Part shown: positions 1 through 64,000 of the stretch, in pieces | Numbering within the stretch: position 1 is the first letter of the stretch | Layout: each line of letters starts with the position of its first letter | DNA from: Nageia nagi | Taxonomy: Eukaryota > Plantae > Pinophyta | Direction of reading: 5' to 3' | DNA: 64,000 nt | Assembly: GCA_050084985.1 (NCBI GenBank) | Contig: JBITNC010000001.1 | Coordinates: 67,146,001 to 67,210,000, forward strand | Position numbers and translations under genes: made by a program | The notes under the pieces: generated by a model | Told to the model about the DNA's origin: nothing | The model's database searches: none | The model's input: the letters and a program-made list of their open reading frames with translations, nothing else

Positions 1-423
1 ACACCACATTAACCAAAAAAGATGACTTTTTGCATTTTTCATGTTTGCTGAAAATTTAAAAACTTGCCAAATTTGCGCCTATTAATAGGAGGAGGAGGTT
101 TGGACAAATTTGCATGCTCTTAGAGGCAAAGTTGAAGGATTATGCATGCTCCTTCACATTTGGATTCTAAAACTTGGTATTTTTGAAGAAATATCCATAT
201 ATTTAATCTTTTTTGCTTTTCAATCATTTTGGAGGATAAATCCATGGTTTGGAGGAGTTTTTCTAGTCCAAATTGCACACTTGGAAGACCAAAATCATGT
301 AGAATCACAAAACCTAGCTCATAAAGGCCAGAAATTGCAATTTTCGCAAGTTTTGGGCATCAAAAAGCTTGGCATAGGTTTTACAAGGCATACAGAGTTT
401 TTTCGAAGTTTCAAAAGTTAGAT

Positions 424-1515
424 ATCTTGGAAAACCAATGACTAAGATTTAGGGGGGCAATTATTGCTCATTTTCAATAATTTCAAGAGCAAAGTTGCTC
501 AATTTGCCATTTTCCACCCTACCTATCTCTCCAATTTTGATTTTAGAAATTTTGAAAATTTGGTAAATTTTTTAAGCTCTCTCATTGGCTGCCCACTTTT
601 TTCATGATTTTGAAGGAGTAGATAAAATTTTTTTCAAAAAGTTATAACATAAAATTTCTGCAAAATTGGATTTCACATGCTTCTATGATAAAAAATTTCA
701 AAACTTACAAAAAATTTCAAAACTTGGAAAACCAGGACCTATGATTTTAGGGGCAAATTTTGATCATTTTCACTAGTTCCAAGAGCAAAGTTGCTCAATT
801 TAGGATTTCCCATTTTATGTCTTTCTCTAATTTTGATTTTACAAATATTTGAATTTTTGGAAAATTTTCGAGTCCTGTCATTGGCTGTCCAGTTTTTCAT
901 GATTTTAGAGAAGTAGATCTTAGTTTCTTGAAACACGCAAAACATCAATCTTGAGTGGAATTACATATTACAACCCATGAAGCTCAAAAAAATCATTTTT
1001 GACCAATTTTAGGCCTCCATAATGCTAGGCGCAGGTTTGACAAGTTTTGGAATGTTCAAGCCAAGTTTGAAAAGTTCTAAAACTTGGCAAATCCCCCTAG
1101 CAAATTGGAGGGAAAATATTGAGTTTTTTCAAAATTTCCAAGAGCGAAGTACTTATTTTATCATTTGGCATCACACCTTTCTCTTAGATTTTCTATTTGA
1201 CAACTTTGGAATTTTGGGAAAATTCGAAGCATTCCTATTGGCTGCCCTTAACTCCTCTATTATCATTTTTCTGTTTTTTCCACTTTTGAGGGAGCAAAGT
1301 TTGTCCAAATTACAAACTTGAAAAACCAATTTGATGTACAATTGCATTCTCCATGCTCTCAAGCTCAAAAATTTCGAAGTGTACTCTCCATAATGCTAGA
1401 CACAAGTTTTCCCTAGTTTGGAATATTTAGGAAAAATTCAAAAACATGGCAAATCCACCTTAGGAATGTTTTCCCTATTTTATCATTTGTCATCACACCT
1501 TTCTCTTAGATTTTC
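424..1515 (+). repeat. Degenerate ~300-bp direct repeats (LTR/UTR interior)
   Basis: 424-623 aligns with 721-918 (CTTGGAAAACCA..CAAGAGCAAAGTTGCTCAATTT..CATTGGCTG); TTTTATCATTTG.CATCACACCTTTCTCTTAGATTTTC occurs at ~1156 and ~1478. Confidence 0.7.
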
Positions 1516-2164
1516 ATTCCAACTTCATTCAAAAAAACACATTTTTCTAGGTCTATGCTCAACTCCATACATCTTGGAAGCATCACTTCTATGTATTCAT
1601 CTCGTCCCCTAGGGAGCTCCTCCGACCGGAACTAAAAGATTCGAAGCCAAAATGAGCCTGAAACCGGATTCTTCATCACCTTGTGTCATCAAACTCTCTG
1701 TTATCAAGAATCTACATTGCCTATCCAACACTGGAAGGAAGCATTTGCTTGCTAATTTGATCACTTTGGACAAACACTAGTTTGGTGCCTGGATGCCTTC
1801 AATACTCTAGTGATCCTACGTTGAATAAACTGCTTCATATTATCCATGATAACATTCCTTCAAAATGTTGTAGAACTATCTCTTGGACCATCTCACTTGT
1901 GAGCCTTGTCCATTCTAGTTCGCTATATTTGCAAAACCTAGCTCCCCAAAATGCTGCATCTTGGGGTGTGTTGTCCAGACACAACAACAAATGGGCATGC
2001 CACAAACTGTTATAGGGCTCCAAACATTCACCAAACTATACCAAAAATGCAAACGACTCACTCCACAAGCATATCCACACTAAAATTGCTCAATGTTACA
2101 TAAAGGGAAGCATGATCATGTCAAACGCACATCAATATGAGACAAATAGTGAAGATGCAATGTG

Positions 2165-2980
2165 TCGCGGTTGTATTAATGATAAATGATGAGATTGATA
2201 CAATGTCAAGCCCAAGAAGGCTCAATGTTTGCCTCCAAGAAGTCAACTAGCGCACACTGTTGTGCAAGAATGGATATTGTTGTCCAAACCACTGTAGAAC
2301 AACAACACTCTACCAGATCTGTGCATGCCACATTGAATGGCTCCCTCATAGGACAGCTTCACAAGAATCAAATGTAGTATTTGCAATACCATTGCATGGA
2401 TTCAAAGGTCCAAACTGCTAGGAACGCCTCAAGGTGAGCAACCTCACAACACGAACACGCCCAAGGGTGCTTCACGCCACAAAGACTTGATTCGTAAAAG
2501 GGGGGTTTCACTATCAAATTCAATCTAATTTTGCAATAAAATTCCACTTCCTTATATAACATCATTGCATCTAGATCTCACCTCAAGGTCATCACCCAAC
2601 CTCCAAAATTTAATGTTGGCTTCTTGGAAGCTCCACAAAGTCAAACATAGGTGCTAAGTAGTCAATCCATGCCTACTGTATGTGTCTAGGGCCTTTACAA
2701 GCCCAACGTGGTTCCTCATCCTCAACGAAGGTGCTTGGGAGTTATACATGACACATGGGGTTCTAGAGTGCATGTGTGGGTGTCTTGGTATCACCATGGG
2801 GCAACGTGGGGGTCCAAAAGTCTTCCCAAGGCTGGTGCATATATACAAGTGCTCCAAAATCCAATGTTGGGGCAATTAAGTGACTGTCCATGCTAGAGTG
2901 CTATCTAGGAGCTATACAGGTCTTGGGATTCCCACAATTACTATTTAGGATCTCCAAGTGCATAGTTAAATAATATTAAC
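2165..2980 (+). repeat. Dispersed repeat (probable LTR portion), homologous to 28230-29010
   Basis: Shared blocks GATCTCACCTCAA(G/A)GTCATCACCCAACC, TAGAGTGCATGT.TGGGTGTCT and ATCTCCAAGT.CATAG..AATAATATT. The second copy runs on to GGGTGTTACA at ~29192. Confidence 0.75.
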
Positions 2981-4689
2981 TTTAGCGAGGATTTAGCCAA
3001 AACCAGTTCTTACCACTTGGTCCATTGGCTTTTAAAAGTCACATTTGTAAATTTGTTTTCAAATGTACCCCATATGAGCATTGAAGGGATCATGTCTTTT
3101 GATCAAGGAGCACCTTGGAGGCCCACACCTAACCGCATGATAGAAGTTTAACCTTTCTTTTTTTTGTTATCCACCATTTTTGATGACATATCACTTCCCT
3201 CCACTCATCCTAGTCGTATCTTAAAAAGTCAATATTTCCCACCATCCCATGTTCACGCTTGGTCGCACCACTTTTCCAACATACAAAACTAACATCCAAA
3301 TTGGGAGTAGCCAAGACATTTATGCTTCACTCAAGTCTTCATGCTAGATTGGATCCCATAAGGTGCCAAAGGGGAATAAATACATTTGCATTGCATTAAT
3401 TGATTGAGGCACATGTCTTACGTTGTTGCATGATTCAAGACAAGCCAACCAGCTTTTTTCATAACCACTACATCTCGAATTATCAACGTTAATGTGTAAC
3501 CCTTGCAACCAAAAACACAAGGCATATAGGCTTGCCAAGCATCATTAATCTCGCCGCTTGCATCACCCCTAATTCGGTCCACCAATCAATCAGGTCATCC
3601 ACACTAACTTTCTTTGATTTTGCAGGTCCAAGATGCCAAAGATCAATTCCAGACACATGAAGACTAGAGAGCTCCTATTGTCCAGGTGAACAAACCCTAA
3701 CCAGATATAATTTCCAAAAGAAAACCATAAGGACCCCTTGAAAGAGGCCAAATTCATAAACAAACCTTCCAACATCCGAGATATTTATTGGTCTCATATT
3801 TATTGGTCTAGCTACTACCACCTTGTTCCCTTTTGTGACATCGTTCCCAAAAATATGTTGTGAGGTTGGGAGGTGTTGGGGGCTTTTTCTTTCCTAGCCT
3901 TGCTAATTGGAAAATTGGATCACAAGGCTTGTAGAAAGACTGCAACACCTGAGTTGTACGGTGTGATCCTTACCCACTATCAGGACTTTTACCTCAAAAG
4001 TTTGAAAGTGAAGGATGCAAGGGTTCACTCACGTGATAAGGTGAGGATGTTTGAAGTTGTTACCATCTCAAATGAAATTTGTTAATCAACAACTAGAAGG
4101 GTCATTAATCTAGAGATAGTTGTTTCTCAAAAAAAAAAAGGGGGCCATAAGGTTTTGTTGCGAAAGCCATGCAAAAAAAATAGGAAATAGAGAAAAACAG
4201 TCGTGAAAATAAAATGATATAAGAATTAGGTTCTAGGGCTTAATTTTCACCGACTAATACGACCTTCTGAGACTGAACTTGTGCGAGTTTGGTATAGGTT
4301 CCATGCACCCCAATTCCAACTCGAGAGGCGACAACACGAACGTCCTGACAAGAGGAGCTTCGCACTAAGGCAATGAAAGACAAAGTAAGGCATGGATATA
4401 ACTTATTCATGGGGTGAAGTTTCTATGTTAAACGACATACACAAGTCATTTCATAACATATTAATCCCAAGTGCAAACTATGAACGTCACAATCAAACAC
4501 ATCTTGAAATACTTCAAAAGATATTCAATCACTCTTTTATCCACCAACAAGGTTTATAAAATCTCTCAAATGCTCAAGATAGCATTAAAATGTAACACTC
4601 ACTCACATTCATAGTTTCAAATGAAAACAAGCTCACTTCAATTCCTTGAAATTATATCACAATAATTTAAATAGAAAACTTGCAAAGAT

Positions 4690-5055
4690 TGAGAGTGTTA
4701 TGTAAGTAGTCCAATTTGCAAAAAATGTTTTATCCCATCCATCGTTTTTCATTGTGAAACTGTTCCACCTTCTCTCTAGTTTCCATTTGGGGTAGAATTT
4801 CCAAATGGAGTAAGTCCCTCTTTCTATTCAATCCATCACACCTTGAGTTGTAGCTCTATACTTGCCATGAAGCAACATGTAGACCAAGTATGAAATGACA
4901 TAGAATTTGCGAGTGGTACCTATCGATGACAACTGATCACCTATGATGTCACTCACCACCGTGCTCAACCTGATTCTTCTGCCCCTAGCAATCTCAAGAA
5001 TGAACCAAAAGAACTCCTTCTTGAACTTTGAGGCATCTTCTTTCTTAACAACTCT
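4690..5055 (-). pseudogene. Accessory ORF fragment (another subfamily)
   Basis: SKFKKEFFWFILEIARGRRIRLSTVVSDIIGDQL..RKFYVISYLVYMLLHGK..WKFYPKW aligns with copy B (SKYKKEFTRFIIMMSSGTAIRWSKVINDTLRHQL). Confidence 0.75.
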
Positions 5056-5649
5056 GGAGTTCTTTTGGTTCATTCTTGAGATTTTGGACGGACGTTTTGT
5101 AACCATGCGCCAACCCTGGGAGTGAGTACGCTCCAACATTGGGTCTCTTGCCTATATGCTTGCTTGCCTTGGTCACCCAACTCACCTAGTAACCTGATTT
5201 TTGTTCTTCCAATCGACTAGACTTATCAATTCTGATGTTTCATTTAAACCTGGGCAACATGTGGGCATCTTTTTGAACCATGCACTAGCCTTGTTGTTCC
5301 TTTGCCTTAGATTTTTCATGCTTCCTTTTTCTCCAATTTGGTCCTTGTGTCGGGCGCATCGCCAAGAAAGACAAGATTTTGCCTCGTTGAGGCATGCACT
5401 GGGCTTGCATGTGCCCAGACTTTGTCTTTAAGCCTTCCTTCCTGTATGGATGATACCTAGGCCCAAATGCATGGTTTAAAAAGACAAGATTTTGTCTTTT
5501 TGAAGCATACACTAGCCCTTGGAGACACCCAATTTACCTTGATCGAGCTCCGACTCTTCCTAGACTCCCTAATTCACCTAAGATCAACTTTTACCCTTCC
5601 CAAACTTAGCTATTTTTAGAGATTTTGCAATTCCTAAGTTGACATGACT

Positions 5650-8600
5650 AACCCTAGATGAAGGAAGAGGGTAAAACTATAAGGACTTGTCCATGAATCC
5701 AGATCTTTGTGAGGCAACTTGGGTGGAACTGATGATGACAAAACGAAGTATATACATTGGTGTGTTGAGGGTCCCCAAAATTGCAAGATTTTGGGGCATG
5801 TTATGTTTCAAAAGAAGTATGCTAACTTCAAGGATCGTGCCCTCTATGATGTTAATAGTGTAAAGATCCTCGATTTTTCTCCCAAAGGTATTGAGGAAGC
5901 CTTCAAGTGGAGCAATGAAAGGGTCATCTACACTGAGAAACATTACTTCGATTACTATTAGAAATCCCATCAGGCCAGGAATCTCATCAGAGACTAGGTC
6001 GAGAAGGAAAGCAAAGAATTCACCAGGAAAAAGTTAATTAATGCGAAGAGGTAGCTTTTTTATCCCACTGTTTTCAACATTAACAGCATGTAGTCTAGGC
6101 TCACTGGCAAAGAGGATGACCTTAAATACGGAAAACAGTTCACCGATCTTATTGTTGTGACTGGGAATAAGCAGAGAATCAAATGGAGTGTGGTAATCAG
6201 TAACTCCCTTCTCCAGTAGCTGGTACATATTGGCTAATCTAAAAGATTCTACATGAATTCCTATCTAGACTATCTCCTCCTCCATAGCAGAAACAGGAAG
6301 TTGGCACATGCAAACATGGACATACCAAATAATCCCACAAAGCCAATATGAAGAGCTTATCCCAATGGAGAAAATCACAATGGGAGAATTACGCCATGAG
6401 AAACATACCATATCAACAAAGAAATCAAAGGCAACCAATTGGGAACTCTTACCAGATTTCTTTCTAGAAGACCCTATGCATACATACATTCTAGTCTATA
6501 ATTCTAATTTAAGACCTTACCTCTTGCCCCGTTATGCCAACAATCGGTTGACCCTATGGAGTTCTACAGACAATTGTTGTTTTTTATAAGAAAATGTATG
6601 GAAGAAGGATGCCACCATAAATATCCCCATCTGCATTCAGGAATACACATGTTCTACTTCGCAAGAAGCTAAGGAGATGAAGAATGAGCTATCTTACAAC
6701 CACTTTAACAAAGAGAAAGCAACCGCTCACTATGATCTAGAAGGAAGAATCCAAGCCTTCTATCAACGTGCCATCAGTAACACGGTTGCCTATGATCATC
6801 AACCTCTAGGCGACAGGGAGAGGTATCAAAGTACAAGGGAAGAAAAATAGAAACAGGAAGTGCACCAAGTACTGGCGGTTGAGGGCGAATTGACCGAAGA
6901 ATACAAAGTCTAAATGTCCCCTAAGTGATTGCTAATGAAAAATCCATCTCCCCCTCAAGGGTAAGAACACACCAAGGACGAATACGAGAACATGCTGCTT
7001 AACGTAGCTCAAAGCCAGATATCCATTCTATAGTACAAGAGATTACTAGAGACATCCATATCATGGCAGAAATTGGGTATCATAACTTTCCATTTCTACT
7101 GCTTGATGATGCTACCCAAACGACGTCCCCATGGTGCCTATAGTACCTTTCAAGGCGAACAATCCCTTGCCATCCCAAATCTCTTAACACCTACGGAAGA
7201 TCGGGTCGAAATTGAAATCCCAAAGCAATTTGAAACAAACACCTAGATGGATGAACACGATTTTCCTAATACTCCCATCATGAACCAACTAGGAGAGCCT
7301 AGCTCGCCTCACCACTCCTCTCCTAGTTCTTCCTCAAATTCTAAGACATTCACAGAATCTTCTAGCTCATCCAAGTCCAGTTCATTTGAAAAAAGAGAAG
7401 AATGTATTGAAAGGGAGCATGAGGATGACAAAGACTCGTAGAATGACTTTGAAGAAAGCCATACTGTAGATGTAGATGGGGAATCTAAGAATGCCAATTA
7501 AACTACACCATCGGAGTTAGCGTGCGTAAAAAAAGTCGCTTCCTCTGAATCCACCACTCCACAAGGAAAGAGGAGGTTGTCACCCAAAAGGAGACCCATA
7601 ATACCCCCAACAAGCCTTAAAATTTGAGCAAAACCCCTACGATAGGGGTGATGGGGGAGATGAGCAAAACAAAGGTGAATATGATGAACAAAGAAAAAAG
7701 AGGAAAAAGTTGGAGCACGGCAACTAAAAACAATTAACTATTCAACACAAGCCAGTCAAAGTCTATAACAAACCATTTAGAATTGAGGAGATCCTAAGAG
7801 AGCTCGCCCCAACAAACAAATATAGCACTCTGGCTAATATCGCGTCAAGTATTGCTCCCCAGAAGCAGTATGATTTTGATATTGACGCAGTCATCAGGGA
7901 TCTACAGATGAGCTACTCGAGTAATGACGATAATTCTAGCCAGAGAATGGAGAATGCTTCTGGAGACTCCCCAATTTCAAAGCCCAAGACTTTTGTCTCC
8001 ATTAAAAAGGAAATAGTGATCAATAATAGATGTTATTCAAAGCAGAAGCATCCACAAGACTTGCAAGATGTACGAGTCCACACCAAGGAGTTCAAAGTTA
8101 AGAAGATTGGGTGGATCAGACGCAAGCATGCCATTAATTATAATGTCGACGAAATGGTCAACAAAGGCATTGAAAAGGAGCAAAAGATCAAGGAGCTAAA
8201 CAAGAAGCTTACAGATAAGAATAAATTGGTGAAATAAATTAAAGCTACCAAGATGTGTATCGAGGATGTCAAGTTACAAGCCTCCCTGAACATAGGTCTA
8301 ATAGCAACAAAGGAAGCCCTGGTAAATGAACTAATGAGAGTTGTCAATTAGCTTTCACTCCAAATGGTTGCTCTCATGGATGAGCAAAAGGTGGAGGAGA
8401 ACACAACCGCAACAATTTTCCATTTGTTGGAGACACTACAGAATCATGAACAAACCATGCAAACCTTGAGAAGGATGTCTACAAGGCAAGCAAATTGAAT
8501 AGAATACTATCAGGATTTTGACCACCATGTGCGCTGGTTGAGATATGCAACAAGGGAACGTGCCAATTTGACAAAGACAAGAATTGACTTGTTTGTTAAG

Positions 8601-8990
8601 ACCTTTTGTATATGTCAGTTACTCCAACCAATCAGGTTTGTTAACGAAGATGGTAACGCAAGCAAAGTTCAGCTTGTAACCCATGAAGTCCAGAATACTA
8701 TATAGAAGCTTCTTTTCACCAAGGACATAAACTTGGTGAAAGCGAGAAAGCACATTGAAAATAAATAGCATTTGGCCATTTAGAAGTTCCAAATGGAATG
8801 CACCTCTTGCTATATCTTAGATTACCAAAATAGGAAGGATGAAGATCTACTAGGTGCAATCACAGTGGGACTCGCCAACGTGAAAGTTTTCTTGGAGGAC
8901 AAGTCTCACAGGATTTCCGAGGAAGTCTTCATTAGTTGCTAGGACGTTTTCACATGATTTTATTCCACTAACACTATGACGGATAAGTTT
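5650..8990 (+). pseudogene. Accessory ORF, copy A (more divergent subfamily)
   Basis: ILDFSPKGIEEAFKW, RFYMNSYLDYLL, TYILVYNSNLRPYLLPRYANNRL, HYDLEG, a Ser-rich tract and DFDIDAVIRDL appear in the same order as in B and C. Confidence 0.72.
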
Positions 8991-9691
8991 TTGATCCCAC
9001 AATTGTAAGCAGACTTGATATGACATTATTGTGTTGTTTGAGTGGTATTTTGCAGCAGCAATTTTTATTTTGTTGATGGTTTTGTTTTCAGTAGTATTAG
9101 GTTTTTTATTGTTGGTTTAGGGCAACAAAGCAATTTATGCTAGAGCAATGATTCATTCAATGAAGTTGTCAGACTTTATGCTATAAGTACCCTAGTCGGG
9201 TCATTTTCAAACGAGGAGTTGCTTTGTTTTTAGAACGAATTTCTTTTGAGGAGAGCTTTAATGAGAAATATTTGGGAAGAATTTGAGTTGAGGTTTCCAA
9301 TTATATCCATGGTTTCATAATTTTGGGAAGCTTTGATATTCATGCAAGTGATGTTCTTTCATTTCATGGGATTGTGGATGCATCGATAACATGTTTGGTA
9401 TGTTGTACTATGTATATATTTACGAGTATTTTCTTTGATTCACCAAAATTCCGAGAATCAAGAACTGGAATGTCCATGTATTGCTGCACTCTAGGCTCGA
9501 AAGCTACTTCGATATGCATGTTCAGGAGCATCGCAATTACCTTGACTTCAGATTTGTCCAGTTGAGTTAACTTCTTGGAACTGTGCGTGAGGGGAAGTTC
9601 CAATTGTTGGCAAATCTTGTGTCATATAACATTTCCAACCACGCTAGAGTCACTATACAATTATGCATGTTCTTGCCCATAATTCGCAATG

Positions 9692-9960
9692 TTAAAAGGA
9701 ATGGTGGTGACTCCTCCTCTTTTTCTTGTGTAAGGAAAAAGCCTTTGACTTGGTTGGTTTGGATACTTTAGTGGCCCTAGGCACCCATTTATATTTAGCT
9801 TGAGAGACGAACTTGCTCAACTCCTTGGTTGGCTCATACTGTGTATCAATCTGGAGAACATCATACACGAAGGCTCCACACTTGGTCTTTTTTAATTCTT
9901 CCATGAGGTCGTAAGACGAAGCATGGGAGCCTTCTTGAATCACTTTCTTCTTTAGACTAT
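9692..9960 (-). pseudogene. Possible Tat/Ogre-type gag-linker remnant
   Basis: YDLMEELKKTKCGAFVYDVLQ resembles the YDxxEQLKKTPAxISxxDLL motif of non-chromoviral gypsy polyproteins. Confidence 0.4.
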
Positions 9961-10239
9961 TCTCGTGATGACGGCTCTGCTACTGCAGGTACCTATGTTG
10001 ATGGAACAGTAGAAGAAGAAGATGCCTCCCCTCAGCGGACATAGACATGCTTGAATTGCGGTGCCGAGTTAAAAGGAGGTGGAGGATTCACTAGGGAAGT
10101 GGAATCCGAAGGAGCGAACAAATTATTCCGAGGGGTCCTTGTGGTCATCGGAGATTTTTCTTTTGAACAAATTGGTATGCCAGCTTTCAAATGCCCTGGC
10201 CCAAGGGCATTTACTTGACTAAGTATAACATTTTGTAAA

Positions 10240-11130
10240 GGGCCTCGGCACATGTTTTCTGGGACATGCTTTTTCACTCTTCTAAAAGGGTGCACCAAAA
10301 ATTCTGGAACATTTTGAAGTTAAGAATTTTGAGATGCCTGCATTGTTAGGTGCAAGGATTTTGGGACATGCTTTTGCACACCTCCAAAAGGGTGTGACCA
10401 AGTCCTTTTAATGCACTAAAGTTCGCTCGCACATTTATTCGGGGACATCCTTTTGCACATACCCTAAAACATGCATCCACCATGCTAGCTCTGTTAGTTG
10501 ACCTCATTTTGAACCAACCAAGAGGTGACACATGGGGATAGCTGAAGGTTATGTATATATGAAGTCACCCCTTGTATCATTTTATCACCTCATTTCATTT
10601 TGGGCTAAGTCTCCTCGTTGCACCATTTCTGGGACATGCTTAAGGCATCATCTAAATTGGTGCACCCATGAGAAATAAGGGATTGAGGAGCCATATGAAC
10701 TGCCAGTAGCCATTTCTAAGGGAGTGAGCTCGATCTCAAGGTCCATTTTCTGTAATTCACTTCACATTTTTCTATGCTATAGGTTTGCCCTAATTTGACC
10801 AAAATGCATGTTTTCTCACTAGTGCTTCAAGGATTCATCTGAAATAGTGTGCCCAGGTCCAAATCCAGGAATTTGGCTAAGTATACATTATTATCAAGTA
10901 CATTTCACTCTTCTTTCATTTGTGCATGAAAATCTGAGGTGCATGCTTTGCGAGACATGAAAAAGCACATGCCTAAATTCGTGCACCCTAGCATGAAGTG
11001 ATGATCTGGCCCTTTAAGTGCAAAATTGTTGCCCTAAATTTGACTAAGTTATGTGTTTGCCCATCAGCAAACCAATAAAATGCTTTTCAGGCAGTCAAAA
11101 AGCATGTACCCAAATCCATGCACCTTGAGC
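10240..11130. repeat. Array of ~7 of the same palindromic repeats (opposite orientation), upstream of ORF copy B
   Basis: For example 10347 TAGGTGCAAGGATTTTGGGACATGC-TTTT-GCACACCTCCAAAAGGGTGTGACC; others near 10244, 10424, 10614, 10820, 10936 and 11080. Confidence 0.78.
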
Positions 11131-11420
11131 AATGTGAGCTGAAAATGTCGAAGTATGGAAGAAGCCATGAGTTGAAAGGCTGAAAAGAGAGGTGGCATAC
11201 ATGCAACGTGCCATACATAACCCTCCATGCAACTTTTATAAGAGGGTAGTCCCAGTTAATTTCTGTAGGTCATTTTTGCAACCTAGACTTGTACGTTTGG
11301 CTATTTGTTTTCTTGCATCTTTCGACACATATCCAATTTGGTGCTTGACAATTTTTGGGGCATTTTTTTACCATAATTCCAGCTTTTTCTATAGTTTTCT
11401 ACATATTTTTAACATTTTAA

Positions 11421-14400
11421 ATGACTTCTAAGGTGAGGCCTTCCCCACATCCAAGACCAGAAAGATTCAAGCGCAGCTATTTGAAAGACATGTCACAGAT
11501 GACCAGATGGAGAGAATTATAAGGGAAATTCAGATAGAGTTCAAAGAGAAAGAAAAACCATAACTCTTTGAAGCCAAATTAAAGGGGAGATTCATCTTCG
11601 TTAGTGATACAGATTGGGGAAATCTTGACCCCATCTAGACTATAGCATACACTGCCTCCATCAACAAGGAGGTTCTATCGGATGAAATCATCCATTCTTG
11701 TAGGCTATTCAATGTCACTATGATACTTTTTGTTGTTTCATTTCCTGATTTGTGTTATGAGGTTTCCAAATGCTGTAAGTATGACAAAAGAGTTCTCTTG
11801 GACACCAAAAGAAAAGTGATAATGGATTTCTCTCCGAAAGGGATCGAGGTCATCTTTAACAAGAAAATATATGGAGATGATTATACACTGTCCCGTTCAA
11901 CAGAATTCCATGATTCTACTGCCCGGCCTGCATATTATATCAGAAGATGGTTGTGTGATGTCTACCAAGGTATCCAAGGCCAGAGATTGATTAGTACTCG
12001 TAGGGAGGAGTTCCTTCCCACGGTCACTAAGTTGATCACTTTGTTGTCCAAATTTACAGGTCAGAAAAATGAATCCAAGTATAAGAAAGAGTTCACTAGA
12101 TTCATTATCATGATGAGCTCAGGAACAGCTATTCGATGGAGCAAGGTAATCAATGATACCTTACGGCACCAGCTGGCCTGTTTTCGCTCTTCTAGGAGAT
12201 TCTACATGAATTCTCCTCCTGTGTACTTGTTGTTGCATGGCAAGTTCAAGTCAAAGGAGCTTGCAAATGAAAGATATTTAAAAAACAAGGGCATCTTGAT
12301 GTGGATAATTTATCCAAAGTGATGGTACCATAACAAATTCAAGCATTTCTATTAGATAAACAATAGGTGAGAGTATGCCATTTATAAGGAAATCACAGGT
12401 AAGTCAGAAGTCAAGAGGATCTTTGATGTTGTTTCTCAAGTCATCAGTGTACATGCAAACTTCTATCTACAGCATACTTATCATACATACATCAAGCCAA
12501 TTACTATTTTTCAAGGAACGAGTGTGGACAAAGAAGGATGCGACCATCAACTTGCCATTTACATCGCAAGTTAAGTTTGCCAAACTTAGGTAGACGCTAA
12601 AAATATGGAGCTACAAGAGGTCTTATTAAAGGAGACAACAGCTAGAAACTATGATCTTAGAGGTGTTATCGCCTATTTCTAGAACATCACATTCCATAAA
12701 CTTGTTGTCTTCAAGCATAAATCTTTAGGGATTGCGGAGAACTACAGAAATGTGCGAGATGAGAAGAAGATTGAAAAGATAGATGCTTCTTCAAACTATA
12801 AAGGATAGACCTAAAGAGGTACCATAAAGAATCAATACCCCTCCTTCTCAAGCATTGCATCTCCACAAAACAAGACATCCTTGCTTCCCATGGAGCAAAA
12901 ACAAGAGCATCAAGAGAGCATGCCTCGACAAGATCTAGTAAACGCAATGTGGTGGGTAATGTAGCGAAGAAAACCCAACAGGTGGTGGCTGATCTTAGAT
13001 ATGTTGGTTACCATGACATCCCCTTGAGCATATTGGAGGAAGCTTGTGCCAATGATTCCCCTGTTGAAGAAACTCCACCGAGACCAACTCATTGTCTTGG
13101 ATGAGGAGAGAAAGTTCCCCCATTGCAACCAAGTTCTAGTTCTTCTGAACACTCCACTTCCTCTGATGAAGAAAGTGATGATGAACCCAACCGCACTAAA
13201 GAGGGCTCAGAAGAAGAGACAGAGAGCCAAGAAAACAAAGAAGAGAGTCATGGTAAAGAGGAAGAAGAAGAAAATGATGATGACCTGTTCATAGACATTG
13301 AGACTTATGATGACTAGTTCATAGACGTTGAGACTATTGTGAAGTAGTCCATGTTGATGGAGCAAAGTATGCCAAAGAGGTGGGTTCTTAAAAACCCTAT
13401 CCTGCTGAACATAGAAAGAGGTCAGCTTCATCTTCCCAGAAGCCTTCTGTGAAGAGGACCAGCTATAAGAGATCCCATCAACCGTGCAAGAAAGATACTT
13501 CATTAGGTGGCAATGGTGGAGACAAAGAAGATGAAGGAGAGACCAAGGAGAAGAACAAGAGGAGGAATCAGGACGAGCATCAAGGTAAGGAGGTTTCCCT
13601 TTTTCAAGCCACTCCAATAGGAAGTCAAGAAGTTTAGTAAAGGTTCAATGCTGGTGCAGAGGCTCCCTCCCAAGCTAGCTATTGAACATCCAGATGTTGA
13701 CTTAGATGCCTGCCTAAGAGCCTTAAGCATGAATACTGCTCACGATGAAGAAATTGATCAAGACTTGAGGTCTAAGCACAAAGAAGAGGGGCTCTCTAAT
13801 GGTGAGAAAGTCAGAATGGTAGATACTTTCATTTCTACTTAAAGAAAGGAGATATCCATCAGCTATTGTTACTCTAAGGAGAAACATCTGCAAACATTCG
13901 AGGATTGCATGATAGAGACGTTCAAGATGCTTGTTAAGTTAGGTCTGATAGCCAAGAAGCATATTGTTAGTCAGAATGTTGTTGTCATGGAACAAGAAGC
14001 CTATGAAACCAAAAAGGAGGTGAGAAGACTTAAGAAGGAACTCAAGGCTAGCAGGAAAATCATTAAGAAGTTCCAAACTATTAGCACCACCCCGAAAGAA
14101 TTGAAAAAGCAAGTCCTGTTCCATGCATGATGGGAATTGATGAAGGATCAATTGAAAAAAGAGATGATGGAGAGCATTGATAAGTTATCTTCTCGAGTGT
14201 ATAGCCTCCTTGAGGAAGGTGTGGAGATCCAGGAGTTGAAGTTCCAAATAACAACCCTCCTCGAGAAGTTGGATGGTCATCTCCCTACCGTCATCCATCT
14301 GCTGCAGATCTTTGATGATAGACTTGAGAAGTTAGTCAATTGCTATGAATTCATGTATCAGCACGACTAGTTGAAACATGCATTGCAAAAGTGTAATGTT

Positions 14401-14808
14401 GTTTTGAAGATGAAGATCCCTCTAAGAAAGGAGGTAGAAGAGCATATGAGCAAATATGTATACTAGCTCAAATTTAAACAAGAAGACAATGGCATGCATA
14501 GGAAAGAAACGATGTTGGCAGAGGCTCAAAATCTGATCTAGGAACATCTCGAGGTTGAGGATCTCAACTTACTAAAGGCATGGCATCCCACTCATCATGA
14601 GAGGCAAATGGTCATCTTGAGATTTCAAATGTAGGCTACATCCAGGAAAATTGGAGACCACTTCAAGCAAAATAGCAGCATCATTGGCAAGGTGTCCAAG
14701 GGAGTACAAAAGACCGTAGCATTCTTGCAAGAGACCATTGAGTCATACAGTCTAACAAACAAAGAGTGGAACTTTGCCGGTACCGGATGAGATCTAGCCT
14801 AGATTTGA
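11421..14808 (+). pseudogene. Long retroelement accessory ORF of unknown function, copy B (~1,100 codons, disrupted)
   Basis: Chain of ORF pieces: MDFSPKGIE, RRFYMNS..YLLLHGK, WIIYPK, RNYDLRG, an acidic S/E/D tract, DVDLDACLRAL and a coiled-coil-like C-terminus. TATA-like TTTTATAAGAG at ~11234. Collinear homologues elsewhere in the window. Confidence 0.8.
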
Positions 14809-14809
14809 T

Positions 14810-16157
14810 CCACTCACAGATTCTTTCTACAATTATCCTTTCCATTATTAATACATATTGGTGGTTGTTGTTATGCTCAAACTTTATTTACTTGATTTGA
14901 CTCGTGTAGGGATGACGTTTTACTCCTGCCAAATCAAATCTGTCATACTTATTTATGGATATGACTGATTTCGAGATGAGGTTTTACTCCCACCGATTCA
15001 GATGTCTGACAGATGCAGGGATGAGGTTTTGCTCCCGTCGGTTAGAGGTAGCTTAAATGCATTACGGTTGTGGCATTTCTATTTTGTCATCCTTCTAAAT
15101 GCCACGTGCATTTTTTTTTGTAAAAAATCAAATTTTATATTGGTATGTGTGTTGCATGTGTACACACCATATTAGATCTTATGCCTTTAGGGCAACACAT
15201 CTAGTGGCCATTTAGAAGAGAATATTTGCATTTTGCAGAAACTGGAAAGATTGTTGCATATATGAGAATTTCTGCATATGAAAGATTTCAAAATTCCATT
15301 GCATAAGGGATTCTGTGCATATCATGGTTGCAAATTGTTATATCTTTGGTGCATTTTGAATATCATATTGAGGGTACTACAATCAAGTAACGAATGTTTC
15401 TATTTATATTATTGAATATCATTGAGAATTGATTTCTTCCCAGACTAGTTCTACAAAGCAAATGTTGTGAAGATTATCATTTGTGGGATCATGCATCTTA
15501 TCCTATAAGATTTTCTTGCTGGTTTGAGTAATTTTACAGCTTAAATGCATTCTCTTTGAAAACTGCAAGTTTTAAGAGAAGATAATTGAATATATTTCAA
15601 AGTGGTTTAAATTGTTCATTGTATAATTTGCACATAAGTGGATATATTCTGGGGTGTATAGCTTATTTTTTTGTCATGCAGTAAGATTTCATGTATTCAC
15701 ATGTTGGTCTTTTCCCTTCATCTCATTCCATTGAGTCTTCCACAATAGACCCTACAACTTCCTGCTCTTGTCTGATAATAACTTTAGCCTTTTTCCATTT
15801 GTTACCTAGCTTGCTAAGTGAATAAATTTTCTTAAAGAATCCGAAGATGACCTGGGGAGACACTACGTCACTAGCGATATCTTCATAAGTTCATCACTCG
15901 TATTCCTATGCATTTATCCCTTGTTTGTTATCTTTCTTCGCTTATGTTCACACTTGCAACCTTTCCTGTTTGTAGAAACGAATTTTGACGATGTATTTCC
16001 CTTGTATACGATTAACAACATCCATCTCTATCCACTGTGCCCTAGTCTATAGTCCATGTGAACACTTGGGGTAAGCAATCTTCAAGACGAAACAAGTGAC
16101 GTTGTTTCCTCCAAGTCTTGTGCATGTTTTGGGTGAGGAAAGAAAAACATACCAATA
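14810..16157 (+). repeat. 3' UTR repeats and LTR-like terminus of the copy-B element
   Basis: Three GGGATGAGGTTTT(A/G)CTCC repeats at 14909-15040. Ends AAACATACCAATA, where homology with the copy-C terminus stops. The LTR 5' boundary was not resolved. Confidence 0.65.
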
Positions 16158-16160
16158 GAA

Positions 16161-16385
16161 GGGAGCTTGGCACTGAACATTGGACATAAGGGAGGCTTAG
16201 CACCAGACCTTGTGCATGGGAGAAGCTTGTCACTAAACATTGGGCATAAGGGAGGCTTGGCACTCAATGTTGGGCAAAAGGGAGTCTTGACAACTGAAGT
16301 TGGGCATGGGAGAAGCTTGGCACTCATTGTTGGGCATAAGGGAGGATTGGCACATAACGTTAAGCATGGGAGAAGCTTGGCATCT
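16161..16385. repeat. 30-bp minisatellite, ~7.5 units
   Basis: Units such as GGAGGCTTGGCACTCAATGTTGGGCATAAG and AGAAGCTTGGCACTCATTGTTGGGCATAAG in exact 30-bp phase. Confidence 0.9.
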
Positions 16386-17870
16386 GATAAGCAGCTCCAC
16401 TATTTTGCACTAATATTTGCTTCTTTTCATGTTTTCGCAGCGATATTTTCTAGGACTTCCAAATACTCACTGCTGCAATGTGGTGTTTAACATGGAAAAG
16501 TATATCAAAATTTTTGCATCCATAATTGTGTCTACTATGGAGTGATATATCAAAAATTTTGCATGCATTTTTGTGCTTAATGTGAATTACTCTTAATGAC
16601 AGACAATTAAAAAAATTCAGAATTTTTGCATGAAACATCTAAGGGCCAAAGAGGCACATTGAGGGATGATTTGGATTTGGAAAAATGCATTTCAGATTTG
16701 CTATGCAACTCCAACAAGTAGGCTGCAAATTATTTTCATGTTCTAAAAACTCCAACAGTTGTTACAAAAAGTTCATGTGCGGATTGTCTAATAAAATACA
16801 TTGAAGTTGCATTCCACCTCAAAAGGCTTCAGTTGGTATCTGGATTTAAGCTAAAGGATATTTGGAAGGCAATTCTTTTTGCCATCCTACAATTGCTTAA
16901 CGGCAAGCGATTCGAGAGGGGAGGCTTTGTAACATCTATTTGGAATCTTATTTGAGAATCACAACAAGAAGGTATCAAACTCAAGGAATTCACATCTAAA
17001 ACCCCATAAAATGATGAACTTCACATATCAAAAGATACGCCACTTCATTCAACGAGAGTTTACCATCTTTTTCTAGACTTTGCTCTTCTCTAGTGAAACT
17101 GGTTCATCCTCCTTAACAAACGACTCTCAATGGCATACTTATAGTATTGTTAAGCATAATCCCCAATGTAGGTGTTACCCTAACGAAAATAAAATAAACT
17201 AATTTTAAAGCAAATTACATTTTGGAATGTGAGGAGCAAAAACTCTTCCTCACTACAATGATATAATTAAAAATGACTTTTTGAAATAAAATATATAATA
17301 ACTAAATAAAATTCTTTTCTTCAAGATTCTCTTCCTTTTATTTATCTTCCAACTCTTTCGCAATATTTTTGAGAACAATGATCTATTTTGCACCTATTGC
17401 TTTCACCTCACCTATCTCCATCTTCTAGGTATGGGCCTCCAGGTCTTGAAATTTCTCAAGATCCTTGTTCAGAAAAATCTTGGTGACTGACAATGTATCA
17501 TTGACCTTGAAAATGGATTTGTTTACATAATGAGTTTAAGTGGACTCATCTTTCACCCTCTGGCTTGGATCTTCATGTGATGGCTTAATTAAAATTGCAA
17601 GGTCAATATTGAATTTCTTCTTTGCTGAAGTGTCTTCAAAAGTCACCTTCTCATTCTATTGTTCAACTTCTTTTCCTTTCATCTTAAGGTTTGGCATTTT
17701 CATGTTGAATTCATAAATGAAACAGTACCTATTGTAGAAGACAAACATTAGTGAAAATGGATAGGAGTGATGGCACACGTGGTTAGGATTGGAAATGAGC
17801 TAAGTGAGATATGGAGAGGACAACTTGGAGTGAGCGCATGAAAATGGGGTCTTACAACTTTTAAGGATTG

Positions 17871-19180
17871 TGTTGGTATGTTTTTCTTTCCTAGTGCAAA
17901 ACATGAACAAGACTTGGAGGAAACAACGTCACTTGTCTACGCCTCAAAGGATTGTTTACCCTAAGCGCTCACATGGAATATGGTCTTTAAGGCACAGTAG
18001 TCAGAGATGCATCTTGTTAACCATATAAAGGAAAATACAACTCGGAGTTCTTATCCACAATGACGAAAGACTGGAAATGTAAACGAAAGCAAAGAAAGAT
18101 CACAAATGTAGGGGCAAGAACAGGTATATGTGCAAAGGAATACAAAAAAAGATCAACTTACTAAGATATCACCAGTGATGCAATGTCTTAGAAGCAAATA
18201 GCAATGAGCGCTCAAATCACTACCAAACGAGAGCAAGGAGTTGTAGGGTCTTGGTGGAAGACTTGATGGAATAAGAAACGAGCCTAGCCGAATGACATAG
18301 AGACAAGCTATAAGCCAAGAATACATTCACTTGCGTGCAAACCATGCAAAGAATAGCTTAAACCATTTCAACAAATATTCAATATGCAAATTCAGAAGGA
18401 AACTATTCAAACATGCATAATCCCACAAATGACAATTTTAACAGTATTTACTTTGTAGCTCTATTCCAAAAGAAATCAATTTATAATGATATCAACAACG
18501 TGAGAAACAAAATTCCTTGCCTGATAGCAGTAACCTCAAAATGATATTAAAGAATGGAAATGGAATAGTATGCATCATAGCAAGCATAGACAATGATAAG
18601 CAGAAATAGACAATGATAAGCAGAAATAACACATATGTTATGGATTCTTCAAATTTGCAAATGCAAAGAAATTCATTCAGTTCTTACAACATGCAAAATC
18701 TCAATGTTATGCAATATTGCAGATGCAAAAATCCCAAATGCAAAACCCAGTACTAAATGGCTACAATAGAGAATAATTACGCCACCAGAAGTATCGCCCT
18801 AAGGGCATCAAATTGGATGTGGTGTTCACATACACAACACACATACCAATACAAAATCTAATAGTTCACATGAAACGATGCAAGTGGCACTTAAAATTCT
18901 GATAAAATATAAATGCCATTACCAAAATGCATTTAATCTACCTCTAAACTACTCAAAGGTAAATTTGATATGCAATAAAAGTCTAACATCTGAACCGGCA
19001 GGAGCAAAACCTCATCCCTGCACCGGTCAGAATCATAAATGAGTGTGACAGATTTCATCTGGCAGGAGAAAAAACTCATCCCTAACCCAATCAAATCAAG
19101 TAAATAAGATCTGGCATAACAACAACTATCATAAAACATGCATTAAAAACAGATAGATTGTCGTAGGAAGAATCTACGAC
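17871..19180 (-). repeat. 3' UTR and LTR-like terminus of the copy-C element
   Basis: Reverse complement of 14810-16157; terminus TGTTGGTATGTTT at 17871 (…CA end on the minus strand). A third partial copy lies at ~34200-35190. Confidence 0.7.
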
Positions 19181-19184
19181 TGGA

Positions 19185-22100
19185 TCAGATCTAGGCCAAA
19201 TCTAATTCGGTATCGACAGAGTTCCACTTTTCGTTGGTGATACCGTATGACTCAATGGTCTCCTCCAAGAATGCCACATTCTTCGGTACACACTTGGATA
19301 TCATGCCAATGATGCTACCATTCTATTGAAAGTAATCCTCTATCTTCTTGGATGTAATCTGCATCTAGTGCCTCCTACCGACTATCCACCTTTCATGTAC
19401 GATAGGATGCCCTGCCTTCAGCAAACCGAGATCAGCGATGTCTAGATGCTCTTGTTTCAAGTTCTAAACCTTTACGAATACGGCCTACTTCTGCCTTACA
19501 TTGTTGTCCTCCCTTTTGAACTTGAGTTGATAGGCATAGTCGCTCATCTGTTTCTTGACCTCCTTTCTCAAGGGGATTCTCAGCTTCAAGCCTGTATTGC
19601 ACTTTTCAGAGTGCATGATTCAGCCAGTCATGGTGGTAGGTGAACTCGTGGCAGTACACTAGCTTCTACGGAATGTCACCGTAAATGTGTTGCAAATGGG
19701 AGACGTTACAAACATGTGCTGAGATTTGCGTCTTAAGGACCCTAATTTCCACACCTTCAACAAGGAGCTTATAGATTTGAGACGACAATCTCTCGATGGC
19801 CTACATCATCTCTTTCTTTAGTTGCTCCTTCATCAATTCACATCCCTCATGGAAGGAGGATTGCTTCTTCAAATCAAGGGGGGTAGTGCTAACCTTCTGG
19901 AACTCCTTAATGATCTTCCTACTGGCCATGTGTTCCCTTTTCAACGTCTTCACCTCATTTTTGGCTTCGAAACCCTCCTGCTCCATCACTGCACGATTTG
20001 AGTGACTATATGCTTACGGGCTGTTAATCCTAATTTAAGCGTACCTTAAACATCTCGATGATACAATCTTCAGCTCTCTGAGGATGTTTCTCCTTTGAAT
20101 ACAAATGGCTGATGGAGATTTCCTTGCAAGAGGTGGAAACAAATGTATCAACCCTTCGAATCTCTTCACCATAAGAAAGCTCGTCTTCCTCATCTTCGGA
20201 GCGCAGATCCTAGTCTATGTCTTCGTCATGAGTCGTACTCATGTTAAGGGATCTAAGATAGGCATCCAAGTCAAGATCTGGATGCTCGGTTGCTAGTTGG
20301 GGAGGAAGCCTTTGTACCAACAATCGTCCCTTATTGATTTTCTTGACCTCTTTCACTGGAGTAGTCTGAACAAGGGTAATTTCCTTACCTTGGTGCTCTT
20401 CCTGTCTTCTTTGCTTTTTCTACTCTTCGATCTCTCCTCCATCTTCTTCTCTCCTCCATCTCTGTCTCCTCCATCACCACCTATAGGTATGCCTCTATTC
20501 CATGGCTAAGGGACCTTTCATGGCTGGTTCAATTCGTAGAGAATTTATGTGAAGAAGAGTGGGACCTTTTTCTATGCTCAACAGGAGAGGGTTTGGAGGC
20601 ACCCACCTCTCTGGCACACTTTACTACAACGACTTGGACCTCATCATCATCATAGGTACAAACATCCACAACATCGTCATCTTCTAGGAGAGCTTCAATC
20701 TCCATTTCGCAAGGTGTGGAGGCAGCTACAGCTACATCTTCTTGCTTGAGGAACTGCTCAACAACAATAGCATCACCATCTTCCTCTTTTTCTTCTCCAC
20801 CATGGCTCTTTGACTCTTCTCCGAAGTCTTCTGCTTTACAATCAAGCTCTTCATTAATCTCTTCATTGAAAAAGGAAGTGGAGTGTTCGGAACTGAAACT
20901 AGAACTTGGATGCAACAAGGAAACTTTCTCCCTACATCTAGGAGAACAAGTGAGTCTGGAAGGGACCTATCTGTGGGCGAATCAATGGTGCAAACCTCAT
21001 CCAGTACATTCGAGGGGATAACATGATAGCCAGCGTCTTTGAGATCAAAGATTACTACACTACACTTGCTAGGGCCTGGAATATGCTCCCAATGAGCCTC
21101 TTGCATTTTTCCAACAGGTAGCAAGGTCATCTTAACTGACAAAGGTGCAACACGAATAGAAGGAGGTGATGATTTGATCTTGAGTGGGACCTCTTTAGAT
21201 TTAGACTTGGCAGTTAGGGGCCTCTGAGGTGGTTTATATACTCGAATGCGAGCCTTCTTCTTGCTAAGGAGAGCATTTATCTTCGCAATCTCCTCCTCAT
21301 CTTGCATTTTTTGGTACTTCTCCACATTCCCCAAGGATTTATGATGAAAAGCGATAGGCTCGTGGAATGCAATGCTGTAGAAATGTGCAATCAAACCTCT
21401 AGGATCATAGTTCCTCGTTGATACCTCCATGAGGAAGACATACTACTGTAGCTCCTTCTTCATACTGGCCGCTTCAACCCATGTCTCACACACATATCTT
21501 GCAATTGAGATAGGCAACTTAATGGTCATCTTCTTCTTCCAAACTCTCTCCTTTAAGAACAAATGTTGCATGGAAAACTCCATGAGAATGAGCCTATCAC
21601 TAGCATATCTCAGTAGGACCAAGGGTTGTTCTTCAAAGCCATAAACTTTGATGAATGTATGGTCAGTATCCTGCAGGAAGAAAAATGCATGTACACTGAT
21701 GGCCTGGACGGCTCATTAGAAATCATTTTCACAACGAACTCCCCTTTGATATTTATAGATATCATACTCACACCGATCATTTCTCTCGTAGAAACCCCAG
21801 AACTTGTTCTGGTATGACCACTTTGGATAAACCCACCACACGTGGATGCCTTTCTGTCCCAAATATCTTTCGTTGGCAAGTTCCTTGGATCTGACCTTGC
21901 CATGCAACAACAGGTACACAAGATAGGAGTTCATGTAAAACCTCCTCAAGGAGCCAACGTGAAGGTTCTGGTAATCTTCAAGTAGCCGTGGTCGAATGTA
22001 GTCCCTAGGCCAGGCCATGGAATTATGAAATTCCTCATAATAGGCCAATGTGTAGTCATCCCCATATCTTTTCCAGCAAAAGGCTGCTTCAATTCCATCA

Positions 22101-22510
22101 AGGGAGAAGTCCATAATTACATTCCCCTTGTGTCCCGTAGGACTCTCTTATCGTATTCACATTTTTGGGCTACCTCATAGCACAAGTCAGGAAAAAGCAT
22201 CGCGAATGGCATCATATGGCATTAAACATTCCACAAGTGTGGATAATTCTTTGATAAGTCCTCTTTAGTGATGGAGCAGTGGAGGCTAAAGTCTAGATGG
22301 GGTCCAAGTTTCCCCAAATTTGTATCACCAACAAAGATGTATCTCTCCTTACATTTGGCTTCAGGGAGCTCTAGTCTTTCTCTCTTTGAAACTCAATCAG
22401 ACTTTCTTTCGAAAGCCGGGTCATATGGTTCTTACTTACATGTCTCTCAAACAACTATCCTTGAGCCTTCTTAAATCTTGATGGAGGTGCTCTAATCTTG
22501 GAAGCCATGC
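19185..22510 (-). pseudogene. Accessory ORF, copy C (close paralogue of B, with an internal deletion near 21950)
   Basis: MDFSLDGIEAAFCW, RRFYMNSYLVYLLLHGK, WWVYPKW, RNYDPRG and MEQEGFEAKNEVKTLK..LKKQSSFHEG match copy B. Confidence 0.8.
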
Positions 22511-22749
22511 AGGAATTTGAGTAATGCCCCATGAGAACCTAAGGACAAGTTTGGATGTTGTGAAGGATGCAACAGCAAAGAGCCAAACATGCAGGTCTGG
22601 GCTGTAAGACTTCCAACACACTGAATGAAAGTTACCTTATTTTATATGAGATGCATAGAGGGTGAATGTATGGCAAAGTACATGCCTGCCACTTGTCTCC
22701 ACTTCTAAACTCCTAGCATCTCAAACTTAGTCGATTTCAACTTGTAACC

Positions 22750-24185
22750 CTAGGCACACGATTTTCAATGAGTGCCTAAGCACTGTCTGGAAAGCATGTC
22801 ACCAGGTCCTGGGTCACTTAGTCAAATTTTGGGGTATAATTCTTCAACTCACATTGGGCACATGGATTTGAATGAATGGAAAACAATGCACTGGAAAGCA
22901 TGCACCTCAAGTTCAGGGCTCAACTAAAATGCCTTAGCCAAGAATGGCTATCTGAATGCGGAATGGCCCCTTAGACTCCTTACTTCTCCTTGGTGCATCA
23001 TTTGAGTGAGTGTAAAAGCATGTGCTAGAAATTATGCGACCGGGGTGTAAGGTGAAAATCTGAAATGAAGTGGTAAAAATGACTAAGGGGTGGCTTGATA
23101 TTTATAACCTTTCTGCCTACCATGTGTTACCTTTGTGATGGTCAAATTCATGGTCAAATGGTAGAGCTAAAATACAGGGTGCATGGTTTAGGACTGGTGC
23201 AAAAGCATGTGTCAATAGGCATGCAACTGGGAGTGGGGAACTTAGCTAAATTTCAAGTCATGATGGGGCCCATTTCCTAGTCGCACCGTTTTAGAAGAGT
23301 GCAAAAGCATGCACCTTAAACCTTACGCCTAGCCTTTTCCTCTAAATTTCAAACACTTTGCCAATTTTACTCTTGGGCTAGAACATCTAAGACTTGGTGC
23401 ATGATTTGGGAGGGGTGCTTTTTCATGTACAACAAATGATGCCACTAGGGTTTGGCACACCTCCCGAAATTTCAACAAGTGAAAATTGACTTAAAAATGC
23501 AAATTGAAACAGGTCGCACGTTTTGGGCAACGTGCTTTTCTCCCTTAGCTCCACGCAATGCTCCAGACAACCTTCCAAAGAGAATGACTGAGGCTGACCT
23601 TTCTTTTATAGCCTTCTCAGATGGGCCAAGTGTCATCATGTGATTGACACAAGAAGGGGTCAAATCCATGTACTTACACTTATCAACAATCCAAGCCCAA
23701 CACTCTACCAAATTTCATCTCGTGAATTTGGTCGCACGATTTTGGGTGGGTGCAAAAGCACACACTTGAAAACATGTGACTGGCCTTGCAAGCTCCAACA
23801 ATGGCTAAGTCTTCTTCATCCTGTCACACGGTCTGAGTTGGGTGCAAAAGCACACACCTGAAAACAATGCAACTAGGACTTTTGCCAGAAAAAAATGCTA
23901 TGTATGAGAGTTCCCAGCTCTAGTCGCACCGTTTCTGGGACATGCAAAAGCATGTCCCTCAAAACATGCGACTAGCCGAAAAACATGTTTTTATTTTGAA
24001 ATCTGACCAGGATGCCCTTAAACATGACATGCAATGAACGAGAAATGAACTTTTGCAACATGAGAGACTTGAAAGTGCAATTTTAAGGCTGAAAAATGCA
24101 AGTATGAGTGTGAAAACGGAGCATGAGGTTGGTCGCACGTTTAGGGGACATTCAAAAGCATGTCCCTCAAAACATGCGATTGAGG
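22750..24185. repeat. Array of ~11 palindromic ~55-bp repeats with unique spacers, upstream of ORF copy C
   Basis: Best unit at 23921: TAGTCGCACCGTTTCTGGGACATGC-AAAA-GCATGTCCCTCAAAACATGCGACTA. Variants near 22752, 22856, 22990, 23176, 23278, 23394, 23511, 23729, 23822 and 24130. Confidence 0.82.
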
Positions 24186-24994
24186 AAAAATGTATGCTTC
24201 TGACTTGAGTTGATCATGAACGTGCAGGTTTAACATGTTTCCCGAAGCTTGACCAAGATGCACACATTTCCTTTAGACAAATGTTTACTTCCATGCATTG
24301 TTTTTTATTTTCGAGGGTCCCCAAAATGCAAAATTTTGGGGGGGTATCGTGCAGGCACAATAGATTGGACATGATATTCCTAGGTATTGTGATTCCTTTT
24401 GATCCTTCAAGCCTGTAATGTGGATGCCTTGGAAAGCTTGCACAGGGATTTTGAGCTTTAAAGCTTTTAAGCCTCCTAAATGATACACATGGTGGAAAGG
24501 GGATATGGTGTTTGAGAAAAATGGAATGCTTGTACACTCTTTAAACCCTCTTAAGCTAGGATCTGGACACTTGGCATGCCCCAATTGATCAAAAATTTGG
24601 CTTTATTGCATTGAAAATGGGTAAAAATGTCTAGCACAAGAAAATGAAATCTTGAACTCCTTAACTCTTTTAAGTGATGCACCAAGGCAAATTTGACCTT
24701 TTCCTCCCTTTTAACTTGCAATTTTAGGACTCCTAAAGGCCAGCGTGCAAGGATTTGGGGTCTTAAGGATTGTAAGACTCCAAAATGATGTGCTTGGGAG
24801 AGATAGGAGAGATGTGGGTTGTAAAATGAGGCTTTTAACTCCTTTTTATAGCTTTTCTAGGGTCAAATTGGGCATGTGTCGCCTCTTAAACTATCAATTT
24901 TACCCTTGCTTGGTCTGTGTCAAGGGAGATGTCCCAATATCACGTACCTTGGGCACATGAAATCAGATTCTGTGTTTGTTTCAGAAATTTCAAA

Positions 24995-27500
24995 CTCAGT
25001 TGTTCAAAATAATTATCCTCTTCCCAATATGGATCAGTTGTTACAAGCAGTTGTTGGATCATCAAGGATGTCCTCGTTGGATGGATTTTAAGAGTATTAT
25101 CGGATTTTAATGGATGCACATGATAGATTTAAAAAATCATTTAGCATGCCCTTTGGATTACTGAATGCAGGTGCAACTTTTCAAAGACCAATGGGCATGG
25201 CTTTTTCTGATTTAATATTCAAGATTATTATGGTTTGTCTTTATGATATTATTGTTTTTCAAGAAATCTAGAAGATCATTTTACACATCTAACTAAGGTT
25301 TTTGAAAGATGCAAGAAATATGGAGTATCTCTAAATCTTAAGAAGTGCATGTTTGGAACAACCAGGGTAAACTTCTTGGATATATTGCTAAACTTCCTCC
25401 ACTAAAAAATTTTAAAGGTGTTCAATCAATTTTTGGGAAAATTAATTTTGTAGGAAGGTTCATCGTTGATTTTGCAGAGATCTCTAAACCTTTGTCTGAC
25501 ATGATTAGGAATAAAGCAGACATCAAGTGGAACAGTGAAAATCTGAAAGCTTTTGAAAAAGTCAAAGAAGCAATTGCTAATGCCCCAGTATTAGTAAGTC
25601 TGGATCATTCTAGGTCTTTCAACATGTTTCCATTTGCTTCTGAACATGCTATTTTTGCAGTTTTTTAACACAAAGAGATGATGAGAAAAATGAAAGACCA
25701 TTTTCCTTTATGAGTAAAGGATTAAAAAGACTAGAATTGAAATACTCATATATGGAAAAACAAGCTTTTGCTGTGATAAAAGGACTGGAAATTTTTTTAA
25801 AGTATATTTGGTTTCAATCATGCTATTTTGATCATTCCTCATATTGCTATTAAACATGTATTGACTCAAATAGAACCTTTGGGCACTTAAGCAAGATGGA
25901 TGGTAAAATTCCTTTCTTTAGAGATGTGTACCATTATGTGAGAGCTTGTCATAATTGTCAAGTGTTTACTGGTAAGAAAACTTTTTCTGCTTTACCATTG
26001 AAACCAGTCTTGGTTGAAAATCCTTTTGCTTAATGGGGATTAGATTTGATAGGGGAAATTAACCAAAATAGAACCTTTGGGCACTTAACCAAAATGGATG
26101 GTAAAATTCCTTTCTTATGATGTTCACTTCAAAATTGATCAGATCATCAAAGGTCACGGTTTGGCTAAGTACATAGCAAGTAAGACTGAAAAAGTAAAAG
26201 ATTGTTTAACTGATGATAATGATAAGATTCAGATTATCAATAAATCAGAGTATATTATTTTCTATTTGCATAATCTTTCTTGTCCTATGCATTTGAATAA
26301 GAATTAGAAAAGAGACTTGAAACAACAAGCTCAATAATATTATCTACAAGAAAACAAGCTTTACTGGAGACATCCTAATGGGATTTTGCTTCTATGTGTT
26401 GTTTAGAAATAGATTTACACTCTTTTAAAAGAAAATCATTCAGGTTTTCGTGGTGGACATTATGCTTCTAAAGCTCTTGCACATAAGATAGAGATTTGGG
26501 TTTTACTGGCCTACTTTCTTTAGAGATGTGTACCATTATGTGAGAGCTTGTCATAATTGTCAAGTGTTTACTGGTAAGAAAACTTTTCTGCTTTACCATT
26601 GAAACCAGTCTTGGTTGAAAATCCTTTTGCTTAATGGGGATTGGATTTGATAGGGGAAATTAACCAAAATTTGTAATGGTCATAGACGGATTATTACTAC
26701 AACAGATTATTTCACTAAGTAGGTAGAATCTGTTCCTATCAAGAAAAATACCAATAGTGATGTTGTTGAATTTCTTGAAGATAAAATCTTAAACTAGATT
26801 TGAATTTCCTAAGAAATTAGTGACAGATAATGCATCTTACTTTTGTTCAATAGAAATGTTGCAATTTTGTGGAGAATATGGAATAGAATCATCTCATTCA
26901 TCAAATTATTATACTCAAGGCAATGATTTGGTTGAATCTTTTAACAAAATTATGATTACCAGGATCAAAAGGTCAGTGGGTAAAAATAGAAGAACTTGGC
27001 ATACTAGTTAAAATTTGCACTATTGCATGACATGATATTAGTTAAAAAGAGCAGCGGAAAATCTCCCAATGAAATGGTGTATGGTGAGATGGCATTAATG
27101 AATTATAATCATGAGCAAAAAAAGCCTTCAGCTTTTACAAATTGATGCTGAAGATCCTGATCCTCTACAGAGAAGGCTGGATCAAATTGTTGAATTACAA
27201 AAATGATGAAAAATGGCTTGGAGTAAAATGATTATTTCATCTTTACAAGTTACAAAAGATTTTATCAAAAGGGCTAAGGGAACAAGTTTTCACAAGAGGA
27301 ATGTAGTCTTACTTTGGAATCATAAGAATGATGAGTCTGGAAAGAAAGGGAAGTCGGAACCTAATTGGTTAGGTCCGTATATAATAATTGATACTATTTG
27401 ATAACATTCTTATAGACTACAAGCACTTTATCAACAGGATTTTCCAATACTAGTTAATGGGCAACATCTGAAGATGATTCAATCTTATCCACATTAAAAT
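24995..27500 (+). pseudogene. pol: Non-chromoviral Ty3/gypsy (Athila/Tat-type) pol fragment: RT-RH-INT
   Basis: NYPLPNMDQLLQAVVGS..SSLDGF, MPFGLLNAGATFQR, QSIFGKINFVGRFI, FASEHAIFAV, TDNASYF..HSSNYYTQGNDLVESFNK, EPNWLGPYII; no chromodomain. Confidence 0.9.
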
Positions 27501-29733
27501 TGGTAAATATAGCATCATGTTCTTTTTCCCGGTTACGTCTCTATCCCACCATCCAGTTTCTCTATTTCTAGAGATGTTTGCGTGAAATTTAAAGTCATGA
27601 CTGTTGGAGCATATTCATTTGTTTATAACTGCTGAGATTCCTTTATTCCTCTTGTATGTTTCTCTCAGAAGAAGGTTTTCAAGCAATTCAAGTAAATTTG
27701 AAGATCAGACATGGTCCTTGAGAGCTTAGACCTTAATCTAAGGCTTTTCGGGAAAGTTAAGTCCAAGGTTTCCGACAGAGATGAACGAATATTAAAAACT
27801 GAAACTCCAATATGCTTAATGTGATAACTTTGACATGCCTTCAACCTTCCAACAGCTATGGTGTCAAGAGTGATTTGATAGATCTGACTGTATGATCGAA
27901 TGACTCTCAAGAATCTATAGCATTATTTAACAACTCTTGGTAAGGGTGAATTTCATGTTTCGATAAAATTTATGTTCAAGGCATTCTCCAATAAAAGTTA
28001 TAAGATTTGTTGGCGATGTTTATTACTGTCTGATTAACGGTCTAATGAATTTCTAAGAGAAGAATTGTCAATTTTGACGAAATATGTTTGACACCTGAAT
28101 CCAATGGCTCTCGTAAGTTTGAGTGTGGATTAAATGGCTCTCGTAAAAAATAAAATGAATGTTTCCAAGGATATACGATTTTAAGAAAGTGATTCATATG
28201 GATATGAGACAATATTGAGAGCCAAGATGCCCACGGCTGTATTAATGATGCAGAATGACAAATGATACAATACCAAGTCCAAAGGACTCAACGTTGGCTT
28301 CCAAGGAGCCAACTAGGGCACAACAAACATACAAATGTGATCACTGCTGGTACAATTGATGGGACAACCTCACTACCTCAAGCCTGGATGTTCTGCTTGA
28401 GAACTCCCATGCCTAGAAACCATTGAAGGTAGAAGTGTGACCTCAGAATACCATCGAATGGACTAAGATGCTACACCTTAGTCGTAGATTAGCAAGATCC
28501 CTCAGCCTGCTATCCCTCCTAGATGTTGCACCTAGGGAAAATTGCTTGATGTTGAACCAAAGACTTGTGTCCATTGGATGGTAGGAGAAATAATAATAAT
28601 CAGGTATATCCATGCAATGATGCTCCAACAATTAATATAGCTCACACTGGATTTGGATCTCACCTCAAAGTCATCACCCAACCCTCCTATTCCAACATTG
28701 GCTTCCTAGAAGCCCCACAAAGCCCAACGAAGGTGCCAAGGGATCAATCCAAGCCCAACGAGGGTGTCTTGGAGTCACAATGAGCCAACGTGGGGTATAG
28801 AGTGCATGTTTGGGTGTCTAGGAGTCATCTTGGGCCAACGTGGGGGTCTAGGAGTCTCCCCAATGCTGGCGCATGTGTACAAATACTCCCAAATCCAACC
28901 TTGGGTTAAATAGATGTTTATCCGTGCTCAAGTATCATCTAGGTGCTACACAAGATTTGCGATTCCCACAAACAATACTCAGAATCTCCAAGTACATAGG
29001 AATAATATTGTTTCATGCTAGCCTATGCTTGGGAGGAAGACGTCCCACTTTGGGCTCACAGTGAAGTCCAACGGACCTTTATAATTTCTATCCCAAGTAC
29101 TAACAACTAATGCATAATTAAATAAAGAAATATTTACAAAGGGGAATCCGTAGGATTACATAATTAATTATATTTACAAAAAAGGGTGTTACACAATGTT
29201 TTTACCAGAGTTTACTGACTCAAAAATGAGTTCTATATTGACTGATTTATGGATGGAAATCAGCCTTTCTCATAGTAGTTCATTTTGCCAAAGCAATCAA
29301 GCCTCAAGTACTGATATGAAGAAAGCATGTGGAAGATATTCTTCCTATGTTATGATCACAAAATCAGTTCTACCCATCTACAAGACAAATCAGGACAGGA
29401 CCATCCTTCATCAACAATGAATCCTTACGTTTTCAAGGAAGTGAAGCTTTGTGATCCGTTTTGGAGTATGACAAAGGATGGGCGGTTGAATAGACATGCA
29501 TCATCAACATCTATACCTTGGGACAGCCACCTAAATGATCACATACTCTTGATTTCATCAAGGGATCGTCTTGAGGATCATTTGCTAGCACACTTGAAGT
29601 ATGATCATGAAAACAAGTGCCACTTAGAAAACTTGGATAGCTTACTACACTTGAAGACAAAGCAAGGAGACAAGCATCACTTTGGGATATGTTTAGAATT
29701 GCTTGAGGGCAAGTAATTTGAGGAGGAAGGACT

Positions 29734-30800
29734 TGTAATCTCCCCAATTTCGGACATCTTGACATCATCCTTCAAGCCTATTCATTGTGATATTTAGTAC
29801 TTGTATTATGAGTATTTTATTTGTCAAATTATGTAGTGTCCCCAACTTTGAGAAACCTTGTTGAAGGCCTAACATTCGTCACAAGTCCAGGATTGTTGAT
29901 TTGTCTTTTGGAATGGATGGAGAATCTTCTGGAAATTGTTTTGACAAGTAACACGACATTCTTTTATCAAGAAATGAGGGAGATATTGCATTTTGAAGTT
30001 CACCAGCTGAGCTAATCTCCGAACATAGCACGCGCCGAAATCGGCCAGGGAAAGTTAGCTAGAAGAAAGATATTTTATTTCAAGGTCGGCCAAGATCATA
30101 ATTATTGGTTTTTTCAAGGTTTAGTCACCTATATAAAGAAGATTAGAAAATCACTTGAAGACATCATCTTGTGCATTCGATCTTTGATCATTCAAAGCTT
30201 AGGGATGCTTCCCTTCTCTACCTTCTAGGGCTTAGGGCTACTCCCTAGCCTAAAAGTGGCTCATCTACACTTCTTGATAGCTTAAATTCGCTATTCTTGC
30301 CATTTGGGAGCTTACGCCAACCATTGGGAACTATTTGGAGACTTGCGCCTATCTTGACAACTACCTTGAGACTTGTGCCAGCATTGAGGAGTCTAGTTTG
30401 AGCATTCTTGAGTTTTGGGCTTTGCCCTAGAGCTTTTTACAGGCTTGTTATTGCCCTATATTTATTCTTGGTTCATTATTAATGATATTAGCTTTCATAT
30501 TGCATCTCGAATGTGAATGAATGTTTCTACATATTTTCTACCTTCTTTGTTTATGGGAATGTATGCGAGTTGAGTACTTTTGGAGCTATATTTTTGTTAT
30601 GTTACAAATATGATTTGTTTCCTAGTTTTGATCATATTCACATGTTATGAACGCTTTATATCAGTTTTGATTATTGTTGTTACATATCTATTTGAGGACA
30701 TGATTTGGATATTTTATGAGCATGTTTATTGATGCCCTAGTTTGTGGATTAAGTGTGGAATTGAATGCTAAATTAGATAAACCAAGAAAGGTACATTACA
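29734..30800 (+). repeat. 3' LTR of a chromovirus-type element, preceded by PPT and pol-tail remnant
   Basis: LELLEGK*FEEEG tail, PPT GAGGAGGAAGGA, then TGTAATCTCC. TATA-like CTATATAAAG near 30129. Likely end GGTACATTACA at 30800 (end ambiguous). Confidence 0.6.
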
Positions 30801-31099
30801 GATAAGTTAAATTCTACAAGATAAATGGATCGCACCACTCCATTTATAGTTGGATGTCTCATCCTAAGTGACTAGGCATCCCATTCCTAGGTATCACAAT
30901 TTCCCTTGAGATTACAATTTTCATATCTTGGGATCTCACGTTACATTATTACACTCGAAGACAATTAATAATGCCCCAATTTTAAAATATCAAAAATCAC
31001 TCCTAATTATCTCTATGAAAGAAAATGGCCCAATAAAATTATTATAGTGCAAAAATGAGTGAGAAATCAAAATTGGGGACATTACATTCCTGTATGGAA

Positions 31100-33880
31100 G
31101 TCATGGTTGAAACGAAGGGATAGGAATTATGCAGATATTTTGAACATCTTATTGAGTTGTGGCACATTTGATTTGCTATCATAATTTGAAGGATCATCCA
31201 AAGATTTTCTAATGGGGTAAATTCAATTGTAATAAGATGCATGAACAATTCATGTTGATACAAAAGGCATATATTGATAGTATGATTGTTTTTCTTGGAT
31301 TCTCTCTTTACTCAATTCTGATGCATTTTTGTCAAGTTAGTTGAGTGTAAATCAATTAAAAGAGTTTAGGGCCTTTCAAGCATTACATGTACAAGATAGG
31401 TCGACATTCTTACATGAAGGGGTGACATCTTATTTTGATTTCATATCGAATTGTTACTCAGGTGTTTAATTTCTACTAATAGACGTAGTTCCTTCTAGAA
31501 TTTTATTTCAAAGTTTTAAATTTTTGAAGGGAAACCCTATTGGTAATATGATGAGAACAAAGATTTTAATTTACTTCATTGTATTCGGATGTAAATTACC
31601 CTCTAAAGTTTTGTCTATTTTCTTTCCTAATTCCTTAGTCATGCTAGGGATCACTAGATGGCTTACAAAGTATGCAAAGATAAATGTAGCTTCTAATCAC
31701 TCCAAATATGAATGGTTAATGGTTCCTTCCAAAATTGGGCATTCTTGTAATGAGTAATATCCAAACTTTTTACATGCAATTCTTGTCATAGAAATTTTAA
31801 AATTTTGGAAAGCTATTTGAAGACCCTATGATCCTAAAGGATGGTTTGCTAAAAGGGTTAAAATTTACAGAAAAATATAGGTTTTGTACATGCATTAGAT
31901 CCTTTTTGAGGATGATTTTGTTACAATTTGAAAGTTGATGGTCATATAGTTGGTATCTTGCAAAGGTATCATCATGTGAATAGAAAGTATGTCAAATTGA
32001 CAATACCTGATGAACATTCCCTTGAATTGCTAGAATTGAGGAGAATGACTACAAACAAATATGTCCCCAATGTGGACTTTGTGCCACCTAACTTCTTGGA
32101 AAATCCTTTCCATTTTGATGGTGATGGAAATGCAAATGTTCAAAAAGTCAAAATTTTAGTATCATCTTCCTTTGATTGAAGTCTTGAAGAATACTTATGA
32201 GAGGAGAGTCAGTTGAGCTAAATCAATTGAAAGAGTTTGGGGCCATCCAAGCATTACATGTAGATAGGTCGACATTCTTGCATGGAGTGGCATCTTATTT
32301 TGAATTCATTACAACTTATTACTTACGTGTTAACTTTCTACTAATAGAGGTAGTTCCTCCTAAAATTTCATCTCAAATTTGCAAACTCTTAAAGTGAAAT
32401 CATATTGGTCATATAATGGAAAATGAGATTTATACTTACTTTAGAGTATTTGAATCTGAAGTTACCTCCTAAAGCTTTACATGTCTACTATCCTTAAAGA
32501 TTACTAGACAACTTACAAAGGATAATAAGATAAGAGTAGTTTCTCATCACAAGTTCACAACAAATATGATTGGTTAATGGTTCCTTGCTCTGATTCCAAT
32601 TCCCAAAAAAAGATTTGATTTGAAGTGGAATCTTACATTTCTGATTTTTTCCAATTTTGCCCAATTCTGATCCCAATTTCAAATTTTTTTTCGATTTCTC
32701 AATTTTTGCATTTTTTTTTTTTAGCTTCCAATTTTTGTCGATTTTTTTTCCTGATTCCTGATCCCGATTCTAATAACAAAAAAACAATTTCGAAGCGATT
32801 CCACTTTTTACAACTATGGTTCCTTGCAAAATTGAGCATTATTATTATAAGGGATATCTAGGCTTTTTACATGCAATTCCTATCATGACCACTTTTAAAT
32901 TTGAGGAAGTAATTTGGAGACTATGATCCTAAAGGATCGTTTGCTAAAACGGTTAAAAAGTATCAAAAACATATAGGTTTTGTACATGCATTAGATCCTT
33001 TTGAGGATGATTTTATTACTGTTTTGAAAGTTGAGGGTCATATAGCTGGTATCTTGCAAAGGTATCAGCCTATGAAAAGAAAGGTATGCCAAATTAAGGA
33101 TACCTTGTAATTATTCCCCTAAAGTGTTGGAATTGACGAAAATGAGTACATACAGATATGTCCCCATTGTGGACATTATGCCACCTGAGTTCCTGAAAAA
33201 GCCTTTCCGACTTGATGGTGATGGAAATACAAATGTTGAAGAAGTCAAAGTTGAGTATCAATTTTCTTTGACGGAAGTCTTGAAGAATACTTATGAGAGG
33301 AGAGTCGAATCTTATAAAAGTTTATTTCAGCTTAAAGCAACTGGTTCAGAAAATAAAAATTATGTCCATGTATATTCTATATAGAAAAAAGAATAGATAT
33401 CAGTTTCACTTACTCTCACAAAAGATGCTAAAGAAAAGCTATTCTTCCTACTTTTTCTCATGGTCCTTTTGATTTTTCTAGGTTTGTTTTATCTACATTG
33501 CTTGATATAACAACCAATACTTTCAATGGTAAGAGGTTTGAGATAACTCCATAGTTGAGACCTCAAATTGTGGAAGCTGGTAGGATTGATGTATTACTAA
33601 CAAGGTGCAATGCAATGCTAGCTCCTACAAGTAATGACAAAACTCTTTTGAAGAAGATCAAATCTGAAAGTTCACATGTTTCATTAATTGTGATCAAACA
33701 TCAATTGGTATCCAAACAGGAAGAGTTGGACCAGATTATGAAAGAGAATTCACTCACCCTATTAAAGCAATATGAGCTTTCATCCTTTCCTGAAGAACAA
33801 GTGCTAGCGGTACATAGAGATGAATTCGATAAAACAAAGCATAAGACTACAAACCTAAGCCTATGGCTGGTTTACAAGTT
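31100..33880 (+). pseudogene. Distant homologue of the accessory ORF with an ~860-bp tandem duplication
   Basis: YFIVFGCKLPSKVLS..LVMLGITRW..RPYDPKG resembles the YTY..P..LPRY..RL.L.EF..NYDPRG block; 31340-32200 is repeated at 32205-33300. Confidence 0.55.
32588..32818. mobile_element. hAT-like MITE remnant (left terminus lost)
   Basis: Absent from the other duplicate copy. Flanked by an 8-bp direct repeat GTTCCTTG (32580-32587, 32819-32826), ends ...TTTTACAACTATG, and is rich in CGATT/CAATT motifs. Confidence 0.7.
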
Positions 33881-35193
33881 ACTGGTATTGAAAAAATTGC
33901 AAAGATGTACCTTTCTAGGGTTTATCCTAAATTGCAAAGATGTAATGTACCTTTCTAGGGTATTGAAAAAATTGCAAAGATGTAATATTGGTCTTATTCT
34001 GGACTTGCGCCGGGAATGAATATACTCCTAACTTGTGATTTTTTCTCTCTCTTGAGGACTTCATGCTAATGGAGAAGACCATCCAAGGCTGGCACAAGTT
34101 TTGAAGAGGTCATGGAGCTTGTTTTGACGAGGACTTGCACTCAAGAAGAGGAGAAAAGCTTGGTTGATGCATTCACTATCAAGCCGAGTAGTAAATAACA
34201 AATATGCTCAAATCACTACTAGGCGAGAGCAAGGAGCTGTAGGGTCTTTATGGAAGACTCGATGGAAAGGGACAAAGATGGGGTGAGGGCGTGAATGCAT
34301 AAACCTAACCAAATGATATAAAGATAAGCTATAACCTCATAATGTATCCACTTGCGTGCAAATTATGCAGAGAAGGATCAGACTCTTTCACACGAAAGAT
34401 ACATATGCAAACCAAAGAAACGGACCATTCACATATGTACAATCGCACAAATGATATCTCACAATACAACTTTGTGATTTTATTCCTCTAATCAAACACA
34501 TTCAAAATGATATTCAATAACAAAATATGCACAAAACCCCTCTTTATAGCAATCTTCTATGCAATGGAATGTGAATCTCATAATATGCAAAGGCTTAAAA
34601 TGATCATGCACATGGACTCCATAGCCTCTAAAATATGCAAGAACTCCAATATATGATGCTTTCATTACGTGCAAAAGTCCCAGGCAAAATAGTACAAAAT
34701 ATGTGCATAAACTCATGTCAAAAATTCCTTATGCAAAAGCCTTGTGTTCCAAATTCCGCTTCTAAATGGCCCGAAAGCGGTATAAATAGGCCATTAGAAG
34801 TAATGCCCTAAAGGCATCAAATCTAATATGGTGTGCACACACGCAACACACATACCAATACAACATCAAATATCATCACGCAAAACTATATAAGTGGCAT
34901 CTAAAGCTGACAAACTATAAATGCCACAGCCACAATGCATTTACTCTACATCTAATCTATCCAACAGAAAATCAGATATGCAATAAATAGACTCAAAAGG
35001 TCTGACATTTAAACCGGCAAGAGTAAAACCTCATCCCTGCACCGGTTAAAGTCATAAATGATTCTAACATATTTGATTAGGTAGGAGCAAAACCTCATTC
35101 CTACACCACTCAAATCATAAAAAAGTCTGACACAACCAACATGTATGCATTAAACATGAAAACAGAATACCACAAATGGGATTTGCGGGTGAA

Positions 35194-37098
35194 TTAGATT
35201 TCGGTCAAATCTGATTCGACACGGACGAAGTTCCACTCCTCACTGGTGAGACCGTAGGACTCAATGGTCTCCTCCAAGAATGCCACGGTCTTCTGCATGC
35301 CCATAGAAATCATGCCAACAGTGCTGCCATTCAGCCGGAAGTAGCCTTCAATCTTTTTGATCGTGGCTTGCATCTGGTACCTCCAGATGACCATCCGCCT
35401 CTCATGCAAAATAGGATGTCTGCCTTTAGCAAATTGAGATCCTCAACCTCAAGATGCTCCTAGATCAAATTTTGAGCCTCCGCCAATACCGCTTCCTTCT
35501 TCCTGACGTTATTGTTTCCCCCTGGAACTTGAGTTGATAAAGATACTCGCTCATTTGCTCCTCTACTTCCTTTCGCAAAGGGATCCTCATCTTAAGGACA
35601 ACATTGCACTTTTCAAGTGCATGGTTCAACCAATCATGGTGATAGGTGAACTCATGGCAATAGATCAATTTCTCGGGGTTATCGACGTATGTATGCTGCA
35701 GGTGGGAAACGTTGGGTAGGTAACCATCCAATGTGCCAACGTGAGTAGCAGTCTGAGTTTTGAGATCTCGGATCTCAACACCTTCAAAATGATAGTCTCC
35801 GTCAACTCGTTTTTGAGTTGTTCCTTCATGAATTCCCACCCCTCATGGAAGGAAGTTTGCTTCTGCAAATGTAAGAGGGTGGTGCTGATTTTTTGGAACT
35901 CTTTTATGATTTTCCAATTGGCCGTGAGTTCTTTTTTCAATCTCTTCACTTCCCTTTTGGCTTTGTAGCCTTCTTGTTCCATGACCGCAGCATTCTGAGT
36001 AACAATGTGCTTCCTAGCCATTAACCCCAGTTTTAGTGGCATCTTAAATGTCTCAATAACACAGTCTTTTGCCCTCTAGGGATGCTTCTTCTTGGAGTAA
36101 CAATGGCTGATGAAGATCTCCTTGCAAGAGGTGGAAACAAAAGTGTCTACCCTCTAAATTTTCTCTCCATCTAAGAGTTCTTCTTCTTCATCCTTTGATT
36201 GCAAGTCTTGCTCTATATCTTCATCATGAGTTGTGCTCATGTTGAGGGCTCTAAGGCAGGCATCCAGGTCAAGATCTGGATGTTCAGTTGTTGGCCGTGG
36301 GGGAAACCTTTGAACCAGCAATCTTCCCTTATCAACTTTCTTGACCTCTTTTGCTAGGGTGGGTGGTAAAACTTTCATCTCTTTGCCTTGATGCTCCTCC
36401 TGCCTTCTCTTCTTTTGTTCTTTTGTCTCACCTTCATCCTCTTCATCTTCTCCATTGCCACCTAAAGATATACCTTTGTTTCGGAGTTGGGGAGATCTGT
36501 CATAACTCCTTTTGGAAGAAGATTTATGTGAAGGAGACTTCTTCCTAGGATCGGCAAGAGAGGACTTAGATACCTCTCTATCGCATTTCTTGCTAAGTAT
36601 CTGGACGTCATCATCATAGGTACCTACATCCACTATCTCACCCTCAAGATGGTTTCCACTTCCATCTCATCAGGTGCTGAAGCACCAATGGTTATGTACT
36701 CTTGCTTAGGCATGTGGGCAATGTTGACATCATCTTCCTCTTCTTCTTCTTCTTCTTCCCTTTCACTACAGCTCTTTTATTCTTCGGTAGAATCTTCAAC
36801 CATACGCTCAGGATTTTCATTAGCTTCTTTATCGAAAGAAGAAGAGGAGGTTTCAGAACTACTAGAACTTGGCTGTAAAGGGGGAACTTTCTCTCTTGAA
36901 CTAGGAGAATGGGTTGATCTGGAAGGAATCCTTTTAGAGGAGGAACAACTACCACAAGCCATATTAATCACATAGTCCAACACATCTAGAGGGAGAGCGT
37001 AATATCCAACATCTTTAAGATCATTTTCTAACACACTACACTTGCTAGTGACCGAAATGGGCTCTCTCGGGGCCTCTTGCCTTTTCCTTCCAACAAGC
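35194..37098 (-). pseudogene. Accessory ORF, copy D (3' half only, truncated at the PDS5-element LTR)
   Basis: DLDLDACLRALNM, KLGLMARKHIVTQNAAVMEQEG and HERRMVIWRYQMQ match copies B and C. Confidence 0.8.
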
Positions 37099-39629
37099 AA
37101 GAGTGTATAAGAAGAATGGATAATAGATAATGCTACCTTCAAATGGTGTTCTCCTCCTCCTTTTATACATGAACTTGAAATTACAAGTTTCATCATGAAG
37201 TGGTTGGCCGACCTAACCCAAAAGAGGGACGTCCAATTCAAAATGCTCGGTTACAAAATTTTTGCACATTAAATGGGATGGCCAACAAATAGGGATATTG
37301 CAAATCATCCTAAATACATCAAAAGACACCTAAATACTCGAAAATATCATTATCTCCTCCTAAAGGAGGGACATCCCACTTGAAGCGGAAAAATTACAAT
37401 AAATTAAGTGAGTGGGACCTGTGCACGCGATTCTAGAAATGTAGTTTTCGAGCCGATCTTCAAAGTGCAATATCTCCTTCATTTCTTGATGAAATCATGT
37501 CGTATAACCTGTCAAAATGTTTGGCAAAAGATGCTCTATGCATTTCAGAAAATGAAGCGACAATCTGTGGCTTCTAACGAAAGTTAGGCCTTCTACAAAG
37601 TTTCTCAAAATTGAGGTCATTACAAACCCACCCTTCTGGAAATTGCTTGTCCTCAAGCAATGCCAACACAGTCTCATCCTACCAAGTTGAAACTAACCAT
37701 GATCCAGAGTCTCAAGTCTTCACAAGAACAATTATGAGTGAAGAGAAAGTCATCAAAATTATTGCTACTATACCCATCATGCCGAGGTAGGATTCAAAAC
37801 CTTGATACCTCGCAATGATGCCAAAGGATGGTATCATAATGGTGAAGAATGAATGCTGCCCCAAGCACACTCTCCCATGGCTGATCTTAGATGGCTTCCA
37901 ATCCTTTTTGCTGGCTGCAATTCCATCATTCATCCTCATGCTATAAAATGAAGAAGTTCTTTGCTTGGCAAGAACACTTGTAATACTGTTTTGGCTCCAA
38001 AATCTGGGTTGCATCAGGTCTGACTTTTCTTCCGTAGCAGTGTTTGTTGGCTGTTCCAACCTCCTCAATGCACCAAAACTCAGATTTCCTTCTATCCTCA
38101 TGGTTGTATAATGAAAAGATTTGGCAAACCCCACAATAACAAGGAATATATTCACACAAAAGGGACTGAAGGAGTGAGATGCATCATCAACACAACCCTG
38201 TATGAAAGCTAACAACTCATGCTCAATAAGCTCTTTCTCCAAAACAAACTCAGTTCTGAATTTCACAAGAAAAACAGTCTCTATCATCATGGAAAACATT
38301 CTTCCACACCTTCTAAAATGAGCAAATTCAGCCTTCATGCAATACTCACCCAAAACTGAAAACCAATGTGATGTAGCAGCCTCTTTCATCAAATAAAATG
38401 CAGCAAACATAAAAAAACTCGGTCCTAATGTGAAACACAGCCTCTAATGGCTCTAAAATTGTCCTAAATGGTACCAAATATGCAGCCCCATTAGGAATGC
38501 AAACCGAGACCCAACAGGTTGTCATTGCTACCAACATTCTACCTGCAGCCTCAAAAGTCTGTGAACAGTCAACCCAAACAACTCCAAAAATCACCTCAAA
38601 AACAGTCCTAATCACTTCCCTGGAAACAGTCCTGAAAACCAGAGAAGTATCAGTCCCAAACGACATTGTTTAGTTCTCAAGTATTCTCCACGAAGCTCTC
38701 CCAATTTCCTTCCATTTTGCTGTTTCAGCCAACATCAAAGGTGCAGCCTAAATTGCACCTTGTCGTAGCAGTCCCAAATTTAAGCCAAGTACTCACATAC
38801 ATCAACTCCTCACTGTGTGCAGCCTCAATTAAGAATGTAACTATGCCAAACAAGAAATCAGCTTCATTTCTTATCATCCTCTTATTACCACCACTCAGCG
38901 ATGCAGTCTTTTCCCCAACCAACTCATGAATGCCAAGATCCTCAAAACATCAGCTTTCATAAAAATCATAATCAATGTCATACCTCATGGAAGTAATCTC
39001 ATGGCTGATCCATGCCTTCAAACAGTGCAAAAGTGACTTCAAGAGAGGGACGTCTCCCTCCAAACACCTCAAAGACCTCACAAGAGTGGGACAAACTTCT
39101 TGGAAGCTCAAAATTGATTTTTGGAAGCTCCCAAATGTCTCACCGAATTTTGCTTCACCTTTTCTTGAAGGGCTCCTTCAACTGAACTCCCATCAATCTT
39201 TTGTATTTCTTCCAGGGAACAGCGATCAAAAATCGGATCTGAAACAACAATCTTTTCTACCTCTCTTTCCACATTTTCTTCATCATGCTCTTCTTTAACA
39301 AACATCTTCTTCTTTGATTGTATCCTCCATATGTGTAGGTGCATATACTTCAAAAGAAACATTTTGGGACTCTAAACATACCTCATGTGGCAAGGCATCA
39401 TCCTCTTTTCCTTCATTGTAAAACTCATGAATGAAATCAGCTCTATGTGATAATGGGTCCTCCAAAGTCAAAACGAGCCATGTATGATGTCTTTTGGATA
39501 GGTCCCTCATCATGCTCGAATGCTGAAGTGTCTTCATTGTGATCTCCTTTTTCTGTTTCATGTGATGGAGTAACATCTTCATGTGAAGCCTTGGCTGTGA
39601 GCTGCTATTCCTCCCTCATCTCCTCATGG

Positions 39630-40316
39630 TCTAAGGAAGGTTTCAGCATCTCTTCACACTATCTAATAACATTGTTAACCAAATCATGTGCAGCAAATGA
39701 AGTAAACAAATCTTGTTTCTAAAAATCCACTAATATAGATAAGAATGGTTGGTAAATGCAATCACTTCCATCTATGATCAAGGTCATAATGTCTCTCATG
39801 GTTAAAATGATATTATGAGCATGTTCTTTTCTAGCTGAAGCAATGAAACGATGGAACATTTTGTAAATCAACTCATCCATATACAAGTCTAACATGATGT
39901 TTCCCATTCCAGTTTTTGTGAATGATTAGATATTGTGACCTTCCTAGCAAAATGTGAATTTGTGATATCTCCCAAGTATTCAAAGCTATCAACCAAGAGT
40001 TGAAGTATTTTCCTCAATGTATTATCATCATAGGGTGCTTTAGGTGTTGTAATTCTCAAGATCTCCCTCAAACAAGAAGTGACCATGATTCTTACCTCTC
40101 CCTTTGTGTGTTTCACCATTTTGGCTTGCCCAAGGATAACACCGCCATAATCATAGCTGTTTGAGAAAGTGACGGATCTACTATGCACAAATATCCTTCT
40201 ATTTCACCTAAGGTGTAGAGGAGATCATTTTTTGGCCGAAATAATAATCCAAGTTTACCTCCAACATTTGTGAGCCTCCCAATCAGCTTGCTTTCACTCA
40301 GTGGTGCTATGGTCAT
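39630..40316 (-). pseudogene. PDS5: Captured, intron-less N-terminal domain of cohesin regulator PDS5 (two frameshifts, stops), followed by an acidic tail to ~38950
   Basis: KHTKGEVRIMVTSCLREILRITTPKAPYDDNTLRKILQLLVDSFEYL and IMLDLYMDELIYKMFHRFIASARKEHAHNIILTMRDIMTLIIDGSDCIYQPFLSIL..CEEMLKPSL are collinear with the plant PDS5 N-terminus as recalled (HSDxDVKVxVASCISEITRITAPDAPYDD..VMLDLECDxLIxEMFxHF..METIMTLVLEESEDI..CAxKLKPYL). Confidence 0.88.
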
Positions 40317-41871
40317 TTAAAACTCAGATCTGATGTGCAAGAAGAATACCCCTCAACATTCGCAAGAATGACCCCCAATCATGCCTTCATCTGCACCAAA
40401 TCTTTCTGAAAGTGGTGATGGCTTTCTAGGGTATCCAAAGTGATCAATATCCCCCAAAATGTGAGCAAATAATTATTCAAAGTTGGAATTCCTCTTCCCT
40501 AGAGCTCTAAACACTTGAAAATGTTAAAATATGAGCCCAAAAATTAGGACGATCTCTCCTCTAAACCCTCCAAATCTGCAACTAGAGTTTCCAAAATGCT
40601 AGATCTGAAAACACAAATCCAATGTGACTCACCAATAGGCTAGCCAGATCATTGGCTATGATACCGCTGTGATGAGCTGAAATAGGATTTTAATGATTTT
40701 AGCCAAATTAATCAATTCTAAAACATGCCTATAACTCCCAGTTATCTTAAGTCAGATCTCAAATAGTACTGAAAGATGCATGCAAATGATCCACAAAATT
40801 ATGCTTTAAGTGTCAATCAACTCAACTCATCCAAACAAACATGCATAACTATCACAAGTGCCAAAAATAAGCCCTAGAAGTGGAAGAACCTCCTTAGGGA
40901 GTAAAAATGCCAAAATCCAAAGCTTGCAAAAATATGAGATAAACGTAAATAGCTTTGAATAACTGAGAGAAATTAGAAATGAGACCAAATGAGCAATTAT
41001 GATGCCCTAGGGTTGGATGCCTCACTAGGCTTGATGAGTACAAGTGAACCAAGGGCTCAACTAGATCTCCAACAGCCTAGGAGAGTGGGACGAACTCTTG
41101 GAATGCTAAAATGAGTTGCAATGCACCAAGATGGCCTTCTAGGGTTGGATACTCCTCCCAATGGCTCCCCGAATGTGAATTTGAAGCTCAGTTTACGTCT
41201 CTGAATGGGAAATCCTCTTCAAAGGCTGCAATAGGATTCCAAGATCCAAGAACAAGCACCAAAATTGGACGATCCTCCAAGAAGCTCTCTCGAATCGGCA
41301 AGTGAAGCACTAAGGCTTCCAAATGTAGATCCGAACTCAGCAAATGTGTAGAGGCTCCAAGGCCTCAACTTAGCAACAATGGTAGTAATGAATCTCAAGG
41401 CTACTTTAAGATCCACCCCAATCCTAATAGGCATTGCACTCTTCAAAAGGAATGGGAATGATTGTTATAGCCACACCCTCCAAGTGTAGAAGAAGAATTG
41501 ATGATAGATAATGATATCCTTAAATGGTGTGCTACTCGTCCTTTTATAGTTGAACTTGAAACTACAAGTTTTATCATGAAGTGGTTGGCCGAACCAACCC
41601 AAAAGATTCTAATAAAAGAAAACAATAAAATACTCCTATTTTATTCAATTTACTCCTAATTATACTTAAAAGAGGGACGTCCAATTTAGGATGTTTAATT
41701 ACAACATTTTTGCACCTTAAATGAAATGGCCGACAAATAGAGATATTACAAATCATCCTAAATACATCAAAACATACCTAAATACTCAAAAATATCATTA
41801 TCTCCTCCTAGAGGAGGAACGTCTCACTCCATGTGTCAAAATTACAATATTACAATAAATTAAGTGAGTGG

Positions 41872-44800
41872 TGTTGGGAAGGAAACCTTTCCTCTTACTC
41901 GGCAATCACCTATACGATCAAGATGGGAAAGCGACCCAGCATGTAAGTGAGAACGCGTTACTGAACTCCGCTTGTAAGGACTGATACCCCAAGGTTTCTA
42001 TCAGAAAGCTCATGTCATTAATACGAGCTCTAAATTTGTAGGCCTTGTTTGGGAATCAACTGATTGGTGTAGTAGAGGTAATAACTGTTAACTCACATTT
42101 TTGTAGGGACTGAGATGTGTTACAATAGTTCGAAAGTTGCCATAAGTTTTAAAAAAAGTGTAAAATAAAGAAAAGAAAAAGTGAGAATGAAGTCGAATAC
42201 TGGCTAGACTTCAAAGAGATAATCACAATGCAGCATTGTCTAAATGTTCTTTCTCTCGGATCGGTTAAGAAATCTTGTTCAATTCAATCAAGTCCTTGAA
42301 ATAAATGACTATTGTCCAATCATTCAAAGATGAGCGAGAAGCAAGAGTAAATGTCGATACTCTATGAACATGACCAATGCAACCAAGTGGACTAAATGTA
42401 GGTGAAGGTGGATAGTTTTGAACAAAAGATCTAGGAAGATGTTTTAAGAGAAAGTCAATACAGAAAACTAAACATTTAACAAGCAAGTGCTGAATTAGCA
42501 ACAATTTGAAACAATTCAACATTTTAGAAAAGTTTGCAACAAGTTCTCCTACAACTCGAGAGTTTTCAAAGAGAAGGCACAAAAATGTTCAAATTACAGA
42601 AATTGCTCTAAAAAGATCAATCCACCACTCCCATAGATGAAAACACACTTTGAATTAGCTTGTAGCCATTTGTATTATGTTTGCAAAAGAGTTTTGCACA
42701 AGTACATCAATTTGCTCCTAAATTGCAAAAATTTTCAATTTTGGAAAAAATTGGAAATTTCTTGGACTACAACATTCTGCCTCAAAATGTGACCCCCTAT
42801 GGTCTATTTATGGACTTTTTTGTCAAAATTTAAGGGTGTTGCCTTAATTCCTAAAAAAGCTTTAAAATGCTAATTTGAATGCTAAATTGAGACACAATAT
42901 CGTTTTAGTGGGAGAATAGTCTCATCCCAATAAAATATGCTAAAAATAAAATATTTACAAAAATTGATGCCCTTTGGCATGTATTTCGAGGCGTTTTGCA
43001 TCACTTTGTCAAAAATTGGAGCTTCAAATCCTCGTTCTGGATCCTTTTGGCAATCTTTTGAGCTCCTTCTTTCTTTGAGTCTAAATTCACCTGTGATGTG
43101 ATCATTGTGACAAATTTTCAAGGGATTCTGATAGAATTTTTGAAAAACTGGATTTTTTTGTTTATTTTCTGAAAAAGATAGGGAGCGTCCGAAATTTGGA
43201 AATTTTTCCAAAAGTGTATTTGAATTTATGGATGAATGGAGGATAGGATTACAAGGTACTTGGTAAGTTTTGAGAAGTTTTGGGGCTTTTAGGAGGTTTT
43301 GGGAAAGATATGAAGTTTTTGGCAATTTTTTCCATTTTCATGTCTATAAATTTTGAAAGATAAAAAAGTGAAATTTCCATAGGAATGAGAAATGCCTCCT
43401 AGGTTCTTGAGCCCTTTAACTTGTTCAAGTTCGAAATTTCCAAAGTTTAAAGGTGCTTGGAATGTCGTTTTACATGCAATGAAGTCAAAATTTTCGAATT
43501 TTGAGCAAAATTTGATGTTCCTCTTCAAGTTAGGCGCTAGTTTACATCTCATTGGATTTCCATACAATTGGAAAACTGCGTCTAGCTTTTTGGTGCCTTT
43601 AAGTTGCTCAAAATTGAAAATTTGAAGTATTAAATGTGTTCAAAATGGCATTTTCCTTGCAAATATGTCAAAAATTTTGATTTTTGTACAAAATCTTCAC
43701 ATTCTACCATGTTTTTCGCCAATTTTCAGGTCTATGGAATCCCAATAGCATGAAAATCTACGCCTTCTTTTTGGAGGGGTTTCCATGGCTTAAAATCAAA
43801 ATTTTCAAGTGTTAAATGTGCTAGAAATGCCTTTTTCTATGCAATGAAAGGGTCCAACATGATTTTTGAGTGAAATTTGTCAAATTTTTCCAACCTAGGC
43901 GCCAAAATTCAGTTCCATGGATCTTCAATCAGCCCCAATCCTGCGACTAGATATTTGTGCCCCAAAACTTGCTCAAAATTGAAAATTTGCAAGTTTAAAT
44001 ATGCTTGAAATGGGGTCTTTCATCCATTTATGCCTTCAAATTTGGTTTTTGATCAAAAATCTATCTCCCTCCTTGACTTAGGCGCCAAAATTCACTTGAT
44101 TGAAATTCCATTGGCATGAAAACATGCGCCTAACCTTTTGGGGCATTTCCCTTGTTCAAAAATGAAATTTTGTAAACCTAAAGTGCCTTGGAATGCCCCC
44201 TTCCTTGCTCTCAAACCTTCAAACTTGAGTTTTACTAAAAATTTATCTTTTTCCTCATGCTAGGTGCCAAAATTCATCCCATTGGATTTCCATAGCCTTG
44301 CAAACCTGCACCTAGCATTTTGGGCCTCAAAACTTGCTCAAAATTGATTTTTCCAAGACCTAAATGTATTCAAAATGCCAAATTTCACTTAATAGACACC
44401 TCAAACTTGATTTTTGACCAAATTTTGTCAAATTTTTCATTTTACACACCATTTTTCACTTCATTGGATTTCCATAGCTCCCCAAACTTGCACCTAGCCT
44501 TTAGAATGCTCAAAAGTGCTCAAAATCAAAAATTTTGAGTATTAAATGTGCTTGAAATGGTCTCTTCCTTGTTCCCAAGCATCTAAAGATTCTTTTTTTT
44601 AGCAAAAAACACTTCATCTTGTCAATCTAGGCGCCAAAATTCATCCCATTGGATTTGGAATCATTTGGAAACTTGCACCTAGGAATTTGGGGGTCTAAAC
44701 TTGTTCAAACTCGAAAAAATGAAGACCTAAAGTGCCTTGAAATCACCTCTTCCATCCATCTATGCATTCACATTTGAATTTCAATGCATTTCCACTTTTC

Positions 44801-46097
44801 CTCCACAATCTAGGCGTCAAAAATCATCTCTATGGTTTTTCCATAGGCTTGAAAAATTGCACTTAGGATTTGACTGCCTTAGACTTGGTCAAAATCGAAA
44901 ATTTCAAGTCTTAATTGTGATAGAATTCATTTTATCTCTCCAATGAAGCTCTTGGACTTGAAATCCGACACCATTTACATTTAACCATGAGAAACATGCA
45001 CCATTTTCCCTCATTTGGGTCTTCAATCCCTTGGGAAAAGGTGCCTGGAGCTAGGGGTACTCAAACTTGCATTTCCGGGCCATCCCGGATTCAATCTATG
45101 CATTTCCAGCCATTTCCGACGTTTTCGAGCTCAAACTCGACCAAAATGCCACTTTCAGCATCTTTGAACTCAATCTATGCATTTTCAATGATTTTCGAGC
45201 TCAAACAATGCAAAAATGACCATTTTCGCCTTTCTAAGCTAAAGCTTGTCATTTTCCATCATTTTTGGCACTTTCGAGCTTAAAGTATCCATTTCTGCCC
45301 ATTTCAAGTATTTTTGGGCCTTATGTGTGAAAAAAATCATTTTTTATCATTTTGAGCTCAACTTTGCATTTTTGACCATTTCCGAACTTTTTGGGCTTAA
45401 ACGGTTGCAAAAACACACATCTTTACTGTACTAACCACTTCCAGACTCAAAATCGACCAAGATAATTCTTTTCATGATAATGACCATTTTTGAGCTTTTC
45501 GGGCTCATACTTGACAAAAACGCTTTTTTTGTCATCTTAGCTGCATCCACTGCTCTCGAACTTGAACTCTACAAAAACACTCATTTTCGTCACATTCGAC
45601 ACTTGTGAGCTTAAAACTCTGAAGAAACGACCATATCTCCACTACCTGCAATCTAGACCAAAACTCCATGCTCTGACATTCTCTCTCAGATCTTGGCCCC
45701 TTGTTTGCAAAATTCATGACTGGATACTCTGATACTCTTCAGGGCCTTCATCGAAAGATCTTCTTGAATCGCTCCCTAATATCATGTTTGCACTCTTCAG
45801 AATGAACTATCCATCGCCCAAAGCCAATATCAAGGCAATGCTCCTCATTGCCTTTGCAAAAATAAGGTCCCTAAAACCTTGTATTAAGGGGTGTATTGTG
45901 CAGACACAACAAGTGGGACATACGCGCACAATTGTAGAAATTTGGCTCCGAAGTTGAACTTCAAAGTGCAATATTGCACTCTTCAAAATGAACTATCTGT
46001 CGCCCAAAGCCAATATCAAGGCAATCCTCCTCATTGCCTTTGCAAAAATAGGGTCCCCAAAATCTTGTATTTTGGGGTGTGTTGTGCAAGCACAACA
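41872..46097. mobile_element. Large solo LTR (~4.0 kb, probably minus strand, Ogre/Tat/Athila-size) inserted in the 5' LTR of the PDS5 element
   Basis: Ends TGTTG...CAACA. TSD AGTGG at 41867-41871 and 45912-45916, repeated at 46098-46102 by a later tandem duplication. The host LTR resumes exactly after it; no coding domains inside. Confidence 0.82.
43350..44990. repeat. Degenerate ~183-bp tandem satellite, about 9 units, inside the solo LTR
   Basis: Anchor AGGCGCCAAAATTCATCCCATTGGATTTCC or variants recur near 43532, 43715, 43898, 44080, 44262, 44445, 44629 and 44812. Confidence 0.85.
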
Positions 46098-46160
46098 AGT
46101 GGGACCTGTGCGCACGATTATAGAAATTTGGCTTCGGAGTTGAACTTCAAAGTGCAATAT
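45789..46160 (+). repeat. 186-bp tandem duplication spanning the solo-LTR/host junction
   Basis: TTGCACTCTTCA..GCCCAAAGCCAATATCAAGGCAAT..CACAACAAGTGGGAC..AAAGTGCAATA occurs twice; LTR ends at 45911 and 46097. Confidence 0.9.
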
Positions 46161-46479
46161 CTCCTTCGTTTCCTAATGAAACCATGTCGCGTAACCTATC
46201 AAAATGTTTTGCAGAAGATGCTCTATCCATCTCAAAAAATGAATCGGCAATTTGTGTCTTGTGACAAAAGTTATGCCTTCTACAAGGTTTCTCAAAATTG
46301 GGTCATTATAGTACATGTGAAACTAGTTCTCACACAACCCCCTTTGGATCAGAATCGAGCTCTGGTGTAGATCAACCATGATGATGATGTTTTTATCCCT
46401 AAGGAATTCGGCCATCTCATGATGTTGTGCAATTTCATGTATTTAAGGAAGGGATGCCTAGTTGGAAAATTATCACTTC

Positions 46480-46900
46480 GACATCAAATCTCCTTCTTCA
46501 AGGAGCAGTTGCTTATTCTCTTTTGTGGACAAAAATCCACAATAGAGACCTTGGGAATGAAAACCCTCTTGGTTTAGGAGAGCTTAGGCACAAAAACCTC
46601 TAATCCATTCATTGGAGGATTCATCTAGGGCTTCATGGATACTTTAGCATTCGAGTTTGTGCATTCGAGGAGTCTTGGAGGGGAGTGCCCATCTTTAGGA
46701 GGCATCTTGGTGTATCTTGCACCCTTCTTCAACCTTCTAAGTGGTTTACCTTGCCTTGGAGAGCCAAGGACACACGTTTGAGTACTTTCATATACTTATA
46801 TCAGCACCTCAGAGGCTCACCCTTCTTCTAGGGTGCCATACTTGCTCCCTTGTGATTCATATTTGTTCATTTTGGTATATGGAGATGAATGGTACTCAAT
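46480..46900 (+). repeat. LTR fragment related to the chromovirus LTR; a similar piece lies on the minus strand at ~54300-54610
   Basis: GACAAAAATCC..ATGAAAACCCTCTTG..TAGG..AAAACC..TCATCTAGGG parallels 56442-56545. Confidence 0.5.
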
Positions 46901-47849
46901 TATGATTTTTTTGAAGTAAATGCATGCATTCTTTATTTTGAGTTCCGATTAGGGCATAAATTGTTTAAATATGAAATAATTGGTGCATAGAAGTGTATGG
47001 ATGAAATTGGTTTTAAAGTTAAAATTCATAAACTAGGGAATCATTTGGCAATTCTGAAATTAAAAGGATAATTCATGCTTTTTCATAGTTTGGATCATTA
47101 CATGACTATACACACAAAGAAATGTCAAGTGATTTAGATCCTTGTTGGTTGCATATTATATATGTGATTGGAAAATTCAATAAGGTATTAACTTCACTCC
47201 AATAGCTTACAAGAAGTTTCCTTTGAATTTTTCCTTCCTACCTTCATTTTTTTTGCAAAATACATTTTTGGTATATACACCTTGTCATCTAGTTACCCCA
47301 CTAGCCTATTTGATACAAATTTCATAATATCTAAACTTTTAAATGCAAAACATTTTTATATACCTAGGTTTTCTTTCAAATACCTAAACAAAAGGGGCTG
47401 ATTAATTTTGAGTCTAGAAACCTTTCAAGTCTTTTGTTGTCATCCTCTTACAAATAAAGGCATTTTTGAATCCAAACTAAAATTTTGACAAAATTTTTAC
47501 AAAACATCTTCAGAATATTCTTGATAGAATATTTTAAACCCTTTACGTTCAAAAGGTTTTTATGTTACCATTTTACGTCCATTGGTATCTATATTAAAAC
47601 AACTTGCAACTAGGTAAAATCCAATCACTTATCACTTAGTAGGAAGTAGGAAAAACTCTTTCCACCAAGGTTACTTGTTAGAATTATCTAGAAAAATTAA
47701 GCACACATTAATCTTCAATGATCTATAGATATACATTTTTAGTGGTACAACGAAGCCTCAAGAGCTAACAAATGCATAAGAATTAGCCACTTGAAAACAC
47801 AAAAATTCAAAATCTCTTGCCCTAATTAGAGCATCAATTTGTGTAGGAA

Positions 47850-50265
47850 GTTTATTGACACATTAGCAATTTTGACACATCATGGGAAGCATACAAACAA
47901 CTTAAAGACTTATATGACTCACAATCAAAATTAAAATTCATTTAACTCCAATTGAGGTCATTCAACATTGAGCTGAAAAACAAAGATATCATATCTAGCC
48001 TCAAAAATAAAATAATCAATATAGATGTTGTAGGAGAAAACATAGATATCTATTCGACAACCTTCTTGAGTGTCTCTATATGAGTGACCGATTGAAAGTA
48101 CTCACATTTGATAGTTTGCTTCACAAGTTAGTTGAACATGAGAAAACATTTGGAAGAAATATAGTTGAAACAAATGGTGAAACAATCTATATTGCACAAT
48201 AGAAAAGCAAGCATCACACCCAAGGTTCCTCTTTCAAGGTATTAATAGTGAGTGTGGTAGAGAAAAAGATAGAAATTTTAGAGGAAGGGGAGCTAGACAA
48301 AATTCACATCATGCAAACAAATATAATCTCTTTTGGAACAGATGTAAAAATAGAAAAGGACATGAAGCCAATCGATGTCTTGCAACATGAAATAAAATAG
48401 AAAATGAGCTACAACAAGAAAGAGGAAAGACTCTTTATTCAACTCACAATGTGATTGATCATTTCCATTCTGAAGTTGTTGGTCATGCCCTTCTAACAGT
48501 AGTCTATATAATTTTATAAATAACCTTTCATATGCATCCTGGTTTAATAAAAGGCTTATGAAGATAGGATCCACCAAACACATGACTTTTCGCCATGAAT
48601 TCTTTGAGGAGTTTGATGAAAATGTCATTGGCATAGTCTACTTGGTAGATAAATCCTACATTACTCCTCCATCAGTTAGTACCATATGTCTTGAATTGCT
48701 TGAACTCCCAAGTTTCTTACTTCAGGATGTATTGTATCTAAAACAATTGTGTGGAAACCTTTTGTCCCTTGTCCTCATTTCAGAACAAGGTCATTTTTCT
48801 AAATTCGAATAGGAGAATAACTCTTAATATGGAAACACAAAAAGTATTATCAACTGCTCTTATGAATTGAATCTAGAAGAAGATAAAGAATCAAAATCCT
48901 TCAAAGATGTGACTCAAAAAGGTGGAGGAATGTTATGCAAAGCGAATATGATGGTTTTATCAAGAAAGAGACATGAAAGTTGGTTTATTCTTCACTAGAA
49001 TTCAAGCTAATTGGATCCAAGTGGATCTACAAGATCAAGTACAAATTAGATGCCTCATATGACAAACATAAAGCAAGGCATGTTGCAAAAGGTTATGCAC
49101 AAAAAGAAACAATTGACCATGAAGAGACATTTGGATCTATAGTAAAGTGGACCCCCATTCGGACTTTGTTGGTATATTATGAATTTTCAAATGGACATCA
49201 AGCTACAATTTTAAATGTGGTTCTTAAAGAAACAATTCTTACGATGCAACCTAAAGGTTTTGTAGTCAAAGGATAGAAACATATGGTTTGCAAGCCAATA
49301 AACTCATTGTATGGATTAAAACAAGCCCCTGGACATTCATATGACAAACTCATTGAAACCTCTTGAAAATCACATTTCAACACTTTGATCTTAATGATGC
49401 TACACTTTTTGTCAAGAAAGTTGACAAAATTGTTGTGTATTTGGTTGTTTATGTTGATGGTCTATTCATAACAAGAAACAATGAGAAGTACATTGCATAA
49501 GTAAAAGGAAACTTGAAAAAGGGATTTGAAATGACTAACTTGGGACATCGTCACCACTATTTAGGTATTGAAGTAACTCAAAAGCCTAGTTACATTTTCA
49601 TCTTTCAACAAAAGTACTTTGGAGAGCTTTTGGAAAAGGTTGAAATGATAAATTATAACACTATAAGTATTGCAATAGAGCAAAACTTAAAGTTGTCAAA
49701 AAATGATGGTGAAAACTTTGAAAATCTAACAAATTATAGATAATTTGTTGGTAGTCTCATCTATGTTACAGCAACAAGACTTGATATCTCTTTTGTTATG
49801 GGAGACATGGCAAGGTTTGTGCAACAACCACATCAATATTATTGGATTGTGGCAAAAAGTGTTCTTTAATACCTAAAAGGTACTCAAAATCTTGGACTCA
49901 AATATTGTAAGACAATTTCAAACTAGTTCGCTACTTAGATTCAAATTATGCAAGATATAAAAGAGATAAAAAGTTCACCTCAAGCTTTCTAATGAATTTC
50001 AAAACTTTTTATCTTATCGGCAATAATCTCTTAGAGTCAAGGAAGTAGTCAGCTCCAACAACTTCAAAAGGAGAACAAAAATAAATGGCATTGAATACTT
50101 GAAGATTTGTAGGAGAAATAGGTCCATGCAGCACTACACATGGTTCATAATGCCTCTACAATCAAGTTAGCCAAGAGTCCAATTTTCTGTGTCCAAACCA
50201 AACATATCAATATGAAGTACCATTTGATTCATCATCATATAAAATTTGGCAATGTACAAATCAAA
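47850..50265 (+). pseudogene. Ty1/copia remnant (gag, PR, RT, RH; integrase deleted)
   Basis: IGSTKHMT (PR), IGSKWIYKIKY..KARHVAKGYAQKETIDHEETF, SLYGLKQAP, VVYVDGL, FEMTNLG..HYLGIEV, QTKHINMKYH. The PR region abuts RT near 48830. Confidence 0.85.
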
Positions 50266-50302
50266 CACTATCCTACAACAAAGAAATAGACAAACACCTT
50301 CA

Positions 50303-50710
50303 CAAGAAGGTGGAGAGGAAGATGTATTCTCAACAACCCCCAAAGACAACTTCCTTCACCCCAAGCAAGCCACGCAACTCAAGGAAACAAGGGGATGCAA
50401 AAGGTTTAGTGAAGATGTCCGCAATCTACTGCTGAGTAGGAAGATACTCCAAGCGAGAATGCCATGCTGAATGTATTGGCGAATGAAATGCATATGAACC
50501 TCGACGTGCTTAGTACGCTGATGCTCAACATGATTGCGAGAAATGTGGATGGTGCTTTGGTTGTCACAACAAAGAACTGTATCCTGATCCTGTGGGAAAC
50601 CAAACTCTACCAAAAATTGTCTAAGCCAAAGAGCCTCTTGACTTGCTGTAATCATTACCTTTTACTCTATCTCAATGGATGAAAGTGCAATAGCTTGTTG
50701 CTTCTTGCAC
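50303..50710 (-). repeat. Inverted copy of the copia RNase H segment 51591-51975
   Basis: Reverse-complement match along its length, e.g. SQEALWLRQFLVEFGF..CDNQSTIHISRNHVEHQRTKHVEVHMHFIRQ. Confidence 0.92.
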
Positions 50711-50729
50711 AATTTTTTTCACCTTACAC

Positions 50730-52260
50730 TTGCTCTTGTTGCATCACAAAATGGTCTATTTTTTAGATGGATGTGAAGAGTGCCTTTTTGTACGAAGATT
50801 TGCAAGAAGAGACCTATATGGAGCAGCCCTTTGGATTTGTCCAGGATCCTTAACTTGTTTTCACCTTAGGAAGTCTCTCTATGGCCTCAAGAAAGCACCT
50901 CGTGCTTGGTATGAAGAGATGGATTCCCTTATCCTCTCTATTGATTTTTGTGCGGTGTCAAGTAGACCCTTAAAATTTATATTTTTGCAAGATAGAGAGG
51001 ACATCACCATTATTGTTTTGTATGTTGATGATCTCCTACTCAATAGTAGCTCCAATACCCACATTTAGTCTATTCAACAATCTTTTTTGATTGCTTTGAG
51101 ATGGAAAACCTTGGACTTGCTCACTATTTTCTTGGATTTCAGGTTTCTCAAACAAATTCAAGTATTTCAGTTTGTCAACAGAAGTATGCTCTATATCTTC
51201 TTCAACGACTTCAACTACCTGATTGCAAGCCATCTTTGACACCTTTTCAAATGGGAGTTCCATTGACTACTTGTAGTTCACCTTTATTAATGCTACTTTG
51301 TTTCAACAATTAGTCGGTAGTCTCTTGTATCTCACGCATACTCAACTTGATATCTTCAATGCAACTGAGCTTGTTTCTTGGTATACACAATCCCCACACA
51401 AGACTCATTGGCAGGCAACCAAGAGGATTATTCATTATGTGAGGGGTACTACACACTTTGGTTTGCATTATACCAAAGATGATCCAATATTGGTTGGCTA
51501 AATTGATTCTGATTGGGTATGTTCTTTCAATGATTGTCATTCTACTTTTGGCTATGTATTTTGTGTTGGCACCTCTCCCATTGCTTGGTCGTGCAAGAAG
51601 CAACAAGCTATTGCACTTTCATCCATTGAGGCAGAGTACAAGGCAATGATTACAACAAGTCAAGAGGCTCTTTGGCTTAGACAATTGTTGGTAGAGTTTG
51701 GTTTCCCATAGGATTAGGCTACAATTCTTTATTGTGACAACCAAAGCACCATCCACATTTCTCACAATCATGTTGACCATCAACGTACTAAGCACATCAA
51801 GGTTCACATGCATTTCATTCGCCAACACATTCAGGATGGCATTCGAGGCTTGGAGTATCTTCCTACTCAACAGTAGATTGCATCGCCTCGTTTCCTTGAG
51901 TTGCATGGCTTCCTTGGGGTGAAGGAAGTTGTCTTTGGGGGTTGTTGACAAGATATCTTCCTCTCCACCTTCTTGTCTCTATTGGCAAATGGTTTTTTCC
52001 CATGTGATTTTTCATCATCTACAAGAGAGATTCATGTGATAGCTATTGTACATGAGTACCTTATTAGGCCTTGTTGTCGGCACTCATCTTTGTGGATCTT
52101 GCCACTTTCTTATTTGTTGGTTAAGTTTCCATACTCCCTCTTGGCATCGCTTAAGTGGAGGGTGTTAGAGTAGCTATCTTAAGCTCACTAGTATAGTTAT
52201 TTGATTTATTTCTCACACACATGTGAGGATTACCAATACAAAATTGTGCAACATTTGTTA
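50730..52260 (+). mobile_element. Second Ty1/copia remnant: RT-RH, PPT and start of the 3' LTR
   Basis: LRKSLYGLKKAPRAWY, IVLYVDDLL, LVGSLLYLTHT, CDNQSTIHI..RTKHI; PPT AAGTGGAGGG then TGTTAG at 52163. Confidence 0.88.
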
Positions 52261-55200
52261 CACAAGTAACCTTTAGGTTTCAATTTGAACTATTTATTAA
52301 CTTTGCTTGGCCTAATAGGGAGCACAAAATTGACACTTTACAAAAATCAAATAAAACATTTAAATAAATACCTTTTACATAGTCAAAATCTATATTAAAA
52401 AATGATACAAAATTCAAATGAAGTCTCGTGTTCTTGTCCCTATGAAGATCTTCCAAAATAGACTTCATGCAAAATAAAAAGGCAACTTCTTAAAAACACA
52501 TAAATGGTCAAACCTATCCTGATATGGTTGGAGACCTATCCTTACTCTGAAGGCTAAGAAGGATAGACAAGATCATGGATGAGCACGTTATTTATAAACA
52601 AAGCGAATGGTGGGTATTGTCCCTTTTACTTTCGATTGCTTATGAAGGCCTATGCTAAAGGAACTTCAAAGTAAAATAGTTGAAGCTTGAAAAAAAGCAT
52701 AGTTGGTAAAGCTTAGATGCTTATCCTAAATGGTCATAGGAGACATGATAATACTTGATAGTTATCGAGCACTCCCTTTGTCAATAGCAATAAGACATAA
52801 AATGGATAAAACATAAAATATAAATAGAACAAGATAATCTTGCAATGATAATTTAGAAATGATATTTTCACAAATGAAGTTTCAAGCATCATAATTTCAT
52901 AAGATCTTTCAAGATGATGATCGCAGAATTTTTCAGAAAGATAATAGGAAAAGATCATTTGAAAAGTGATATTTCAAAATATGAAAATTGCACAAATAAT
53001 ATTTCAAGCACTGATACTTAGAGAAATGATAATGCAAAAATGTTGTTTCAAACATGATAGATGAAAAATTGTGATTTTCTAGCTATTATTTCAAAGAACA
53101 TGTTGCAAAAGTAATAATAAAAAAATGATGTTTCAATATGCAATTTCAAAAAATACAAAAATGATAATTTCCTATTATTTTAGAAGATGATTGAAATGAA
53201 ATAGCAGATGTTCAGATTTTACACATACAACTAATAGTTTTCTGAGTTTTTTTATGAAAGATATGACAGTATAAGAACTCAGGTATAGAATGTTGGATGT
53301 GTGTCTTAGAGCACTAACATTCTGAGACTGCATCTCTCAAAGCATAGGAATTCTAGAAATTGGTTTTTTGAGATGAAGAAAAATAGGAAAATGCAGAAAT
53401 AGTATAGTTTATCATGAACATGCAAAAAATACAGAAAGTATGAAAGAAACAAATGCTAAAGCTTAAGTATAGTACCTTTTGAAGTGTATGATGTTCATAG
53501 GATTCAGAGTCCTTTACCAACCATTGTTTAAAACTTGTATGATACAAGGGATTGCCCCATTACCCAAAGAAATGAACACTATTCCTACCCCTGCTAAATA
53601 GGCATATTTGGAGCCATTGGAGAATAGTTTCCATATATGATCTTAATTTTCTGCAAAATTCACACATTTGTATGGAGATTCTTCATTAGCAGTGTTACTA
53701 TTACTTGCATAAGTTCTTGTTTAGCCCTGAAGATTGTTACTTTGATTATGCAATAGACTTGGTTTCTCCGAAACAAAACAAAAAAAATAAATCAATACAA
53801 ATCACAAGTCAAAGATTAAAAAAATTCGACCAAAGTAAGAAATAAAAATCAAAGATGCAGTTGAGAAGCTCGTCCTTAAGACAAGCAAAATTCGAAATCA
53901 AAGGTAAAAATTACAAGGGCAAGATGTAAAGGGAGAAATTGCGTGATAATTGGGATAACCAAAAAGAAAGAAAATGTATTAAAGACCACATGTGACCAAA
54001 AGTGATCAGTGGCATTGGAGCTTACATGAGTGATAAGTTTGCAAACAAGGACCAAGATGGCCCATGCTACATCTAAATCAAACTAAGAATAGGTACAAGA
54101 AAGGGTTAAAAACCCTAGAGATGAGCATAAAGCCAAAGGGAAATACAAGGTAACAATGAGAAATCAATGAGATATCACACTAAGAATAAAGAAGACATAG
54201 CTTAAACACAATCCCAAATAAGTGGTTGGGGTGCAATCCCCTAGACTATGAGGCCAATGTCTATGACAACTTTGTTGGTGGTGAAGAAGGACATGTAAGC
54301 ACATCCTAGTGTGACGAGGGGGAGGTGAAGGGTTTTCTTGTGATCTCTTATGGGCACCCTTGTCTAAGGAGGATTGGAAGAAGGATGTGATACAAGGCAC
54401 CTTGTAAGGTTTGTGATACAAGATGCTTCCTAAGAAGGAAAGCCTCTTGCAGGAAGAGTTACATCTCTGATCTAGGTACAAAAATAAGGTTGAAATTGAA
54501 CTATGGGAATCTCAAAAGAGGTAGTGGTATCTACCCTAAATCTCATAGTAAACCACCTATGAGAAGTCAAAGGGACAATGGACAAAACTCATACCCTTAT
54601 AAGGTTACAATGTAGAGGTGCAGCCACCTACGAGCCATGATTTCAAATAAAGTAGGGAAGGTTTCAAAGTTAGAACAAGGCTTCTATTAGTCATAATTAA
54701 TTCCTTAATTGGTTGATTGAGAAGACATGTTTTATTAGTTACATATATGTGGGCTATGTAGCAATACATCTATCATTTTTCTTTATTTATACTTCAATGA
54801 CTACCATACTTAATAATGGTTGTCTTTAACCAATGTGGTTTTGAAATAGAGGTGAAAAATTACTTCCAAAATGAGCCCATTAAGAACACAGTCATGCACA
54901 AACTAAACTATCACCACAATTGACTCCTTGATCCAAATGAGGAAAACAAGATGGGCAACAATTCAATCACTGCCAAGAAAAAATGTATTTTATGGTTGCG
55001 TGTCATGCATGTATTCTTATTTTTTATGAACATTATCCTTATATTGCACTTTTCAAATTCCATTTGTTTTTAACGCATACTATTATACATTAAATTGCAT
55101 TCTATATCATTAATCCATTTTGTTTATCCATGATGCTTATTATTGTTCATTTTCGAAACAAAAGGGAAAAAATAATAGCTCTATTTACAAAGAACATAAA

Positions 55201-56122
55201 GCATGGTACAATTTTCCTCAATTTTTTCCTCATCTGGCACTAAAGGGCATGCCAAAGGCCTCAAGAGTTCACTTTGTAGTACCATACTACTTACCTCCCT
55301 TGACCTTTCACTTACAAGTCGAGGCTTGCACAATGGACTAGATCAAGATGATCACTCCTCTCTAGTACAGCTAGGTACCGACAGGCTTAACCTGTACTCC
55401 AAGGAATTCTCCTGATGAAGTGTCCCTAGCTAACACAGAAAAGCCACCCCTCCACTTAAGTAGGTGACTCCAGCAACCTTATTAGGGTTGTGCCTACATG
55501 GTACAACCTATCCCCATCAATTCTAGAACAACCTACATAGTACATTGCAAGGCAATCATAGGCCCATTTTCAAACTCTCATAAACTAGGGACATAAAATT
55601 GGACAAATATATAAATCATGAGAAAAGTAAGCACTCGCATAAGCATATCTACATTGGCATAATCTTGGATAAACGACTACTTATTACAAAATGACTATAA
55701 AATAAAGGGAAACTTACCAAAATAGCCCTATAAGCTCATGAAATTGCGAAAATACAACTAAATCTTTAGAAATTACAAAAATACGCCTATAAGTTCATGA
55801 AATTGCGGAAATATCCCTCTATCGTTGGAAATTACAGAAATGCCCTGAAAGTTTTCAAAATTACAAAATACCTCTACTTTTTTTCTTGTTTTTGGGGTAT
55901 TATAAAATTTTAAATTATTATAAAAATTTTGAATTATTATAAAAAATTCAGTTATTATAAAAAAAAAATTAAGTTATTATAAAATTTTGAATTAATATAA
56001 AATTTTAAATTATTTTGAAAAATAAAAAAGTAAGGATATTCCTATAATCTTGAAAACATTCAAGGGTATTTCTATAATTCTCAAAGATTGAGGGGTATTC
56101 TCGTAATTTCATGAACTTAAAG

Positions 56123-56929
56123 TGAAATGACACCATTTGTGAGATTTCTGTTTGTACATAGGTGTGGAGTGGTGTGTGGTGTGAATTTTGTGATTTTTGG
56201 TTAAGTGTGGTTTTTATTAGCAAAAAAATAAAACAAAAGAAGAAAATAATAAAAGAAACGGGGAATAATGATGATTAAGAGGGTTATTAGTGTGTTTAAT
56301 GAAAAGTGTCACCCTCAACAAAGAAATAGAAAATTGCCTATAAAAGGAGGAGATGGACATTCATTTAGGACATCTTTGAATATCTGAAATTATTATTCTC
56401 TCATTGTATTTGGTTGCATAAGCTGCTACAAACCCTCATGCAGACAAAAACCCCAGGATATTAGCTTAGAGGATGAAAACCCTCTTGACCAAGAAACCTA
56501 GGACGAAAACCCTAGAGTTTCCTTTTGAGGTAAATCCATCTATGGTTTACAATTGCACTTATTGCTTCAGATCTTGGTGAGCTCCCAGATTTCTATTCAC
56601 CCATTGTAGGGCTTAGCACAAGGTTTTCCCATAATTGATCGGATTGGAGACTCAAGGACTCCCAAATCAACCCTGAAGGAGGGACATTGGCTGTGTTATA
56701 CATCATATCTGTCATAGGAGAGAGCCATTGCATTACTGAGCTCTGTTTCATCATTTTCAGACAGTTTTGAGGCCATTGGAGAGCCACTGAGGACGTTGGC
56801 TGTGTTATACAATTTTTTCAGTTGTTTAGATGCCCTAAATTGGAAATTTTGTTTCAGATTTGATATATTGATATAACTCTGAGTTGTGGCATACAATAAT
56901 CATTCTTTGTGTCTAAGTAGGACATTACA
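56123..56929 (+). repeat. 5' LTR of chromovirus (about 500 bp shorter than the 3' LTR)
   Basis: Aligns by eye to 61814-63114; ends GTGTCTAAGTAGGACATTACA just before the PBS; TATA-like CTATAAAAGG near 56338. Confidence 0.93.
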
Positions 56930-56930
56930 A

Positions 56931-56942
56931 TGGTATCAAAGC
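56931..56942 (+). promoter_or_regulatory. Primer-binding site, tRNA-iMet type
   Basis: TGGTATCAAAGC, one mismatch to TGGTATCAGAGC, 1 nt after the 5' LTR. Confidence 0.92.
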
Positions 56943-57489
56943 TAAGATATTGTCAACCTGTGAGGAGACATAGCAATATTTTATAAAATCCAGCAATTTT
57001 CAAAGGGTTTTCTCATCTTCTACGAATCAAATACCCCCCATTCACACATACTATCTCAGAGGTAGAAGAAGACTTTAGTTAAAACCTACTTGGGAGGAAG
57101 ATCTAGAACAAGCTGCACTTAAGGAAGAAGCTCTAGCAGAAACGGAGGGAAGAAATGAATCTAATGGCGAAAAAGATTTTGCCACAATGTTAGATTTGCT
57201 AAGGCAAGTAGCAATAAACACAAATTCTCTTGCAGCAAGTTTTAAGGTGAGATGGCACATAGAGAAACTACACATGATCATGAGAGTGCAAATTCACTGA
57301 GGTATTCTCATTCGCCTTTGCAAAAGCCAATAAAGCCTATGTTTGTGTCACAACAAGAAGAAATGGGATATGAATATGATTTGGAAGCCCTATTTGGTGA
57401 ATACATGCAAAAATCAAAAGTTTTCAGAAATGCAATAAATTTCCAAAGTTAGTGAAAGAAAGTGAAAAGTACAAGGTAGCAAAAGAAAG

Positions 57490-58225
57490 AAAAGAAGTTG
57501 CAACAAAAATTGCAAGTACCCACATTTAATGGGAGTGATGGACTTTCAGCTAGGGGTTGATTACAAAAATTACAAACTTACTTCTCTCTTGATCCTATGC
57601 CTAAGTTAGATGCAATTTAGCTTGCTACATTACATTTAGAAGGCATAGCATATGATTGGTGGCGACATGGTCTAGTCATTCAAAGCCATAGATACATTAT
57701 TACCTTTGATGAGTTTAGTCAAAGGCTTTTGGACAAATTTGAAAAGAAGGAAGGATGATGAAGAATATTTTAAGGAATTGGCAACTCTTCGGCAAATAGG
57801 TTCATTGGCATCTTATGTGAAGGAATTTGAAAGAATCTCAGCTTATTGTGCAAAATGTGTCACCTAGGAGGATGAAATTCCTCTTCATGGATGGACTAAT
57901 GGAGCCCTTACGTGGATTAGTCAAATCTTTTGAGCCTCTTCCACTCCAAGAGGAAATCAAAAAAGCTTTGCTACTTGAACATACACTACCTTCTTCAAAA
58001 TCTAGATGGTCAACAAAGAAGTAAAGGTATGGGGAGTCATCCAAGCCATTGAATAAAAACAAAAATTCAAAAAAGGGGCCAACGTTCCAACCCTCTAGGC
58101 CTATAGCTCCAACACCCAACACCAAGAAGATGGATGAAGCTACTAGAAATAAGTTGCGATGGAAAACATTATGTTTCTCATGCAAAAAGCCATGGGAACC
58201 CGGTCATAGATGCTTGGGAAAATGA
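57490..58225 (+). pseudogene. gag: Gag (capsid and zinc-knuckle remnant) of chromovirus
   Basis: Translates with stops/frameshifts to VPTFNGSDG..LQKLQTYF..ATLHLEGIAYDWW, then FMDGLMEPLRGLVK and LCFSCKKPWEPGHRC. Confidence 0.85.
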
Positions 58226-58339
58226 GAGATTCATTATATTGAGGGCATTTCAGAAAGTGAGAGGGAATCCAAATCTTCTGAAGATGGTAGAGAAGAAGAG
58301 CCCAATGTTGAGAAGAAAAATAGAGAAACATCTCATGAG

Positions 58340-58900
58340 TTGCCTTTTAATAGTAGTGCCTTACCAACTTTACATAGTGTACCTCAATTTTTCACTATTA
58401 CAGTTTTTGGCAAAGTCTTGGATGAGGATGTGGTGGTGTTAATTGATGGTGGAGCTACCCACAATTTTATAGATGAAAGTTTTGTGCAGAAAAATAAAAT
58501 TAAGACAACCAACTTTGCAGGGTTTAATGTTACTATGGGAAGAGGAGAAACTTCACTTTGCACCAAAATGGTGAAGCAACTTGAGGTAGTGATTGATGAG
58601 TACAAATGCATTCATGATTTTTATGCTTTTCCAATGGGAGGTACCTTTGTTCATAATAACAAAGAATATTGTTCGTACATTATTATTCCAGTTTCTCGAA
58701 TTCAAGGAAGATTGGAATGATTGGACGAGAGAAATGTATGTCATATGCGATAGTGCTTGGAGGATAATCGTTTTATGATTTGGATGATGTGACATCCAAC
58801 TATAAGAAGTCCAAATTAAAATTTCAGTATGAAGGATGTGAGATAGAGTTGAAAGGCATCAAGGATATGGAGATACATGGTGTTTCAGCCAAGAGAATGG
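58340..58900 (+). pseudogene. Aspartic protease region of chromovirus, interrupted by an insertion
   Basis: VVVLIDGGATHNFID catalytic motif; FYAFPMGG ... IVLG ... FYDLDDV flank the insert. Confidence 0.88.
58641..58751 (+). other. ycf1: Plastid-derived fragment (NUPT) of ycf1 inside the protease region
   Basis: Translates [36 protein letters not shown], matching the conserved Ycf1 block recalled as PSLIIAKNIGRxLLFQxPEWxEDxxEWxREMHVKC. The retro reading frame resumes on both sides. Confidence 0.8.
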
Positions 58901-59122
58901 AAAGGGTTCTCAAGAAGGGTGACTATGAATGTATCCTCTATACTTTCATGATCAAGGGGATACCTAATTCCACTCCAAGCAAAAAGGTAACATATCATTG
59001 ACAAATTCAAGAAATTTTGAGACAACATAGTGTTGTTTTTGATGATATGCCAAAGGGTCTTCCACCACATAGAGTCTTTGAGCATGTCATAGAGTTAGTT
59101 AGAAGAAGGAACAAAGCCCATT

Positions 59123-61790
59123 ATGATTACACCATATAGACACCCACGTGCATACAAAGATGAAATAGAAAGGACAATAAAAGAGTTGCTTGCAATGGAG
59201 CACATACGTCCAAGCAATAGTCCTTTTGCATCTTCGGTAGTTTTGGTGAAAAAGAAACATGGAACTCTACGCATGTGTATAGACTATAGAGTTCTAAACA
59301 AAAGGACCATCAAAAACAGGTATCCCATCCCAAGAGTGGATGAGTTAATTGATGAATTACATGGTGCAAAATACTTTTCAAAAATTGACTTAATATCAGG
59401 ATATCATCAAATCAGAATGAGAGAAGAAAACATTGCACAAACAGCATTTAGATGTCACTTTGGGCATTTTGAATTTTTAGTCATGCCTTTTGGTTTGACT
59501 AATGCACCAGCCACTTTTCAAGCAGCTATGAATCAGATTTTTAGAGATCATTTGAGGGTGTTTGTATTGGTAATTTTTTATGACACACTTGTTTATAGCA
59601 GTAGTTGGAATCAGCCTTTAGAACACTTTAATATTGTGCTAGAAATATTAGAAAAACAGAAATTTTATGCTAAAGAATCCAAGTGTGGATTTGGGTTAAC
59701 AGAAATTCTATATTTGGGACATATAATCAGCCACAATGAAGTACATGTTGACCCAAATAAACTTGCAGCAGTCCAACAATGGCCGACTCCAACTACATAG
59801 ACATAATTGAGGGATTCTTGGGTTTGTGTAGTTACTATAGGAGATTCATAAAAGGTTTCTCCAAACTTTCAGCACCTTTGACAGAATTAACAAAGAAAGA
59901 GGCCTTTATTTGGAGCAAAGATGCCCAAGAAACATTTGAGAGGTTGAAAAAGTAATGTCCTCTAGTCCTACTCTTGCAATTCCAGATTTTTCCTTACCTT
60001 TTCTAGTAGAATGTGATGCATCCGAAATTGGTATAGAGGTTCTTCTAATGCAAAAGGGGCAGCCAATTGCATATGAAAGTAGAAAACTTAGCCCACTTGA
60101 GAGGACATATAGTATATATGACAAAGAAATGCTTGTCATAATGCATGCCTTATCAAAATTTAAGCAATATCTTGTGTTTGGCAAGTTTATTGTCAAAACT
60201 GATCATAATAGTTTGAAATATTTCTTTGGCCAAAAAGATTTAAATGATAGGCAGCAAAAGTGGGTCACAAAACTACAAGCCTATGATTTTGAGATTGAGT
60301 TCAAGAAAGGTAAACATAATACAGCAGCAGATGCACTTTCTAGGACTCCATCATTCCACTCTTTTTTAGTTATTAATGTTGATTGGAAAGCAAAATTGAT
60401 GGCAAAATATGTAAAGAATGATTTTGCTTCAAAATTAGTTGATGGGAAAATCGTTGATACAAATTTCAGAGTTAAGGAGGGGCTAATTTTTTATAAGAAC
60501 AGAATTTATCTTGTGCCAGAATCCAAATTGAAGAACAAACTTATAACAGCAATGCATGATGCACCATTTGTGGGATATCCAAGGTTCTACAAAACATACA
60601 GGTTAATAAGGGAGAGGTTTTCATGGAAAGGATTGAAGGATGATGTGTTAAGACATGTTAGAGAATGTCCAACATGTCAAGAAAACAAAACAGAAAATTC
60701 ACTAACTGCAGGTTTACTTCAGCCCTTACCTAGTCCAAATGGTAAGTGGGAGAGCATATCTATGGATTTTATAACAAGATTGCCAAATGTCCAGGGCAAG
60801 AATTGTATATATATGTTGTTGTGGACAGGTTAACGAAATATGGACATTTTTATGTCATTTCAGCTTCTCATACAACCATACAAGTGGTTGAATTATTCTT
60901 CAAGGAGGTCTTTAGGTTGCATAGATTACCTAAGACTATTATTAGTGACAAAGAACCCAAGTTTATGAGTGCATTTTGGCAAGAGATTTTCAGACTTAGT
61001 GGCACTCAATTAACCCCAAGTACTGTCTATCACCCTCAAATTGATGGCCAAACTGAAATAGTCAATAAATTTAGAAAGGCACTTAAGAAACTACATTTCA
61101 AGATAGCAATGTTCTTGGATTAAATGGTTATATATGGCAAAACTTTGTTACAACACATCTTATCATTTGTCCATTAAAATGACTCCTTTCATGGCACTTT
61201 ATGGATATGATGCTCCAAACATTGTTGATGTCTTAATTTATAACAGCAGGGTTGCAAAGGCACATGACTTCATCAAAGAACATCAAGACATCTTAAAAGT
61301 CCTAAAAGATAATATACAAACTGCCCAAAAATCAGCAGAAAAGATATGCAAACCAGCAAAGAGTTGAAAGGCATTTTGAAGTGGGAGACATGGTATATTT
61401 AAGACTTCAGCCCTACAAACAGTCTACATTGAAAAGAAGTGGCAGTGAAAAACCAAGGTTTTATGGATCTTATAAAATGCTATGCAGAATTGGAGAAGTA
61501 GCATATGAATTGGAGCTTCCTTCTCATAGCAAAATCCATAATGTCTTCCATGTTTCTTTTGCTTGAAGAAGGCACTTGGGCAGTATGTAATTCCTTCACA
61601 AGAATTGCCTCCACTTGATGATGAAGGTAAAATATTTTAGAAGCTGAATCAATTCTTGAGATGAGGGAAAAGAAGTTGAGGAATAGAGTCATCCGTGAGT
61701 GTTTGGTCAAGTGGAAGGGCTTCCATTGGAGGATTCTACTTGGGAAGGACCTCAAATCCTTTCTCACCCAGTTCTTAATCGCTTGGGGTC
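59123..61790 (+). pseudogene. pol: Pol of chromovirus: RT, RNase H, integrase, chromodomain
   Basis: RT: LRMCIDYRVLN, YFSKIDLISGYHQIR, VMPFGLTNAPATFQ, YADD box decayed to FYDT. RH: VECDASEIGI, KTDHNSLKY. INT: HVRECPTCQ, WESISMDFIT, VVVDRLTKYGHF, YHPQIDGQTE. GPY/F: FYGSYK. Chromodomain about 61637-61770 (EAESILEMR...ECLVKWKG...EDSTWE). Confidence 0.95.
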
Positions 61791-61799
61791 AAGCAATTT

Positions 61800-61810
61800 G
61801 AGAGGGGAGG
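61800..61810 (+). promoter_or_regulatory. Polypurine tract
   Basis: GAGAGGGGAGG immediately upstream of the 3' LTR. Confidence 0.88.
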
Positions 61811-61813
61811 TAT

Positions 61814-63114
61814 TGTAATGACCCCATTTTTGAGATTTCTACTTGTACATAGGTGTGGAGTGGTGTCACGGTGTGTGGTGTGAATTTTGTGATTTTTGGT
61901 TTAAGTGTGGTCTTTATTAGCTTAAAAAAACAACAAAAAATAATAATAATAAAAGAAAAGGGGATTAATGATGATTAAGAGGGTCATTAGTGTGTTTAAT
62001 GAATAAGTGTCACCCTCAACAAAGAAATAGAAAATTGCTTATAAAAGAAGGAGATGGACATTCATTTGGGACATCTTTGAATATCTGAAATTATTATTCT
62101 CTCATTGTATTTGGCTGCATTAGCTGACTACAAACCCTCTTGCAAACAAAAACCCCAGGAGATTGGCTTAGAGGACAAAACCCTCTTGACCAAGAAACCT
62201 AGGATGAAAACCCTAGAGTTTCCTTTGAGATAAATCCATCTAGAGTTTACAATTGTACTTATTACTTCAGATCTTAGTGTGCTCCCAGATTTCTATTCAC
62301 CCATTGTAGGGCTTAGCATAAGGTTTTCCCATTATTGATCGATTGGAGGCTCAAAGACTCCCAAAGCAGCATTGAAGGAGAGACGTTGGCTGTGTTATAC
62401 ATCATATCTCTCCTAGGAGAGGGCTGATGCATTACTGATGTCTGTTTCATCATTTTCAGTCAGTTTTGAGGCCATTGGAAAGCCATCAGGGACCTTATAT
62501 CCACTTGGATAGGTTCGTTGCAGCTCTTGAGGCTTGGTTGATCAGTTTCAAGACCAGATTTGCATTTACATGAGTTATCCAGCCTCCTGTCCTATTCCAG
62601 ATCCAAATTGAGGCTTTATTTCATCCTATATCTGCATTTGGAGAGGGACATGGTATTGTTTCAGACCTGTATTTGCCACACTTTACAGATTTTGTGCTTT
62701 ATCAGCAATTCTTATCAGTTTAGAAGGGGACATATCTGCCCATTGAAAAGGGACATTCAGCACCTGAGACTGTTGTTGACTGATTTTGAGGTGAATCACG
62801 CCATATTCAGACCTGATTTGGGCAGATCACATCCAATCCTGATTGGGAAAGGGACATCCAGTCAGATCTGGGCATATCTTGCATTTGTTTTGTCATTTCT
62901 AGTGAGACGTTGAGGTCATAGAGGCAGATTTCTGCCTATATGTTGTTTTCAGTTCATTGGTGATTGAATAACATACAGTTTGGTGTGAAACAATAAATTT
63001 CCTGAGTTGTTTAGATGCCTTAAATTGGAAATTTTATTTCAGATTTGATATATTGATATAACTCTGAGTTTTGGTATGCAATAATCGTTGTTTGTGTCTA
63101 AGTAGGACATTACA
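61814..63114 (+). repeat. 3' LTR of chromovirus
   Basis: Starts TGTAATG after the purine tract; ends GGACATTACA followed by TSD TAAAG. Confidence 0.94.
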
Positions 63115-64000
63115 TAAAGGGGTATTTCTATAATTTCCAAAGATTGAGGGGTACTTTCGTAATTTAATGAACTTATAGGGGTATTTTGGTAACTTTCCCT
63201 AAAATAAACCATTTCCAGTCTCATAAGGTATGATCAACAAGATAAAGATTCATTGAATTTAATTAAACTTCTAACATTTCTATATATGAGTAAACTGCAA
63301 GTATTTTCTCTTACTGATGTCCAAAGAATGCTAATCAAGTGAAAAAGCATTAGAATTTCAATCCATACACCATGAAAATCTTGATCCAACAAGGTTGTGA
63401 GCTTGGTGTTAATTTCAAGGTCTCTAGTTCAACTCCTAGTTGATCCATCGTTCTTGATCAAACTAGGACATGAAAGTCACATTTGAAGGCAATCACAATC
63501 AATCTCACTAAATTGAATACTCTCACAAACTAGGGACAATAAATTTGACAAATATACAAATCATGAAGGGAGTTACCATGCTAGTATGTAGATATTCATC
63601 CAAAAGTGTGAGGGGAGTTGGAGAAGACTGGGAAGATAAAACTCTCAAGTTGATAAAAGGAGGTCCCAAATTCAAAACTCTCCGTCCTTCACATCATGTG
63701 GATATGCCAAAGTTCATCCGATGGGGACCATGTTGGCATGGATGGGGCCGAGTGCGACTCCTGGATGACTTTGACATAAGAGAACCCCCTAAACACATAA
63801 TCTAATTCCAAGAAATTGATCCTCAAGGATGATTTCATCAAAAAAAAAAGTATGTAAATGTTAATAAAAAATATATATATATAAAAATAAATATTATTTA
63901 TCTAAATTAAAAGTATATTATTTTAATTTATTAAACATAATATTTTTGATATATCTTTACTTATTTAATTGTTTAAAATAGATTTTGTTTAGCATGAACA

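Follow-up and report, generated by a model that had tools for sequence, protein, structure and literature searches.

The minus strand of a 64,000-nucleotide stretch of Nageia nagi DNA (hereafter the window) carries, between two copies of a long terminal repeat (LTR), a copy, now broken, of the complete short PDS5 domain of the PDS5C class (39623-40316). The arrangement is probably best explained as a dead non-autonomous LTR element, or LTR-bounded unit, with a captured 5' part of a PDS5C mRNA, belonging to an old multi-copy family of such copies.

The earlier note, made from the letters of the window, had recognised the N-terminal domain of PDS5 and proposed an HMM search; this search matched PF20168 in two pieces, 40203-39892 (E 1.2e-15, 57 bits) and 39925-39722 (E 9e-7, 27.5 bits), both against a cut-off of 27 bits. 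Alignment to canonical proteins places the beginning of the segment at the PDS5 protein N-terminus, and from there about 230 codons run collinear with canonical PDS5C proteins with no interruption in tblastn, both as the note had it; the collinearity with plant proteins of 800-1000 aa is limited to their first ~240 residues. The copy is dead, as had also been noticed: the block is spread over three frames by two frameshifts, near 40116-40130 and near 39905-39925, and three in-frame stops were found, two in the block (39719-39721 and 39656-39658) and one in the tail that follows it (39605-39607). This acidic tail, rich in Glu, Asp and Lys and linker-like, was likewise expected; it extends down to about 39130 (39130-39622, minus strand) with further frame changes, is collinear with protein P0010 to 39557 (E 2e-5), and at 39299-39177 has a marginal match to the tail of the Taxus protein P0016 (E 0.014). 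When 150 relatives, including the full-length Ginkgo, Welwitschia and Amborella proteins, were compared with the window by tblastn, they matched it only at 39500-40316, so that no Tudor domain was found in the window, nor did Pfam find one on the interior pieces. Against human PDS5B (5HDT, residues 17-198) the family profile gave E 7e-24, and an AF2 model of the family member P0008 is all-helical, with nine helices and a mean pLDDT of only 68; the best Foldseek match was again PDS5B 5HDT, a weak one (E 0.025, TM 0.33). Judged from its sequence, the source of the captured segment is the PDS5C class, in which a PDS5 domain of ~230 aa is followed by an acidic linker.

In a representative search, the best matches of the window copy were PDS5-only proteins of 116-290 aa, 51-57% identical to it, and the short proteins nearest to it reach 55-61%, whereas its protein identity with the canonical PDS5C of Ginkgo and Welwitschia is about 40%; the divergence of the cargo from host-type PDS5 is thus much greater than that between the two LTRs (84-86% identical, at the DNA level), in agreement with the earlier note. 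The tree recovered a Cupressales clade with an SH-aLRT of 99 and a sub-clade containing the window copy with 97-99, and all named members of the clade come from Cryptomeria japonica or Taxus chinensis, across many chromosomes. Judged by these nearest relatives, the window would come from a conifer genome of Cupressales type. We compared the window at the DNA level with a distant copy, L002, with which it has only the coding block in common (69.8% over 678 nt). The similarity begins about 4 nt before the L002 ATG, and the flanks show no greater similarity than shuffled sequences do; the leaders of the two copies have no significant similarity (z about 1.9). Differences by codon position were 56/34/57, and for this one DNA pair dN/dS was 0.45 (bootstrap CI 0.29-0.71). 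A 69-nt island, 75% alike, was observed downstream in L002. Because the clade of short-only proteins is diverged, and because only the coding block is common to L002 with a dN/dS of 0.45, the family appears to be old and once under constraint. Past purifying selection on the coding block would imply that the founder, or some of the members, once encoded a working protein; however, a dN/dS below 1 could also stem from selection that acted on the parental genes of the host, ahead of captures that were independent of one another, and not on TE-borne copies. At the level of sequence, then, the window copy is shown to be one member of an old, much-diverged, multi-copy family of PDS5-domain-only copies, which agrees with the old family suggested in the earlier note; carriage of the whole family by this LTR/PBS backbone would be a further, putative step.

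These relatives also bear on the idea of an isolated event, unconnected with any family, in which a LINE-type processed pseudogene or a transduction by chance was left in a TE-rich region. Such an event would fit the dead state of the copy, and gene capture by TEs is extremely common in conifers (PMC13477047); yet the window copy clusters with at least five further short ORFs (55-61% identity) and is well separated from canonical PDS5C, and its dN/dS against the distant copy also speaks against a single accident. Neither a poly(A) remnant nor a flanking target-site duplication (TSD) was found around the PDS5 block, and the coding strand of 37000-41500 contains no A-rich 15-mer; the LINE-type processed pseudogene was rejected on the absence of both the tail and the TSD. 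The one-off reading, which the short-ORF relatives and the trees largely refute, is in our judgement very improbable.

The LTR pair described in the earlier note was recovered as direct repeats on the minus strand. Copy A, the 3' LTR (37102-37624), begins TGTAATGACC, and its homology to the other copy stops at 37102. Copy B, the 5' LTR, is split into a first part at 46098-46313, which begins TGTAC at about 46313 and is 84.5% identical to 37411-37624, and a second part at 41483-41871, which is 86.1% identical to 37102-37410 and whose homology to the 3' LTR stops at ...TACACT; the K2P distance of the pair is 0.164 over 522 nt. On the minus strand both copies start with TGTA, the shared sequence ends ...TACA(CT), and the interior between them, 3.8 kb, lies on the same strand. 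What splits the 5' LTR is a nested LTR-type insertion of 4.2 kb (41872-46097) with the termini TGTTG...CAACA, missing from the other LTR copy and bounded by its own 5-bp TSD, CCACT, at 46098-46102 and 41867-41871. The insertion contains a tandem array of ~183 bp (43369-44918), and its joint is crossed by a duplication of 186 bp (45788-46160). For the element itself, no TSD of 4-6 bp was found, one flank reading ...TTCACA and the opposite one CTCTTG or CTTGCT; a truncated copy of a repeat family, X, adjoins the end of the 3' LTR at 37102, and the flanks are mismatched because this repeat is present on one side only.

The priming sites follow the strand of the ORF. A PPT-like tract, AGAAGGGTGGG (37627-37637, minus strand), short and with one T within, lies 2 nt before the start of the 3' LTR (TGTAATG), where the earlier note had placed a PPT. 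The PBS of the initiator-tRNA type proposed in the same note was confirmed as a site, CGGTATCATAGCC (40654-40666, minus strand), with two mismatches to iMet, preceded by ...CACAG and followed after ~340 nt by the ATG (40316), but its expected place beside the LTR was not, since the LTR homology (41483/37102) ends 816 bp short of it; the LTR/PBS boundary is therefore ambiguous. iMet-like sites at two mismatches number three in the window against 0.95 expected by chance, and by an arithmetic estimate ~0.01 would be expected on the same strand in the 1.2 kb upstream of the ATG. An alternative PBS candidate, TGGAGGGTGTGG (41471-41482, minus strand), begins 2 nt after the TACA at the end of the LTR homology; no tRNA was matched to it, and ARAGORN found no tRNA genes in the window. 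The segment between the two candidates (40667-41470, minus strand), which has no second copy within the window and no Pfam domain, may have belonged to a longer LTR, as a 3' portion that is missing from the truncated 3' copy; it may otherwise be a long leader or a piece of a different element. From the PBS-like site to the ATG, the sequence (40317-40653, minus strand) was read as a leader.

As the earlier note had stated for RT, RNase H and integrase, the interior lacks the domains of an autonomous element: a Pfam search of 20 interior pieces found no gag, protease, RT, RNase H or integrase, and tblastx gave no match between the interior and the window's own Ty3/gypsy element. Since gag and pol domains are absent from the interior, the element would be non-autonomous at best. 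The supposed remnant of a pol tail found no support. Just upstream of the PPT there is a hydrophobic open frame of 243 codons (37715-38443, minus strand) with a transmembrane-like C-terminal segment, which remained open in none of 20,000 shuffles; it found no relative in Pfam, word-index, PDB or Atlas searches, and its predicted structure has a pLDDT of 41. Its presence in the same interior counts against the capture reading.

Part of this evidence can be read in another way. The short PDS5C-like sequences may be a host gene family, paralogues of PDS5C without the Tudor domain that multiplied through duplication, ordinary or assisted by TEs, with the window copy a pseudogene that happens to lie between abundant LTRs and not a cargo. 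In Cryptomeria japonica two members are RefSeq models (XP_057821645.2 and XP_057843870.2, 'PDS5 homolog C-like'), several divergent family ORFs of 200-282 aa are intact, and no LTR pair was found within 9.2 kb of L002, whose PDS5 ORF is enclosed by 117-bp inverted repeats. The missing TSD and mismatched flanks of the window element would also suit a host family, and so would a third fragment of the same LTR family at 29832-30002, which indicates that this LTR is common. However, the two LTR copies point the same way, and their mutual identity (84-86%) exceeds that with the third fragment (78%); next to one LTR there is a PPT-like tract, and after the second there are PBS-like sites, on the strand of the ORF; and the segment is uninterrupted, with no UTR-like conserved flank. 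On balance we find the host-family explanation rather unlikely, and keep the LTR-bounded capture as the preferred reading. L002 also has an iMet-like site, with three mismatches, 237 nt before its ATG.

As to the function of the family, the earlier note had argued that a truncated PDS5 could be a decoy for cohesin regulators, on the ground that the domain carries the A-P-D/E-A-P docking loop. The loop of the window copy reads T-P-K-A-P, with Lys at the acidic position of the canonical motif. We scanned loops taken from 28 proteins of the short clade, one of which (P0012) proved a spurious extraction, and the full motif was kept in 0 of the 27 readable loops; PDAPY or PEAPY was present in 87 of ~115 other matches, including those of Ginkgo, Welwitschia and Amborella. 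The argument for a decoy thus loses the loop on which it was built.

A stronger version of the idea would make the family an active weapon of the transposon: a Tudor-less N-domain, expressed from the LTR, would titrate proteins that partner PDS5C or cohesin regulators, with weaker RdDM-type silencing or altered chromatin targeting as the result. PDS5C/RDM15 is an RdDM factor that binds NRPE3B, a subunit of Pol V; contacts with other proteins are attributed to its N-terminal ARM/HEAT part, and its Tudor domain reads H3K4me1 (PMC8184781; PMC12859917; bioRxiv 10.1101/2025.05.08.652912). Past purifying selection, the conserved hydrophobic core columns of the family alignment, and the first-gene position of the ORF after a PBS-like site would agree with such a role; against it stand the loss of the loop throughout the readable clade, the broken window copy, and the long terminal branches of the family tree, consistent with relaxed constraint. 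We regard an active weapon as clearly unlikely, and as unlikelier still that a Cupressales family of retroelement-borne, selection-maintained, Tudor-less PDS5C N-domains interferes, in the manner of a decoy or dominant-negative, with PDS5C-dependent RdDM or with the regulation of cohesin. The most plausible idea is that the family protein would be a reader-less PDS5C N-domain, predicted to bind PDS5C partners; a decoy function is speculative.

For the preferred reading, a captured PDS5C segment in an LTR-bounded unit, we propose the following history. The interior would contain a copy of the 5' portion of a PDS5C-class mRNA, which begins at the host start codon, takes in the entire HEAT/ARM domain of ~230 aa and reaches into the acidic linker, but lacks the Tudor domain; the 'processed', mRNA-derived nature of the block is what we infer here. 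A host PDS5C mRNA was probably co-packaged with retroelement RNA and probably joined to it through template switching of the reverse transcriptase, and the chimera would have spread in trans on proteins of autonomous elements, its coding block being under purifying selection during part of the family's history. Assuming a substitution rate of 2.2e-9 per site per year, from conifer studies, the window copy would have inserted roughly 40 million years ago. It would afterwards have received the nested insertion, suffered the loss of a flank or of some LTR sequence, and accumulated its frameshifts and stops.

Known systems offer partial parallels. In Bs1 of maize and in LTR elements with transduced gene fragments (PMC13317346), an LTR-bounded, pol-less unit also has an mRNA-derived host coding interior, and the same review gives the template-switch mechanism with Bs1 as its precedent. 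Bs1 too would have arisen by template switching or transduction and has a host-derived ORF in its internal region; however, it has a gag-like part and pieces of three genes in one chimeric ORF, whereas the window element has a single complete domain from the host ATG and no recognisable gag, in a cargo lineage that appears very old and diversified across conifer families. The TE-capture study of Platycladus orientalis (PMC13477047) describes the same phenomenon, in the same host group, and reports gene-fragment capture by TEs as very frequent in gymnosperms; its cases are mostly single fragments, PDS5 is not named and 'cohesin' is absent from its text, whereas the window copy belongs to a family of whole-domain ORFs with a dN/dS signal below 1. 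The PDS5C class of seed plants (RDM15), described in PMC8184781 and bioRxiv 10.1101/2025.05.08.652912, has the same truncated PDS5 domain of ~230 aa followed by an acidic disordered region, but the canonical proteins have an H3K4me1-reading C-terminal Tudor domain and the A-P-D/E-A-P loop, and the window copy and its clade have neither. Like the non-autonomous LARD and TRIM elements, the window element would have been mobilised in trans. VANC of VANDAL21 (cited in PMC13317346) is alike only as a speculative functional analogy, as a TE-borne protein acting against host silencing; unlike the family described here, it is a DNA-transposon protein not derived from a gene of the silencing pathway.

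LTR elements of conifers capture genes routinely, so the single dead copy in the window is unremarkable in itself. More interest lies in the family, in which whole-domain, start-codon-to-linker copies of the PDS5C class appear diversified across Cupressaceae and Taxaceae, and several of which carry annotations as PDS5-like genes. In Arabidopsis, transposons undergo RNA-directed DNA methylation, a process in which PDS5C is implicated; if the decoy reading were true, a component of a silencing pathway would have been stolen by the very elements that it helps to silence. If intact members are expressed, the family would offer a concrete test of whether a silencing or chromatin factor of the host can be turned against it by transposons, and if they are not, it would be a clear example of a captured fragment inflating a gene family in giga-genome annotations.

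Within the LTR-bounded unit on the minus strand (approximately 37102-46313), PDS5 (PF20168) was the sole significant Pfam family among 20 stop-to-stop pieces of the minus-strand interior, matched at 40203-39892 (E 1.2e-15) and at 39925-39722 (E 9e-7), which confirms the identity that the earlier note had assigned to the cargo from the sequence. Gag, protease, RT, RNase H and integrase all went undetected in the scan, and the PDS5 copy gave no match to a Pfam ATG2 domain; the lack of RT, RNase H and integrase had been noticed before. Beginning with the ATG at 40316, the PDS5 block follows its relatives collinearly and uninterrupted for about 230 codons; it is spread over three frames, with breaks near 40116-40130 and 39905-39925 and in-frame stops at 39719-39721, 39656-39658 and 39605-39607, so that this copy is indeed disrupted by two frameshifts and by stops. 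To translate the broken ORF across its breaks, X and nothing else was placed at each of them. An acidic tail with more frame changes follows the block to about 39130; it is collinear with P0010, a protein from our representative search, to 39557, and marginally with the tail of a Taxus protein; no poly(A) remnant was found. A remnant of the end of pol had also been proposed. A tblastx comparison of the interior with the Ty3/gypsy element of the window (56123-62485) and with the rest of the window gave no match, and since both this comparison and the Pfam scan were negative for TE domains, the pol remnant is unsupported. The Ty3/gypsy element itself lies on the plus strand; its LTRs, at 56123-56786 and 61814-62485, are 89.8% alike and have no relation to the LTRs of the PDS5 element. 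Its ORFs for RT, RNase H and integrase are at 59123-60833, and its iMet-like PBS is at 56931-56943.

HMMER, run exhaustively over 1.84 billion representatives, returned 435 matches, the best of which were short proteins of 116-290 aa with 51-57% identity; identity to canonical plant PDS5 was about 40%. The long matches, mostly of 600-1200 aa, are proteins of the PDS5C class, whose architecture comprises a PDS5 domain of about 230 aa, a disordered region and a Tudor reader (bioRxiv 10.1101/2025.05.08.652912; PMC8184781). In tblastn searches with all 150 matches the window was touched only at 39500-40316, so that neither a Tudor domain nor additional PDS5 exons showed up in it. The short-family profile matched human PDS5B (5HDT, residues 17-198; E 7e-24); the AF2 model was helical but mediocre, with 5HDT as its best, though weak, structural match. 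The idea that a truncated PDS5 acts as a decoy for cohesin regulators was founded on a conserved docking loop, and it is this feature that is not conserved. The motif A-P-D/E-A-P-Y is present in 87 of about 115 non-short matches, including those of Ginkgo, Welwitschia and Amborella. The loop of the window copy reads T-P-K-A-P-Y, and the full A-P-D/E-A-P motif occurs in none of 27 short-clade proteins, in which the acidic position is often Lys, Gln or a hydrophobic residue (28 loops were extracted by motif scan, and P0012, a spurious one, was excluded).

The short proteins form one clade in a quick tree (SH-aLRT 99), apart from the PDS5C proteins of Ginkgo (924 aa) and Welwitschia (901 aa), from the Amborella-rooted angiosperm PDS5C clade and from the 1600-aa PDS5A/B type. 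Its named members all come from Cryptomeria japonica, with at least nine proteins on at least seven chromosome-sized records, or Taxus chinensis, with at least eight on several records; the others are from Logan, ENA or JGI contigs. The neighbours of the window copy in the tree are P0008, P0010, P0099, P0009 and P0031 (support 97-99). Protein identity is 55-61% inside this group, 35-50% between sub-families and about 40% between the group and Ginkgo or Welwitschia; it is 59-65% between the Taxus proteins P0016/P0006 and Ginkgo, and 70% between Ginkgo and Welwitschia. By these identities, the lineage of the window copy has diverged much faster than host-type PDS5C, and the captured PDS5 lineage is much older than the insertion in the window, as had been proposed. 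The relatives also suggest a Cupressales-type conifer as the source of the window. In Taxus chinensis, the 845-aa protein P0157 (KAH9293772.1) joins a PDS5 N-domain to about 500 aa of hydrophobic, low-quality read-through and is probably a mis-annotated copy of a similar fragment, not a true PDS5C. In the ESM Atlas, Transposase_23 (CACTA TNP2) was found in 21% of the members of one plant PDS5C-like cluster, and in P0092 and P0113, which are single gene models, a PDS5 N-domain is fused with gag/protease/RT or with a zinc knuckle. Such cases may reflect a tie between the PDS5C N-domain and TEs in further plants, or they may be chimeric annotations.

Among related loci, DNA was available only for the one encoding P0008, represented by two JGI metagenome contigs, L001 and L002; a search with a three-sequence alignment returned this locus alone, twice. 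L002 aligns with the window over 40314-39649 only (69.8%, 678 nt). The alignment opens about 4 nt before the ATG of L002, which stands opposite the third codon of the window copy. The upstream 300-600 nt showed no likeness between the two beyond that of shuffled sequence, the leader similarity being not significant (score 53 vs 42 +/- 6 for shuffles), and downstream only one island of 69 nt (75% identity) was shared. The dN/dS between window and L002 was 0.45 (Nei-Gojobori, 178 codons; bootstrap 95% interval 0.29-0.71), and the differences by codon position were 56, 34 and 57. With this ratio and with flanks that are unalike, the PDS5 coding block is a conserved island, and purifying selection acted on part of the path joining the two copies. 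The signal is compatible either with selection on the TE-borne copies or with selection on host parents prior to separate captures. L002 contained no LTR pair within 9.2 kb. The P0008 ORF is enclosed by inverted repeats of 117 bp (L001 1-117 and L002 4570-4688), which share 98% identity and stand about 4.7 kb apart; a second inverted pair is at L002 5449-5540 and 9123-9214, and both contigs terminate at these repeats. The arrangement could represent a carrier of the TIR type or simply two repeats that face each other. The sole hint of an LTR element at L002 is an iMet-like site with three mismatches located 237 nt before the ATG, for which the chance expectation is about 0.03 by simple proportion.

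Comparison of the window with itself delimited the LTRs, both on the minus strand: a continuous 3' copy at 37102-37624, and a 5' copy in two parts, 46098-46313 (matching 37411-37624 at 84.5% identity) and 41483-41871 (matching 37102-37410 at 86.1%). TGTA opens both copies in the minus-strand reading, and the 3' copy is directly preceded by a polypurine tract, AGAAGGGTGGG, plus 2 nt; the element is on the minus strand, the same as the ORF, because the plus-strand counterpart of these positions is pyrimidine-rich. At 29832-30002, in the opposite orientation, the window has one more piece of this LTR family, its third, which shares 78% identity with the initial 170 bp of each copy. The pooled K2P distance between the copies was 0.164 (522 nt). 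At a conifer substitution rate of 2.2e-9 per site per year, this distance would correspond to about 37 million years, a date valid only if both LTRs belong to a single insertion. The 5' LTR is split by a nested LTR-type insertion of 4,226 bp (41872-46097), with termini TGTTG...CAACA and a perfect 5-bp duplication, CCACT, on both sides, and the 3' copy is uninterrupted at the matching point. This block is a solo LTR or else a small element; an expansion of repeats internal to the LTR was ruled out by the clean 5-bp TSD. A tandem array of about 183-bp units (43369-44918) lies within the insertion, and a 186-bp tandem duplication (45788-46160) spans its joint.

The LTR boundary is less simple. 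The LTR homology stops at 41483/37102, directly after ...TACA(CT). Beyond this end the 5' copy reads TGGAGGGTGTGG, which looks like the beginning of a PBS, with no tRNA match made (Rfam and ARAGORN gave no match over the window). On the 3' side, the homology gives way at the very next base to an unrelated repeat, family X, present there as a truncated copy. Family X is present at 11525-16155, 17873-22406 and 34171-37101 (about 69% alike, one inverted), its third copy being cut exactly at the LTR homology end; its ORFs of 130-230 aa had no Pfam match, it does not resume past 46313, and the PDS5 element has no TSD at its flanks. Three readings fit: a longer LTR whose 3' copy was shortened by a deletion extending into family X, an LTR that ends at TACA with an interior whose PBS and leader come from another element, or a recombinant origin of the PDS5 unit. 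Each of them needs one rearrangement. The iMet-type PBS-like site on which the earlier anatomy relied (40654-40666, two mismatches) lies 816 bp inward of the LTR homology end; three such sites were observed in the window vs 0.95 expected by chance, and for the 1.2 kb that precede the ATG on the strand concerned, simple proportion gives about 0.01. Of the anatomy proposed, the LTR pair and the polypurine tract stand; the PBS has two candidate positions.

Directly upstream of the polypurine tract, a 243-codon open frame (38443-37715, minus) is far longer than expected by chance (none of 20000 shuffles stays open), is hydrophobic, has a transmembrane-like C-terminus and occupies the position of an env-like ORF. 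It had no relative in Pfam, ESM Atlas (recognition 2050), word-index or PDB sequence searches, no tblastn match in L002 or in the remaining window, and no confident fold in its AF2 model (pLDDT 41).

Capture of gene fragments by TEs is reported to be pervasive and ancient in gymnosperms: a study of Platycladus, in which cohesin is unmentioned, puts the captured fragments at about 400,000 per genome and, for conifers, gives about 480,000 host TEs with about 12,000 genes as their donors (PMC13477047). A review covers template switching as a route of capture by LTR elements, Bs1 as a precedent, and the idea of 'camouflage' (PMC13317346). The window copy is a dead case of this known type of event. 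The earlier observation was real and mostly accurate; its interpretation is right as regards an old captured PDS5 lineage, and wrong or unproven as regards the docking loop, the pol remnant and the function. PDS5C/RDM15, which has an N-terminal ARM repeat and a Tudor domain that reads H3K4me1, binds the Pol V subunit NRPE3B, and a subset of loci depends on it for RdDM (PMC8184781); TEs are de-repressed on loss of PDS5C/E (PMC12859917). Given these roles in RdDM and TE repression, a PDS5C N-domain devoid of its reader would be an attractive candidate for an interference factor.
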